In this document: piece by piece, positions 1 to 37,437 of the stretch
Numbering within the stretch: the stretch's first letter is position 1
Layout: each line of letters opens with the position of its first letter
Source of the DNA: Bacteroidales bacterium
Lineage (GTDB): Bacteria; Bacteroidota; Bacteroidia; Bacteroidales; UBA932
Direction of reading: 5' to 3'
DNA length: 37,437 nucleotides
Assembly (NCBI GenBank): GCA_009784635.1
Contig: WRBG01000001.1
Coordinates: 1-37,437 of the forward strand
Notes under the pieces: model-generated
Told to the model about the DNA's origin: nothing
Seen by the model: the letters and a program-made list of their open reading frames with translations, nothing else
Databases searched by the model: none
Translations under genes and position numbers: made by a program

Positions 1-1
1 C

Positions 2-274
2 ACCTATGAAGTGGCCTCCGTCCGGTTTATTGAACCCCTTGAAAAAGAGCTTCCCGAACCGGAAGAAGATACGGAAATGCCCGACCCTTCTCCATCTGAA
101 CCGCTTGCCGCTCCGGAACCGGAGCCGGTTGTGCCGGAACCTGTTGCGTCTGAATCCGTTGTACCAAAGCCTGTTGTGTCGGAGCCTATCGTGCCGAAAC
201 CCGAACCCGAACCCGAACCGGAGCCCGCTCCTCCTCCCCGACCCTTTGACCCCTATAACCCCACCCTGTTCTAA
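2..274 (+). CDS. 3' end of a CDS entering from the left edge; Pro/Glu/Val-rich low-complexity C-terminal tail, function unknown
   Basis: The frame is open from base 2 to the TAA at 272-274. The track ORF 11..274 merely starts at an internal GTG. Translation reads ...PEPEPVVPEPVASESVVPKPVVSEPIVPKPEPEPEPEPAPPPRPFDPYNPTLF and stops 2 nt before the aroK ATG. No recognisable domain. Confidence 0.4.
   Translation, partial: TYEVASVRFIEPLEKELPEPEEDTEMPDPSPSEPLAAPEPEPVVPEPVASESVVPKPVVSEPIVPKPEPEPEPEPAPPPRPFDPYNPTLF
113..238 (+). repeat. In-frame degenerate 15-nt (5-aa) periodic repeat followed by a (CCN-GAR)n Pro-Glu run, inside the partial CDS
   Basis: Codon-by-codon reading gives PEPVV/PEPVA/SESVV/PKPVV/SEPIV/PK, then PEPEPEPEP and APPP. 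At the DNA level, cccgaa/ccggag units repeat at about 200-226. Confidence 0.6.
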
Positions 275-276
275 GC

Positions 277-756
277 ATGCTGGTCTTCCTCATCGGCTTT
301 ATGGGTTCCGGCAAAACCACCTTGGGCAGGGCCTTAGCCGCCCAACTCAATGGGCATTTCGTAGACTTGGACCGTGAAATCGAGGACTACAGCGGCTGTA
401 GCGTCTCCGAACTGTTCAAGCGCACAGAAGAACCCGGATTCCGCAAGGTGGAACAACAGGTATTACACAACACAGTCCGGCGACTCCAAGACCCAAGCCA
501 AGTCATGCAAGACGGAGTCATCGCCTGCGGCGGCGGCACCCCCTGCTTTAGGCACAACCTCTCATTCATGAAAGCCAATGGTTTTGTAATCTATTTAGAA
601 GTAAGCCCCGAAATCCTCTGTGAACGCCTTCTCCTCTGCCCCGAGCGCATCCGCCCCATGATTCCCACCCGCAATCCGGAACAACTATTGATATTTATCC
701 GCGACCTGTTAGGCCGGCGCCGCCCCATTTACGAGGCCGCGCACTGGAAGTGTTAG
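277..756 (+). CDS. aroK: Shikimate kinase
   Basis: 159 aa. N-terminal Walker A motif LIGFMGSGKTTLGRALA, plus size and layout typical of AroK. Confidence 0.85.
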   Translation: MLVFLIGFMGSGKTTLGRALAAQLNGHFVDLDREIEDYSGCSVSELFKRTEEPGFRKVEQQVLHNTVRRLQDPSQVMQDGVIACGGGTPCFRHNLSFMKANGFVIYLEVSPEILCERLLLCPERIRPMIPTRNPEQLLIFIRDLLGRRRPIYEAAHWKC

Positions 757-759
757 CCT

Positions 760-2490
760 TTACACTATCACTTCTCTCACCCTAATATCTTTAACCCTCA
801 ATTGAATATTGGCAATCCCGCGGTAGTAGTTCTCTGCCACGGAATAGCAAATATCTACCGGATTGCCGCCCTGCATATAGGCAAAGTGTTCGGACTGGTG
901 AAAGGCAATGGCCGAGATGGGACGATACGGCTCGTCTTCTTGAATCAATTCTAATTTAAGGTGGCCGCCTTCTGAACCTACCAATCGGCCGTTTCCGTTG
1001 TCGTAGACGTTTTCGGTAATAAATACCGGAGACATATTGCCGGGGCCAAAGGGCTGGAACTGTTTGAGCAGTCTAAAAAACTTAGGAGTAATCTGCTTAA
1101 AATCAAGGAAGGTATCTATGTTAACCAAGGGGGTCAATATTTCTTCGGTTACTTTTTCGGCCACAATCCCTTCAAAACGCACTTTGAAGATGGGCAGGTG
1201 TTCCTCTTTCATGGTCAAGCCGGCGGCGTACATATGCCCCCCAAAGTTTTCCAGCAGGTCGGAACAGGCTTCTATCGCCTCGTAAAGGTCAAAGCCGGGA
1301 ATACTTCTTGCAGAACCGGTTACAAAACCGTTGGACTGGGTCAGCACAATCGTGGGGCGATAATAAGTCTCTACCAATCGGGAAGCCACAATACCCACCA
1401 CCCCTTTATGCCAATTGGGATTGTACACCACGGTAGCTTTGGTGGTACTAAAGTCAAAGGCCTCCCTAACCATAAGGATGGCTTCTTGGGTAATCTCGCG
1501 GTCAATACTTTTGCGGTCGTTGTTGTGGGTGTTGATGGTGGCGCCTATTTGCAGGGCTTCTTCGTCTGTTGAAGAGGTCAGCAGATCTACGGCCATTTTT
1601 CCGGACTCCATCCGTCCGGCGGCATTAATCCGGGGGCCAATCTTAAATACAATGTCGTCTATGGAAATCTGGTGCTTTTCCAATCCCGAAAGTTTAATCA
1701 CCGACAAAAGTCCTTTTCGGGGGGATTCGTTGAGTTGCTTAAGTCCAAAATGGGCCAGCACCCTGTTTTCTCCGGTAATGGAAACCAAATCGGAAGCAAT
1801 ACTCACCGCCAAGAGGTCCAACAAGGGTACTAATTCCGAAAAGGGAATGCTCCGGTGCATGCAAAACGCCTGTAATAACTTAAATCCCACGCCACAACCC
1901 GACAAATCGTCAAAAGGATAATGGCAATCGCTCCGTTTGGGGTCTAATACCGCCACGGCATTGGGCAGGCAGTCGTCGGGCAGGTGGTGGTCGCAAATAA
2001 TAAAATCAATCCCCCGGTCTTTGGCATACTTGACTTTTTCTCTGGCCTTAATTCCGCAGTCGAGGGCAATAATCAAACTGACTCCCTGCTCTTTAGCCTC
2101 ATCAATCCCTATATAGGAAATCCCATAACCCTCTATATACCGGTCCGGAATATAATAGGACAGATGGGAACTAAAACTCCGGAGAAACGAGTAAATCAAG
2201 GCCACAGCCGTGGTTCCGTCCACATCGTAATCGCCGTATATCAAGATTTTTTCTTCCTGCTGCAAGGCCCTGTCCAAACGCGCCACCGCCAAATCCATAT
2301 CCTTCATCAGAAAAGGGTCGTGCAGGGATTCCAACTGGGGACGGAAAAAATTCTTGGCTTCTGTAAAAGTCTTAACGCCACGTTGTACCAGCAGGTTGGC
2401 CAAAGACTGGTCAATCCCCAACTCGGCGGCTAACTGCCGCACCAGCGCGGGGTTGCCCGGCTCTTTAACTATCCACTTTTTATCCAGCAT
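760..2490 (-). CDS. recJ: Single-stranded-DNA-specific exonuclease RecJ
   Basis: DHH-family motifs are present: IYGDYDVDGTT, ALDCG, ICDHH and the DHHA1 motif FGGHMYAAG. The track ORF starts at 2535, but I prefer the internal Met (MLDKKWIVKEPG) at 2490. The first 15 codons look like a non-conserved extension. Confidence 0.9.
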   Translation of the reverse strand: MLDKKWIVKEPGNPALVRQLAAELGIDQSLANLLVQRGVKTFTEAKNFFRPQLESLHDPFLMKDMDLAVARLDRALQQEEKILIYGDYDVDGTTAVALIYSFLRSFSSHLSYYIPDRYIEGYGISYIGIDEAKEQGVSLIIALDCGIKAREKVKYAKDRGIDFIICDHHLPDDCLPNAVAVLDPKRSDCHYPFDDLSGCGVGFKLLQAFCMHRSIPFSELVPLLDLLAVSIASDLVSITGENRVLAHFGLKQLNESPRKGLLSVIKLSGLEKHQISIDDIVFKIGPRINAAGRMESGKMAVDLLTSSTDEEALQIGATINTHNNDRKSIDREITQEAILMVREAFDFSTTKATVVYNPNWHKGVVGIVASRLVETYYRPTIVLTQSNGFVTGSARSIPGFDLYEAIEACSDLLENFGGHMYAAGLTMKEEHLPIFKVRFEGIVAEKVTEEILTPLVNIDTFLDFKQITPKFFRLLKQFQPFGPGNMSPVFITENVYDNGNGRLVGSEGGHLKLELIQEDEPYRPISAIAFHQSEHFAYMQGGNPVDICYSVAENYYRGIANIQLRVKDIRVREVIV

Positions 2491-2577
2491 CGCAAATATA
2501 ATCCTGCGAAGATAAGGAAATATATCGAAAATCACCTATATTTGTATTAATTTTGTACGATTATTGCTACGCACCTT

Positions 2578-4089
2578 ATGACAGAACACAGCGAACAGGA
2601 ACAAATCAGGAGAGATTCTCTTAGGCAACTTCAAGAAATGGGCATTGACCCCTATCCCGCCGCCGCTTACGAAATAACAGCTAACAGTCTGGAAATTAAG
2701 AAAAATTATAGTCCGGACTTAGGAAATTATCAGCATGTTTCCATAGCGGGGCGGATTATGTCGCGCCGCATCATGGGCGCCGCCGCCTTTATGGAATTGC
2801 AGGACGATGTGGGACGTATTCAAGTATATGTAAAGCGGGACGATATCTGTCCGGAAGAAGACAAGAGTTTTTACAACATTGTGTTCAAAAAACTGCTCGA
2901 CATCGGCGATATTGTGGGCGTGCAGGGATTTGCATTTATTACCCAAACCGGAGCATATTCCATCCACGCCAAAACCTTGACGATTCTATGTAAATCGCTT
3001 AGGGTGTTGCCCATCGTAAAAGAAAAAGAAGGACAATTGTACGACGCCTTTACCGACCCCGAACAACGCTACCGCATGCGTTATGTAGACTTGATTGTTA
3101 ATCCGCATGTAAGGGATGTGTTTGTACAGCGCTGCATGATTATCAACACCATGCGCAATTTCTTCAACGAGCGGGGATACTTGGAGGTAGAGACCCCCAT
3201 TTTGCAATCCATTCCCGGAGGAGCCTCGGCCCGGCCCTTTATTACCCACCACAACGCGCTCGACATCCCGCTCTACATGCGTATTGCCAACGAATTATAT
3301 TTAAAGCGTCTGATTGTGGGCGGATTTCCGGGCGTTTACGAGTTTGCCAAAGATTTTCGCAACGAAGGCATGGACCGTACCCATAATCCCGAATTTACCG
3401 TACTTGAAATCTATGTAGCCTACAAGGATTATTTTTGGATGATGAACTTTGTAGAAGAAATGCTCGAACAAGTGGCCATTGCCTTGCACCAACAGACTAA
3501 AGTGCGGCTGGGCGAACATGAAATCGACTTTAAAGCCCCCTACCGTCGCCTCCCCATGCTCGAAGCCATCAAGGAATATGCAGGGGTAGACGTGGCGGGC
3601 ATGGACGAAGAAGCCCTTAAAGCCACCTGCCAAAAACTTCGGATTCCCATCAACAAAACCATGGGGACAGGCAAGTTGATAGACGCCATTTTTGGGGCGT
3701 ACTGCGAGAAGCATTTGATTCAGCCCACCTTCATTACCGACTATCCCAAAGAAACCTCCCCTTTAACCAAACAGCACCGCCACAACCCCAATTTGACCGA
3801 GCGGTTTGAGCTTTTTGTCAACGGCAAAGAATTGGCCAACGCCTACAGCGAACTCAACGACCCCATAGACCAGTTGGAGCGTTTTAACGAACAACTCAAG
3901 CTCAAGGAAAAAGGGGACGACGAAGCCATGTACATAGATATGGACTTTGTGCGGGCCTTGGAATACGGTATGCCCCCCACTTCGGGTATGGGTATAGGAA
4001 TTGACCGGCTTACCATGTTCATGACCAATTCTCCTTCGATTCAAGATGTGCTGCTTTTCCCCCAAATGCGTCCCGAATCCGAGGGCTAA
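2578..4089 (+). CDS. lysS: Lysine--tRNA ligase (class II)
   Basis: 503 aa. Class II motif 2 region DFRNEGMDRTHNPEFTVLEIY and motif 3 GMGIGIDRLTMF, with an N-terminal OB-fold anticodon-binding region. Confidence 0.95.
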   Translation: MTEHSEQEQIRRDSLRQLQEMGIDPYPAAAYEITANSLEIKKNYSPDLGNYQHVSIAGRIMSRRIMGAAAFMELQDDVGRIQVYVKRDDICPEEDKSFYNIVFKKLLDIGDIVGVQGFAFITQTGAYSIHAKTLTILCKSLRVLPIVKEKEGQLYDAFTDPEQRYRMRYVDLIVNPHVRDVFVQRCMIINTMRNFFNERGYLEVETPILQSIPGGASARPFITHHNALDIPLYMRIANELYLKRLIVGGFPGVYEFAKDFRNEGMDRTHNPEFTVLEIYVAYKDYFWMMNFVEEMLEQVAIALHQQTKVRLGEHEIDFKAPYRRLPMLEAIKEYAGVDVAGMDEEALKATCQKLRIPINKTMGTGKLIDAIFGAYCEKHLIQPTFITDYPKETSPLTKQHRHNPNLTERFELFVNGKELANAYSELNDPIDQLERFNEQLKLKEKGDDEAMYIDMDFVRALEYGMPPTSGMGIGIDRLTMFMTNSPSIQDVLLFPQMRPESEG

Positions 4090-4107
4090 ATATCAAAAAA
4101 CACACCC

Positions 4108-4905
4108 ATGCCTCCTTTTATAGAGTCGGCAAAAAATCCATGGATTAAAGACGTCTTGACGCTCATGGAAAAGCCCAAAGAGCGAAGGGACAGACAATTG
4201 TTTGTGGTAGAGGGGGCAAGGGAAGTCTCCGCGGCATTGGCAAACGGCTTCAAGCTCCAAACGCTCTATTATTTGCCGCAATTGATTCCCGACCCCTGCC
4301 GGCAATTTAAACTGCCTGAAGAATCTCCCTGCCGGCCCGTCTCGTTGGCCGTCTACAAAAAAATAGCCTACCGCGAAGGTACAGAGGGAGTAGTGGCCGT
4401 CATGCACCAAAAAAATATGCAGTTAGACCAACTCAGACTGCCAGACAATCCTTTGATTCTGATAACGGAAGCCATTGAAAAACCCGGAAACATGGGCGCC
4501 ATGCTCCGAACCGCAGACGCGGCGCAGGTAGACGCCGTTTTTGTGTGTCATTCGCTGTGCGACCCCTACAATCCCAACCTAATCAGAGCCAGCTTGGGGG
4601 CGGTTTTTACCCGCCAAATAGTCGCCTGCAGTGCAGAGGAAGCCATTGCGTGGCTCCGGCAAAACCATATTACCCTCTACGCCGCCACGCTAAAGGACGC
4701 CGTTCCATACCACAGTCAAGACTATCGAGCCGGATGCGCCATTGCGGTTGGCTCCGAAGCCTGCGGCCTCAGTCCCGTTTGGCCCAAAGCTGCCAAGGCC
4801 TGCATCCATATTCCCATGAAAGGTTCCATAGATTCGCTTAATGTGTCGGTATCGGCTGCCATTTTGGTGTTTGAAGCCATCAAGCAAAGAACATCGGATA
4901 CATGA
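4108..4905 (+). CDS. SpoU/TrmH-family RNA 2'-O-methyltransferase
   Basis: SpoU motifs are present: EKPGNMGAMLRTADAA, AVGSEACGLS and IPMKGSIDSLNVSVSAAILVFE. The substrate (rRNA or tRNA) cannot be decided by eye. Confidence 0.8.
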   Translation: MPPFIESAKNPWIKDVLTLMEKPKERRDRQLFVVEGAREVSAALANGFKLQTLYYLPQLIPDPCRQFKLPEESPCRPVSLAVYKKIAYREGTEGVVAVMHQKNMQLDQLRLPDNPLILITEAIEKPGNMGAMLRTADAAQVDAVFVCHSLCDPYNPNLIRASLGAVFTRQIVACSAEEAIAWLRQNHITLYAATLKDAVPYHSQDYRAGCAIAVGSEACGLSPVWPKAAKACIHIPMKGSIDSLNVSVSAAILVFEAIKQRTSDT

Positions 4906-5696
4906 AAAACAATAAAGCCGTCAAACACTTTGGCCTTTGCGGCCATCCGATTGCCCACAGCCTAAGTCCCCGTCTTTTTGAAGCAGCCTACCCCAAAGAC
5001 GGCTTTAGTTACGAAATAATTCCGGCCTCCACTCCGGCGGAAGCCCTGCGCTTGTTTGTGGAGGGAGGATTTATGGGCATGAATGTTACGGCCCCTTTTA
5101 AAACATCCATACTCCCCTTAGTCCACCGGCAGACACAGGAATGTGCTGCCATTGGCGCCTGTAACTTGATTTTGAAAGAAGGAGACCTGCTGGTAGCCCA
5201 TAATACGGACTACTTGGGCGTTGCCCACAGCATAGACGAAGCTAACGCGCAGGTACAAGGCGCCTTATGCCTGCTGCTGGGAGCCGGAGGGGCGGCCAAA
5301 GCCGCCGCATACGCCTTACTGAAGGCCGGAGCCTTGTTGCTTTGGGCCAATCGAACCTCGGCACATATCCCAAACTTCTTTCTCGACCGGCCCATCACCC
5401 CTCTGCCTCTTGCTCAAATCGGACATCATCTTCCCCAATCCAACCTCATCCTAAACACCTTGCCCCTATCCCTTCCCAATACCCAAATCCTTAGGTTTCA
5501 TCCCTCCCAAACCGTCTTTGACGCCTCCTACGCCGCCCGTCCCTTGGAGCAACCTGCCACCAAAGCCGGCGCCAAATACATTGGGGGAGAACGCTGGTTG
5601 CTGCATCAAGCTGTTCCTTCTTTTGAAGCCATGACCGGCATTTGCCCCAACTTAGCCGACATGGAGCAGGTAATTCAAAATTTATTCCTATCTTAG
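4902..5696 (+). CDS. aroE: Shikimate dehydrogenase
   Basis: Motifs GHPIAHSLSPRLF, NVTAPFK, NTDYLG and the glycine-rich LLGAGGAAKA. A 4-nt ATGA overlap with the upstream methyltransferase gene. Confidence 0.8.
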   Translation: MKNNKAVKHFGLCGHPIAHSLSPRLFEAAYPKDGFSYEIIPASTPAEALRLFVEGGFMGMNVTAPFKTSILPLVHRQTQECAAIGACNLILKEGDLLVAHNTDYLGVAHSIDEANAQVQGALCLLLGAGGAAKAAAYALLKAGALLLWANRTSAHIPNFFLDRPITPLPLAQIGHHLPQSNLILNTLPLSLPNTQILRFHPSQTVFDASYAARPLEQPATKAGAKYIGGERWLLHQAVPSFEAMTGICPNLADMEQVIQNLFLS

Positions 5697-5718
5697 CCGA
5701 AAATAATACAAACGAATT

Positions 5719-6156
5719 ATGACGCTTAATAAAGTGATGCTCATAGGTAATGTGGGCAAAGATCCCGAGCCGCGCCACTTGGAGAGCGGCGCCATGCTGG
5801 TAACGCTGACCTTGGCCACTACCGAACGCTTTAAAGACCGCAACGGAGAGGTCAAAGAGCAAACCGAGTGGCACAATGTGGTTTGCTGGCGCAGCGTGGC
5901 CGAAATTGCGGAAAAATACGTGCGTAAAGGCTCACAGATATATATAGAAGGCCGGTTACGCAGTCGAAGCTGGGAAGACCAGAACGGCCAAAAGCGTTAC
6001 GTTACCGAGATTGTAGCCGACACCCTCCGCCTGCTCGGACGCAAGTCGGGTCAGTCCCCGGACGGCCATAACGCCCCTCAAGTATCCTCCACAAAGCCCG
6101 TTCCGACCGACCCTTTGGAAGGCATAGGCGCTCCTTTAGATGACCTGCCCTTTTAA
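5719..6156 (+). CDS. ssb: Single-stranded DNA-binding protein
   Basis: 145 aa. N-terminal OB fold (MTLNKVMLIGNVGKDPE...TEWHNVVCW), a Pro/Gly-rich linker and the canonical acidic tip DDLPF at the C-terminus. Confidence 0.9.
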   Translation: MTLNKVMLIGNVGKDPEPRHLESGAMLVTLTLATTERFKDRNGEVKEQTEWHNVVCWRSVAEIAEKYVRKGSQIYIEGRLRSRSWEDQNGQKRYVTEIVADTLRLLGRKSGQSPDGHNAPQVSSTKPVPTDPLEGIGAPLDDLPF

Positions 6157-6196
6157 CCATCCGTCATCCGTTAATACGTTTTAGAGTCTTAAAAAT

Positions 6197-7468
6197 ATGA
6201 AAGTTGATGTAATCCTTGGCCTCCAATGGGGCGACGAAGGAAAGGGAAAAATTGTGGATGTATTGGCCCCGAAATATCCGGTGGTCGCCCGTTTTCAAGG
6301 CGGACCCAACGCCGGCCATTCCCTGCAGTTCGGAAATCAAAAATTTGTACTGCACACGGTTCCGTCGGGCATATTCCACCATGGAACCAAGAACATTATC
6401 GGCAACGGCGTGGTCATAGACCCCTTGATTTTTGCCAAAGAAATAGAGGGTTTGGAGCAATTAGGCGTACCCGCAACCGAACGCATCAGCATAGCCCAAA
6501 AAGCCCATTTAATTCTTCCCTCCCACCGGATTATTGACGCCGCCACCGAGGCCTCCAAAGGCAAACAAAAAATCGGGTCAACCCTTAAAGGAATAGGTCC
6601 GGCATATGTGGATAAAGCCGGACGCAACGGCCTTCGCGTAGGCGACATTCTTTCTCCTTCCTTTTTAGAAAAATACACCTACCTAAAAAGCAAGCATCTC
6701 GAATTTCTCCAATCATTTGATTACGAATATAACATAGAGGATTACGAAGCTCAATGGTTTAAGGGAATCGAAAACCTAAAGCGGTTCGAGCTTATTGACG
6801 GAGCCTTTGTAGTCAACAACTACCTCCAAAACTCCAAAAAGGTTTTGGCCGAAGGGGCGCAAGGCTCTTTGCTGGATGTTGATTTTGGAACCTACCCCTT
6901 TGTTACTTCCTCCACCACCATCTGTGCCGGAGCCTGTACGGGTTTAGGGATAGCGCCCAACAAAATCGACAAGGTTTACGGCATTTTCAAGGCTTACTGC
7001 ACCCGCGTGGGCAGCGGCCCATTTCCCACTGAATTACAGGACACCACAGGAGAAGCGCTGCGCAGTATCGGGAACGAATTTGGGGCCACCACAGGCCGTC
7101 CCCGCCGCACCGGTTGGCTCGACTTGGTAGCCCTTAAATACTCCATTATGATTAACGGCGTATCGGAACTTGTGATAACAAAAGCCGACGTTATGGACAG
7201 CTTTGACCGCATCAAAATAGCCACAACCTACAAGGTAAACGGAAAGGAACAAAGCCTGTTGCCATACGACGTGCAAGACGGACAGATCGAGCCGGTATAC
7301 AGGGAATTTGCAGGCTGGAAACGAGATTTGTCGGCCGTGGTTCGAGAAGAAGAACTTCCCTTTGAATTTATGAATTATATACGCTTTATCGAAAAAGAAA
7401 CAGGCGTGCCCATCAGCATGATTTCTTTAGGACCGGACCGAGCGCAAACCATTATACGCCAAGTGTAA
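6197..7468 (+). CDS. purA: Adenylosuccinate synthetase
   Basis: Motifs QWGDEGKGKIVD, GGPNAGH and TTGRPRRTGW. 423 aa. Confidence 0.95.
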   Translation: MKVDVILGLQWGDEGKGKIVDVLAPKYPVVARFQGGPNAGHSLQFGNQKFVLHTVPSGIFHHGTKNIIGNGVVIDPLIFAKEIEGLEQLGVPATERISIAQKAHLILPSHRIIDAATEASKGKQKIGSTLKGIGPAYVDKAGRNGLRVGDILSPSFLEKYTYLKSKHLEFLQSFDYEYNIEDYEAQWFKGIENLKRFELIDGAFVVNNYLQNSKKVLAEGAQGSLLDVDFGTYPFVTSSTTICAGACTGLGIAPNKIDKVYGIFKAYCTRVGSGPFPTELQDTTGEALRSIGNEFGATTGRPRRTGWLDLVALKYSIMINGVSELVITKADVMDSFDRIKIATTYKVNGKEQSLLPYDVQDGQIEPVYREFAGWKRDLSAVVREEELPFEFMNYIRFIEKETGVPISMISLGPDRAQTIIRQV

Positions 7469-7470
7469 AT

Positions 7471-9339
7471 ATGTCCTTTCTGGAACAAATCAATACCCCT
7501 TGCAACCTCAAAACGCTGGTTCCCGACCAATTAAAAGCCCTTTGCGCCGAACTGCGCGCCTACATTATAGACTGCTGCGCCGGCAATCCGGGACATTTGG
7601 GTTCCAGCTTAGGCACGGTAGAACTTACCGTAGCCCTTCATTATGTATTTAATACCCCAAAAGACAAGCTGATTTGGGATGTCGGCCACCAAACTTACGC
7701 CCACAAAATCCTTACCGGTCGCCGCGAAGCCTTTAAGACAAAGCGCACCTACGGAGGCATCAGCGGATTCCCCAAAATCAGCGAGAGTCCTTACGACGCT
7801 TTTGGCGCCGGACATGCCTCCACCTCCATATCGGCTGCCTTGGGAATGGCTGTAGCCGCCGAACTCCAAGGCTCAGACGAGCAGATTGTGGCCATTATTG
7901 GAGACGGAGCGCTCACAGGGGGCTTGGCTTTTGAAGGATTGAATAATGCCGGAGCCAGAGGCGCCAATATGCTGGTAGTTGTGAACGACAACCAAATATC
8001 CATTGACGCCAATGTCGGCGCCATGCACCACTACCTCATTAAGCTCTCCACGTCTAAACGGTACAACCGCTTTAAGCAGGTACTTTGGGATTTTTTTGGC
8101 GCCACCGGATTGCGATGGCTTATCCAAAAGTTTGTCAACACCACAAAGTTGGCTTTTTTTGGCAAAAGCACTTTGTTTGCCGCCATGGGGTTTCGCTACT
8201 TTGGCGTTATTGACGGCCACAACCTGACGCAACTCATCAAGGTACTCAAGCGGCTCAAGGAGTTGGAAGGCCCTAAGCTCCTCCATATCCGTACCGTCAA
8301 AGGAAAAGGTTATGAGCCGGCAGAAAAAGAACAGTCCATTTGGCACGCCCCGGGCACCTTTGATATAAATACGGGGGAACGCACCGATACCTGCAAGGAG
8401 CTTAGTCGCGCCAGATATCAAGACGTTTTTGGCGCCACCCTGCTGGAACTGGCACAGCAAAACGATAAAATTATAGGCATCACCCCTGCCATGCCCACCG
8501 GCTCTTCTCTGAACATCATGATGGAGGCGATTCCCAAACGCGCTTTTGACGTGGGTATTGCAGAGGCCCATGCCGTAACCTTTTCTGCCGGTCTTGCCGC
8601 ACAGGGATACCTCCCCTATTGCTGTATCTACTCCTCCTTTATGCAACGCGCATATGATTCTGTTATCCACGATATTGCTCTGCAAAACCTAAAAGTGGTG
8701 CTTTGCCTCGACCGAGGTGGCTTAGTGGGGGAAGATGGTCCTACCCATCACGGAGTATTTGACTTAGCCTATTTTCGGTTAGTCCCCGGCCTCATGATTG
8801 CCGCCCCTCGAAACGAATGGGAACTCCGTAATTTACTGTTTTCCGCACAAACATCCGACTACAAGGCGATAAGTATTCGATACCCCAGAGGAAACACCAC
8901 CGGCGCCGACTGGAGACAGGCTTTTGAGTACATAGCTCCCGGCGCCGCCGAGCTGCTGCATCAAGGCTCCGATATTGCGGTACTGAGTTTGGGATGGCCG
9001 GGAAATACGGCCTTGGAAGCGGCCAAAGAGTTAAAAGAGGAGGGTATTGGCGTACAACTATGGAATATGCGCTTTCTAAAGCCCTTAGACCACAGCGTCC
9101 TTGCCGAATTAGCCTCTCGGTATACCAAAGTGATTACCATCGAAGACGGAGTATTGAGCGGCGGTCTGTACGGAGCCATAGCCGAATACATCGCCTCCTC
9201 TGCGCCCCATATTACGCTCCGTGGCATCGGATTGCCGGACCAATTTATTGAGCAGGGGTCGCTGCCGGAGTTGTATCAAGTTTACGGATTGAATAAGGAA
9301 GCTATATGTAAGACCATTAAAGAATCAATTGCGCCATGA
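7471..9339 (+). CDS. dxs: 1-deoxy-D-xylulose-5-phosphate synthase
   Basis: 622 aa. GHASTSISAALGMA and the TPP-binding GDGALTGGLAFEGLNNAG, with transketolase-like middle and C-terminal domains. Confidence 0.95.
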   Translation: MSFLEQINTPCNLKTLVPDQLKALCAELRAYIIDCCAGNPGHLGSSLGTVELTVALHYVFNTPKDKLIWDVGHQTYAHKILTGRREAFKTKRTYGGISGFPKISESPYDAFGAGHASTSISAALGMAVAAELQGSDEQIVAIIGDGALTGGLAFEGLNNAGARGANMLVVVNDNQISIDANVGAMHHYLIKLSTSKRYNRFKQVLWDFFGATGLRWLIQKFVNTTKLAFFGKSTLFAAMGFRYFGVIDGHNLTQLIKVLKRLKELEGPKLLHIRTVKGKGYEPAEKEQSIWHAPGTFDINTGERTDTCKELSRARYQDVFGATLLELAQQNDKIIGITPAMPTGSSLNIMMEAIPKRAFDVGIAEAHAVTFSAGLAAQGYLPYCCIYSSFMQRAYDSVIHDIALQNLKVVLCLDRGGLVGEDGPTHHGVFDLAYFRLVPGLMIAAPRNEWELRNLLFSAQTSDYKAISIRYPRGNTTGADWRQAFEYIAPGAAELLHQGSDIAVLSLGWPGNTALEAAKELKEEGIGVQLWNMRFLKPLDHSVLAELASRYTKVITIEDGVLSGGLYGAIAEYIASSAPHITLRGIGLPDQFIEQGSLPELYQVYGLNKEAICKTIKESIAP

Positions 9340-11570
9340 CTCATCTTCCCCATTTGATTGCTGACCTCGGCTTGATTCTAATCATCGCCGGAGTCGTAAC
9401 CTTGATTTTCAAGTTTCTCAAACAGCCCTTGGTGCTGGGGTACATTGTGGCAGGAATTTTGGTCAGTCCCCATTTTATTGTGTTCCCTTCGGTCGCCGAT
9501 ATGAACAACATTAAAGTTTGGTCCGAAATCGGGGTAATCATTCTGCTTTTTGCTCATGGTATCGAATTTAGTTTCAAAAAGTTGCTCAATGTGGGAACCA
9601 CAGCTACGGTTGCGGGAGTCATCAGTATTGTGTCCATGCTGTTAATCGGCTATCTTGCCGGACTGATGATGGGATTGAGCGAAGTAGCGAGCATCTTTTT
9701 TGGGGGTATGTTGTCTATGTCGTCCACTACAATCATCATCAAGGCGTTTGGAGATATGGGCTGGCAAAAAAAACGATTTGCCCGTATCGTATGCGGGGTA
9801 TTGATTGTAGAAGACCTTGCCGCCATTCTGATGCTGGTTGTTTTCACCGCTTTGGCTACCGTTCATTCGGCCGGCGAATCAAATGCTGCCGACATTATAC
9901 ATACCACGCTGGTGTTGGGCGTATTTGTATTGACTTGCGGGGCCATCGGGATTTTCATCATTCCCACGCTGCTCAAAAAACTCAAGAAATTCCTTAGCGA
10001 TGAAACCCTGCTGATTATATCGCTCGGCCTGTGCCTCGGTATGGTTATTTTTTCGGACTATTTGGGATATTCGGTGGCATTGGGCGCGTTCATGATGGGG
10101 GCTATTTTGGCCGAGACCGTCGAGGCAAGGCGGATAGAATATCTGATTAATCCGCTGAAAGACCTTTTTGGGGCCATCTTTTTTGTGTCGGTCGGCATGA
10201 TGGTGGTTCCGGAAACATTGGTGGAGTACGCCGGCATCATTGCCATAGTTACGGTCATCGTGCTTGTGGGCAGGATTGTTTTTGACAGCCTTGGCGTACT
10301 TGCCTCGGGCGAAGGATTAAAAACTTCGCTGCAATCGGGTATGAGTTTGGCCCAAATCGGGGAGTTTTCCTTTATCATTGCCGTGGTGGGTATCAATTTG
10401 AGGGTGTTGGACGACTTCATCTTTGACGTAATCGTGGCGGTTTCTGTGATTACTACATTTACAACGCCTTACTGCATCAAATATTCGGAATCCTGTTATA
10501 AATTCATCGAAAAAAGATTTCCGGCTAAATGGCAGGTACTCATTTACGGATATGGAGCGTCTCAGTATAGGACCATCAACGAAATCTCCCATGTGAAGCA
10601 CATTTTAAAAACAACCCTGCCCCCGTTTTTTATCTACTCGTCGCTTTTGGGAGTGGTTGCCATTATATCGCAGCGCGTCATCGTTCCATACATCACAGAA
10701 CAAATACCTTCTACGATTGGCTCCCTGTTGGCGGCGACTGTATGTATCGGCGTCATGGCCCCGTTTATCTTTGCCATGGCCGGCCGGAAAAAAAGCAGGG
10801 AATTGTATAAAGAACTGTGGGATACCCACACGGTAAACAAAATAGTCATTCTTTCGGTAATACTTCTAAAACTTGCGGCATGCGTAGGTTTTGTGATGTA
10901 CATCCTGTTGTGGATTTTTCCTCAATACAAAGCCTTGATTTTGCTGGCCTCCATCATCATTATCACAGCCATTGTGATGATACAGGGCTTCATTGCCCAG
11001 TCAGACATCATGGAACAGCATTTTATTGATAACTTTCGCAATACGGAAGATGCCATTAACGAACGCAGCAAAAAACAGCTGACCAACAACAATATTCACA
11101 TTGAGGAAATCATTGTATCGCCCGACACCCCTATTGTGGGTAAAACGCTGGGAGAACTTGATTTATTCAATCGTACGGGAGCAAATATCGTCTCCATAGA
11201 AAGGGGTTCAGATAGAATCAATATCCCCGGCAGGGATACCATGATTTTTCCTTACGACAGGCTGATTGTAGCGGCTACCGACGAGGGATTGAACGACTTG
11301 ACTGCGGCATTAAGTGAAATCAGCAGCAAGCAAGCCGATTCTCCCAAGGAGCAAATCAACATATCTTTATACGAGATTGCCTCGGGAAATATGTATATCG
11401 GGAGGCAGATAAGCGAATTAGACCTGCGGGATAAACATCAATGTATGATTATCGGAATTGACAGGAACGAGAGTTCCATGCCCAGATTCTCCGGCGATAC
11501 CGTGCTTATGGAAGGAGATATATTGTGGCTGGCGGGAGAACAGGACAAATTAGACACGTTTGAGCTGTAA
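9336..11570 (+). CDS. CPA2-family cation:proton antiporter with two C-terminal RCK_C (TrkA-C) domains
   Basis: 744 aa. About 12 hydrophobic helices in the N-terminal 550 aa (Na+/H+ exchanger-like). Two RCK_C-like repeats follow: IVGKTLGELDLFNRTGANIVSIERG and YIGRQISELDLRDKHQCMIIGIDRN. The ATG overlaps the dxs stop (ATGA). Confidence 0.8.
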   Translation: MTHLPHLIADLGLILIIAGVVTLIFKFLKQPLVLGYIVAGILVSPHFIVFPSVADMNNIKVWSEIGVIILLFAHGIEFSFKKLLNVGTTATVAGVISIVSMLLIGYLAGLMMGLSEVASIFFGGMLSMSSTTIIIKAFGDMGWQKKRFARIVCGVLIVEDLAAILMLVVFTALATVHSAGESNAADIIHTTLVLGVFVLTCGAIGIFIIPTLLKKLKKFLSDETLLIISLGLCLGMVIFSDYLGYSVALGAFMMGAILAETVEARRIEYLINPLKDLFGAIFFVSVGMMVVPETLVEYAGIIAIVTVIVLVGRIVFDSLGVLASGEGLKTSLQSGMSLAQIGEFSFIIAVVGINLRVLDDFIFDVIVAVSVITTFTTPYCIKYSESCYKFIEKRFPAKWQVLIYGYGASQYRTINEISHVKHILKTTLPPFFIYSSLLGVVAIISQRVIVPYITEQIPSTIGSLLAATVCIGVMAPFIFAMAGRKKSRELYKELWDTHTVNKIVILSVILLKLAACVGFVMYILLWIFPQYKALILLASIIIITAIVMIQGFIAQSDIMEQHFIDNFRNTEDAINERSKKQLTNNNIHIEEIIVSPDTPIVGKTLGELDLFNRTGANIVSIERGSDRINIPGRDTMIFPYDRLIVAATDEGLNDLTAALSEISSKQADSPKEQINISLYEIASGNMYIGRQISELDLRDKHQCMIIGIDRNESSMPRFSGDTVLMEGDILWLAGEQDKLDTFEL

Positions 11571-11594
11571 AACGCTCCTGCTTTTTACTTTTTT

Positions 11595-11624
11595 TTTGTA
11601 AATCAGAAAAAAGAGCTATCTTTG
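11595..11624 (+). promoter_or_regulatory. Candidate Bacteroidetes sigma-A type promoter for the tRNA-tuf operon
   Basis: TTTG at 11595-11598 and TAtcTTTG at 11617-11624 match the -33 TTTG / -7 TAnnTTTG consensus. The spacer is 18 nt, slightly shorter than the usual 19-21. The predicted start lies a few nt before tRNA-Thr at 11639. Motif match only. Confidence 0.45.
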
Positions 11625-11638
11625 CCGCTCCAAAAATT

Positions 11639-11712
11639 GCCGATGTAGCTCAGTTGGCCAGAGCAGCTGATTTGTAATCAGCTGGTCGGGGGTTCGAATC
11701 CCTCCATCGGCT
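11639..11712 (+). tRNA. tRNA-Thr (anticodon TGT)
   Basis: Hand-folded cloverleaf of 74 nt. Acceptor GCCGATG/CATCGGC, D arm GCTC..GAGC, anticodon stem GCTGA/TCAGC with loop TTTGTAA, and T loop TTCGAAT. CCA is not encoded. Confidence 0.9.
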
Positions 11713-11751
11713 CTGCATCTACAGAGGTGAAACGTAGTTCTTTAACATATC

Positions 11752-11834
11752 GGGGAGATACCAAAGTGGCCAACTGGGGCAGACTGTAAATCTGTTGTCG
11801 CACGACTTCGGAGGTTCGAATCCTCCTCTCCCCA
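11752..11834 (+). tRNA. tRNA-Tyr (anticodon GTA), long variable arm
   Basis: 83 nt. Acceptor GGGGAGA/TCTCCCC, anticodon loop CTGTAAA, long variable arm, and T arm GGAGG-TTCGAAT-CCTCC. Confidence 0.9.
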
Positions 11835-12012
11835 CAAACCAAAAACAACTCCTGCCGAGAGGCAAGAGTAACAAACGAAAAAATGTAGCGCAAATTCATT
11901 TGCAGGTAAATTTTTGAACTTGTTCCGGCAGAGCCGGGGGGTTGTTTTTAGTTTGAAGTCCCCCTTATAGGATCAGCGAGCGCAGCGAGCTAATCCTCTT
12001 TGACATACACAT

Positions 12013-12085
12013 GCGGAAGTAGCTCAGTCGGTAGAGCATCAGCCTTCCAAGCTGAGGGTCGCGGGTTCGAACCTCGTCTTCCGCT
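12013..12085 (+). tRNA. tRNA-Gly (anticodon TCC)
   Basis: 73 nt. Acceptor GCGGAAG/CTTCCGC, anticodon stem TCAGC/GCTGA with loop CTTCCAA, and T loop TTCGAAC. Confidence 0.9.
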
Positions 12086-12118
12086 CTACAAATCACTTCG
12101 CTCTGGCGAAGCGGACAG

Positions 12119-12190
12119 GCCAGCGTAGCTCAGGGGTAGAGCGCTTCCTTGGTAAGGAAGAGGTCGCGAGTTCAATTCTCGCCGCCGGCT
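12119..12190 (+). tRNA. tRNA-Thr (anticodon GGT)
   Basis: 72 nt. Anticodon stem CTTCC/GGAAG with loop TTGGTAA, and T arm GCGAG-TTCAATT-CTCGC. Acceptor GCCAGCG/CGCCGGC contains one A4:C69 mismatch. Confidence 0.85.
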
Positions 12191-12230
12191 CAAAATTAGT
12201 AAATAACAAACATTAAACATTATATCAATT

Positions 12231-13418
12231 ATGGCAAAAGAAACTTTTAAAAGGGACAAGCCGCACGTAAATGTTGGTACCATTGGTCACGTTGACCATG
12301 GCAAAACCACCCTAACTGCGGCTATCACCATGGTATTGGCAAAAAAAGGCCTTTCCGAGCAACGCTCGTTCGACTCTATTGACAACGCTCCCGAAGAAAA
12401 AGAGCGTGGTATCACCATCAACACTGCCCATGTTGAGTACCAAACAGCCAACCGCCACTATGCCCACGTAGACTGTCCGGGCCACGCCGACTATGTGAAA
12501 AACATGGTGACAGGCGCCGCTCAGATGGACGGCGCGATTATTGTGGTAGCCGCCACCGACGGCCCCATGCCCCAAACCCGCGAACACATTCTGCTGGCGC
12601 GTCAGGTGAACGTACCCCGTATTGTAGTATACCTCAACAAGGTTGACTTGGTTGACGACCCCGAAATGTTGGACCTTGTAGAAATGGAAGTACGCGAACT
12701 TTTGAGTTTCTACAGTTTTGACGGCGACAACGCCCCCGTAATCCGCGGGTCTGCTTTGGCCGCTCTGAACGGAGACGCCGAAGGAGAAGCCAAAGTGATG
12801 GAATTGATGGATGCTGTTGACTCTTACATTCCCATTCCTCCACGCGAAAACGAAAAACCTTTTGTAATGCCCGTAGAAGACGTGTTCTCTATCACCGGTC
12901 GCGGTACCGTGGCTACAGGACGTATTGAAACCGGCGTAATTAAAACAGGAGAAGAAGTGGAAGTCATTGGCTTGGGCGAAAAGCCGAGGAAAACAGTCGT
13001 TACCGGCGTAGAAATGTTCCGCAAAATCCTCGACAGAGGCGAAGCCGGCGACAACGTAGGTTTGCTCCTCCGTGGTATTGACAAAAAAGAAATCAAACGC
13101 GGACAGGTAATTGCAAAGCCCGGAACCATTACCCCCCACAAACTGTTCCAAGCTGAGATTTACGTGCTTAAGAAAGAAGAAGGCGGACGCCACACTCCTT
13201 TCCACAACAACTACCGTCCCCAATTCTTCCTGCGCACCCTTGACGTTACCGGTGAAATCCAACTCCCCGAAGGAGTAGAAATGGTTATGCCGGGCGATAA
13301 CGTATCTATCACCGTAGCTTTGATTTACCCCGTAGCCATCAACGAAGGACTCCGCTTTGCTATTCGCGAAGGAGGCCGCACCGTGGGCGCCGGACAGGTA
13401 ACCAAACTATTAGACTAA
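12231..13418 (+). CDS. tuf: Elongation factor Tu
   Basis: 395 aa. [17 protein letters not shown] and NKVD GTPase motifs, and Bacteroides-like over the full length. Confidence 0.98.
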
Positions 13419-13436
13419 TACCCGCATTTCAGGCCG

Positions 13437-13464
13437 GAGTTAGTCCGCTACGGACTAACTCTTT
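13437..13464 (+). terminator. Hairpin plus short T-run after tuf (terminator/attenuator or processing structure)
   Basis: Perfect 11-bp stem GAGTTAGTCCG (13437-13447) / CGGACTAACTC (13451-13461) with loop CTA, followed by TTT. It lies 19 nt after the tuf stop and 13 nt before tRNA-Trp. Confidence 0.5.
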
Positions 13465-13476
13465 GGTCTGCAATAC

Positions 13477-13547
13477 AGGGGCATAGTTCAAGGGTAGAAT
13501 AGCGGTCTCCAAAACCGTTGATGGGCGTTCGAATCGCTCTGCCCCTG
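13477..13547 (+). tRNA. tRNA-Trp (anticodon CCA)
   Basis: 71 nt. Acceptor AGGGGCA/TGCCCCT, anticodon stem GCGGT/ACCGT with loop CTCCAAA, and T loop TTCGAAT. This is the typical position between tuf and secE. Confidence 0.9.
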
Positions 13548-13648
13548 CTAATCTTAGAGGTTACGCAAAAAGATTAGTTAACATAGCCCAAGACCCGCTT
13601 CCAAGGTTAAGGGTATATAACAACAGTACAAAATTAACATGTACCTAA

Positions 13649-13843
13649 ATGAACAAAATTAAAACGTATCTCAAAGACTCATACAACGAGTTGGTACACA
13701 AAGTAACTTGGCCGACTTGGGCTCAGCTGCAAAGCAGTGCGATTGTGGTGATGATTGCTTCGGTCATTTTTGCCGCGGTCATTTTTGCGATGGACGTTGT
13801 GTTTAGAACCATTATGACCAACATTTACAACATGTTGTACTAG
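13649..13843 (+). CDS. secE: Preprotein translocase subunit SecE
   Basis: 64 aa with a single C-terminal TM helix (AIVVMIASVIFAAVIFAMDVVF), in the conserved position immediately upstream of nusG. Confidence 0.85.
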   Translation: MNKIKTYLKDSYNELVHKVTWPTWAQLQSSAIVVMIASVIFAAVIFAMDVVFRTIMTNIYNMLY

Positions 13844-13857
13844 TAAAAGAGCAAGTA

Positions 13858-14406
13858 ATGAATGAAGTTACCAAAAAATGGTATGTCGTCAGAGCGGCCG
13901 GAGGTAAAGAGAAAAAGGCTAAAGAGTACATAGACAACGAGATTAAACGATTGAAGCTCGAAGACTATGTTTCTCAGGTGCTGATTCCTACCGAGAAAAT
14001 TTACCAAATCAAAAACGGTAAAAAAATCAGTAAGGAGCGTATCTTTTACCCCGGGTACATTTTAATCGAAGTCGCGCTAACCGCAGAAATCCAACACTTG
14101 ATTCGGAATGTTACCCATGTTTCCGGCTTCCTTGGCGAGACCAAGGGCGGGCTTCCGGTTCCGCTTCGCCAAAGCGAAGTGAACAGAATTTTGGGTAAGG
14201 TTGATGAGTTGATTGACCGAGAAGAAGAAATCATTACTCCTTTCTTTACCGGAGAAGCAGTCAAGGTGGTAGACGGGCCGTTCAACGGCTTTAACGGCAC
14301 CATCGAGGAAATCTCCGAGGACAAGAAGAAGCTAAAGGTAATGGTTAAAATCTTTGGACGGAAAACGCTGTTGGAGTTAAATTTTGTACAAGTAGAAAAA
14401 GAATAA
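13858..14406 (+). CDS. nusG: Transcription termination/antitermination factor NusG
   Basis: 182 aa. NGN domain (KKWYVVRAAGGKEKKA) and KOW motif (GEAVKVVDGPFNGFNGTIEEI). Confidence 0.95.
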   Translation: MNEVTKKWYVVRAAGGKEKKAKEYIDNEIKRLKLEDYVSQVLIPTEKIYQIKNGKKISKERIFYPGYILIEVALTAEIQHLIRNVTHVSGFLGETKGGLPVPLRQSEVNRILGKVDELIDREEEIITPFFTGEAVKVVDGPFNGFNGTIEEISEDKKKLKVMVKIFGRKTLLELNFVQVEKE

Positions 14407-14418
14407 ACAATTAACATT

Positions 14419-14865
14419 ATGGCTAAAGAAATTGCCGCATTTATAAAATTACAGATTAAAGGCGGTGCTGCAAACCCCTCTCCTCCGGTAGGACCGGCGT
14501 TGGGTTCCAAGGGCGTAAATATCATGGATTTTTGCAAGCAATTCAATGCAAGAACTCAAGATAGGGCCGGTAAAGTTTTGCCTGTGATTATCACTGTATA
14601 CATTGATAAGTCCTTTAACTTTATCGTAAAGAATCCCCCCGTTCCCATCCAGTTGAAAGAAGCCGCCAAAATCCAGTCCGGTTCTCCCGAACCTAACCGG
14701 AAGAAAGTAGCTTCTGTAACATGGGCGCAGGTTCGTCAGATTGCCGAAGATAAAATGCCCGACATGAATGCTTTTACGCTTAAATCGGCTATGAGCATGG
14801 TGGCAGGAACCGCCCGCAGTATGGGCATCAATGTAGAGGGCGCTTTTCCCCAAGATGTAACCTAA
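14419..14865 (+). CDS. rplK: 50S ribosomal protein L11
   Basis: 148 aa. [20 protein letters not shown] is the L11 signature. Confidence 0.97.
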
Positions 14866-14880
14866 AAATTTCATGCAGAA

Positions 14881-15582
14881 ATGAGTAAGCTGACAAAAAA
14901 ACAACAAACAGTATACGCTAAGGTCGAACCGACCCGGCAGTATAAGTTGGCCGACGCCTGCAAATTGGTAAAAGAGGTTTCTTATACCAAATTTGATGCT
15001 TCTGTTGACATTGCCGTGCGTCTTGGGGTAGACCCCCGTAAACCCAACCAAATGGTGCGCGGCGTAGTAACCCTTCCGCATGGTACGGGAAAAGTAACCC
15101 GCGTATTGGTACTCTGTACTCCCGACAAAGAGAGCGAGGCCCAAGCTGCCGGAGCCGACCACGTGGGATTAGACGACTACATCGAAAAAATCAAAGGCGG
15201 ATGGACCGATGTGGATGTGATTATTTGTACCCCTGCCGTTATGGCCAAGGTAGGTGCTATTGGTCGCATCTTAGGCCCCCGCGGTTTGATGCCTAACCCT
15301 AAAACGGGTACCGTAACCATGGAAGTCGGCAAGGCCGTCTCTGAGGTAAAAGCGGGTAAAATTGACTTTAAGGTAGACAAACAGGGCATCGTGCATACCA
15401 GCATCGGAAAGGTATCTTTCAGCCCCGAACAACTGTACGAGAACGCCCAAGAACTCTTGAGTACCGTATCGAAATTAAAACCCTCGACCCTAAAAGGCAC
15501 TTATATGAGAAGCATCTACCTGTCCGCGACCATGGGCCCCGGTATCAATGTAGACCTTAAAATAACCGGTGCCGCCGAATAA
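14881..15582 (+). CDS. rplA: 50S ribosomal protein L1
   Basis: 233 aa. L1 family motifs [17 protein letters not shown] and [15 protein letters not shown]. Confidence 0.97.
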
Positions 15583-15594
15583 AATGAGAAGATT

Positions 15595-16116
15595 ATGCGA
15601 AAAGAAGATAAAACACTGATTATTGAAAATTTGGCAAAACAAATAAGCCAAACGCCTAATTTTTACATAGCGGATATTTCAGGATTAAATGCCGAGAAAA
15701 CGGCCAAATTACGTCGGGAGTGTTACTCTAAAAACATCACCTTGATGGTGGTGAAAAACACTCTGCTGCGTAAGGCTTTGGAGAAAACGGAACATACAGA
15801 AGCCACCCAGCTCTTTCCTATTTTGGAAGGCCCTACTTCTGTACTCTTTACCAACACTGCAAACCTGCCGGCCAAGCTCATCAAAGAGTTTGGAAAACAA
15901 TACGGCAAGCCTGTTCTGAAAGGAGCCTACTTGCAAGAGTGTGCCTACATTGGCGCACAACATCTTGATGCATTGGTCAATATCAAATCCAGAGAAGAAC
16001 TCATCGGGGATATTGTGGCCATGCTTCAAACACCTGCCCGCAACATTATCTCTGCCCTTACATCCGGCGGAGCAAAACTTGCAGGCATTGCGGAAACCTT
16101 GGGTGAACGCAACTAA
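15595..16116 (+). CDS. rplJ: 50S ribosomal protein L10
   Basis: 173 aa, L10-like, in the conserved position between rplA and rplL. Confidence 0.93.
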   Translation: MRKEDKTLIIENLAKQISQTPNFYIADISGLNAEKTAKLRRECYSKNITLMVVKNTLLRKALEKTEHTEATQLFPILEGPTSVLFTNTANLPAKLIKEFGKQYGKPVLKGAYLQECAYIGAQHLDALVNIKSREELIGDIVAMLQTPARNIISALTSGGAKLAGIAETLGERN

Positions 16117-16154
16117 ACACTAAGATATTACAAACAATTTAAAACATAATCATC

Positions 16155-16529
16155 ATGGCAGATCTCAAAAAATTTGCAGAAGAATTAGTAAACCTCACGG
16201 TAAAAGAAGCTCAAGAATTAGCTCAAATTCTCAAAGACGAATACGGTATTGAACCCGCAGCCGCAGCTGTGGCCGTTGCTGCTCCCGCAGGCGGTGGCGC
16301 TCCTGTCGAAGTAGAACAAACACAATTCGACGTAATCCTTACACAACCCGGACAAGCTAAATTACAAATTGTTAAAGCTGTAAAAGAAATTACCGGTTTA
16401 GGCCTCAAAGAAGCCAAGGAATTAGTGGACGCTTATCCCAAGGCGATTAAAGAGAAGGTTTCTAAATCAGAAGCCGAACAGGTAAAGGCCCTACTTGAGG
16501 AGGCAGGCGGAGAAGTTGAAATTAAATAG
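16155..16529 (+). CDS. rplL: 50S ribosomal protein L7/L12
   Basis: 124 aa. Ala-rich hinge [16 protein letters not shown] and C-terminal domain [24 protein letters not shown]. Confidence 0.97.
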
Positions 16530-16560
16530 ACTACCTTCCCGATTGTCGGGAACGTAATGC

Positions 16561-16593
16561 AGGTTTAGAACCCGACGGGGTTCTAAACCTTTT
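16561..16593 (+). terminator. Strong hairpin plus T-run in the rplL-rpoB spacer (attenuator-type intrinsic terminator)
   Basis: Perfect 13-bp stem AGGTTTAGAACCC (16561-16573) / GGGTTCTAAACCT (16578-16590) with loop GACG, followed by TTT. A second 7-bp hairpin TTCCCGA-ttg-TCGGGAA lies at 16536-16552. Confidence 0.6.
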
Positions 16594-16629
16594 GCCGTAA
16601 CAGTTTATTTTTCAACTAATCCAAATAAG

Positions 16630-19600
16630 ATGTCCTCAAAAACAACGAATCAGCGTATTAGCTTCGCCACTTCCAAGACGCTTTTAGATTATCCCGACTT
16701 TCTGGAAGTGCAACTGAAATCTTTTAGAGATTTTTTCCAATTAGACACCACCCCCGAGAACCGGAAAAACGAGGGACTTTTCAATGTTTTTCAAGAGAAT
16801 TTCCCCATTACCGACACCCGCAACAATTTTGTTCTCGAGTTTATAGACTATTTTATTGACCCTCCAAGGTATACCATCGAGGATTGTTTAGAACGCGGAC
16901 TTACCTACAGCGTGCCCCTCAAGGCAAAGTTAAAACTTTACTGCACAGACCCCGAACACGAAGACTTTGATACGGTCATTCAAGATGTCTATTTGGGCAC
17001 CATTCCCTATATGACCCCCCGCGGTACCTTTGTCATCAACGGGTCCGAACGGATTGTGGTGTCTCAACTGCATCGTTCGCCCGGCGTATTTTTTGGACAA
17101 AGCATACACGCCAACGGAACCAAACTCTATTCTGCCCGCATCATCCCCTTCAAAGGCTCTTGGATTGAATTTGCCACCGACATCAACAACGTGATGTACG
17201 CCTATATTGACCGTAAAAAGAAATTGCCGGTAACTACCTTGTTGCGGGCCATTGGATTTGAAGGCGATAAAGACATCCTCGAAATCTTTGGCTTGGCCAA
17301 CGAGGAGCCGGTAAACGAAGCCAACCTCCAGCATTTGGTCGGAAGAAAATTAGCCGCCCGCGTGTTAAAATCATGGATTGAGGATTTTGTAGACGAGGAT
17401 ACCGGAGAAGTGGTTTCCATTGAGCGGAACGAGATTGTGGTAGACCGGGAAACTGTTTTGGAGCAGGAGCATTTGGATTTGATTCTCGAATCGGGAGCCC
17501 AAACCATACTGCTGCATAAAGAGGACGCCAACATCAGCGATTTCGCGATTATCCACAACACCCTCCAAAAAGACCCCTGCAACTCTGCTAAAGAGGCCGT
17601 AATCTACATTTACCGTCAATTACGTAACTCCGAACCTCCGGACGAAGCAACGGCTATGGACGTAATAGACAAGCTCTTTTTCTCCGACAAGCGCTACGAT
17701 TTGGGAGACGTGGGCCGTTACCGGCTTAACAAAAAACTGCATCAAGCAACCTCTCCCGAAATCAAGGTGCTGACCCGCGAGGACATTATCGCCATTATCC
17801 GCTACTTGATTCAACTCATTAATTCCAAAGCGATAGTAGACGATATTGACCACTTGAGCAACCGCCGGATTCGTACTGTGGGCGAACAGTTGGCCAACCA
17901 GTTCAGCGTAGGTCTTTCCCGCATGGCGCGCACCATTCGCGAGCGGATGAACGTGCGCGACAACGAAGTGTTTACGCCCATTGACTTGATTAATGCCAAG
18001 ACCCTTTCGTCGGTCATTAACTCCTTTTTTGGCACCAGCCAACTTTCCCAGTTTATGGACCAGACCAATCCGCTGGCCGAAATGACCCACAAACGCCGAC
18101 TCTCGGCCTTAGGCCCGGGAGGACTTTCGCGGGACCGCGCCGGTTTTGAAGTACGGGACGTACACTACACCCACTACGGACGCCTCTGCCCCATCGAAAC
18201 GCCGGAAGGCCCCAACATCGGTTTGATTTCTTCGCTTTGCGTCTATGCCCGGATTAACGACTTGGGCTTTATCGAGACCCCCTACCGTAAGGTAGACGGA
18301 GGAAAGGTAGACCTTAGCCCCAAAGGTTATGTGTATATGAGCGCAGAAGAAGAAGAAGACCAAATGGTGGCCCAAGCCAATGTACACCTTGACGACGAGG
18401 GCATCATTACCGACGAAAGGATTAAGTGCCGGTATGAAGCCGATTATCCGGTTGTCACCAAAGAAGATGTACACTATATGGACGTGGCGCCCAATCAGAT
18501 TGCTTCTATTGCCGCCTCGCTGATTCCCTTCCTCGAACACGACGACGCCAACCGCGCCCTCATGGGCTCCAACATGATGCGCCAAGCCGTTCCCCTAATC
18601 AGACCGGAAGCCCCCATAGTGGGCACAGGTTTGGAGGGGCCGGTAGTTCGAGACAGCCGCACCCAAATTAACGCCGAAAGCAAAGGCGAGGTAGTGTACG
18701 TGGACGCCAATGAAATCCATATAAAATACGAACTTTCCGAAGAAGACCGATTTGTAAGTTTTACCCCCGAAATTACCGTATACAGACTGCCTATTTACCG
18801 CAAAACCAATCAGAATACCTCTATCAACCTCAAGCCTTTGGTACGTAAGGGAGACAAGGTGGCCGCCGGACAGATTTTGACCGAAGGCTACGGAACCCAA
18901 AACGGAGAACTGGCCTTGGGCCGCAACCTCAAGGTAGCTTTTATGCCTTGGAAAGGGTATAATTTTGAGGATGCTATTGTTTTGTCGGAACGAATGCTCC
19001 GCGAAGACACCTTTACTTCTATACATGTAGACGAATACATCATGGAAGTACGGGACACCAAGCGCGGTATGGAGGAACTCACTTCGGATATCCCCAATGT
19101 GAGCGAGGAGGCCACTAAAGACCTCGACACAAACGGAATCATCCGCATCGGCGCCAATATTGAACCCGGAGACATCCTCATCGGTAAAATTACGCCTAAA
19201 GGAGAGAGCGACCCTTCTCCCGAAGAAAAACTTTTACGCGCCATCTTTGGAGACAAGGCCGGAGACGTGAAAGACGCTTCACTCAAAGCTTCTCCCTCAT
19301 TAAGGGGCACTATTATTGATAAACGCCTCTTTTCTCGCATTATGAAAGATAGTGTAAAGAAAGGAAGACATCTTTCCAAGGCCCAGCTTGCCCAAGCCGA
19401 CGAGGAGTTTAACAAGAAGGCGAACAAACTCAAAGACATATTTTTGCAAAAGATGGCAGTCTTGCTCAAAGGCAAAAACTCCCAAGGCGTACACGACCTC
19501 TATGGCGTGCTGATTATTCCCAAGGGCAGCGCCTTTGATGCTCAAGTTTTGGCGGGCTTGGACTACGAAAACATCAATCCGGTAAAGTGGACTTCGGACA

Positions 19601-20448
19601 AATCCATCAATAGTCTGATTAAAAAGCTTATCAACAATTATTTGATTAGCTACAAAGAATTGGATGCAGAACTCAAGCGAACCAAATACAACCTTACCAT
19701 CGGAGACGAGCTGCCTTCGGGTATTGTGCAATTGGCCAAAGTATATGTGGCCAAAAAGCGGAAAATCCGCGTGGGCGACAAAATGGCCGGACGTCACGGA
19801 AACAAAGGCATTGTAGCCAAGGTAGTGCGGGATGAGGACATGCCCTTCCTCGAAGACGGCAGCATCGTAGATATTGTGTTAAATCCTTTGGGCGTACCCT
19901 CGCGTATGAACTTAGGCCAAATTTACGAGACCGTATTAGGCTGGGCCGGTTCGGAATTGGGACTCAGATTCAGTTCCCCCATTTTTGACGGAGCGCGCTT
20001 AGAACAGATTACCTCTTACACCGAGCAGGCCGGTCTGCCCAAATACGGAAAGACCTACCTTCGCGACGGGGGCACGGGAGAATTGTTCGACCAGCCCGCT
20101 ACGGTCGGAATCATCTACATGCTCAAATTGGGGCACATGGTAGACGACAAGATGCACGCCCGTTCCATCGGTCCTTATTCGCTGATTACCCAACAGCCTT
20201 TGGGCGGAAAAGCCCAGTTTGGAGGCCAGCGTTTTGGAGAAATGGAGGTATGGGCCCTCGAAGCCTTTGGGGCTTCCAATATCTTGCAGGAAATCTTGAC
20301 GGTAAAATCAGACGATGTGGTCGGACGCTCCAGAGCTTACGAATCCATCGTTAAAGGCGACCCCATGCCTACTCCGGGAATCCCCGAATCGCTCAATGTG
20401 TTGCTTCACGAACTTAGGGGCTTGGCCTTGAGCGTAACTTTAGAATAA
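16630..20448 (+). CDS. rpoB: DNA-directed RNA polymerase subunit beta
   Basis: 1272 aa. Conserved beta-subunit blocks include [12 protein letters not shown] and [11 protein letters not shown]. Confidence 0.98.
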
Positions 20449-20480
20449 ATCTTACGAATGGCTAACAAATACGACAAATT

Positions 20481-23400
20481 ATGTCTTTCAAAAAAGAGAA
20501 CAAAATAAAAAGCAATTTCAGTAAAATTACCATCGGTTTGGCTTCTCCCGAAGAAATTCTGGAAAATTCCAAGGGAGAAGTGCTTAAGCCGGAAACGGTT
20601 AACTACCGTACCTATAAACCCGAACGGGACGGACTTTTCTGCGAACGCATTTTTGGCCCTTCTAAAGATTATGAATGTCATTGCGGTAAATACAAAAGGA
20701 TTCGCTACAGGGGTATTATCTGCGACCGTTGCGGCGTAGAAGTTACCGAGAAGAAAGTCAGGCGTGAACGCATGGGACACATCTCTTTGGTGGTTCCCGT
20801 AGCCCATATCTGGTACTTCCGCTCTACCCCCAACAAAATCGGATACTTACTGGGAATCCCCTCCAAAAAATTGGAAGGAATCATCTATTACGAACGCTAT
20901 ATTGTGATTCAAGCCGGCATCAAGGCTCAAGACGGCATTAAAGACGCCGACTTCCTGTCCGAGGACGAATACTTGAATATCATGGAAACCCTTCCACGGG
21001 AAAACCAGCTCCTTGATGACGACGACCCCAACAAGTTCATTGCCGGTATGGGCGCGGAAGCCATTTACAAGCTACTGGTTCGCATCAAATTAGATGAACT
21101 TTCCTATACCCTCCGCCATCGGGCCGACACCGAAACCTCCCAACAACGCAAAACAGACGCACTCAAGTGCCTCAGCGTGGTAGAGGCTTTTCGGGAATCT
21201 CGGGACATAAACCGGCCGGAATGGATGGTGTTAAAGGTCGTTCCCGTTATTCCTCCCGAACTCCGCCCCTTGGTTCCGCTTGACGGAGGCCGCTTTGCCA
21301 CCTCCGACTTGAATGATTTATATAGAAGGGTGATTATCAGAAATAATCGCTTAAAACGCTTGATTGAGATTAAAGCGCCGGAGGTTATTTTGCGGAACGA
21401 GAAACGGATGTTGCAAGAAGCGGTGGATTCGCTTTTTGACAACTCCCGCAAATCCAACGCCGTAAAAACCGAGGCCAACAGAACCTTAAAATCTCTGTCG
21501 GACAGCTTAAAAGGCAAGCAGGGACGTTTTCGCCAAAACCTCTTGGGTAAAAGGGTGGACTATTCTGCCCGTTCCGTAATCGTAGTAGGTCCGGAACTCA
21601 AGATGCACGAGTGCGGTTTGCCCAAAGATATGGCCGCCGAACTCTACAAACCGTTTGTAATCCGTAAATTAATCGAGCGGGGCATTGTAAAGACGGTAAA
21701 GTCGGCCAAAAAAATCGTAGACCGTAAAGACTCCATGATTTGGGACATTTTGGAAAATGTCATGAAAGGACATCCCGTGCTTTTGAACCGCGCCCCTACC
21801 CTCCACCGCTTGGGAATCCAAGCATTCCAGCCCAAATTGATAGAAGGTAAAGCCATTCAGTTGCATCCCCTTTCCTGTACGGCCTTTAACGCCGACTTTG
21901 ACGGAGACCAAATGGCGGTGCATCTGCCTTTGGGAAATGCCGCCATCCTCGAAGCCCAACTGCTGATGTTAGGCTCCCATAATATCTTGAATCCCGCCAA
22001 CGGAGCCCCCATTACCGTGCCTTCTCAAGACATGGTGTTGGGCCTCTATTACATTACCAAGCCCAGAACCGGAGCCAAAGGCGAGGGCATGACTTTCTAC
22101 GGAACAGAAGAAGTCATTATTGCCTACAACGAAAAAGTGCTGGACCTCCACACCAAAATAAAAGTGCGGTTGCCCATTGACTTTTGCGACCCCGACAAGG
22201 GATACCATTTGGTAGATACCACCGTGGGGCGGATTATCTTTAATCGGGTGGTTCCCCCCGAAGTCGGCTATATAGACGAAGTCCTCACCAAAAAATCCTT
22301 GCGCGATATCATCAATCGGGTACTCAAAACCACAGGCGTGGCCAAAACCTCCCAATTCCTTGACGACATCAAGGATATTGGATACAATATGGCGTTCAAG
22401 GGAGGCCTTTCCTTCAATTTGGACGATGTAATCATTCCCGAAGAAAAAGTACAATTCGTCAAAGAAGGCTACGATTCCGTGGAAAACGTGATGTCGAGCT
22501 TTAATATGGGTCTGATTACCAACAACGAGCGTTATAATCAAATCATTGATATCTGGTCTTATACCAATACCAAACTCTCCGACACCGTACACAAGCAGTT
22601 GGAGCAGGACAAACAGGGATTCAATCCGGTATACATGATGCTCCACTCCGGTGCGCGGGGCTCCCAACAACAAATCCGTCAGCTTTCCGGTATGAGGGGC
22701 TTGATGGCAAAACCCCAAAAATCCGGAGCGACCAGCGCCGAGATTATCGAGAATCCGATTCTTTCCAACTTTAAAGAAGGTTTGTCGGTACTCGAATACT
22801 TCATCTCTACCCACGGGGCACGTAAAGGATTGGCAGATACTGCTTTAAAAACAGCGGACGCCGGCTACCTTACCCGCCGTTTGGTAGACGTATCCCACGA
22901 CGTAATCATCAACGAAGAAGATTGCGGCACCCTGCGCGGATTGATTGCCACCGCCATCAAGAATAAAGACGAGGTGGTGGAGTCCCTGTCGGAACGTATC
23001 TTGGGCCGTACCAGCGTACACAATCTCTACAACCCCTTAACGGGAGAGTTGATTGTGGAGGCGGGCAACGAGATTACCGAAGACATTGTGGCAACCATCG
23101 AGTCCCTCCCCATTGAACAGGTAGAAATACGCTCCGTGCTTACCTGCGAATCCCGCAAAGGGGTTTGCGCCAAATGCTATGGCCGCAACTTGGCCACCGG
23201 ACGCATGGTAGAAAAAGGAGAAGTGGTGGGCGTAATCGCCGCACAGTCTATTGGAGAACCGGGTACGCAGTTAACGCTCCGTACTTTCCACGTAGGAGGA
23301 ACCGCCTCTAACATTACCTCCGAAAACGAGATTATTGCCCGTTATGCCGGCGTGCTGGAAATCGAGGAACTCAGAACCGTTACCAAGGAAAGCGAAGACG

Positions 23401-24740
23401 GAACAAAAGTGCAGATTGTAATCGGACGTTCCGCCGAGATGCGGATTGTGGAAAAAACTACCAAAAGCACTCTGTCTCACCACCATATTCCTTACGGAGC
23501 CACCCTTTATTTTAAGGCGGGCGACGAAATCCAAAAAGGAGATAGAATCTGCGAATGGGATGCCTATAATGCCATTACCATTGCCGAAATCGAAGGTACC
23601 ATTGCTTACGAATCTCTTATTGAAGGCGTTACTTATCGCGAAGAGGCAGCGGACGAATACTCCCTCCACCGTGAAAAAGTGGTGTTTGAATCCCGCGATA
23701 AATCCCGCAATCCCGCCATCCGCATTATGGACGGCAAGACCGAGTTAAAGCAGTACAACCTGCCTGTGGGCGCCCATATTATGGTAGAAAACGGCCAAAC
23801 CGTTAAAGCCGGCAGCATACTGATGAAGATTCCCCGCGCCATTGGCAAGTCGGGCGATATTACCGGAGGTTTGCCCCGTGTTACCGAACTTTTTGAAGCC
23901 CGTAACCCCTCGAATCCCGCCATTGTCACCGAGATTGACGGAGAAGTGATTATGGGTAAAATCAAACGCGGGAACCGCGAAATTATGGTCCGCTCCAAGA
24001 CGGGAGAGGAGAAAAAATACTCTGTTCCCTTGTCCAAGCAAATTTTGGTACAGGAAAACGACTATGTTCGGGCCGGGTCTGCCCTTTCGGACGGAGCCAT
24101 TTCCCCCACCGATATCCTCTCTATTTTGGGTCCTACCAAAGTACAGGAGTACATTGTGAACGAAATTCAAGAAGTTTACCGGATGCAGGGCGTAAAAATC
24201 AACGACAAGCATTACGAAATCATTGTTCGTCAAATGATGCGCAAACTCGAAATCGTAGACCCCGGCGATACCCGTTTCCTTCCCGAACAAATGGTAGACA
24301 AATGGGATTTTATGCAGGAAAACGACTATATTTTTGACAAGAAAGTAGTCATTAATCCGGGCGATTCCCAGAGTGTTAAAGCCGGACAGATTATTACGGT
24401 AAGAAAGCTCCGAGACGAGAACTCTGTACTCAAACGCAAAGACCTTAAAGTCATCGAGGCAAGGGACGCCATGCCTGCCACCTCCAACCAGATTTTGCAG
24501 GGGATTACCCGAGCCGCCTTGCGTACCAACAGCTTTATGTCTGCCGCCTCCTTCCAAGAAACCACCAAAGTGTTGAGCGAAGCCGCCATTTTTGGCAAGA
24601 CCGATACACTCGAAGGCCTCAAGGAGAACGTAATCTGCGGACATCTGATTCCCGCCGGAACCGGAGCCCGCGAATACGAGCGCTTGGTGGTAGCTTCTCA
24701 AGAAGACTATAAACGCATGACCCAAACTAAGGGCAAGTAG
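20481..24740 (+). CDS. rpoC: DNA-directed RNA polymerase subunit beta'
   Basis: 1419 aa. N-terminal zinc motif [23 protein letters not shown] and the catalytic NADFDGDQM. Confidence 0.98.
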
Positions 24741-24764
24741 TTTTTACCTCAAAAATATGTACAT

Positions 24765-25724
24765 ATGAGTACCTTACGCTTGGGCATCATTATTCCGGTT
24801 GGTTTGGGACTCTTTTGTGCGGCTTTGGTCGTGGCTTCTTGTGCAGGAAATAACCGAGACACCAAAAAACAAGAGGAAATCAAACGGTTTGTCCTCCCCA
24901 CTATTCCGTCTATGCTCTTGGTTCCGCAGGAAAGGGCCGACTACTTGGTAACGCACTATTGGAATCATTTTGATTTTTCCGACACCTCCCTCATACATCT
25001 GCCCGCTTATACCGAACAGGCTTTTAGGGATTACATAGATGTTTTACCCCATGCCCCTTACGCTTCTATCCTAGCCTCTGTGGAGCAAACGCTAAGTAAG
25101 GCGACAGGCAACAGGAACATGTTTACGCATTTTATCGAACTGTTTGAAAAATACCTGTATAATCCAAATTCCCCCTTGAGAAACGAGGAATTATATGCCC
25201 TTGCGGTGGAATATGTGATAAACTCCGACCAAATTGACGAAACAGATAAAATCCGCCTTAGGTATCAGTGGGAGCAAATCCAAAAAAACCGGCAAGGCTC
25301 TGTGGCCGCTGACTTTAGCTACTCGCTTATCAGCGGGGCACAGGAAAGGATGCACCGAATCCAAGCCGATTACCTCCTGCTCTTTCTCTACGACCCGGAT
25401 TGCCATTCCTGCGGAGAGATACTCCAAGGTATACATGCTTCTCCGGTGGTTGGGGAAGCCATCAACCGAGGCATATTAAAAGTGTTGGCCGTTTATGTAG
25501 CCAAAGATATAGAACGCTGGGAACAGTATCAAGTTGTTGTTCCCAAAACATGGATAAGCGCTTACGACCCCTTGCAGACCATTGAGCAAGAAAAACTCTA
25601 CGACCTGCGGGCCTTGCCTACCATGTATTTGTTGGACAAGCAAAAAAGGGTGCTGATTAAGGACGCCATCCAGCATCAAGTAGACCAACTGCTTGTGCAA
25701 GAATTACAAAAGCCGCCCTTTTAG
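24765..25724 (+). CDS. Thioredoxin-fold (TlpA/DUF5106-like) lipoprotein with a CHSC motif
   Basis: 319 aa. Signal peptide ending in a lipobox-like VVASC. The C-terminal third reads LLFLYDPDCHSCGE...ALPTMYLLD, the layout of a thioredoxin-like CxxC fold with a cis-Pro region. The family name is from memory, not a search. Confidence 0.6.
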   Translation: MSTLRLGIIIPVGLGLFCAALVVASCAGNNRDTKKQEEIKRFVLPTIPSMLLVPQERADYLVTHYWNHFDFSDTSLIHLPAYTEQAFRDYIDVLPHAPYASILASVEQTLSKATGNRNMFTHFIELFEKYLYNPNSPLRNEELYALAVEYVINSDQIDETDKIRLRYQWEQIQKNRQGSVAADFSYSLISGAQERMHRIQADYLLLFLYDPDCHSCGEILQGIHASPVVGEAINRGILKVLAVYVAKDIERWEQYQVVVPKTWISAYDPLQTIEQEKLYDLRALPTMYLLDKQKRVLIKDAIQHQVDQLLVQELQKPPF

Positions 25725-25733
25725 GCGGCTTTT
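25708..25733. terminator. Bidirectional intrinsic terminator between the convergent lipoprotein gene and gdhA
   Basis: Perfect 10-bp stem AAAAGCCGCC (25708-25717) / GGCGGCTTTT (25724-25733) with a 6-nt loop. The A-tract and T-tract arms give a U-run on either strand. It overlaps the TAG stop at 25722-25724. Confidence 0.7.
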
Positions 25734-25755
25734 GTAATTCTTGGAACATGTGTAA

Positions 25756-27093
25756 CTAAATAACGCCCTGCTCCACCATTGCTTGGGCTACTTTCATAAA
25801 GCCGGCAATGTTGGCTCCGTTTACATAGTTAATAAAACCGTCCGGTTGGGTGCCGTACTTCACGCATGCCGAGTGAATCGCCTCCATGATTTGCTTCAAC
25901 TTGGCATCCACCTCTTCGCGGGTCCAGTTCAAGTGCATGGCGTTTTGGGTCATCTCCAAGCCCGAAGTAGCTACTCCGCCGGCGTTGGCTGCCTTGCCGG
26001 GCCCATAGAGTACCTTAGCTTTGAGCAACTCGCCAATCGCTTCCGGGGTACAACCCATGTTGGAAAGTTCGGCAACGCAGAGTACTCCATTTGCGACCAA
26101 TTGTCTGGCATCGTCTCCATTTAACTCGTTTTGGATGGCGCTGGGCAATGCAATGTCTACCTTTACTTCCCAAGGCTTTTTACCTGCAAAGAATTTGGAT
26201 TCGGGGAACTTGGTCGCATAGGGAGCCACCACGTCGTTGTTGCTCTTACGCAGTTCTACCATGTAGTTAATCTTCTCATCATTCAGACCCGCTTCGTCTA
26301 AAATATATCCGTCAGGACCGGAGATGGCAATCACCTTTGCGCCTAATTCGATGGCCTTAATAGCCGCGCCCCAAGCAACATTACCAAAGCCGGATACCGA
26401 TACGGTTTTGCCTTTTATGTCAACACCGCGTGTTTTAAGCATGTGGGTTACAAAGTAGACTCCGCCAAAGCCGGTAGCTTCGGGGCGAATCAAGGAGCCG
26501 CCCCAAGTCAAACCTTTACCTGTATAGGTACCGGTATTTTCGCGGGCTAATTTCTTGTAATAGCCATACATATATCCAACTTCACGGGCGCTTACGCCAA
26601 TGTCGCCGGCAGGAACGTCCGTATCAGGGCCTAAATGCTGCCACAGTTCGGCAATAAATGCTTGGCAAAAACGCATGATTTCGGCGTCAGACCTTCCTTT
26701 GGGGTTAAAGTCGGAGCCACCTTTACCGCCGCCCATAGGAAGCGTAGTCAAGGCGTTTTTAAACGTCTGTTCAAAACCCAAGAATTTTAAAGAAGACTGG
26801 GTTACGCTGGGATGGAAACGAATACCTCCTTTGTAGGGGCCAATGGCGTTGTTAAATTGTACCCTCCAGCCGGTATTTACATGCACGCTGCCATCATCAC
26901 CCTGCCATGTAACACGGAAGGTGAAGATGCGGTCGGGCTCTACAATACGGTCAATGACGTTTGCCTTGTCAAACTGAGGATTCTTGTTATACACCTCCTC
27001 GATGGATTCGAGCACTTCGTGTACAGCTTGCAAAAACTCTTTCTCGTGGCCATATTTCTTCTCAAGATTGGCCATTACTTCTGATACTTTCAT
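25756..27093 (-). CDS. gdhA: Glutamate dehydrogenase (NAD(P)-dependent, hexameric type)
   Basis: 445 aa. Catalytic-lysine region LPMGGGKGGSDFNPKG and Rossmann motif VSGFGNVAWG. Confidence 0.95.
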   Translation of the reverse strand: MKVSEVMANLEKKYGHEKEFLQAVHEVLESIEEVYNKNPQFDKANVIDRIVEPDRIFTFRVTWQGDDGSVHVNTGWRVQFNNAIGPYKGGIRFHPSVTQSSLKFLGFEQTFKNALTTLPMGGGKGGSDFNPKGRSDAEIMRFCQAFIAELWQHLGPDTDVPAGDIGVSAREVGYMYGYYKKLARENTGTYTGKGLTWGGSLIRPEATGFGGVYFVTHMLKTRGVDIKGKTVSVSGFGNVAWGAAIKAIELGAKVIAISGPDGYILDEAGLNDEKINYMVELRKSNNDVVAPYATKFPESKFFAGKKPWEVKVDIALPSAIQNELNGDDARQLVANGVLCVAELSNMGCTPEAIGELLKAKVLYGPGKAANAGGVATSGLEMTQNAMHLNWTREEVDAKLKQIMEAIHSACVKYGTQPDGFINYVNGANIAGFMKVAQAMVEQGVI

Positions 27094-27134
27094 AATTTTT
27101 TGATTAATTAGTTATTTATTGTTAGGGTGTTTGT

Positions 27135-28160
27135 TCATTCTACTTCCCAAATGGCGCCGCTGCGGAGCAGGTCATCCATATTTTTGATTGCAGACTGTTT
27201 GCGAATCTCGCTTACCTGATCCCGCACATTGTCGTCGTAAGTCATGTCCTGTACAGAGCGAATCACTCCCAAGGCTATGGGCAGGTTGTCCGCAGTACCC
27301 ATATTCGCCAACATCATGTGTACGCCGGGATTGGGTTCACAGGCATCGTGTACCAGCAAATCCTGCGGGCCCACGCCGTTCTTGCCAATAGTTACGGCTT
27401 TAATCTTTAAGCCTTCCAACAGAAGTCCTTTGTCCTTATTTTTGCCAAAAATCATGGGTTGGCCGTGGCGGAGGACAATGGTACGGTCTCCCCTGTATTC
27501 TTTGTCCATAATCTCGGCATAGGCTCCGTCGTTAAAAATCACGCAGTTTTGGAGTACCTCGGTGACAGAAGTCCCGTCATGTTTGGCCGAAGCCACCATA
27601 ATCTCTTGGGTGAGCTTCATTTCTACATCCAAAGACCGCGCAAAAAAGGTACCGCGGGCCCCCAATACCAAAGAGCCGGGGTTAAAAGGATGCTCCACCG
27701 TTCCATAAGGAGACGTTTTAGTAACAATTCCCAAAGGGGAAGTGGGAGAATACTGACCCTTGGTCAGTCCATATATTTGGTTGTTAAACAGCAAAATGTT
27801 TATGTCAATGTTCCGGCGGATGGCGTGAATCAAGTGGTTTCCGCCAATGGCCATGGCGTCTCCGTCTCCGGTAATCTGCCAAACGGTAAGGCTGGGATTG
27901 GCCACTTTGATACCGGTAGCAATGGCAGAAGCCCGTCCGTGTATGCCATGGAATCCATAGGTATTCATGTAATAGGGAAAGCGGGACGAACAGCCTATTC
28001 CCGACGCAAACACAAAACGTTCGCGGGTATAACCCAGCGCCTGACAAATTTCGGGCATGGCCCGTTGCACGGCGGCCAAAATCGCAAAATCTCCGCAACC
28101 CGGGCACCATTTTACTTGTTGATTGCTTTTAAAATCTTGGGGCGTATATTGTAAATCCAT
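27135..28160 (-). CDS. korB: 2-oxoacid:ferredoxin oxidoreductase beta subunit (TPP-binding), probably 2-oxoglutarate-specific
   Basis: 341 aa. N-terminal WCPGCGDF and the TPP-binding GDGDAMAIGGNH. Substrate specificity is inferred from the two-subunit architecture and from Bacteroides annotation practice, not proven. Confidence 0.8.
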   Translation of the reverse strand: MDLQYTPQDFKSNQQVKWCPGCGDFAILAAVQRAMPEICQALGYTRERFVFASGIGCSSRFPYYMNTYGFHGIHGRASAIATGIKVANPSLTVWQITGDGDAMAIGGNHLIHAIRRNIDINILLFNNQIYGLTKGQYSPTSPLGIVTKTSPYGTVEHPFNPGSLVLGARGTFFARSLDVEMKLTQEIMVASAKHDGTSVTEVLQNCVIFNDGAYAEIMDKEYRGDRTIVLRHGQPMIFGKNKDKGLLLEGLKIKAVTIGKNGVGPQDLLVHDACEPNPGVHMMLANMGTADNLPIALGVIRSVQDMTYDDNVRDQVSEIRKQSAIKNMDDLLRSGAIWEVE

Positions 28161-28185
28161 AATTGTATCTGTTTTAGCGTTTGAA

Positions 28186-30018
28186 TTAGAAAATAGCTTT
28201 AACCGCGGTTACTACCTCGACTACGGTAAATGGTTGTCCTTGCACTTTATTGCATTGCAAATAGTTAAATCGAGTAAACTTGGTGCGCAGATAGTCTGCA
28301 AAATGTCCGCTGTTCAACTCGCAAACTATGATTTTTTTGAATCTGGCCAACACTTCTTCGGTATTCTTGGGGAGGGGATTGATGTAATCAAAATGAGCCA
28401 AGCCCGCGCTTTTACCCTCGGCCAGCAAGTGCTGAAGCGCCGAATAAAGATGTCCAAAAGTGCCGCCCCAGCCCACTATCAATACCTCGCCGCTTTGGTT
28501 GCCTATCACTTCCTGCAAAGGAATAAAGTCTGCCATTTTGGCTACTTTGGCCGCCCGCTCTTTGACCATACGCTCGTGTACCAAGGGGTCGGAAGACACG
28601 CTGCCGTTGGTGTCCTTTTCCAAACCGCCCACCCGATGCTCCAAGCCCGAAGTCCCCGGCAAGGCCCACTGACGCGCAAAACGCTTCTCATCGCGCTTAA
28701 ACGGCTGGTAAGCGCCCTCTGTTTGGGTAATAATCGGAGGGTGTATATCGGGATAATCGCTCATGTTGGGAATCCTCCAAGGCTCCGAGCCATTGCCCAA
28801 GAAGCCTTCTGTGAGCAATATCACCGGCATCATGTGTTCCATGGCGTATTTGCCTGCATAAAAAGCGGATTCAAAACAATGGGAGGGAGAACGCGCAGCA
28901 ATGGTGGCAATGGGACACTCTCCGTTGCGGCCATACAGCGCTTGGTACAGGTCGGTTTGCTCGGTTTTGGTGGGAATACCGGTAGAGGGGCCGCTGCGCT
29001 GTACGTTCACCACCACCAAAGGCAATTCGGTAATCATGGCCAAACCTAAAGCTTCTGACTTTAAAGAGAGGCCGGGGCCGGAAGTGGTGGTTACGGCAAA
29101 GTTGCCTGCATAGGCGGCGCCTATGGCGGTACATATTCCGGCGATTTCATCTTCGCATTGCAGGCTTTTTACGCCCAAATCTTTGCGCAAAGACAATTCT
29201 TCTAAAATACCGGTGGCCGGAGTAATGGGATAGGAACCGCAAAAGAGGGGAAGCCCCGCTTTTTCCGCGGCGGCAATCAAACCCCAAGCAGTGGCTTGGT
29301 TTCCGTTAATGTTCCTGTAGGTTCCTTTGGGCAATGGGGCCGGTTGCACGTAGTAGGTATTGGCTATGGCGTGTATGTTGCCGGCATAATGGTATCCATC
29401 TCTGAGTACCTTTTTGTTGACTTCGGCTATGGAGGGTTTTTTCTTGAACTTATCGTCAAAATAAGCCTCGGTATAATCCAAAGTACGGTTAAACAGGTAG
29501 TAACAAATTCCCAAAGCGAACATGTTTTTGCACCTCACAATGGCTTTTGCATCCATCCCGCTGTCTTTAAGGCTTTCCTTGGTAAGCGAAGTGATGGGCG
29601 CAAAAATAATGTTCCTGTCCTGCATGTTTAATTCCGTTATGGGGTCTGCGGTCTTAAATCCCGCCCGCTCCAATCCAACCTCGTCAAAGGTATCGGCGTC
29701 CAAAATAACGGTAGCCGTAGGCTTGGCCCATTTTGCATTGGTTTTAAGGGCAGCCGGATTCATGGCCACCAAAACGTCACAAAAATCTCCGGGCGTAGTA
29801 ATCCTACCGCTGCCAATATGCACCTGAAACCCCGATACGCCGGCGAGCGAGCCATGGGGGGCGCGAATCTCTGCCGGAAAATCGGGAAAGGTGGATATGT
29901 CGTTGCCAAACAATGCCGATGTATCGGCAAACAAAGTACCCGTAAGCTGCATACCATCGCCGGAATCTCCAACAAATCTAATGGCAACCTCGTGTACATC
30001 AATTACTTTATGCTGCAT
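28186..30018 (-). CDS. korA: 2-oxoacid:ferredoxin oxidoreductase alpha subunit (fused gamma-alpha type)
   Basis: 610 aa. N-terminal gamma-like block VGDSGDGMQLTG, then the alpha-domain motif GSYPITPAT. Confidence 0.8.
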   Translation of the reverse strand: MQHKVIDVHEVAIRFVGDSGDGMQLTGTLFADTSALFGNDISTFPDFPAEIRAPHGSLAGVSGFQVHIGSGRITTPGDFCDVLVAMNPAALKTNAKWAKPTATVILDADTFDEVGLERAGFKTADPITELNMQDRNIIFAPITSLTKESLKDSGMDAKAIVRCKNMFALGICYYLFNRTLDYTEAYFDDKFKKKPSIAEVNKKVLRDGYHYAGNIHAIANTYYVQPAPLPKGTYRNINGNQATAWGLIAAAEKAGLPLFCGSYPITPATGILEELSLRKDLGVKSLQCEDEIAGICTAIGAAYAGNFAVTTTSGPGLSLKSEALGLAMITELPLVVVNVQRSGPSTGIPTKTEQTDLYQALYGRNGECPIATIAARSPSHCFESAFYAGKYAMEHMMPVILLTEGFLGNGSEPWRIPNMSDYPDIHPPIITQTEGAYQPFKRDEKRFARQWALPGTSGLEHRVGGLEKDTNGSVSSDPLVHERMVKERAAKVAKMADFIPLQEVIGNQSGEVLIVGWGGTFGHLYSALQHLLAEGKSAGLAHFDYINPLPKNTEEVLARFKKIIVCELNSGHFADYLRTKFTRFNYLQCNKVQGQPFTVVEVVTAVKAIF

Positions 30019-30080
30019 ATGTGTTTATAGTTAAAAAAGTAGACTCAATCAAAATATAGAACAGTTTATTAGTAAACGGT

Positions 30081-30088
30081 GCAAATTT
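30081..30088 (-). promoter_or_regulatory. Candidate -7 box (TAaaTTTG) for korA-korB(-gdhA)
   Basis: Plus-strand CAAATTTA equals minus-strand TAAATTTG, about 63 nt upstream of the korA ATG in a 149-nt AT-rich spacer. No matching -33 TTTG at the expected distance, so this is motif-only support. Confidence 0.3.
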
Positions 30089-30167
30089 AAATAAATTTTG
30101 TAATCCACCGTCATTTTTCTGCTTATAGTTATAAACAATTTGCTGAATGTTTCCGGAGGCCTTTTTG

Positions 30168-31487
30168 TTACTGTTCGCTAAAAATCTTCTTCAAAGGCAG
30201 GAACAGCCGCTCAAGCAGCCGCAGGTCCTCGGTAACGATTTCTGCCGTGGCATACATTTCTTGGTAAAAGGGCAATTCCCTGCCGTAGGTAGTCATCAGC
30301 TTATGGGGAAAACCGACTTCCAAGGTATAGAAGTCGCCCGAAGGCACTACCGAAATATTGCCCACCACGCCCCGCACAATGCCGTATTCCGTGTCGGGGA
30401 AATTCAAAAAACGGACATTGACCGACTGACCGGGTTTTACCTTGCCCGAGCCGGCAATAGGCAATTGGGCTTTGCCGACTATTTGTCCGGTGGTTTGGGG
30501 AATGATGGTAAAGACCGTTTCGCCGGCAGTGATGTTTTGGTTTACGTTCCAGAATTTGCTGACGTCCACCGTGCCGTCCACAGGCGTTTTGAGTACGTAG
30601 GTCATCTCCCATATATTAAAGGCGTTCATGAGGTTGTCCAATCCGGCTTTTACCTCTGCCTGCAACTGCCCCGATTTTTCCAACTCCTGCAACCTCAAAT
30701 CGAGGATGGATTGCCGTAACTGGTCAATTTGTATATGGGCGTTGTCCAAGGCTATTCGGGACGACTCCAAACCATACCTGCTTTGCAGGAAACTCATGAC
30801 AATGGCGTCGTGTTCTGCGTCCGAAATCATTTTTTGGACGTGTAGGCTTGAATCCCGTACATATTGCCGGTGCGCCAGCGCGTACTGTTGCTGCACTACT
30901 TGGTACTGCTTCTGTAGTTTCTCAAGGTATTGCTGCTGTTTCAAGATTTGTTCCTCCATGGCGGCAATCCGCCGAGGATAATAGTTTAGCTCGGCAAACA
31001 GGCGATAATGACCGGCCGCGCGGATAAAGCCCGTATAGGAAGCCTGTATGTCGCCCAATTCGTATTTGCGGTTAAGTTCGTCCGACGTAAAATGAATATG
31101 GTTGCCGCCCATCATCTCATGCCACGCCTCCAACTGCGCCCTCAACGCTCCAACGTCATCGCTGTTTGCCGGATTCTCAACCACAGCCAAATAATCGGAT
31201 GCTTGTACCGACTGCTTGTCTGTCACCAACATTCTGGTGATTTTGCCATTGACGCGGGCGTTGACCTGCACCGGCGGATTGTGGGATGTTACCAATATGG
31301 GCGCCTCAATAATGTCCGGATATTTATAGAACCAACTGCCTGCAAACAATGTAATTACTATTACAACCAGCACGCTAATCCCACTCCGTAATATCCAAGG
31401 CGGAACCCATCCCAATACTTCCTGTACTTCCTCGCTGCGGAGTTCGGGCAACTTTTTAACGCCTACTATTTCTTTCTTAGTTCCCAA
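30168..31487 (-). CDS. HlyD-family membrane fusion/secretion adaptor protein
   Basis: 439 aa. N-terminal TM helix (ISVLVVIVITLFAGSWF), a long Gln/Leu-rich coiled-coil middle and a beta-barrel-like C-terminus. The start overlaps the ABC gene end by 11 nt. Confidence 0.8.
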   Translation of the reverse strand: MGTKKEIVGVKKLPELRSEEVQEVLGWVPPWILRSGISVLVVIVITLFAGSWFYKYPDIIEAPILVTSHNPPVQVNARVNGKITRMLVTDKQSVQASDYLAVVENPANSDDVGALRAQLEAWHEMMGGNHIHFTSDELNRKYELGDIQASYTGFIRAAGHYRLFAELNYYPRRIAAMEEQILKQQQYLEKLQKQYQVVQQQYALAHRQYVRDSSLHVQKMISDAEHDAIVMSFLQSRYGLESSRIALDNAHIQIDQLRQSILDLRLQELEKSGQLQAEVKAGLDNLMNAFNIWEMTYVLKTPVDGTVDVSKFWNVNQNITAGETVFTIIPQTTGQIVGKAQLPIAGSGKVKPGQSVNVRFLNFPDTEYGIVRGVVGNISVVPSGDFYTLEVGFPHKLMTTYGRELPFYQEMYATAEIVTEDLRLLERLFLPLKKIFSEQ

Positions 31488-33681
31488 GTTCCAACTGATT
31501 TTTTACCAATTCATAATAAATGCCGCGCCGGTTGGCCAACTCTTCGTGCGTGCCCTGTTCGGCAACCTTTCCCTTGTCTAATACCACAATGTTGTCCGCA
31601 TTCCGAACAGTGCTTAGGCGATGCGCCACCACCACCACCGTCCTGCCTCGGTAAAACTTTTCGAGCCGCTCCATAATTTCCCGCTCATTCTTTGCGTCGA
31701 GCGAATTGGTGGCTTCGTCAAAGAAAATAAACTCCGGATTCTGATACACCGCACGGGCAATCAGAATGCGTTGTCGCTGCCCTTGACTTATGCCGTTGCC
31801 TTCCATACCGATTTTGGTATTGTAGCCCAAGGGAAGGGCGTCAATAAAATCCCCGATGTTGGCCATGGAGGTCGCCTCTACCAACCGTTCCTTATTCATA
31901 AGTTCGTCGCTCACGGCAATATTGTTGGCAATGGTATCCGAAAAAATGAAGCCGTCTTGAAGCACCGCCGCCGTTTTGGCCCGCCACACATGGGGGTTGA
32001 TGTTCTGAAGGCTTGTTTCTCCGATTTTGATGCTGCCCTTATTGGGCGGATAAAACCCCAGCATGAGCTTTACCAATGTGGTTTTTCCACTCCCGCTGGC
32101 CCCCACAATAGCCGTTACGCGGTTCTGCGGAACCGTGAGGCTGATGCCGTCCAACACATAATCGCGGTCGGCGCCGTCATAACTGAAATACAAGTCGTTG
32201 ATATGAATGGACTTGTCCTTGGGCAAGGAAGTCATGCTTGCGGCGCTTTGCTGGTCTTCGTCCTGTTTCAAATGCACTTCGCCCAAGCGTTCAAGGCTGA
32301 TTTTTGCATCCTGCCAAGCGCGGGCAAAACTGATAAACTGCTCGATGGGCGCGCTCACCTGTCCCACTATATAGGTCAGCGACATCATCATTCCAAGGGT
32401 CATCTGCCCGTCCACCACCGCCTTGGCCGCAATAAACGAAATCAAGATGCCCGTAGTCTGTCCAAAAAATACCGACCCCAATTGCTGGTACTGACCCAAC
32501 GCCATACCTTGTATACTGATTTTAAATTGCTTAACCTTAATGCGCTCCCATTCCCAGCGTTTTTGTTTCTCGCAATTGTTGAGTTTGATTTCCTGCATTC
32601 CGGTAATCAATTGCACAATATTACTCTGATTGGCAGACGCTTGTGCAAAACGCTTAAAGTCCAATTTGCGACGCCAGCGCATGAACGACAGCACCCAAAG
32701 CACATACAGCGTATTCCCGACCAAGAACACCATCAATACCATCAAGTTATAATACGCAAGGATGGCGCCGAAGACGAAGAAGTTGAACAGCGAAAAGATG
32801 ATGTTGAACGACGAACCGGTAAGGAAGGATTCAATGCGCCCATGGTCGCCAATCCGCTGCATAATATCGCCCACCATTTTTGTATCGAAGTAATTCATAG
32901 GCAACCGCATCAGCTTTGCCAAAAAATCCGATATAAGCGCTATGTTGATGCGGGTATTCATGTGGAGCATAATCCAACCGCGAATCAAATCAACCGAAAG
33001 CCGCGCCACAAACAGCACCAACTGCGCAATCAAAATCAAGGTGATAAAACTCAAGTTATGGTTGCGGATACCGTTGTCTACCAGCGCTTGGGTAAGGAAG
33101 GGGAAAATCATCTGCAACAAACTGCCCGCGAGCATGCCCAAGGCCAACTGTATCAACTGAGACTTGTAGGGACGCAGGTAGCGGAAGAAGAATCCAATAT
33201 TCTTATCATCAGCCTTTTTCTCATCGTCCATATCGTAAAACTCCGGCCCGGGTTGCAGGGCAAGCACCGTACCGCAATCTTTGCCCTCGACCTTGGTAAC
33301 GCCCCAGCAACGCATAAATTCTTTCTCGTTGTATGTCGCTAATCCGCGTGCAGGGTCGGCAACGTAGACCATGGTTTTACCTCCTTTGCGCTTTTTGACT
33401 TTATACACCACCACAAAATGGTTCTGATTCCAGTGGGCGATACAGGGCAAAGGCACATCGTTGCACAGTTGTTCAAAATTGATTTTCACCCCTGTGGTAC
33501 GGAATCCTATGGTTTCGGCCGCATCGCTGATGCCCAGCATACTCACGCCCTCCCGCGTAATAAAACTCCGCTGCCGCAGGGTTTGCAGGGTATAGCTGCG
33601 GCCATAATACTTGGCCACCATGCGCAGACAGGCAGGACCGCAGTCCATGGCGTCTAACTGGAGGGTAAAGGGAAAGCGCAT
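31477..33681 (-). CDS. Peptidase C39-containing ABC transporter (bacteriocin/double-glycine peptide exporter)
   Basis: 734 aa. C39 motifs QLDAMDCGPACL (catalytic Cys) and NHFVVVY (His). A six-helix TMD, then Walker A GASGSGKTT, signature ISQGQRQRI, Walker B IFFDEATNSLD and H-loop VAHRL. Confidence 0.92.
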   Translation of the reverse strand: MRFPFTLQLDAMDCGPACLRMVAKYYGRSYTLQTLRQRSFITREGVSMLGISDAAETIGFRTTGVKINFEQLCNDVPLPCIAHWNQNHFVVVYKVKKRKGGKTMVYVADPARGLATYNEKEFMRCWGVTKVEGKDCGTVLALQPGPEFYDMDDEKKADDKNIGFFFRYLRPYKSQLIQLALGMLAGSLLQMIFPFLTQALVDNGIRNHNLSFITLILIAQLVLFVARLSVDLIRGWIMLHMNTRINIALISDFLAKLMRLPMNYFDTKMVGDIMQRIGDHGRIESFLTGSSFNIIFSLFNFFVFGAILAYYNLMVLMVFLVGNTLYVLWVLSFMRWRRKLDFKRFAQASANQSNIVQLITGMQEIKLNNCEKQKRWEWERIKVKQFKISIQGMALGQYQQLGSVFFGQTTGILISFIAAKAVVDGQMTLGMMMSLTYIVGQVSAPIEQFISFARAWQDAKISLERLGEVHLKQDEDQQSAASMTSLPKDKSIHINDLYFSYDGADRDYVLDGISLTVPQNRVTAIVGASGSGKTTLVKLMLGFYPPNKGSIKIGETSLQNINPHVWRAKTAAVLQDGFIFSDTIANNIAVSDELMNKERLVEATSMANIGDFIDALPLGYNTKIGMEGNGISQGQRQRILIARAVYQNPEFIFFDEATNSLDAKNEREIMERLEKFYRGRTVVVVAHRLSTVRNADNIVVLDKGKVAEQGTHEELANRRGIYYELVKNQLELGN

Positions 33682-33700
33682 GAGGGGTTAGGTTAAATGT

Positions 33701-34477
33701 TTAGGAACGCGAAGATAGGAATTTTATTTGGATTTCCTGTTTTGAGCTGCTTTCTGTCTTAAATCGTTCGTACGATGATATTCTTTTTTGTGCAGATGAG
33801 GCAAACGAACTGTTCATCGCCCTTGGATGCGAGAGGTGGAATAAGCACGTATCTACCCAATGTGTCTTGAAACCAAGCCGTTCAAAGCGATAGCACCTGT
33901 CAAAATCATCGTCTCCCCAGCCGTAGTGCTTTTCATTTTCCATGCCTGCGTAGATATATTTCTCCCTGTTTACCAATACCGCCCCCCCGACCAAACTACG
34001 GTGGTGCAGTAACTCCATTTTGTCCATATGCCGATAAAGAACGCGGATATCCTTTCGCTTCATAAAAAGAGTGCGGAGTATTTCGGATGTATTGTAACAT
34101 GTTCCATTATACGGCCAAGCAACATCTGCCGTTTGGTTGCGCAGCATAGTTACCGCTTCAAGTACTGCTTTCTTGTCTACCACCACATCGGTATCCCAGA
34201 TGGCTATGTACGGAGTGGCTACATTAGGCGTCATGGCGTTAAAACGCCGCGTCTTGTACAGCACGGGGTCTTTATCTTCTTTAAACAGATAGTTTATTTT
34301 TCTGTTTAGCAATCTTTTAAGAACTTGATTATTGTAACCGGATGCTTCAACTACAGTTACATTCGTGTCGAAATACTTGAGCAAGGCCTCCGTTACCGTT
34401 AGCGTATTTTCTAATCGTTGTACCGAATCAAGCCGTACCAAAATGAGGAATGTTATGTCCTTTAAATCTACCTTCAT
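33701..34477 (-). CDS. GT-A fold glycosyltransferase, beta-1,4-galactosyltransferase-like (GT2/GT7C-type motifs)
   Basis: 258 aa from the internal Met MKVDLKDITFLILV. DxD motif IAIWDTDVVV, and HYGWGDDDFDRCYRFERLGF resembles the WGxEDDD..R block of beta4GalT-type enzymes. The track ORF start at 34531 would overlap the upstream gene. Confidence 0.65.
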   Translation of the reverse strand: MKVDLKDITFLILVRLDSVQRLENTLTVTEALLKYFDTNVTVVEASGYNNQVLKRLLNRKINYLFKEDKDPVLYKTRRFNAMTPNVATPYIAIWDTDVVVDKKAVLEAVTMLRNQTADVAWPYNGTCYNTSEILRTLFMKRKDIRVLYRHMDKMELLHHRSLVGGAVLVNREKYIYAGMENEKHYGWGDDDFDRCYRFERLGFKTHWVDTCLFHLSHPRAMNSSFASSAQKRISSYERFKTESSSKQEIQIKFLSSRS

Positions 34478-34482
34478 ATCTT

Positions 34483-35949
34483 TTACGCATGTTTTGATTT
34501 TGCATCGGTTAGCGCCATGAATACACCGCAAAGTCCGGAAAACAGCCCTCTATTCCGCATCAAGTACTCCGGTTCGCGTTCCACTAAAGTCCATATATCA
34601 GACGATTCTATCTTGTCGATTATTTTGGTGGTCCATTGCTGCACATCATTTTCCGAAAAGTATTTTTGCAAGGCAGACAGCAACAGGTAGACTCCGGAAG
34701 CACCACCGTCTATGTAGATATTCCTGCTCCTTAATTCTTCATCAAGAATCATATTGACGTCGAGCCTGTCTTTAAGCAGTTGGATATGACTACTCCATCC
34801 GCCTACATCAATGTGCCGCATTACCGAATCCATACCCCACATCAAGAACAATCGGTTGGCATGAAGTCGTGGGAGCATAGACAGCACGTACATGCCGACA
34901 TCTTCCAATATCTTAACTATGCGGTAATTATAAAAATTTAACTCATATATCCTGCCAAGCACAAACAGAAATTGTGGCAACAGGTAGTTAAATCCGTAAA
35001 GTGGCGGTTCTTCAAAAAATGAAGCATCTGCTTTTTGATAGATATGGTTTACCGTTGCAATTATCAATTCTCGATAGAGGTACTCCGATTCGCTTCCCTC
35101 CTTTTGGTCATTAATCCGGAGGCACAAGTAATATAGAATCTGAATGAGTGACAGTGAGTTGATATTGTCCAAGTAAATTGAATAGCTCAACTGCTTGAAT
35201 ATCGCATTATCCACATCGCCAAGTATCTCGTTGGGACTCCCTTTGGCGTGGGACTCCTTTAGCAGGTAGCGAATAGCCAGCCCTATTCCCGCCAATCCAT
35301 TCATCAGATCTATACTCCTTGTTTGAGAGGCCTCATTAAAAACCTCCTCCAACAGGTTTTCGGCTACTTCCTGATACTTCTTGTTCTTTTCATGCCTCGC
35401 CAGCCAAAAGGCAAAGAGGCAAAAGCCCATTTTCCCGTTTGCCAAGCCTAAGGGGGCATCTTGGCTAAAGGAACTCATTAGGCGGTCCTTTAACGAAGGT
35501 GTTTCCAATAGTTGGTAGTGCGCAGCATCCCACCCAATTCCGAATTGATTCAATGGTTTCCATGCCCCTCCCCATTCAAGCCCTGCTTCGATACCCAGTC
35601 GACCAAAGGAAAGCCACAATTGGGCATTTTCCTCGGTAATCGCCCAAGGGATACTGCCATCGGCTAATATCGGTACAATATCGGCAGCAACTCCGTCTTG
35701 GTGAAGAGTGTGTCTAACTTTTGTAATAATTTGTTTCGCTTTTTCTGCGTCAAGTAAGTGCAGTCCAGCTATTTTGCGAAGACGGTTGATTTCTTCTATG
35801 CTCTCCCTGCCTTGGGCGTAATAAGCATCTTGAACTTCTTGTGTGCGAATGGTTTCAAGAATAAGGTATCGCAATCCGTTCCTGTCAAGCACAGAAAGAA
35901 ATGCTTCAAATATCGGTTGCGCTTCTGGCTTTAATAAATTGATTTTCAT
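34483..35949 (-). CDS. Fusion protein: N-terminal M15 (VanY/endolysin-type) zinc peptidase plus C-terminal LanC-like alpha/alpha-repeat domain
   Basis: 488 aa. The N-terminal ~150 aa carry ETIRTQEVQ, the H-x6-D motif TLHQDGVAADIVP, WGGAW and GWDAAHYQL, a complete M15 zinc ligand set. The C-terminal ~320 aa carry spaced Gly-rich helix starts resembling LanC repeats: GLANGKMGFCLFAFWL, NGLAGIGLAIRYL, DGGASGVYLLLSAL and GLFSGLCGVFMAL. The canonical CHG zinc motif was not found. No signal peptide. Confidence 0.55.
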   Translation of the reverse strand: MKINLLKPEAQPIFEAFLSVLDRNGLRYLILETIRTQEVQDAYYAQGRESIEEINRLRKIAGLHLLDAEKAKQIITKVRHTLHQDGVAADIVPILADGSIPWAITEENAQLWLSFGRLGIEAGLEWGGAWKPLNQFGIGWDAAHYQLLETPSLKDRLMSSFSQDAPLGLANGKMGFCLFAFWLARHEKNKKYQEVAENLLEEVFNEASQTRSIDLMNGLAGIGLAIRYLLKESHAKGSPNEILGDVDNAIFKQLSYSIYLDNINSLSLIQILYYLCLRINDQKEGSESEYLYRELIIATVNHIYQKADASFFEEPPLYGFNYLLPQFLFVLGRIYELNFYNYRIVKILEDVGMYVLSMLPRLHANRLFLMWGMDSVMRHIDVGGWSSHIQLLKDRLDVNMILDEELRSRNIYIDGGASGVYLLLSALQKYFSENDVQQWTTKIIDKIESSDIWTLVEREPEYLMRNRGLFSGLCGVFMALTDAKSKHA

Positions 35950-37235
35950 AACATAATTACTCCAAATTGAGAGGAAAACACTATAGTACTGCTAATACTA
36001 TTATAGTCACTGTACATTATAAGCCCTTTACGCAGCATTATACGTGCATATCGCTGAATATGAAGGTGTAGATTTTTTTGTAACTGTTCCGTTTTGAGCA
36101 AGAGCGCTTCATAAAAATGCTTTGGGCGTGGGATGATATAAGTAAGTACCAAACTTTCGGTCAGAGAAAGTTCGGAATATGGCTTGCCAAAGTAAAGCAG
36201 GCTGGCATGATGCAGTCCATATACATTGGGGGCAAACTCAATCAAGTTCAAATACAATTCTAAAATATCTTCTTTTTCTATCTTGAAATAGTTCTCTATC
36301 AACAACGCAATCACACACTCTTCCACCTTGCGAAGTATGTTCTTATCATGGTTAAGAAAAAGATTTCGTACCAATTGCATAGTGATGGTGCTGGCGCCTC
36401 TCTCGAATTTCATGCTGTTGAAGTTGGCCAATAAAGCAAGGTCGATGCCATAAAGATCTATTCCTTTATGAATCCCAAAATTGGGGTCTTCCGTACATAT
36501 TACGGCATTGGCTACATGCTCCGGAATCGTTTTGTAGGGAATATAGCCTTCAGCTGTAAAATAGCTGCCGCCGTGTTTGGCAAAGAGGGTATTGAGTAGA
36601 AATTGCTTGTCAACTTGGACACTATTTTCGTGGGTTAGCTCAAAGTCATCCGCTTTTATGGAAGCATTAAACCAAACCGGCTGCGCACTATTTTTAGCGT
36701 AAGCAAGGATAGCATTGATTAGCAGGGGAATATCCGAATAGAAATTTTGGAGATGGCTAAATATCAAGTTATCACCCATGATAGAAATGTATTTGTCCCA
36801 ATTTAAACTTAACTCAGAAAATACTTTTATTTGTCCGGCCTTTCGCTGAGTTTGTACTATTAACATTATTTCGTTGGCTTCAATATGGATAGTTGCATTT
36901 TTTCTATTGACTCCGAGGGTAATAAGAATATCCGATAATGCAAACTTCTTTTTAGCAATAATTTCCCAATTTGTGCTAAAGTGCTCAACCATAATCTCTC
37001 CTACCAACCAGCCCCCGGTTATGCTTTGCCATAAAGACAACTTGAAGATTATACGTTCTACGCGGACTATCTCTTTCTGTTCACGGCTGGTTATAACCAC
37101 ATTACTTAACAGCAACTTTCTAAGACCAAGCAGACGTACTGTTTGAACGGAAACGGAAAGCCCAAACCTGCCTAATAGTCGTGTAGACAATGATTGAATA
37201 CGTGAGGAGATTTTATGTTCGAGGTAACACTTCAT
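35946..37235 (-). CDS. Atypical GT51 (peptidoglycan glycosyltransferase) domain protein with an unknown ~230-aa N-terminal domain
   Basis: 429 aa. From about residue 233: IPEHVANAVICTEDPNFGIHKGID (EDxxFxxHxG), RGASTITMQLVRNLFL (GGSTITQQ) and RKVEECVIALLIENYFKIEKEDILELYLNLIEF (RKxxE...ILE.YLN). Both GT51 catalytic Glu positions appear present. The N-terminal region has no motif I recognise and no clear TM anchor. A 4-nt ATGA overlap with the downstream gene. Confidence 0.65.
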   Translation of the reverse strand: MKCYLEHKISSRIQSLSTRLLGRFGLSVSVQTVRLLGLRKLLLSNVVITSREQKEIVRVERIIFKLSLWQSITGGWLVGEIMVEHFSTNWEIIAKKKFALSDILITLGVNRKNATIHIEANEIMLIVQTQRKAGQIKVFSELSLNWDKYISIMGDNLIFSHLQNFYSDIPLLINAILAYAKNSAQPVWFNASIKADDFELTHENSVQVDKQFLLNTLFAKHGGSYFTAEGYIPYKTIPEHVANAVICTEDPNFGIHKGIDLYGIDLALLANFNSMKFERGASTITMQLVRNLFLNHDKNILRKVEECVIALLIENYFKIEKEDILELYLNLIEFAPNVYGLHHASLLYFGKPYSELSLTESLVLTYIIPRPKHFYEALLLKTEQLQKNLHLHIQRYARIMLRKGLIMYSDYNSISSTIVFSSQFGVIML

Positions 37236-37250
37236 TTTTCCATGCCGCTA

Positions 37251-37437
37251 TTACTCTTTACTCTCCCGCGCCTTTTTAGACTTGTAATGTTTTAGCAAAA
37301 AGTCATATACCACCGCCTCGTGCATACGTTGTTTGCTGCGGAACCAGCGGTTCATCATCATGTGGGTGTAGCTCGATAACAGGGCATTGAGCTTTTCGCC
37401 TTTTTCTACATGCTCCATGATTTGACCGGCAATCGGC
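37251..37437 (-). CDS. 3' end of an unidentified CDS entering from the right edge
   Basis: Hand translation of the minus strand in the frame ending at TAA (37253-37251) gives PIAGQIMEHVEKGEKLNALLSSYTHMMMNRWFRSKQRMHEAVVYDFLLKHYKSKKARESKE with no internal stop. It is absent from the track only because the remaining Met-initiated part is under 60 aa. It lies 15 nt upstream of the GT51 gene. Confidence 0.4.
   Translation of the reverse strand, partial: PIAGQIMEHVEKGEKLNALLSSYTHMMMNRWFRSKQRMHEAVVYDFLLKHYKSKKARESKE

Follow-up and report, generated by a model that had tools for sequence, protein, structure and literature searches.

The end of the window (the whole 37,437-nucleotide stretch of Bacteroidales DNA that was analysed) appears to hold the 3' portion of a class-I-type lanthipeptide cluster, located on the chromosome, together with a cassette of three further genes, a reading of the locus as a whole that we place at a probability of roughly 0.6. 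The six ORFs at 30168-37437 are all on the minus strand, and their coordinates and junctions, as given in a preliminary description made from the sequence, were verified base by base. The features are as follows:

37251-37437, minus strand: LanB elimination subunit, C-terminal 61 residues, cut by the window/contig end (Lant_dehydr_C)
35946-37235, minus strand: anchor-less GT51 peptidoglycan glycosyltransferase paralogue, 429 aa (Transgly, fold, motifs)
36561-37235, minus strand: N-terminal region of the GT51 protein, an amphipathic helix and a beta-rich domain, residues 1 to ~225
35949-36560, minus strand: GT51 domain proper (Transgly)
35500-35949, minus strand: M15 (LAS-type) zinc peptidase domain, L-Ala-D-Glu endopeptidase-like, residues 1-150 of a fusion (Peptidase_M15_4, motifs)
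34483-35499, minus strand: LanC-fold (alpha/alpha-toroid) domain without zinc ligands, residues 151-488 of the fusion (LANC_like, Foldseek)
33701-34477, minus strand: beta4GalT-like GT-A glycosyltransferase, 258 aa (sub-threshold Pfam, structure match, motifs)
31477-33681, minus strand: C39-peptidase ABC exporter (peptidase-containing ABC transporter, PCAT), 734 aa (Peptidase_C39, ABC_membrane, ABC_tran)
30168-31487, minus strand: HlyD-type membrane-fusion adaptor, 439 aa, with one N-terminal membrane anchor (HlyD_3, TIGR01843)

A 15-nt gap (37236-37250) lies between the edge ORF and the GT51 gene, which overlaps the M15-LanC-like gene at an ATGA (35946-35949). Gaps of 5 nt (34478-34482) and 19 nt (33682-33700) separate the GT-A gene from the M15-LanC-like and ABC exporter genes, respectively, and the ABC and HlyD genes overlap by 11 nt (31477-31487). 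The remainder of the window is housekeeping chromosome, including a tRNA cluster, tuf, nusG, rpoBC, gdh and korAB.

The edge ORF and the cluster backbone

The edge ORF is a LanB elimination subunit. It matches PF14028 (E 2.7e-10, 41.3 bits, cut-off 24.4) over profile positions 213-255 of 255, is also matched by TIGR03891, and shares 77% identity with residues 228-283 of the stand-alone LanB elimination subunit (289 aa) of the syntenic locus L011. The preliminary description had taken the locus for a candidate new system lacking a LanB or LanM dehydratase, a view that is overturned by this match, by the end of the contig 19 nt past the window and by the split LanB of relatives. At L011 an S41 fragment is followed by LanB_N (745 aa), LanB_C (289 aa), GT51, M15-LanC-like and GT-A genes; L012 is likewise syntenic with the window cluster, and LanB is split in all three close relatives (L010, L011 and L012). 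The more distant L015 and L167-L170 contain every class-I component: precursor, canonical LanC, split LanB, C39-ABC transporter and HlyD. Precursors in the relatives have LxLxKx5L...GG leaders and Cys/Ser/Thr-rich cores.

The edge LanB and the gene sets of the relatives together point to a class-I-type lanthipeptide cluster that exports through C39-ABC/HlyD and is truncated, the remaining genes being missing because the contig ends. Neither a precursor nor a LanB glutamylation subunit nor a canonical LanC is visible on the contig, and a search of the window for a Gly-Gly-leader precursor found none, in agreement with the earlier description. From synteny we infer that the LanB glutamylation subunit lies upstream of the break and that a Cys/Ser/Thr-rich precursor with a Gly-Gly leader is encoded somewhere in the genome. 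Alternatively, clusters of the window type could be precursor-less or decaying, since the two closest syntenic relatives, L010 and L011, have an S41 peptidase gene rather than LanA-LanC before LanB_N, and L010 is flanked by insertion-sequence remnants.

The exporter matched Peptidase_C39 (119.6 bits), ABC_membrane and ABC_tran as well as TIGR03796 and TIGR01193, and its translation includes Q8, DC14G, NH88FVV, a Walker A motif (GASGSGKT) and a Walker B motif (FFDE). The adaptor matched HlyD_3 (47.7 bits) and TIGR01843 (E 4e-31) and has a single hydrophobic segment at residues 27-56. By analogy, the two would remove the Gly-Gly leader and export the peptide, the role that such pairs have in clusters of this kind.

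In published Bacteroidetes class I clusters the leader has the pattern LxLxKx5L and ends in Gly-Gly, and it occurs with a C39 protease and a pinensin-like split LanB (PMC7268733). The window resembles these pinensin-type clusters in its separate LanB elimination subunit and its C39-ABC exporter with HlyD, and its relatives do so in their LxLxKx5L...GG leaders and canonical LanC. On this comparison the backbone appears to be of a known kind, that of Bacteroidota class I lanthipeptide clusters, in which LanB is split and leaders are of the Gly-Gly type. The window differs from pinensin-type clusters in that the GT51, M15-LanC-like and GT-A genes lie between LanB_C and the exporter, and in that the sole LanC-type domain visible in it lacks zinc ligands. 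The gene set had been considered to fall outside characterised classes; no characterised system with the same set was found in the literature searched, so the claim stands for the combination but not for the backbone.

The three cassette proteins

In the GT51 protein, a Transgly domain (154 bits, residues 229-377) follows the N-terminal region of ~225 aa and matches the PBP1a glycosyltransferase domain 3nb6 (E 1e-29). The fold was confirmed as assigned at the level of an AlphaFold2 model (pLDDT 92.7), for which Foldseek gave a TM-score of 0.84 to 3nb6, normalised to the target. Residues E249, D250, G280, S282, T283, Q287, R302, K303 and E306 show no variation among 46 homologues, and with all catalytic motifs intact the enzyme is predicted to be active. 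It keeps the fold and the EDxxF, GxSTITxQ and RKxxE motifs of class A PBPs and MtgA but, unlike them, has no membrane anchor or transpeptidase domain, bears the ~225-aa beta-rich N-terminal domain, and is encoded in peptide-product clusters rather than with cell-wall/division genes. The N-terminal domain had no match in the PDB and a weak match to DUF748.

No hydrophobic segment was found in the GT51, M15-LanC-like or GT-A proteins (maximum 19-residue Kyte-Doolittle <1.3), and all 46 GT51 family members lack one N-terminally, whereas GT51 paralogues outside these clusters have an N-terminal anchor. This bears out the earlier observation that the peptidoglycan-type enzymes lack signal peptides and anchors; judged by hydropathy alone, all three proteins are predicted to be cytoplasmic, as had been proposed for the two peptidoglycan-type enzymes.

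The domain calls of the preliminary description held, with two of them below their Pfam cut-offs. One is Peptidase_M15_4 (23.4 bits, E 8.9e-5; cut-off 25), for which the sequence contains the motifs QGR, H82-x-x-G-x-A-x-D89 and D141-x-x-H144. The presence of these metal-ligand motifs suggests an active peptidase. It shares the LAS metal-binding motifs with the M15 L-Ala-D-Glu endopeptidases Ply500 (an L-alanyl-D-glutamate peptidase, 2vo9, E 0.02) and ChiX (5opz, E 0.067), both weak matches, and shares the lack of a signal peptide with ChiX, but unlike either is joined to a LanC-like domain. Its neighbourhood has no lysis or holin genes. Relatives have the M15 domain on the GT51 protein and not on the LanC-like protein, and elsewhere the domain fused to GT51 may be M15, Amidase_2, Amidase_3 or a deacetylase.

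The fusion protein matched LANC_like at 45.6 bits, and Foldseek placed its LanC-like domain with LanCL2, GCR2, LanCL1, MadC and NisC (E about 1e-4). It has other residues where canonical LanC carries its zinc ligands and catalytic His, and no conserved Cys or His was found among 28 homologues. Against PDB sequences, the family profile matched class III LanKC best (E 4e-4), whose cyclase domain (for example in ThurKC, PDB 8sao/8sam) likewise has a LanC fold without zinc ligands, though the two align over an 85-residue stretch only. Unlike LanKC, members of the LanC-like family are stand-alone or M15-fused without lyase or kinase domains, and their conserved partner is a glycosyltransferase.

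The GT-A protein gave sub-threshold matches to Glyco_tranf_2_3 and Glyco_transf_7C (the latter 21.4 bits, cut-off 23), while its orthologue in L021, a locus of the cultured Bacteroides heparinolyticus DSM 23917, exceeds the Pfam cut-off for Glyco_transf_7C (44.5 bits). It matched the beta4GalT7 structure 4irp at E 0.011. The motifs WD95-x-D97, YGWG188-x-x-D191 and H214-L-x-H217 are conserved in 41 homologues, and retention of DxD, YGWG..D and HLxH predicts activity. Glycocin systems (SunS/ThuS GT-A with the SunT C39-ABC) similarly join a cytoplasmic GT-A, a Gly-Gly-leader peptide and C39-ABC export. Here, in contrast, the GT-A is beta4GalT-like (Glyco_transf_7C) rather than a SunS-type GT2, its glycosylation of a peptide is a prediction, and LanB and GT51 are additional.

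Linkage of the cassette genes in Bacteroidota

Parts of the cassette recur in Bacteroidota clusters that include a peptide maturase (radical-SAM or LanB), usually together with an exporter. Across 73 loci, which are not phylogenetically independent, the LanC-like gene and its conserved downstream partner, the GT-A gene, adjoin in 32 and a C39-ABC exporter is found in 39; the LanC-like/GT-A pair was also seen where GT51 and LanB are absent. An exporter, LanB or radical-SAM gene lies within 10 kb of the anchor-less GT51 gene in 12 of 13 contexts, several of which include Gly-Gly-leader precursors, and the thirteenth (L087) is a 5-kb contig with nothing beside the GT51 gene. Such neighbours were found within the same distance of 0 of 74 membrane-anchored GT51 paralogues (Fisher p 7e-14, with no phylogenetic correction).

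Gene orders included exporter-HlyD-GT51, LanC-like-GT-A-GT51 and LanB_C-GT51-LanC-like, and the linkage is therefore kept independently of order. GT51 is directly 3' of the exporter and HlyD in L003-L006, L007-L009, L088, L089, L092 and L167, and amid modification genes in the window, L011, L012, L021 and L023. Identity of the LanC-like domain across linked loci falls from 74% to 34%. Co-occurrence had been set beforehand as the test that could refute the system; because it spans many Bacteroidota genomes and several gene orders, it supports the view that the genes form a functional unit rather than a chance adjacency. In L007, L010, L021, L167 and L171 the cassette comes with additional GT2 genes, in keeping with a glycan theme. 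The G+C content of the three cassette genes (0.39-0.44) is below that of the exporter genes (0.50) and chromosome (0.49), and in L168-L170 the exporter directly follows LanB_C; both observations support insertion of the cassette.

Fernandez-Cantos et al. 2023 described the Bacteroidales 'rSAM + LanC-like + pseudo-rSAM' clusters BGC3-5, with a LanC-like protein lacking the C...CH zinc motif and Gly-Gly-leader precursors; BGC4 has a C39-ABC exporter and HlyD-type adaptor, and BGC3 and BGC5 are reported to lack this exporter (PMC10352776). Zinc-motif-less LanC-like genes of Bacteroidales beside carbohydrate-active enzymes were already noticed bioinformatically there, LanB was reported absent from Bacteroidales and these LanC-like genes were never seen with LanB, and GT51 and a peptidoglycan-hydrolase component are unmentioned (PMC10352776). 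The window LanC-like gene also lacks the motif and adjoins carbohydrate-active enzyme genes, but unlike those of BGC3-5 is in one operon-like string with LanB. Compared by layout, L003 shares this radical-SAM/LanC-like arrangement, with exporter and adaptor.

Possible roles of the cassette

We tentatively favour cytoplasmic glycan tailoring of the peptide using lipid II, which combines two proposals of the preliminary description, peptide tailoring and a lipid-II-derived unit, and is possible rather than probable. GT51, M15-LanC-like and GT-A would all work in the cytoplasm, on a peptide that still bears its leader and awaits export. GT-A would transfer a sugar to the core peptide, and the LanC-like domain would either bind the peptide as partner of GT-A or act as a cyclase independent of zinc; GT51 would take lipid II at the inner membrane face and add a MurNAc(peptide)-GlcNAc unit or short glycan, the stem peptide of which the M15 domain would trim. 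Several points count against tailoring: we know of no GT51-modified peptide, GT51 reactions normally require lipid-linked substrates on both sides, GT51 often follows exporter genes rather than maturase genes, and the LanC-like/GT-A pair exists without GT51 and LanB. The hydrolase partner varies in bond specificity (amidase, endopeptidase or deacetylase), which fits tailoring diversity and generic destruction of cell-wall precursors equally well.

The main rival, also raised in the preliminary description, is self-protection, which we consider rather unlikely. The exported peptide would hit lipid II or peptidoglycan synthesis, and GT51 and the hydrolase would shield the producer, either because they bind lipid II or use it up, or because they remodel the stem peptides of precursors at the cytoplasmic face. 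Precedents are the M15 enzymes VanX and VanY, this family including cytoplasmic vancomycin-resistance enzymes, or a resistant 'target copy' inside a biosynthetic cluster. Duplication of an essential cell-wall enzyme into the cluster, with atypical G+C, is a classic resistance/target-gene signature, GT51 is often the final gene behind the exporter, a common place for an immunity gene, and no conventional immunity gene was seen in the window; interchangeable hydrolase domains suggest that generic stem-peptide neutralisation suffices. However, an anchor-less cytoplasmic GT51 would be unable to stand in for periplasmic glycan polymerisation, and amidase or L-Ala-D-Glu cleavage of the entire precursor pool would harm the cell. 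Export through the transporter and HlyD skips the periplasm, peptides that retain a leader are normally inactive, and the tightly paired GT-A and LanC-like genes and extra GT2 genes would be left unexplained.

Remodelling associated with secretion, in which GT51 and M15 would remodel peptidoglycan locally for assembly of the exporter-HlyD-outer-membrane channel or cargo release, is improbable. Its model is ChiX, a signal-less L-Ala-D-Glu endopeptidase required for Serratia chitinase secretion, and the weak match of the M15 domain to ChiX, the many loci with GT51 directly 3' of the exporter and HlyD, and the swapping of amidase, M15, CHAP and deacetylase domains, a habit of lytic enzymes, would all suit it. 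Against this, neither a holin nor any other way into the periplasm is present, no GT51 member has a signal peptide, GT51 is a synthase whose synthase motifs are strictly conserved, and in the window and four other loci it lies among modification genes; to our knowledge C39-ABC/HlyD systems need no dedicated peptidoglycan remodelling. A new, non-lanthipeptide system, in which a Gly-Gly exporter and cell-wall enzymes make or trim a muropeptide without a dehydratase, is very improbable. The LanC-like/GT-A pair and anchor-less GT51 do occur in LanB-less radical-SAM-type clusters, and the function of the cassette would therefore be independent of dehydration chemistry. At the window locus this reading is contradicted by the Lant_dehydr_C match 15 nt upstream of GT51, as well as by both LanB subunits in syntenic relatives and by a ribosomal-peptide maturase (LanB/radical-SAM) or C39-ABC exporter in 12 of the 13 contexts. 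That ordinary cell-wall genes simply adjoin a bacteriocin exporter might be suggested by the housekeeping character of the rest of the window, but the linkage recurs in several gene orders and down to 34% identity, the genes are joined by overlaps or gaps of ≤19 nt, and the proteins are specialised anchor-less paralogues, not housekeeping forms. Chance adjacency was refuted by the co-occurrence analysis.

The preferred reading is thus a class-I-type lanthipeptide cluster with an added cassette, for the GT-A step of which glycocin systems may, by analogy, serve as a working model. As the backbone appears to be known, novelty at this locus would be limited to the three-gene insert inside an otherwise known kind of lanthipeptide cluster.

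A truncated class I-type lanthipeptide cluster

The six minus-strand ORFs reported at 30168–37437 in the preliminary description were all recovered at the positions claimed for them:

30168–31487, minus, HlyD adaptor (HlyD_3, TIGR01843)
31477–33681, minus, C39-ABC exporter (Peptidase_C39, ABC_membrane and ABC_tran in Pfam)
33701–34477, minus, GT-A glycosyltransferase
34483–35949, minus, M15-LanC-like fusion (M15_4, residues 1–150; LanC-like, residues 151–488)
35946–37235, minus, GT51 protein (Transgly domain)
37251 to window end, minus, partial ORF, the C-terminus of LanB_C (Lant_dehydr_C)

Every claimed gap and overlap was also reproduced in a base-by-base check of the junctions. Between the TAA stop of the partial ORF and the ATG of GT51 lie 15 nt, the GT51 stop and the fusion start overlap as ATGA, gaps of 5 and 19 nt separate the fusion from the GT-A gene and the GT-A gene from the ABC gene, and the HlyD gene, which starts with TTG, overlaps the end of the ABC gene by 11 nt. 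In a scan for sigma-70 promoters and terminators, sites were not enriched inside the string (12 promoter-like sites where 12.9 were expected and 5 terminator-like sites where 8.4 were expected); the scan says little either way, as Bacteroidota promoters are not modelled in it. Rfam and tRNA scans gave zero matches within the cluster, and an anti-phage defence library matched the window only through generic ABC-ATPases. Two His/Arg-rich antisense ORFs on the plus strand, one of 573 aa in the ABC exporter gene (31621–33342), coinciding with strongly negative GC skew, and one of 308 aa in korA (28123–29049), look like shadow ORFs rather than genes.

The remainder of the window is core chromosome, with recJ, an aminoacyl-tRNA synthetase gene, purA, dxs, a tRNA cluster, tuf, nusG, rpoB, rpoC, gdh and korAB. 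At 11639–13548, clustered tRNA genes (Thr, Tyr, Gly, Thr) precede tuf and tRNA-Trp, after which come nusG, likely ribosomal-protein genes and rpoBC. This order is the standard conserved arrangement, which places the cluster in the core chromosome.

The string had been read as a new system lacking a LanB or LanM dehydratase, and this is wrong. Over its final 43 positions, Lant_dehydr_C (PF14028) matches the 61-residue partial ORF with E 2.7e-10, scoring above the gathering cut-off, and TIGR03891 matches it too. The ORF shares 77% identity with the C-terminal end of a 289-aa stand-alone LanB elimination subunit (LanB_C) from L011, one of the relative loci (L numbers) compared with the window. 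Beyond this edge of the window only 19 nt of the public contig (46,974 bp) remain, so the apparent lack of a dehydratase is an edge artefact. The observations in the preliminary description were largely right and its headline reading partly so, the part that falls being the dehydratase-less new system.

The fusion protein has its two closest homologues, at 74% and 62% identity, on short contigs with the gene order of the window. The gene encoding the glutamylation subunit (LanB_N; Lant_dehydr_N) lies directly upstream of LanB_C in L010 and L011, L012 is cut within LanB_C, and for the cluster in the window this gene would fall past the contig end. The closest LanB_N clade (62–69% identity) belongs to complete class I clusters.

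Gene order in relative loci (S41, peptidase gene; LanA, precursor)
L010: S41, LanB_N, LanB_C, LanC-like, GT-A, GT2, GT2, 400-aa protein
L011: S41 fragment, LanB_N (745 aa), LanB_C (289 aa), GT51 (425 aa), M15-LanC-like, GT-A
L012: LanB_C, GT51-polysaccharide deacetylase fusion (740 aa), M15-LanC-like, GT-A
L167: HlyD, GT51, GT2, 400-aa protein, GT2, S41, LanA (74 aa), LanC, LanB_N, LanB_C
L168–L170: LanA, LanC, LanB_N, LanB_C, C39-ABC exporter, HlyD

The window itself includes only the last 61 residues of the LanB elimination domain, and its visible LanC-fold domain (34483–35499) has neither the Cys-Cys-His zinc site nor the catalytic His of a class I LanC. A canonical LanC was found in L015 and L167–L170, those of the L167–L170 clade with WCYG and CHG motifs, and was not seen in L010 or L011; one could lie upstream of the break in the window. 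The preliminary description had noted no visible precursor gene, and this was borne out for the window. No small ORF in the 37 kb matched a LanA leader model built from the relatives, and none was found with a Gly-Gly regular expression, a pattern unvalidated on known precursors and perhaps too strict. Precursors were found in L015, L069 and L167–L170; those of the L167–L170 clade have the published Bacteroidetes leader followed by a Cys/Ser/Thr-rich core, e.g. MKKQLKLNKELIAALGKNEENRIYGG (PMC7268733). Neither a radical-SAM maturase nor a pseudo-radical-SAM partner (TIGR04148–04150 type) was detected in the window with Pfam and NCBIfam, and both are present in L003, L019, L072 and L088, relatives that share the cassette described below.

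The exporter has the features of a peptidase-containing ABC transporter, namely a C39 domain with catalytic Cys and His, a membrane domain and an ATPase with Walker A and B; the catalytic Gln, Cys and His and the Walker motifs are readable in the translation. Its similarity to the bacteriocin exporters TIGR03796 and TIGR01193 is sub-threshold in NCBIfam. The GT51 and M15 proteins were rejected as its cargo, since neither N-terminus has a Gly-Gly leader.

The locus is therefore a truncated class I-type lanthipeptide cluster with C39-ABC/HlyD export and a recurrent accessory cassette of three genes, GT51, M15-LanC-like and GT-A, between LanB_C and the exporter. Its backbone belongs with the Bacteroidota class I clusters that have split LanB and Gly-Gly leaders (PMC7268733), so that it represents a known cluster type carrying a conserved, uncharacterised cassette. 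In L168–L170 the exporter directly follows LanB_C, whereas three genes intervene in the window, and the G+C content of these (GT51 0.388, fusion 0.440, GT-A 0.431) is lower than that of the exporter genes (0.499) or the rest of the window (0.489 for 1–30000). Together, gene order and composition suggest that the cassette was acquired separately and inserted.

The cassette enzymes

The GT51 protein matches Transgly over residues 229–377 (154 bits) and the glycosyltransferase domain of Aquifex PBP1a with E 1e-29. Its AlphaFold2 model (pLDDT 92.7) has a target-normalised TM-score of 0.84 to 3nb6 in Foldseek. It has the lysozyme-like fold of GT51 and motifs 1–3 with the two catalytic Glu, and the catalytic residues are invariant in 46 homologues (motif 1, E249 and D250; motif 2, G280, S282, T283 and Q287; motif 3, R302, K303 and E306). 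GT51 enzymes are, to our knowledge, known only as membrane-anchored peptidoglycan polymerases working outside the cytoplasmic membrane. The anchor that would place this protein in the periplasm is missing, with an N-terminal hydrophobic segment in 0 of 46 members (the window protein and 45 homologues). The approximately 225 residues in front of Transgly match no family; they gave single weak matches to DUF748 and YhdP, and neither a sequence profile nor whole-model Foldseek returned a PDB match for this domain. From these traces an AsmA-like lipid-binding fold might be guessed.

At E ≤1e-10, 1297 proteins among the scored candidates fall in the GT51 subfamily, a count that includes longer, more distant GT51 families, and no relative of the GT51 protein in the window closer than 38% identity was found in a metagenome scan. 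C-terminal fusion partners are common in this subfamily, namely M15_4/VanY, Amidase_3, Amidase_2, polysaccharide deacetylase or, as a weak match, CHAP.

The M15_4 domain of the fusion scores 23.4 in Pfam against a cut-off of 25, with QGR, HxxGxAxD and DxxH motifs present on reading the sequence, the last two carrying the predicted His-Asp-His metal ligands. Its PDB sequence matches are the L-Ala-D-Glu peptidases Ply500 (E 0.02) and ChiX (E 0.067), both weak. With only three sequences covering it in the alignment, this domain was modelled at low pLDDT.

The LanC-like domain scores 45.6 bits against a cut-off of 23.2, and has the alpha/alpha-toroid fold of PF05147 with invariant GxxG repeats (G172, G175, G218 and G221). 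Its model matches LanCL2, GCR2, LanCL1, MadC and NisC in Foldseek, and its best PDB sequence match is the zinc-less cyclase domain of a class III LanKC. No conserved Cys or His was found in this domain among 28 homologues; in the alignment, MWGMD, IDGG and non-His residues stand where canonical LanC has the WCYG Cys, the CHG pair and the SHG His. Identification as a glycoside hydrolase or 'endoglucanase' (suggested in PMC10352776) was rejected, as Foldseek ranks LanC and LanCL far above glycoside hydrolase and polysaccharide lyase toroids, and the label 'LanC-fold, zinc-less' was kept on that basis.

The GT-A protein of the window is sub-threshold in Pfam, and its Bacteroides heparinolyticus orthologue (L021) scores 44.5 bits for Glyco_transf_7C against a cut-off of 23. 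It has the DxD and WGWG(E/D)D loop of a beta4GalT-like GT-A, and WD95-x-D97, YGWG188-x-x-D191 and HLxH are at least 95% conserved in 41 homologues.

Recurrence of the cassette in peptide clusters

A scan of LanC-like loci in which each species was represented by a single genome gave 74 loci; nearly all are from Bacteroidota, with a few from Balneolaceae and one outlier encoding a canonical LanC. Of the 73 scored, 32 have the GT-A gene immediately next to the LanC-like gene in the same orientation; 39 have a C39-ABC exporter, 13 have radical-SAM maturases, three have split LanB and two have GT51. Many also encode Cys-rich peptides with Gly-Gly leaders. The LanC-like family profile recovered 363 cluster representatives at E ≤1e-30 among 1.84 billion proteins.

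Anchor-less GT51 genes were examined in 13 distinct contexts after near-identical loci were grouped (window, L003–6, L007–9, L011, L012, L021, L023, L087, L088, L089, L167, L171/172 and L173/174). A C39-ABC exporter, HlyD, LanB or radical-SAM enzyme was within 10 kb in 12; the exception, L087, is a 5-kb contig in which the GT51 gene alone is visible. In L021, from the cultured strain B. heparinolyticus DSM 23917 (NZ_SLXB01000005.1, 95456–116400), GT51 is accompanied by exporter, radical-SAM, GT2, LanC-like and GT-A genes. Longer anchor-less GT51 genes are also beside exporter genes in L090–L092, with LanB too in L091 and L092. As a control from the same scan, longer GT51 paralogues had such neighbours in 0/74 loci, and a clear N-terminal membrane anchor was found in 48 of the 58 with a complete 5' end. 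The difference (12/13 against 0/74) gives a Fisher p of 7e-14 for loci that are phylogenetically non-independent. The control loci (L093–L166, e.g. L093 8651–10801 and L100 8708–10612) represent a widespread Bacteroidota GT51 family of approximately 630–720 aa with an N-terminal anchor, a long N-terminal domain and a C-terminal GT51, without a transpeptidase domain or peptide-cluster neighbours. The cluster-linked anchor-less forms seem to have their anchored counterpart in this family.

Gene order varies by lineage (exporter-HlyD-GT51; LanC-like-GT-A-GT51; LanB_C-GT51-LanC-like-GT-A), so linkage is preserved and order is not. The possibility raised in the preliminary description that the genes do not co-occur elsewhere fails, as the linkage recurs across lineages in several orders, and this supports the cassette as a functional unit.

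Several further features were seen in the relative loci. Erythromycin-esterase-like genes (PF05139), one to three, or a gene for a similar 417-aa protein, adjoin the lanthipeptide genes in L169 (788–6694), L170 (4510–6237) and L015 (11800–13053), and may belong to lanthipeptide clusters of Bacteroidales as a recurring accessory or immunity element. A TolC-like outer-membrane gene is present in L169 and L170. S41 (C-terminal processing peptidase) genes recur beside LanB or radical-SAM maturases and GT51 in L010 (130–846), L011 (195–494), L167 (6626–8365) and L173 (1911–3392 and 7437–8405); that in L011 is a 99-aa remnant, which hints at decay of some copies. Radical-SAM-type loci with MKKLKKL...GG leaders and Cys-rich cores were found in L003 (10305–10589), L020, L032, L042, L052, L057, L058 and L067, and in L003 there is in addition a stretch rich in Ser and Thr, GGSTTSANDSANN, a possible target of glycosylation.

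In L171 (1999–20827) and L172, GT51 and GT2 genes are beside the exporter on an element with an integrase, AbiEii, a Toprim primase and an excisionase-like HTH protein. Transposase remnants were found on the flanks of L010 (2–133 and 8686–9203) and an IS21 fragment in L007 (9344–9493). Loci with the cassette are frequently mobile themselves or have mobile DNA at their borders.

Possible roles of the cassette

Judged from their sequences, the cassette enzymes look catalytically competent and cytoplasmic, and we infer that they tailor the peptide before export. The GT-A protein would be a cytoplasmic peptide glycosyltransferase, as in exporter-dependent glycocin systems, and its LanC-fold partner may hold the peptide or catalyse zinc-independent addition to dehydro-residues. 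The latter option is supported by L069 (Ancylomarina salipaludis) and L059, which have split LanB and an exporter, the only LanC-type gene within 10 kb being zinc-less. In L069 (9899–19579, strain SHSM-M15, accession number NZ_SAXA01000001.1) a zinc-less LanC-like gene (395 aa), a precursor with a Gly-Gly leader (12500–12712), LanB_N, LanB_C, exporter and HlyD form a cluster that looks complete in a cultured strain, making it a candidate case of zinc-independent cyclisation.

The anchor-less GT51 would reach lipid II on the inner leaflet only. Its simplest constructive role would be to pass a MurNAc(peptide)-GlcNAc unit on to an acceptor of GlcNAc type, with trimming of that unit left to the M15, amidase or deacetylase partner. 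Extra GT2 genes in L007, L010, L021, L167 and L171 fit this glycan-building theme. Lipid II-based glycan tailoring of the peptide before export is put forward tentatively as the mechanism, with a probability of roughly 0.3. The more specific form, in which GT51 uses lipid II from the cytoplasmic face to place a disaccharide-peptide unit or short glycan on a sugar installed by GT-A and the LanC-like protein, and a peptide-muropeptide hybrid is exported after trimming, is doubtful.

The main rival is self-protection through the handling of cell-wall precursors, for which VanX/VanY or a 'target copy' are precedents; we regard it as unlikely. Secretion-linked remodelling of the wall, on the model of ChiX, seems improbable. 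The frequent position of GT51 after the exporter genes and its interchangeable hydrolase partner cut both ways between tailoring and these rivals, and the evidence discriminates between none of the three.

Zinc-motif-less LanC-like genes beside carbohydrate-active enzymes were reported from bioinformatic analysis of Bacteroidales radical-SAM clusters, with LanC-like genes never accompanying LanB and LanB absent from Bacteroidales (PMC10352776). The window, L010, L011, L012, L015 and L059 contradict this: LanB is present in Bacteroidales genomes, and zinc-less LanC-like proteins, earlier dismissed as unrelated to lanthipeptides, can share an operon-like string with it. No description of a GT51 or peptidoglycan hydrolase in such clusters was found in the open-access literature.

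That an anchor-less cell-wall polymerase has been drawn repeatedly into peptide-product clusters is unexpected. Bacteroidota are a dominant gut phylum, and we know of very few such peptides that have been characterised. Here a whole GT51 subfamily has lost its anchor, kept its catalytic residues and become tied to peptide-product clusters beside exchangeable stem-peptide hydrolases. Decoration derived from lipid II, if true, would be new chemistry, and a peptide-muropeptide hybrid would add a new kind of peptide modification and be the first case of a cell-wall polymerase employed for anything other than cell-wall synthesis. If cytoplasmic immunity is true, the peptides would be cell-wall-targeting antibiotics active against Gram-negative bacteria. 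The subfamily points to a connection, so far unrecognised, between the chemistry of cell-wall precursors and the peptide natural products of Bacteroidota.

Follow-up and report, generated by a model that had tools for sequence, protein, structure and literature searches.

Why should a cell-wall peptidase and a protein of the LanC fold share one reading frame? This question is raised by a single gene in a stretch of 37,437 nt from a Bacteroidales bacterium (contig WRBG01000001.1, read on its forward strand; the whole stretch is called the window). A reading of the letters alone (the sequence-only reading) had described the gene product as an intact M15 zinc peptidase joined to a LanC-like repeat domain that lacks the canonical zinc site. 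We find that the ORF is a true gene fusion confined to one lineage and located in a lanthipeptide-type RiPP operon of Bacteroidales. The operon is ordered split LanB, anchorless GT51, M15-LanC-like fusion, beta4GalT-like GT-A, C39 ABC exporter and HlyD. Its genes are joined by an ATGA overlap, in which the stop codon of GT51 and the start codon of the fusion overlap, and by a 5-nt gap. Respective coordinates are provided in Table 1.

Table 1. Genes and domains of the fusion-bearing operon, positions in nt of the window.
Feature	Position	Strand	Remarks
LanB elimination-domain gene, 3' end (Lant_dehydr_C)	37251..37437	-	Pfam 9e-10; cut by contig end
Anchorless GT51 peptidoglycan-transglycosylase-like protein	35946..37235	-	beta-rich N-domain 1-215 and GT51 216-429
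M15-LanC-like fusion ORF	34483-35949	-	488 aa, ATG start, stop codon 34483-34485
M15C L-alanyl-D-glutamate peptidase domain (predicted)	35506..35949	-	residues 1-148, N-terminal part of fusion
Linker LETPSLKDR	35479..35505	-	about residues 149-157
Zinc-less LanC-fold alpha/alpha-toroid domain	34486..35502	-	residues 150-488 (LanC fold 150-486)
Companion GT-A glycosyltransferase	33701..34477	-	258 aa, ATG at 34477
C39-peptidase ABC exporter (PCAT), Gly-Gly-leader peptides	31477..33681	-	Pfam Peptidase_C39, ABC_membrane, ABC_tran; NCBIfam bacteriocin-exporter models
HlyD-type membrane fusion protein	30168..31487	-	Pfam HlyD_3; one N-terminal TM peak; overlaps ABC gene

The fusion is seen in three sequences only, all sharing the same synteny: beside the protein of the window, just two further proteins among 5.8 billion clusters show it (P0001 with 74% identity and P0002 with 62%). 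It is absent from the best 150 of the 363 representatives of the LanC-like family and from 74 genome loci. That is, the architecture is rare and unannotated, as the sequence-only reading had supposed, rather than common and already annotated. At the fusion point, unfused relatives (L007, L088) carry a stop codon and a spacer of 20-30 nt, and a comparison of the junctions finds different linker sequences in the three fused genes (including L003), all of them in frame. We thus reject an assembly or frameshift artefact, because three diverged contigs share the fusion, each with a different in-frame linker. It arose when a stop codon was lost together with a spacer of about 25 nt that had kept two neighbouring genes apart. 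The relatives encode the M15 domain either as a separate gene before the LanC-like gene or as part of the upstream GT51 protein or of a DUF1796 protein. Thus the fusion only moves the boundary between co-operonic partners and is not a new catalytic invention. AlphaFold2 models the protein with a mean pLDDT of 94.8, with the lowest values (78-79) in the linker segment.

For the N-terminal domain, all M15 motifs quoted in the sequence-only reading are present, i.e., TLHQDGVAADI with H83-x6-D90, WGGAW (126-130) and WDAAHY with D141-x2-H144. The Pfam match to Peptidase_M15_4 (E 8.9e-5, 23.4 bits) lies slightly below the cut-off of 25, which is exceeded by the relatives P0028 (31.2 bits) and P0030 (26.5 bits), whose domains are 71-74% identical. 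Within an alignment of 21 close homologues, R35, Q40, H83, D90, D141 and H144 are invariant, and so is A45-Q46-G47-R48. D141, R35, Q40 and A45-Q46-G47-R48 align with the Ply500 sequence GYRSTAEQNALYAQGR, while H83 and D90 align to the equivalent His/Asp of ChiX, Ply500 and 8q2g, and H144 to the His of 8q2g. Searched against the PDB, the close-homologue profile matches only L-Ala-D-Glu peptidases, with Ply500 (1e-8) followed by 8q2g, LysB4, ChiX and T5 Lys. For the modelled domain (pLDDT 90-98), Foldseek ranks 2vo9 (TM 0.59 to target) and 6akv (0.58) before LdcB and VanXYc, i.e., its neighbours are the L-Ala-D-Glu endolysins Ply500 and LysB4. PHROGs likewise places the domain in endolysin families, and M15 genes from Mu-like phage contigs share 68-73% identity with it.

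The claim of an intact M15 domain is borne out by the retained zinc and catalytic residues as well as by the agreement of Foldseek and PDB profile matches. Of the two M15 branches that had been offered, the phage L-Ala-D-Glu endolysins stand. A VanX/VanY-type D-Ala-D-Ala peptidase is rejected, since all solved sequence-level relatives are L-Ala-D-Glu enzymes. We predict the domain to be a catalytically intact M15C L-Ala-D-Glu peptidoglycan peptidase that, judging by its sequence, was recently acquired from the endolysin lineage of Mu-like phages. Its present surroundings differ from a phage lysis module: the fusion gene sits in the RiPP operon beside POR, GDH and rpoBC, and a search for a holin-like ORF in the operon found none. 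Based on this gene context, a prophage lysis cassette is rejected for the window. An anti-phage defence system is rejected as well, since PADLOC models match neither the fusion protein nor the GT51 protein nor the GT-A.

The C-terminal domain contains the quoted toroid motifs (GLANGKMG 168-175, NGLAGIGLA 217-225, DGGASGVY 414-421, GLFSGLCG 468-475), and the conserved glycines are G172, G175, G218, G221, G472 and G475. Its assignment as LanC-like holds by sequence and by structure. Pfam LANC_like matches residues 166-316 with E 4.7e-12 and 45.6 bits (cut-off 23.2), where the match covers just the first ~150 of 350 profile positions. The top ten Foldseek matches are LanCL2, LanCL1, MadC and GCR2 (E 4e-5 to 1e-4; target-normalised TM 0.54-0.57). 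A glycoside-hydrolase toroid, named beforehand as the alternative, is rejected by Foldseek rank, with GH105 and PL structures at E of about 0.2 and TM of about 0.4 only (GH105 4wu0: E 0.16, TM 0.40; 5noa: E 0.24, TM 0.42). Aligned to canonical Bacteroidota LanC by hhalign, the first ~100 residues, i.e., the first two repeats, match with 94% probability, while the C-terminal two thirds are unalignable by sequence.

The missing Cys/Cys-His zinc site is likewise confirmed. The fusion protein has three Cys (177, 276, 474), no invariant Cys/His is found in a 28-sequence alignment of the LanC-like family, and among 164 family members no Cys/His column reaches 85% (maxima: C177 with 0.75, H388 with 0.67). 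We take the site to be absent on the grounds that no Cys/His is conserved family-wide. As to the active-site His (GxxHGxxG), no His is conserved in the family, though this region is unalignable to canonical LanC by sequence. Conserved polar residues are D247, Y274, R278, N301 and E405. Among class III systems, a LanKC in the PDB is matched with E 4e-4 over 85 residues and NCBIfam lanthi_synth_III with 32.8 bits (cut-off 575); the fusion protein contains no kinase or lyase domain. The domain is a member of a large group of zinc-less LanC-fold proteins of Bacteroidota, with 363 representatives at E<=1e-30 and only Bacteroidota in the loci examined. Relatives point to Bacteroidales, and the closest LanC-like protein is found in a Prevotellaceae MAG.

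The upstream GT51 protein looks active, given its invariant motifs and a matching predicted fold. Its GT51 domain matches Pfam Transgly with 3e-45, the catalytic motifs are invariant among 48 homologues, and Foldseek yields a TM of 0.85 to the GT domain of Aquifex PBP1a. For the N-domain, no confident PDB neighbour was found (JlpA E 0.05, LptD E 0.12). Among the first ~80 GT51 homologues listed, all with the ~215-aa N-domain, TM-like peaks are nearly absent (5 borderline exceptions). As a C-terminal domain, the homologues carry M15, Amidase_2, Amidase_3 or Polysacc_deac_1 (a PgdA-type deacetylase). This slot is always peptidoglycan-directed, and the substrate class of the M15 domain would therefore be the MurNAc stem peptide. 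Extra GT2 genes flank GT51 in four loci (L002, L006, L100, L102). The GT-A downstream of the fusion carries a GWG..D motif and an invariant DxD. Among solved structures, beta4GalT7 and beta4GalT1 are related to it most closely, and its Pfam matches (GT2, Glyco_transf_7C) are weak.

None of the GT51, M15, LanC-like and GT-A proteins is predicted to carry a signal peptide or membrane anchor. For the fusion protein, the lack of a signal peptide had been stated before and agrees with its hydropathy, i.e., no 19-residue Kyte-Doolittle window reaches 1.5, while transmembrane peaks are clear in the operon's ABC and HlyD products. No precursor gene lies in the window because the contig ends inside LanB. 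Syntenic contigs (L003, L006/L087, L103) are likewise cut or begin at an IS element, with the precursor outside; complete split LanB_N and LanB_C are found in L003 and L103.

The four activities also meet in other gene arrangements. GT51-M15 fusions are found in many proteins, such that GT51 is the partner M15 usually has, DUF1796-M15 adjoins a LanC-like gene, a GT-A-like domain (DUF707/DUF3405) is joined to LanC-like in P0176 and P0183, and LanC-like, GT-A and GT51-M15 are overlapping genes in L101. This network of fusions links all four activities (GT51, M15, GT-A, LanC-like).

With regard to the wider family, the GT-A gene lies directly downstream of the LanC-like gene in 29/38 strong genome loci, and in many loci Gly-Gly-leader, Cys/Ser/Thr-rich precursors are found near this pair. 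The pair thus probably acts on peptides. In ~10 loci (e.g., L024, L020), pair and precursors occur with no LanB or radical-SAM maturase detected by HMMs that were built on single LanB and radical-SAM sequences. M15 is found in 0/38 and GT51 in 2/38 of the LanC-like/GT-A loci; since they are missing from most of them, both are optional. The module is found alongside radical-SAM as well as LanB maturases, and near most members of the LanC-like family a dehydratase is absent. In L015, a canonical zinc LanC (WCYG, CHG) lies beside LanB, ~4 kb from a zinc-less LanC-like/GT-A pair; the zinc-less protein there is therefore not required as a cyclase. In L102, a canonical LanC (WCYG, CHG) accompanies LanB and a GT51-M15 gene, and a profile search found no zinc-less LanC-like protein. 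Related clusters are often flanked or broken by IS elements and frameshifts (L006, L102).

Our preferred reading, which we hold tentatively, is a single cytoplasmic tailoring line made up of the four activities, by which sugars and a lipid-II-derived unit would be added to the exported peptide. Here, the LanC-like toroid would bind the leader-bearing peptide, and in LanB clusters it may in addition close thioether rings metal-free, like class III cyclase domains. GT-A would then attach a sugar to the peptide, and GT51 would take a GlcNAc-MurNAc-peptide unit off lipid II at the inner membrane face and place it on that sugar. The tethered M15 domain would trim the stem peptide at its L-Ala-D-Glu bond, and C39 ABC/HlyD would finally remove the leader and export the product. 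The swaps of the trimming enzyme between otherwise orthologous clusters are the pattern expected of product diversification.

Several points count against the tailoring line, among them the lack of a precursor gene in the window, the canonical LanC near the zinc-less pair in L015, and the absence of M15 and GT51 from most LanC-like/GT-A loci. To our knowledge, lipid II is the sole acceptor shown for GT51 enzymes, and a peptide-linked sugar as acceptor is unprecedented. A free cytoplasmic L-Ala-D-Glu peptidase could destroy wall precursors. Furthermore, a module found with radical-SAM and LanB alike would also fit a generic immunity or export role. We consider it doubtful that the claim extends to a new RiPP system, in which GT51, trimming domain, GT-A and LanC-fold protein graft a lipid-II-derived muropeptide or glycan to a ribosomal peptide within the cytoplasm, or in which the pair alone provides a thioether route via activation of Ser/Thr by glycosylation. 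For the latter, glycosylation could stand in for the glutamylation or phosphorylation of Ser/Thr.

The main rival of the tailoring line is self-protection, which we regard as unlikely. That is, the peptide would target lipid II or peptidoglycan synthesis, and GT51 and hydrolase would bind, consume or edit the wall precursors of the producer at the inner membrane face, to be likened to the VanY/VanX-type resistance genes of glycopeptide clusters or to a resistant target copy, with the fused LanC-like domain as an incidental neighbouring biosynthetic enzyme. Finding a peptidoglycan transglycosylase copy among biosynthetic genes agrees with the 'resistant target' pattern. The PgdA-type deacetylase variant represents a known type of protective change to peptidoglycan, and the independence of the maturase type (radical SAM or LanB) is what immunity and export genes usually show. 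However, a GT51 without anchor or signal peptide cannot stand in for a periplasmic enzyme. Among solved structures, those most closely related to the M15 domain cleave L-Ala-D-Glu and not D-Ala-D-Ala, and L-Ala-D-Glu cleavage of cytoplasmic precursors would block wall synthesis and not re-programme it. Self-protection furthermore leaves unexplained both the tight coupling and fusions with GT-A and LanC-like and the absence of GT51/M15 from the majority of clusters that use this leader and exporter.

Less probable again is a division of the operon into a cyclase and its passengers. Here, the LanC-like domain would be a metal-independent lanthionine cyclase, while M15 and GT51 would be phage-derived wall-remodelling or lysis enzymes that open the sacculus for ABC/HlyD or release the product in a ChiX-like manner, such that the fusion is mechanistically meaningless. 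Some observations favour this: on the stretches available, the window-type clusters L003, L006 and L103 contain LanB but no canonical LanC, and by sequence the family matches class III metal-independent LanKC cyclase domains best. The M15 domain in turn shares ~70% identity with Mu-like phage M15 genes and has ChiX among its solved relatives. On the other hand, no holin, signal peptide or periplasmic route is visible for M15 or GT51, and GT51 is a synthase with catalytic and pyrophosphate-binding motifs kept, not a lytic enzyme. The LanC-like/GT-A pair is also common without a dehydratase and stands beside a canonical LanC in L015; cyclisation of LanB products is therefore not its general role.

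A polymorphic cell-wall toxin, with the beta-rich domain and GT51 as delivery module and the variable hydrolase as toxin (here moved to the next ORF), is very unlikely. A constant N-terminus with a swappable peptidoglycan-degrading C-terminus does resemble polymorphic effectors, and another M15 lineage has given way to the phage one (25-30% vs. ~70% identity). But there is no secretion signal, no N-terminal Gly-Gly leader and no adjacent immunity gene, and the sole secretion genes are those of the peptide exporter; we know of no C39 ABC exporter that carries folded proteins of 50-70 kDa.

We judge it very improbable that M15 cuts the ribosomal peptide itself, next to a D-configured or dehydrated residue and with the LanC-like toroid presenting the substrate. 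Such a role would suit a peptidase tethered to a LanC fold, since peptide binding is known from solved proteins of this fold (e.g., the LanCL1 crystal structure with a Dhb-peptide). Yet the invariant residues of the M15 group are retained, the solved sequence relatives are L-Ala-D-Glu muropeptidases only, and the domains that replace M15 at the GT51 C-terminus, i.e., MurNAc-L-Ala amidases and a sugar deacetylase, do not cut backbone peptide bonds; in addition, Pfam shows neither an epimerase nor a LanJ-type reductase in the operon. Finally, hardly any credence is given to a decaying or neutral fusion without function, i.e., a read-through in a cluster being lost, since the three fusions, diverged to 62-74% identity, keep full-length domains, M15 catalytic residues and operon junctions, even though IS elements and frameshifts often flank or interrupt related clusters (L006, L102).

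Fusions of neighbouring genes are among the strongest sequence-only indications of joint function. Here, a rare fusion together with its sister fusions connects four activities nobody has linked before, and it exposes an undescribed, anchor-free set of cell-wall and sugar enzymes that travels with peptide-antibiotic clusters of (gut) Bacteroidales. Peptide-export clusters with these activities are spread across Bacteroidota, including Bacteroides and Parabacteroides species. A literature search for transglycosylase or M15 in lanthipeptide/RiPP clusters, or for GT51 self-resistance, returned nothing relevant. The collected loci suggest concrete constructs, i.e., the pair plus precursor only, or clusters with and without GT51 and hydrolase. 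If wall-sugar decoration or producer protection were true, new RiPP chemistry or a new self-resistance logic would follow, and a phage lysis enzyme would clearly have been domesticated into a biosynthetic operon. If either the grafting or the glycosylation-thioether reading were true, a peptidoglycan polymerase and a phage endolysin would have been re-used for natural-product biosynthesis.

Compared with known systems, the M15 domain has its fold and its zinc and catalytic residues in common with the M15C endopeptidases, i.e., Ply500 of Listeria phage A500, T5 endolysin, LysB4, Serratia ChiX and Bacillus CwlK. The M15 genes of Mu-like phage contigs that resemble it (68-73% identity) encode ~150 aa and lie in structural modules, and like endolysins the domain has no signal peptide. 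In contrast to endolysins, the M15 domain of the window lies outside a lysis cassette or prophage, with no holin nearby, and is fused to a LanC fold. VanY/VanX share the M15 clan and the zinc scaffold and provide a precedent for M15 in an antibiotic cluster, but they are distant structural matches only (LdcB and VanXYc with E 0.013-0.1), with no match at the sequence level.

LanC-like proteins of Bacteroidales radical-SAM RiPP clusters, missing the zinc motifs, were noted bioinformatically in 2023; they were never found with LanB, and a resemblance to endoglucanases was suggested (PMC10352776). The C-terminal domain appears to be of the same kind. Its relatives are ~340-aa stand-alone proteins without the C...CH zinc motif, located in Gly-Gly-leader clusters that also encode radical-SAM and pseudo-radical-SAM enzymes as well as glycosyltransferases. 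In contrast to the proteins described in 2023, the gene of the window directly follows a split LanB, the predicted fold matches LanC/LanCL and not glycoside hydrolases, and it encodes an extra N-terminal M15 domain. The class III LanKC cyclase domains (PDB 8sao/8sap, PMC10604976) also have a zinc-free LanC fold and are the best PDB and NCBIfam sequence matches. Still, this similarity is weak, lyase and kinase domains are absent here, and the context is LanB (class I) or radical-SAM. With canonical LanC (NisC, MadC) and the eukaryotic LanCL1/2, the domain shares the alpha/alpha-toroid fold and the LanB adjacency, but it lacks the WCxG/CHG zinc ligands, and no His is conserved across its family.

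The upstream protein keeps the motifs and fold of GT51 peptidoglycan glycosyltransferases (MtgA, class A PBPs). Unlike these, it has a beta-rich domain of ~215 aa instead of an anchor, is combined with variable hydrolases and not with a transpeptidase, and is encoded within a RiPP cluster.

The product of the fused M15-LanC-like ORF contains all motifs quoted for it by the sequence-only reading. With regard to Pfam, its LANC_like match is above the gathering score (E 4.7e-12) and limited to the first ~150 profile positions, and its Peptidase_M15_4 match (E 8.9e-5) is 1.6 bits under the gathering score. The AlphaFold2 model, computed from a 61-sequence alignment, is confident (mean pLDDT 94.8, pTM 0.79) and comprises a mixed alpha/beta N-domain (residues 1-148) and an all-helical C-domain (residues 150-488), joined by a short linker of lower confidence (about residues 150-170). 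Export signals are absent from this protein, i.e., the claim of a missing signal peptide holds, and likewise from the GT51 protein encoded upstream of it.

Coordinates of the fusion gene and its two neighbours in the window
Feature	Position	Strand	Remark
M15-LanC-like fusion ORF	34483-35949	minus	488 codons, ATG start
Companion GT-A glycosyltransferase	33701-34477	minus	DxD and GWG..D motif
GT51 peptidoglycan-transglycosylase-like protein	35946-37235	minus	homologues P0224-P0304

A profile of the N-domain and its close homologues matches, among solved structures, only L-alanyl-D-glutamate peptidases, i.e., Ply500, 8q2g, LysB4, ChiX and the T5 endolysin. Foldseek ranks Ply500 and LysB4 above LdcB and VanXYc, and R35, Q40, H83, D90, D141 and H144 are invariant in the M15 domain. 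Profile matches, ranking and invariant residues are all consistent with the intact M15 domain proposed earlier and argue for a predicted M15C muropeptidase, while a VanX/VanY-type enzyme is ruled out by the former two.

Its nearest relatives are stand-alone proteins of ~150 aa with 55-74% identity to the window domain, and PHROGs places the domain in endolysin families. For two relatives, the gene contexts were inspected; both M15 genes sit in Mu-like phage contigs after a Mu F-like head protein gene, and in the contig loci L011/L012 the M15 gene lies between such a gene and that of a Mu-like prohead protease. The window's M15 domain is ~70% identical to phage genes but only 25-30% identical to the M15 domains of the widespread GT51-M15 fusions, which indicates that a phage endolysin took the place of an older M15 domain in this lineage.

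The ten best Foldseek matches of the C-domain are all LanC-fold proteins (LanCL2, LanCL1, the class I cyclase MadC, GCR2), in agreement with the LanC-like assignment made from sequence. Glycoside-hydrolase or lyase toroids match only at E ~0.2, which rules out a glycoside-hydrolase-type toroid. The domain appears to belong to a zinc-less LanC-like family of Bacteroidales that was noticed earlier and for which a likeness to endoglucanases was proposed (PMC10352776). Given the structural matches of the modelled domain, the endoglucanase suggestion is not supported.

In a library clustered at 50%, 363 representatives of this large family reach E<=1e-30 and 1835 reach E<=1e-10, and 73 of the 74 LanC-like loci from species-representative genomes are from Bacteroidota. 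No Cys or His is invariant among 28 aligned C-domain homologues, and the top column frequencies in 164 family members are 0.75 for Cys and 0.67 for His. That is, judged from these alignments, the Cys/Cys/His zinc site is missing from the family as a whole, as had been claimed for the window protein. WCYG and CHG motifs are present in canonical LanCs of related Bacteroidota loci.

Both domains together were found in only two further proteins (P0001, P0002) among 5.8 billion clusters, and their genes show the same synteny as in the window. The suspected rarity of the architecture is also seen within the family, since no M15 domain occurs in its 150 best representatives and no M15-LanC-like fusion at the 74 genome loci. 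In the unfused loci L007 and L088, the M15 frame ends with ...HYQL(R/L)xx-stop, followed by a 20-30 nt spacer and the LanC-like start, whereas the three fused genes read through the same stretch in frame, as a linker whose sequence differs from gene to gene. As the unfused relatives keep both stop and spacer, the fusion arose by their loss between adjoining genes. The M15 module also occurs in a third type of fusion, namely in P0028 (L007 1196-2398, L008 468-1670), where the phage-type M15 domain (74% identical) follows an N-terminal DUF1796 papain-like domain; its gene sits between GT51 and LanC-like genes.

The fusion gene is the third visible gene of a tightly packed minus-strand operon with the order LanB elimination domain, GT51, fusion gene, GT-A, C39-peptidase ABC exporter and HlyD. 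The LanB gene is cut by the contig end such that only its 3' end is visible; upstream, the syntenic contigs L003, L006 and L103 hold the split LanB in complete form as well as an S41 peptidase. An ATGA overlap joins the GT51 and fusion genes, and 5 nt separate the latter from GT-A. Within the ABC exporter gene, an antisense ORF of 573 codons (31621-33342, plus strand) with a His/Arg-rich, low-complexity product is read as a shadow ORF, not a gene. S41 peptidase genes (C-terminal processing type) recur at the upstream edge of the clusters (L003 195-494, L006 130-846, L024 11774-13145), and the encoded protease may be a second processing protease beside the exporter's C39 domain. IS or integrase genes flank or interrupt related clusters (L006, L100, L102).

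Beyond the operon, the housekeeping genes POR, GDH and rpoBC are found. A run of same-strand ORFs (13858-24740, plus strand) ends in products of 1272 aa and 1419 aa, of which the longer one matches RNA polymerase Rpb1 domains. The run looks like a conserved ribosomal-protein and rpoB-rpoC region, which places the RiPP operon ~5 kb from core chromosomal genes. The GC content is 0.38-0.44 at 34001-37437, i.e., in the upstream half of the operon, compared to ~0.45-0.54 in the remaining window, which suggests horizontal acquisition of the operon.

The GT51 protein encoded upstream of the fusion has many homologues. The first ~80 listed have its ~215-aa N-terminal stretch in front of GT51, and a membrane-anchor-like hydrophobic segment is nearly absent from them (5 borderline Kyte-Doolittle peaks). 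The GT51 catalytic motifs are invariant, and the modelled domain compares to the GT domain of Aquifex PBP1a with a TM of 0.85. For the beta-rich N-domain, the structure search gave no confident neighbour. This GT51 family, with a ~215-aa beta-rich N-domain in the anchor's place, is sizeable and is encoded in RiPP clusters. Among the 120 listed homologues, about thirty carry an M15 label (precomputed Pfam labels); other domains are Amidase_3 (P0226, P0228), Amidase_2 (P0230, P0282, P0292) and a PgdA-type deacetylase (Polysacc_deac_1; P0225, P0232). P0225 directly adjoins the fused P0001, i.e., that cluster has both deacetylase and M15. The added domain is C-terminal to GT51 in every case resolved by sequence, and this slot appears always to hold a peptidoglycan-directed enzyme. 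We take the fact that such enzymes alone fill it as the strongest sign so far that M15 would act on a MurNAc stem peptide.

We further studied the contexts of 38 genome loci in which the LanC-like match was strong. A ~255-aa GT-A is encoded directly downstream in 29/38 and within 10 kb in 33/38, a C39 ABC exporter in 21/38, and radical-SAM or pseudo-radical-SAM maturases (TIGR04149/TIGR04150 system) in 7/38, while GT51 (2/38), LanB (1/38) and M15 (0/38) are rare or absent. The GT-A family has an invariant DxD as well as a GWG..D motif, and among solved structures it is closest to beta4GalT7 and beta4GalT1. Two representatives of the LanC-like family carry a DUF707/DUF3405-type (GT-A-like) domain N-terminal to the LanC-like domain. 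The window's GT-A is matched nearly full length (E 2e-38) by phrog_15655, a phage family of unknown function, i.e., a homologue circulates in phages. Six-bladed beta-propeller genes (DUF5128/DUF4933/DUF4934) adjoin LanC-like/GT-A loci of distant Bacteroidota lineages, namely Rikenellaceae and Aliifodinibius (L004 534-5432; L033 6060-7298 and 14640-15893).

Many LanC-like loci have Gly-Gly-leader precursors nearby, with a common MKKLxKLKLN...GG leader and Cys/Ser/Thr-rich cores, and the LanC-like/GT-A pair is predicted to act on peptides. About ten loci combine the pair with nearby precursors and show no LanB or radical-SAM maturase in searches with single-sequence HMMs of the two. Furthermore, a zinc-less pair in L015 (14579-19129) has, at a distance of ~4 kb, a canonical zinc LanC (WCYG, CHG) together with a precursor and a split LanB. 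Because of the loci with no LanB match and the canonical LanC beside LanB, cyclisation of LanB products cannot be the pair's general role. In L102 (15749-16948), a GT51-M15 gene likewise has a canonical LanC nearby, together with a fragmented LanB.

The cultured strain Dysgonomonas capnocytophagoides DSM 22835 holds a minimal cluster (L024 9929-13350) in the order zinc-less LanC-like, GT-A, S41 peptidase (frameshifted) and Gly-Gly-leader precursor, the latter with the core YDISNNNSHSTCSCTYKNNSLSLTNSNSVSGCECTCTSH. The profile search found no LanB or radical-SAM genes within 10 kb, and the cluster is a good experimental entry point. Another culturable carrier of the pair is Bacteroides heparinolyticus DSM 23917 (L021), in which GT51 is encoded next to it. 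Ancylomarina salipaludis (L069 9899-16105) encodes a LanC-like protein of 395 aa that lacks the WCxG and CHG motifs. Two precursors and a split LanB adjoin its gene, neither the companion GT-A nor a canonical LanC is in view, and the protein may be a class I cyclase that needs no metal.

A pairwise fusion network connects GT51, M15, LanC-like and GT-A, and so does operon coupling. We tentatively read the four as a cytoplasmic tailoring line for a peptide, which we regard as possible. Here, the metal-free toroid would hold and perhaps cyclise the peptide, GT-A would glycosylate it, GT51 would add a lipid-II-derived disaccharide-peptide to its sugar, the tethered hydrolase would cut back the stem peptide, and the finished product would be exported last. 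Such a line accounts for every component as well as for the variable trimming domain between orthologous clusters; the GT51 acceptor it demands is, to our knowledge, unprecedented. Its main rival, i.e., self-protection of the producer's own wall precursors, seems unlikely. Rather less probable is that the toroid is simply a cyclase independent of metal, with the lysis or remodelling enzyme as a passenger; by sequence, the solved or curated proteins nearest to the C-domain are, though weakly matched, metal-independent cyclase domains of class III LanKC. A polymorphic wall toxin is improbable, an M15 domain acting on the ribosomal peptide itself instead of the stem peptide still more so, and neutral decay is the least credible.

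LanB and the zinc-less LanC-like family were never seen together in PMC10352776. In the literature, we found no description of this family directly after LanB, of the M15-LanC-like fusion, of a GT51 family of RiPP clusters that lacks the membrane anchor and carries interchangeable peptidoglycan-hydrolase domains, or of a phage origin of the window's M15 copy. The fusion event by itself is modest, and the interesting part is the module it uncovers. Compared to known systems, the C-domain departs from the architecture of class III LanKC and lacks the zinc site that defines LanC cyclases but shares their fold, while the M15 domain falls within the M15C endolysin group as an ordinary member.

What the first reader, a model, noticed from the sequence alone, without database searches (positions are those of the whole stretch)
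35946..37235. GT51 transglycosylase domain without membrane anchor, fused to a ~230-aa domain of unknown function
The C-terminal ~195 aa (about 35949-36539) contain GT51 motifs 1-3, including both catalytic glutamates (TEDPNF and RKVEE). Known GT51 enzymes (class A PBPs, MtgA) are anchored by an N-terminal TM helix next to the domain and polymerise lipid II outside the membrane (established). Here the domain is preceded by a 230-aa soluble-looking region (36540-37235) with no motif I recognise and no clear hydrophobic anchor. No transpeptidase domain follows. Some motif positions deviate (GAST for GGST, TMQ for TQQ). It could be a lipid-II-binding or lipid-II-modifying module repurposed for immunity, for product synthesis or as a decoy.
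Basis: partly seen in the sequence, partly recalled or inferred. Interest (0 to 1): 0.7.

Follow-up and report, generated by a model that had tools for sequence, protein, structure and literature searches.

The report
Anchorless cell-wall polymerase in bacteriocin clusters
An enzyme type that normally builds the bacterial cell wall from outside the membrane has here lost its membrane anchor and is a conserved, undescribed part of peptide-antibiotic gene clusters in Bacteroidota, apparently working inside the cell alongside sugar-adding and wall-trimming enzymes.

Summary
ORF 35946-37235 (-) encodes 429 aa: an intact GT51 domain (Pfam E 3e-45; both catalytic glutamates invariant in 33 homologues; TM 0.85 to Aquifex PBP1a) after a 225-aa beta-rich domain, with no TM helix or signal peptide. 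The N-domain is a shortened AsmA/DUF748-like region. Ordinary Bacteroidota GT51 paralogues are TM + AsmA-like + GT51, and the window protein aligns from just after their TM helix (hhalign 93.7%). The anchorless clade is not housekeeping: 18 of 21 sampled contexts carry LanB, radical-SAM, PCAT or HlyD genes within 10 kb, against 0 of 151 ordinary GT51 loci. It recurs with a nucleotide-sugar glycosyltransferase and a signal-peptide-less peptidoglycan hydrolase (M15/VanY, amidase, CHAP or deacetylase; fused or adjacent), and in Bacteroidales with a Zn-less LanC-like protein. So the module probably acts on the cytoplasmic side, most plausibly on lipid II. Its purpose is unresolved. I favour building a trimmed peptidoglycan-type glycan for the exported peptide (0.35) over self-immunity by precursor editing (0.25). 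I found no paper describing it. It is a new variant of a known enzyme family and worth experimental follow-up.

The parts
35946..37235 (-). Whole gene: anchorless AsmA-like + GT51 protein, 429 aa (stop codon 35946-35948)
   Evidence: ORF. Full-length homologues at 35-68% identity. Confident two-domain model, pLDDT 90.8 and pTM 0.86.
37170..37232 (-). N-terminal cationic amphipathic helix, aa 2-22 (KCYLEHKISSRIQSLSTRLLG). It corresponds to the helix that follows the TM segment in anchored relatives.
   Evidence: Helix 2-22 in both models. Hydrophobic moment 0.55 against a protein-wide mean of 0.23 (sd 0.12); family median 0.43 with net charge +4. hhalign places it just after the TM helix of anchored paralogues.
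36561..37235 (-). N-domain, aa 1-225: about ten long beta-strands, a shortened AsmA/DUF748/YhdP-like region without the TM anchor
   Evidence: Model pLDDT 83.8. 7 of 17 members give sub-threshold YhdP or DUF748 hits. hhalign to the N-regions of TM-anchored GT51 proteins: 93.7%, E 1.9e-7. No significant PDB fold match. Only 32 representatives among 1.84e9 proteins.
35949..36551 (-). GT51 peptidoglycan glycosyltransferase domain, aa 229-429; catalytic E249 (36489-36491) and E306 (36318-36320)
   Evidence: PF00912 E 3.1e-45. Aligns to Aquifex PBP1a. Foldseek 3nb6 TM 0.85. Invariant motif residues. Codons checked.
34483..35949 (-). Next gene, translationally coupled (ATGA overlap): M15 peptidoglycan peptidase (aa 1-150) fused to a Zn-less LanC-like domain (aa 151-488)
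   Evidence: Pfam Peptidase_M15_4 and LANC_like. Weak similarity to the ChiX and Ply500 L-Ala-D-Glu peptidases. The same M15 domain is fused to the C-terminus of GT51 in P0005 and many other homologues. The catalytic His and the Cys, Cys and His Zn ligands are absent compared with a true LanC.
33701..34477 (-). GT-A fold (GT2 / Glyco_transf_7C-like) nucleotide-sugar glycosyltransferase, 258 aa from the ATG at 34477
   Evidence: Pfam hits are sub-threshold here, but the orthologue in L005 is above threshold. Weak similarity to beta4GalT7. Orthologues lie next to the GT51 gene in L003, L005, L088, L089 and L090.
31477..33681 (-). Peptidase-containing ABC transporter (PCAT) with the C39 catalytic Cys motif
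   Evidence: NCBIfam bacteriocin ABC exporter families, E about 1e-134. N-terminus 'LDAMDCGPACLRM'.
30168..31487 (-). HlyD/AprE-type membrane fusion protein of the exporter
   Evidence: TIGR01843 E 4e-31.
37251..37437 (-). 3' end of a split LanB dehydratase C-terminal (SpaB_C) gene, cut by the end of the contig
   Evidence: PF14028 E 9e-10, matching the end of the profile. The syntenic locus L088 shows LanB_N, LanB_C, GT51, M15-LanC-like.

Best explanation
WHAT IT IS (confidence about 0.85). This is the anchor-deleted, catalytically intact member of a Bacteroidota-specific GT51 family whose ordinary members are TM helix + AsmA-like region + GT51. The anchorless clade is a dedicated accessory of peptide natural-product clusters that carry GG-leader precursors, LanB or radical-SAM enzymes, and PCAT/HlyD exporters. 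It works as a set with a nucleotide-sugar GT-A glycosyltransferase and a peptidoglycan hydrolase that has no signal peptide. In Bacteroidales the set also includes a Zn-less LanC-like protein.

HOW IT MOST LIKELY WORKS (inferred; confidence 0.35 for the whole chain).
1. The protein stays on the cytoplasmic side.
2. Its cationic amphipathic helix and the open beta-sheet of the AsmA-like domain hold it at the inner leaflet and accommodate the undecaprenyl tail of lipid II, which MurG makes there.
3. The GT51 domain uses lipid II as glycosyl donor. E306 and the basic residues act on the pyrophosphate leaving group, and E249 activates the acceptor 4-OH.
4. The GT-A enzyme supplies or extends the acceptor sugar.
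5. The hydrolase removes or shortens the stem peptide, or deacetylates the sugar. In this window that enzyme is the M15 domain encoded by the next gene.
6. The resulting trimmed peptidoglycan-type glycan is attached to the leader-bearing precursor peptide, possibly presented by the LanC-like domain, before the PCAT cleaves the leader and exports the product.

The logic is that of siderophore-microcins: a primary-metabolite-derived tag is built by a glycosyltransferase plus a hydrolase and put on a GG-leader peptide.

SHOWN: domain identity, intact catalytic residues, absence of an anchor, homology to anchored paralogues, conserved gene partnership, and absence of signal peptides in the partners.
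INFERRED: the compartment, lipid II as the substrate, the peptide as the final acceptor, and the biological purpose.
For: Catalytic competence:
- Pfam E 3e-45.
- All motif residues are invariant in 33 homologues and in 52 clade members.
- The fold matches PDB 3nb6 with TM 0.85.

Anchor loss is a clade property:
- 0 of 22 clade loci have an N-terminal hydropathy above 2.0, against 115 of 143 ordinary loci; 18 of the remaining 28 ordinary ORFs are truncated.
- hhalign aligns window residues 8-86 to residues 36-114 of anchored proteins, immediately after their TM helix (93.7%, E 1.9e-7).
- The anchored proteins hit DUF748, AsmA or YhdP starting from their TM helix.

Dedicated to peptide clusters:
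- 18 of 21 independent contexts have LanB, rSAM, C39 or HlyD genes within 10 kb, against 0 of 151 controls, Fisher p = 1e-21.
- Real GG-leader, Cys-rich precursors are present.
- In the window the gene lies between LanB_C and the M15-LanC-like gene and is translationally coupled to the latter.

Cytoplasmic set:
- Standalone VanY-like, deacetylase and CHAP partners have no signal peptide. The two deacetylases begin directly with the TFDDG/SFDDG catalytic motif.
- GT-A partners need cytoplasmic nucleotide sugars.
- LanB is tRNA-dependent and therefore cytoplasmic (established knowledge).
- M15 is fused either to GT51 or to the LanC-like protein, which ties these three to one place.
- In L008 the anchorless GT51 sits beside a MurG-type GT28 together with GT1, GT2 and GT9 genes.

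The tailoring model is the only one that gives every recurring component a job.
Against: - No GT51 is known to act in the cytoplasm or on a non-lipid acceptor (my knowledge; no paper found).
- The basic residues and motifs around the active site are as conserved as in the housekeeping paralogues. The only nearby differences are conservative switches such as T285/S and R290/K, so nothing points to a changed acceptor.
- The module accompanies chemically different peptide classes (LanB, rSAM, VKOR/thioredoxin disulfide type) and once an NRPS. That pattern fits a scaffold-independent role such as immunity better than tailoring.
- Several clusters show no detectable GT-A or LanC-like gene (L087, L092).
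- Non-homologous hydrolases with different bond specificities replace one another, which is odd for a defined product structure.
- A few cluster-associated long forms keep a short hydrophobic N-terminus (L009, L172-L174), so the topology may not be uniform.
- Absence of a signal peptide does not exclude holin-type or piggy-back export.
- No product has been observed.
Confidence: 0.35

Rival explanations
1. Self-immunity by editing the producer's own wall precursors. The cytoplasmic module alters lipid II before it is flipped, so that the producer's wall or lipid II is not recognised by its own exported peptide. The alterations could be stem-peptide trimming by M15/VanY, amidase or CHAP, deacetylation, or an extra sugar from the GT-A enzyme. 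Known examples of this strategy are VanX/VanY in glycopeptide producers and FemABX-type Lif/Epr in lysostaphin producers.
For: - The module accompanies chemically unrelated peptide classes and one NRPS, as expected for a function that depends on the target and not on the scaffold.
- M15/VanY-type enzymes in antibiotic clusters are a known self-resistance device (my knowledge).
- No other immunity gene is recognisable in such Bacteroidales clusters (PMC10352776).
- In L001 the module travels with an exporter on an integrase-flanked element, as bacteriocin-immunity cassettes often do.
- The three module genes have lower GC (0.39-0.44) than the exporter genes (0.50).
Against: - It gives no role to a catalytically intact GT51. 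Polymerising lipid II on the wrong side of the membrane would waste it.
- Removing whole stem peptides from the precursor pool would block cross-linking.
- The targets of these peptides are unknown, and the one studied Bacteroidales peptide toxin family acts on BamA, not on lipid II (my recollection of Coyne et al. 2019; the paper is cited in PMC10352776 but I did not read it here).
Confidence: 0.25
2. A separate lipid-linked glycan product. The anchorless GT51, with GT-A/GT-B partners and the hydrolase, assembles a peptidoglycan-like, stem-less glycan or glycolipid on undecaprenyl pyrophosphate at the cytoplasmic face, in the manner of ABC-transporter-dependent polysaccharide synthesis. This product is exported independently of the peptide and is merely co-regulated with it, for example as a protective or decoy layer.
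For: - L008 has the anchorless GT51 with MurG-type GT28, GT1, GT2 and GT9 genes and a MacB-type ABC permease, and no peptide genes.
- L171 has Mannosyl_trans3 next to the GT51 gene.
- All lipid-II-binding motif residues are retained.
Against: Most clusters have no polysaccharide-type exporter or flippase, only the PCAT/HlyD pair. The tight operon position between LanB and the LanC-like gene in the window and in L088 also argues against an independent product.
Confidence: 0.12
3. Secretion-associated wall editing. The GT51 protein and its hydrolase partner reach the periplasm by a non-classical route, such as a holin as for Serratia ChiX/ChiW or the PCAT itself. There they open and re-seal peptidoglycan locally so that the PCAT-MFP-OMP exporter or its cargo can pass.
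For: - The feature shared by nearly all contexts is the exporter, not the peptide chemistry.
- The best sequence hit in the PDB for the window's M15 domain is ChiX, a signal-less secretion endopeptidase, though only at E 0.27.
- Swapping between non-homologous wall hydrolases is typical where any wall-cutting activity will do.
Against: - No holin-like gene is evident in the clusters.
- The GT51 N-terminus has no GG-leader motif, and helix 2-22 is an integral, confidently modelled part of the fold.
- The constant GT-A partners need cytoplasmic nucleotide sugars and have no role in this model.
- Type I-like exporters are not known to need wall remodelling (my knowledge).
Confidence: 0.1
4. Non-catalytic lipid II binder or decoy. 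The GT51 domain only binds lipid II or the peptide product and no longer catalyses glycosyl transfer.
For: The protein is anchorless, and the cytoplasm is an unusual place for a polymerase.
Against: Both catalytic glutamates and every other motif residue are invariant across 52 diverged clade members (30-68% identity), to the same degree as in the housekeeping paralogues. That pattern indicates selection for catalysis.
Confidence: 0.05
5. An ordinary housekeeping monofunctional transglycosylase (MtgA-like) that happens to lie next to a lanthipeptide cluster, with a mis-called start hiding its anchor.
For: Sources name some relatives 'biosynthetic peptidoglycan transglycosylase'.
Against: - The MtgA equivalog score is below its cut-off, 124 against 183.
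- There is no room for an N-terminal extension.
- 33 of 33 relatives lack an anchor.
- Synteny with RiPP genes is conserved across orders of Bacteroidota, and 0 of 151 ordinary GT51 loci share it.
- The housekeeping form exists separately as TM + AsmA-like + GT51.
Confidence: 0.02

Closest known systems
GT51 peptidoglycan glycosyltransferases (class A PBP glycosyltransferase domain; MtgA)
   Same: Same fold and all five sequence motifs, including both catalytic glutamates. It is 36% identical to the Aquifex PBP1a glycosyltransferase domain with TM 0.85.
   Different: There is no TM anchor next to the domain, no transpeptidase domain, and a 225-aa AsmA-like domain instead. Scores are below every NCBIfam equivalog cut-off. 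It is embedded in a peptide natural-product operon, and its partners lack signal peptides, which implies the cytoplasmic side.
Bacteroidota TM + AsmA-like + GT51 paralogues (unnamed family; for example Phocaeicola plebeius L021 and Flavobacterium L011/L014)
   Same: The N-region is homologous (hhalign 93.7%). The GT51 domain shares the 'TMQ' motif 2 and all catalytic residues.
   Different: The paralogues have a strong TM helix (hydropathy 2.2-2.9) and an N-region of about 430 aa, and they have no RiPP neighbours (0 of 151). The window protein has no TM helix, a 225-aa N-region, its own conserved C-terminal signature (Y366, R370, A377, Q384, N388, H392), and RiPP or export neighbours.
rSAM + 'LanC-like' + 'CAZyme' clusters of Bacteroidales (PMC10352776, BGC3-5)
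   Same: Same kind of cluster: GG-leader precursors, radical SAM enzymes, PCAT, LanC-like proteins lacking the Zn motif, and adjacent carbohydrate-active enzymes. My loci L003, L005, L089 and L090 are of this type.
   Different: The words 'transglycosylase' and 'peptidoglycan' do not occur in that paper, and it does not discuss the anchor loss. It also reports LanB as absent from Bacteroidales genomes, whereas the window and L088 combine the module with a split LanB.
Siderophore-microcins (class IIb; MccE492 MceC/D/I/J with the MceG/MceH exporter). Comparison from my own knowledge.
   Same: A GG-leader peptide exported by a PCAT + MFP pair. A glycosyltransferase and a hydrolase rework a primary-metabolite-derived moiety that is attached to the peptide in the cytoplasm. 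This is how I think the module may work.
   Different: There the moiety is a glucosylated enterobactin derivative, not a wall precursor, and the enzymes are not homologous to those here. For the present module, attachment to the peptide has not been shown.
Glycocins (SunA/SunS/SunT type). Comparison from my own knowledge.
   Same: A GT-A (GT2) enzyme glycosylates a Cys-rich GG-leader peptide before PCAT export.
   Different: The window's GT2 shows no specific similarity to SunS-type enzymes; its best PDB hits are beta4GalT7 and generic GT2 enzymes. No glycocin system contains a GT51.
Precursor-editing self-resistance (VanX/VanY in glycopeptide producers; Lif/Epr FemABX in lysostaphin producers). 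Comparison from my own knowledge.
   Same: Wall-precursor-modifying enzymes encoded inside an antimicrobial gene cluster, including M15-family peptidases.
   Different: None of these systems includes a GT51 or a GT-A partner, and the targets of the present peptides are unknown.

Membership tests
GT51 (Pfam PF00912 Transgly) | Profile match above the curated threshold | tested here: met
   154.2 bits against a cut-off of 27, E 3.1e-45, aa 229-377.
GT51 (Pfam PF00912 Transgly) | Conserved motifs with both catalytic glutamates (EDxxFxxHxG, GxSTITQQ, RKxxE, KxxILxxYxN) | tested here: met
   TEDPNFGIHKG, GASTITMQ, RKVEE and KEDILELYLN are present. E249 and E306 are invariant. The only deviation is Q to M at the first Gln of motif 2, which is shared with the housekeeping Bacteroidota paralogues.
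GT51 (Pfam PF00912 Transgly) | Lysozyme-like helical GT51 fold | tested here: met
   Foldseek against 3nb6, 2oqo and 3vmq: E 9e-13 to 3e-9, TM 0.69-0.85 normalised to the target.
GT51 (Pfam PF00912 Transgly) | N-terminal TM helix that places the domain on the outer face of the membrane | tested here: not met
   Maximum 19-residue hydropathy is 1.17. 0 of 33 relatives and 0 of 22 clade loci have an anchor, against 115 of 143 ordinary loci.
GT51 (Pfam PF00912 Transgly) | Polymerises lipid II; inhibited by moenomycin | not testable with these tools
   Requires an enzyme assay.
MtgA (NCBIfam TIGR02070 equivalog) | Score above the equivalog cut-off; about 240 aa consisting of TM + GT51 only | tested here: not met
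   124.1 bits against a cut-off of 182.65. The architecture differs.
Class A penicillin-binding protein | GT51 domain followed by a transpeptidase domain | tested here: not met
   No PF00905 match. TIGR02074 scores 145.7 against a cut-off of 508.75. The protein ends about 30 aa after the GT51 fold.
AsmA-like clan (AsmA / DUF748 / YhdP), for the N-domain | Profile match above threshold | tested here: inconclusive
   DUF748 scores 15-17 bits against a cut-off of 50. 7 of 17 members give sub-threshold YhdP or DUF748 hits. The link is indirect: hhalign gives 93.7% to anchored GT51 proteins, and those proteins hit DUF748 or AsmA at E 2e-7 to 1e-2.
AsmA-like clan (AsmA / DUF748 / YhdP), for the N-domain | Beta-taco fold with a hydrophobic groove; N-terminal TM anchor | tested here: inconclusive
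   The model is a run of long antiparallel strands, but Foldseek finds no significant PDB match. The best hit is JlpA with TM 0.35; LptA, LPD-3 and ApoB hits are weak. The TM anchor is absent.
Class I lanthipeptide gene cluster (context) | LanB dehydratase present | tested here: met
   The tail of Lant_dehydr_C lies at 37251-37437, E 9e-10. The syntenic L088 has LanB_N and LanB_C.
Class I lanthipeptide gene cluster (context) | LanC cyclase with the catalytic His and the Cys, Cys and His Zn ligands | tested here: not met
   The LanC-like domain at 34483-35499 lacks all of these positions when aligned to the true LanC of L009. A real LanC could lie beyond the end of the contig.
Class I lanthipeptide gene cluster (context) | Precursor peptide | not tested
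   The contig ends inside LanB_C, so the region upstream of LanB where the precursor is expected is not in the window. GG-leader precursors are seen in related loci.
Glycocin or siderophore-microcin-type tailoring (functional analogy) | A glycan or metabolite moiety covalently attached to the exported peptide | not testable with these tools
   Requires mass spectrometry of the product.

The most novel reading that the evidence does not exclude
A GT51 enzyme has been moved to the cytoplasmic face of the membrane, where it takes the disaccharide(-peptide) from lipid II and, with a GT-A glycosyltransferase and a stem-peptide hydrolase, installs a peptidoglycan-fragment tag on ribosomal peptides before export. 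The products would be 'muropeptide-conjugated' bacteriocins, which could exploit the amino-sugar and muropeptide uptake systems of competing Bacteroidota as a Trojan horse. This would be the first GT51 acting inside the cell, the first acting on a non-lipid acceptor, and a new class of RiPP modification present in human gut and oral Bacteroidales.
Probability: 0.2. Interest if true: 0.92.

Novelty: new variant of a known kind. Interest (0 to 1): 0.72.

Why it matters
GT51 glycosyltransferases are a textbook example of enzymes that work only on the outer face of the cytoplasmic membrane, and they are a validated antibiotic target (moenomycin). A conserved clade that has deleted its anchor, kept every catalytic residue, and travels with signal-less wall hydrolases and nucleotide-sugar transferases inside peptide-antibiotic operons implies an unrecognised use of lipid II chemistry on the cytoplasmic side. 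The purpose could be a new kind of peptide modification or a new kind of producer self-protection.

The clusters concerned include the abundant rSAM + 'LanC-like' clusters of human-associated Bacteroides, Parabacteroides and Tannerella. Their products, immunity and 'CAZyme' genes are all uncharacterised (PMC10352776). Knowing that these genes form a lipid II-directed module turns an annotation gap into concrete experiments: product mass shift, a lipid II assay and an immunity transfer test.

The work also uncovers a phylum-wide TM + AsmA-like + GT51 architecture that links a lipid-transfer-type domain to wall polymerisation.

Tried and rejected
- **Reference-genome scan** with the family alignment: it returned almost only ordinary GT51 genes, with no close relative of the window. 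I reused these loci as a control set.
No longer contig carrying a close LanB-type relative was found, so the window's own precursor peptide remains unseen.
- **Foldseek of the full model**: the GT51 half dominated, so I refolded the N-domain alone. It still had no significant PDB match.
- **Shorter gene call starting at M82** (P0001, 348 aa): rejected, because homologues align from residue 1 and the N-domain folds confidently.
- **Hidden anchor upstream:** rejected. The previous gene stops 15 nt before the ATG.
- **GG-leader in the GT51 N-terminus** (which would allow PCAT export): none is present. Only a single conserved Gly follows helix 2-22.
- **'TMQ/GAST' as a sign of an altered active site:** rejected, because M286 is invariant in the housekeeping paralogues too.
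- **LanC-like partner as a true cyclase:** rejected. All Zn ligands and the catalytic His are missing.
- **GT2 partner as a SunS-type glycocin transferase:** no specific similarity found.
- **Precursor in the 925-bp gap of L001:** only a doubtful 50-aa ORF containing 'ALGG'.
- **Literature:** eight full-text searches, and targeted reading of three RiPP or lanthipeptide mining papers, found no mention of a transglycosylase in these clusters.
- **Not available:** DeepTMHMM and SignalP. Topology therefore rests on hydropathy, sequence inspection and comparison with anchored paralogues.

Full report

Yes. A 429-aa ORF occupies 35946-37235 on the minus strand. Pfam PF00912 (Transgly) matches aa 229-377 at E 3.1e-45. 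NCBIfam gives only sub-threshold hits to PBP1A, MtgA and PBP1C models: MtgA scores 124 bits against a cut-off of 183, and PBP_1a scores 146 against 509.

Motifs 1-3 read CTEDPNFGIHK, RGASTITMQL and RKVEE, with E249 at 36489-36491 and E306 at 36318-36320. They align residue-for-residue with the crystallised Aquifex PBP1a glycosyltransferase domain. In an alignment of 33 full-length homologues (31-68% identity), E249, D250, P251, H256, G258, R279, G280, S282, M286, Q287, N291, R302, K303, E305, E306, K321, Y328 and N330 are invariant.

An AlphaFold2 model built on that alignment is confident (pLDDT 90.8, pTM 0.86). Its C-terminal half superposes on PDB 3nb6 and 2oqo with TM 0.84-0.85 and 36% identity, and on S. 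aureus MtgA.

The protein has no hydrophobic segment; the maximum 19-residue Kyte-Doolittle value is 1.17. The same holds for all 33 relatives. The upstream gene ends 15 nt before the ATG, so there is no hidden extension.

**2. What the N-terminal 225 residues are.**

The model shows a helix (aa 2-22) followed by about ten long beta-strands. Folded alone (pLDDT 83.8), the domain has no significant match in the PDB. The best hit is the open-sheet lipoprotein JlpA (TM 0.35), with weak hits to LptA, LPD-3 and ApoB.

At sequence level, 7 of 17 family members give sub-threshold hits to the AsmA-clan families YhdP or DUF748. The decisive link came from the control set. Ordinary Bacteroidota GT51 proteins (Flavobacterium, Pontibacter, Larkinella, Phocaeicola plebeius and others) are 640-770 aa, begin with a strong TM helix (hydropathy 2.2-2.9), and have a region of about 430 aa that hits DUF748, AsmA or YhdP starting from the TM helix (E 2e-7 to 1e-2) before the GT51 domain. 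A profile-profile comparison aligns window residues 8-86 with residues 36-114 of these proteins, immediately after their TM helix (93.7%, E 1.9e-7).

The window protein is therefore an anchor-deleted, shortened derivative of a TM + AsmA-like + GT51 family. The retained first helix is cationic and amphipathic: its hydrophobic moment is 0.55 against a protein-wide mean of 0.23, and the family median is 0.43 with net charge +4. The short N-domain type is rare, with only 32 representatives (E ≤ 1e-3) among 1.84 billion.

**3. It is not a housekeeping gene.**

In the window the gene is one of a tightly packed minus-strand series:
- the tail of LanB_C,
- the GT51 protein,
- an M15-LanC-like fusion (ATGA overlap with the GT51 stop),
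- a GT2/7C-like glycosyltransferase,
- a PCAT,
- HlyD.

Beyond this series lie ordinary chromosomal genes of an uncultured Bacteroidales bacterium, including 2-oxoacid:ferredoxin oxidoreductase, gdhA and rpoBC. RpoB is 86-87% identical to Bacteroidales and Rikenellaceae MAGs.

I sampled 21 independent genomic contexts of the clade most similar to the window's GT51 domain. They were the window, L001, L003, L005, L007-L009, L087-L096 and L171-L174. Eighteen contain LanB, radical-SAM, C39-PCAT or HlyD/AprE genes within 10 kb. The three exceptions are:
- L007, which lies at a contig end,
- L171, next to an NRPS,
- L008, a glycosyltransferase cluster.

With the same test, 0 of 151 ordinary GT51 loci do (Fisher p = 1e-21). 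L088, whose GT51 protein is 56% identical to the window's, has the same gene order: LanB_N, LanB_C, GT51, M15-LanC-like. Sphingobacterium anhuiense (L009) has a GT51 protein inside a complete class I lanthipeptide cluster with a typical precursor and a true LanC.

Clear GG-leader, Cys-rich precursors are present in L005, L087, L089, L090, L172, L173 and L174. Loss of the anchor tracks this association: 0 of 22 clade loci have an N-terminal hydropathy above 2.0, against 115 of 143 ordinary loci, and 18 of the remaining 28 ordinary ORFs are truncated.

**4. The recurring partners and the compartment.**

Three kinds of gene recur with the anchorless GT51.

(a) A peptidoglycan-modifying hydrolase. 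The types seen are M15_4 or VanY, Amidase_2, Amidase_3, polysaccharide deacetylase and CHAP. It appears in one of three arrangements:
- fused to the GT51 C-terminus (P0002, P0003, P0005, P0008, P0050, P0067 and others),
- fused to the N-terminus of the LanC-like protein (window, L088, P0255),
- as a separate gene (L007, L090, L172-L174; L001 has a CHAP-like motif only).

(b) A GT-A fold nucleotide-sugar glycosyltransferase: GT2/7C, GT25-like or Mannosyl_trans3.

(c) In Bacteroidales, a LanC-like protein of about 340 aa. It lacks the catalytic His and all three Zn ligands when aligned to a true LanC, in agreement with PMC10352776.

None of the standalone hydrolases has a signal peptide, and the two deacetylases start directly with the catalytic TFDDG/SFDDG motif. 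GT-A enzymes and LanB use cytoplasmic substrates. The alternative fusions of M15 to GT51 or to the LanC-like protein tie these components together. The simplest reading is that the whole module, including the GT51 domain, works on the cytoplasmic side. The only GT51-type substrate available there is lipid II, made at the inner leaflet by MurG. In L008 the anchorless GT51 lies next to a MurG-type GT28 and several other glycosyltransferases.

**5. Active site compared with the paralogues.**

Comparing 52 clade sequences with 108 anchored paralogues, every catalytic and motif residue is conserved in both groups. The clade has its own invariant residues in the C-terminal helices (Y366, R370, A377, Q384, N388, L389, H392, F420) and a few switches (T285/S, R290/K, I324/M, F334/W, A335/G, L378/F). 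This argues for retained catalysis under clade-specific selection. It gives no clear sign of a changed acceptor.

**6. Mechanism.**

Shown:
- an intact GT51 domain,
- no anchor,
- descent from AsmA-like anchored paralogues,
- obligate association with peptide clusters,
- cytoplasm-type partners.

Inferred: the amphipathic helix and the AsmA-like sheet place the enzyme at the inner leaflet and hold the polyprenyl tail. The GT51 domain then uses lipid II. With the GT-A enzyme and the hydrolase it produces a trimmed peptidoglycan-type glycan.

Where that glycan goes is open. I rank attachment to the precursor peptide before PCAT export first (0.35), because it is the only model that employs every recurring component. 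It also has a functional precedent in siderophore-microcins (my knowledge).

Self-immunity through precursor editing comes second (0.25). It fits the spread across unrelated peptide classes and the VanY and FemABX precedents, but it leaves the GT51 without a role.

The remaining models rank lower:
- an independent lipid-linked glycan product (0.12),
- secretion-associated wall editing after non-classical export (0.10),
- a non-catalytic decoy (0.05),
- a coincidental housekeeping enzyme (0.02).

**7. Comparison with the literature.**

A 2023 survey of Bacteroidales RiPP clusters describes rSAM + LanC-like clusters whose LanC-like proteins lack the Zn motif and lie near 'CAZymes'. The terms transglycosylase and peptidoglycan do not appear in it, and it reports LanB as absent from Bacteroidales (PMC10352776). 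Large lanthipeptide surveys do not mention a transglycosylase either (PMC7268733, PMC3091789). Further searches found nothing. The library holds only open-access papers, so a description elsewhere cannot be excluded.

**8. Verdict.**

The finding is real and more interesting than a single odd protein. It is the window's copy of a conserved, undescribed clade of anchorless GT51 enzymes that forms a wall-precursor-directed module inside Bacteroidota peptide-antibiotic clusters. It belongs to the GT51 family by sequence, motifs and fold. It fails the family's topological hallmark and is neither MtgA nor a class A PBP. I rate it a new variant of a known kind, with interest 0.72. The biological role needs experiments.

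Noticed in passing
window 37251-37437 (-); L088 499-3602: A split LanB dehydratase (separate Lant_dehydr_N and Lant_dehydr_C genes) occurs in an uncultured Bacteroidales genome. A 2023 survey of 1,136 Bacteroidales genomes reported LanB as completely absent from the order (PMC10352776). The window contig ends inside this gene, so the precursor and the rest of the cluster are missing.
   Followed up: partly
L010, L011, L014, L016, L021, L044 (GT51 ORFs around 8600-10900) and about 110 further loci: Ordinary Bacteroidota monofunctional GT51 proteins have a TM helix, an AsmA/DUF748/YhdP-like region of about 430 aa and then GT51, with an invariant 'TMQ' in motif 2. I did not find a description of a lipid-transfer-type domain placed between the anchor and a wall polymerase.
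   Followed up: partly
window 34483-35949 (-): A fusion of an M15 (ChiX/Ply500-like) peptidoglycan peptidase to a LanC-like domain that lacks the catalytic His and all Zn ligands. The LanC-like family is small (37 clusters at 90% identity), restricted to Bacteroidales and almost entirely unnamed.
   Followed up: partly
window 33701-37235 versus 30168-33681 and 1-30000: The three module genes have distinctly lower GC than the adjacent PCAT and HlyD genes and the rest of the contig: GT51 0.39, M15-LanC-like 0.44 and GT2 0.43, against 0.50 and 0.49. This suggests the module has a different origin from the exporter.
   Followed up: no
L001 1999-16607 (and L002): Here a CHAP-like gene, GT51, GT2 and a convergent PCAT + HlyD pair sit on an apparent integrative element (tyrosine integrase, RhuM, AbiEii, Toprim primase, excisionase-like HTH). 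No LanB or rSAM gene is present, and the only precursor candidate is a doubtful 50-aa ORF at 12592-12744.
   Followed up: partly
L008 2477-12440 (Puia sp. MAG): An anchorless long-form GT51 lies among GT9, a GT1/UDPGT-type enzyme, GT2, a MurG-type GT28 outside any visible dcw cluster, and a MacB/FtsX ABC permease. This looks like a glycolipid or glycan assembly locus with no peptide genes.
   Followed up: partly
L171 1-11872 (Chitinophaga ginsengisegetis): An anchorless long-form GT51 (P0111) is divergently adjacent to two very large NRPS genes and next to a Mannosyl_trans3 gene. The association may therefore extend beyond ribosomal peptides.
   Followed up: no
L172 6124-7710; L174 21207-21827: The Pedobacter and Mucilaginibacter clusters carry a C39 peptidase fused to VKOR, or a VKOR-thioredoxin protein, beside Cys-rich GG-leader precursors. 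These are disulfide-type bacteriocin clusters that contain the same GT51 + hydrolase pair.
   Followed up: no
L005 785-958 and 4944-5117; L089 4176-4376; L090 1408-1701: In the Bacteroidales rSAM-type clusters the core peptide begins with an aromatic residue directly after the GG cleavage site (GG|YTINC, GG|YKCVK, GG|YTCEK, GG|YFVCAGG). L087 (GG|FYGSD) is similar.
   Followed up: no
window 35946-37235 (P0001): The public collection's gene call for this ORF is 348 aa, starting at M82. That call cuts off the amphipathic helix and the first beta-hairpins of the N-domain, and homologues show the 429-aa form is correct.
   Followed up: yes
window 24765-25724 (+): A DUF5106 + thioredoxin-like protein is encoded directly downstream of rpoC, between the RNA polymerase operon and gdhA.
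   Followed up: no
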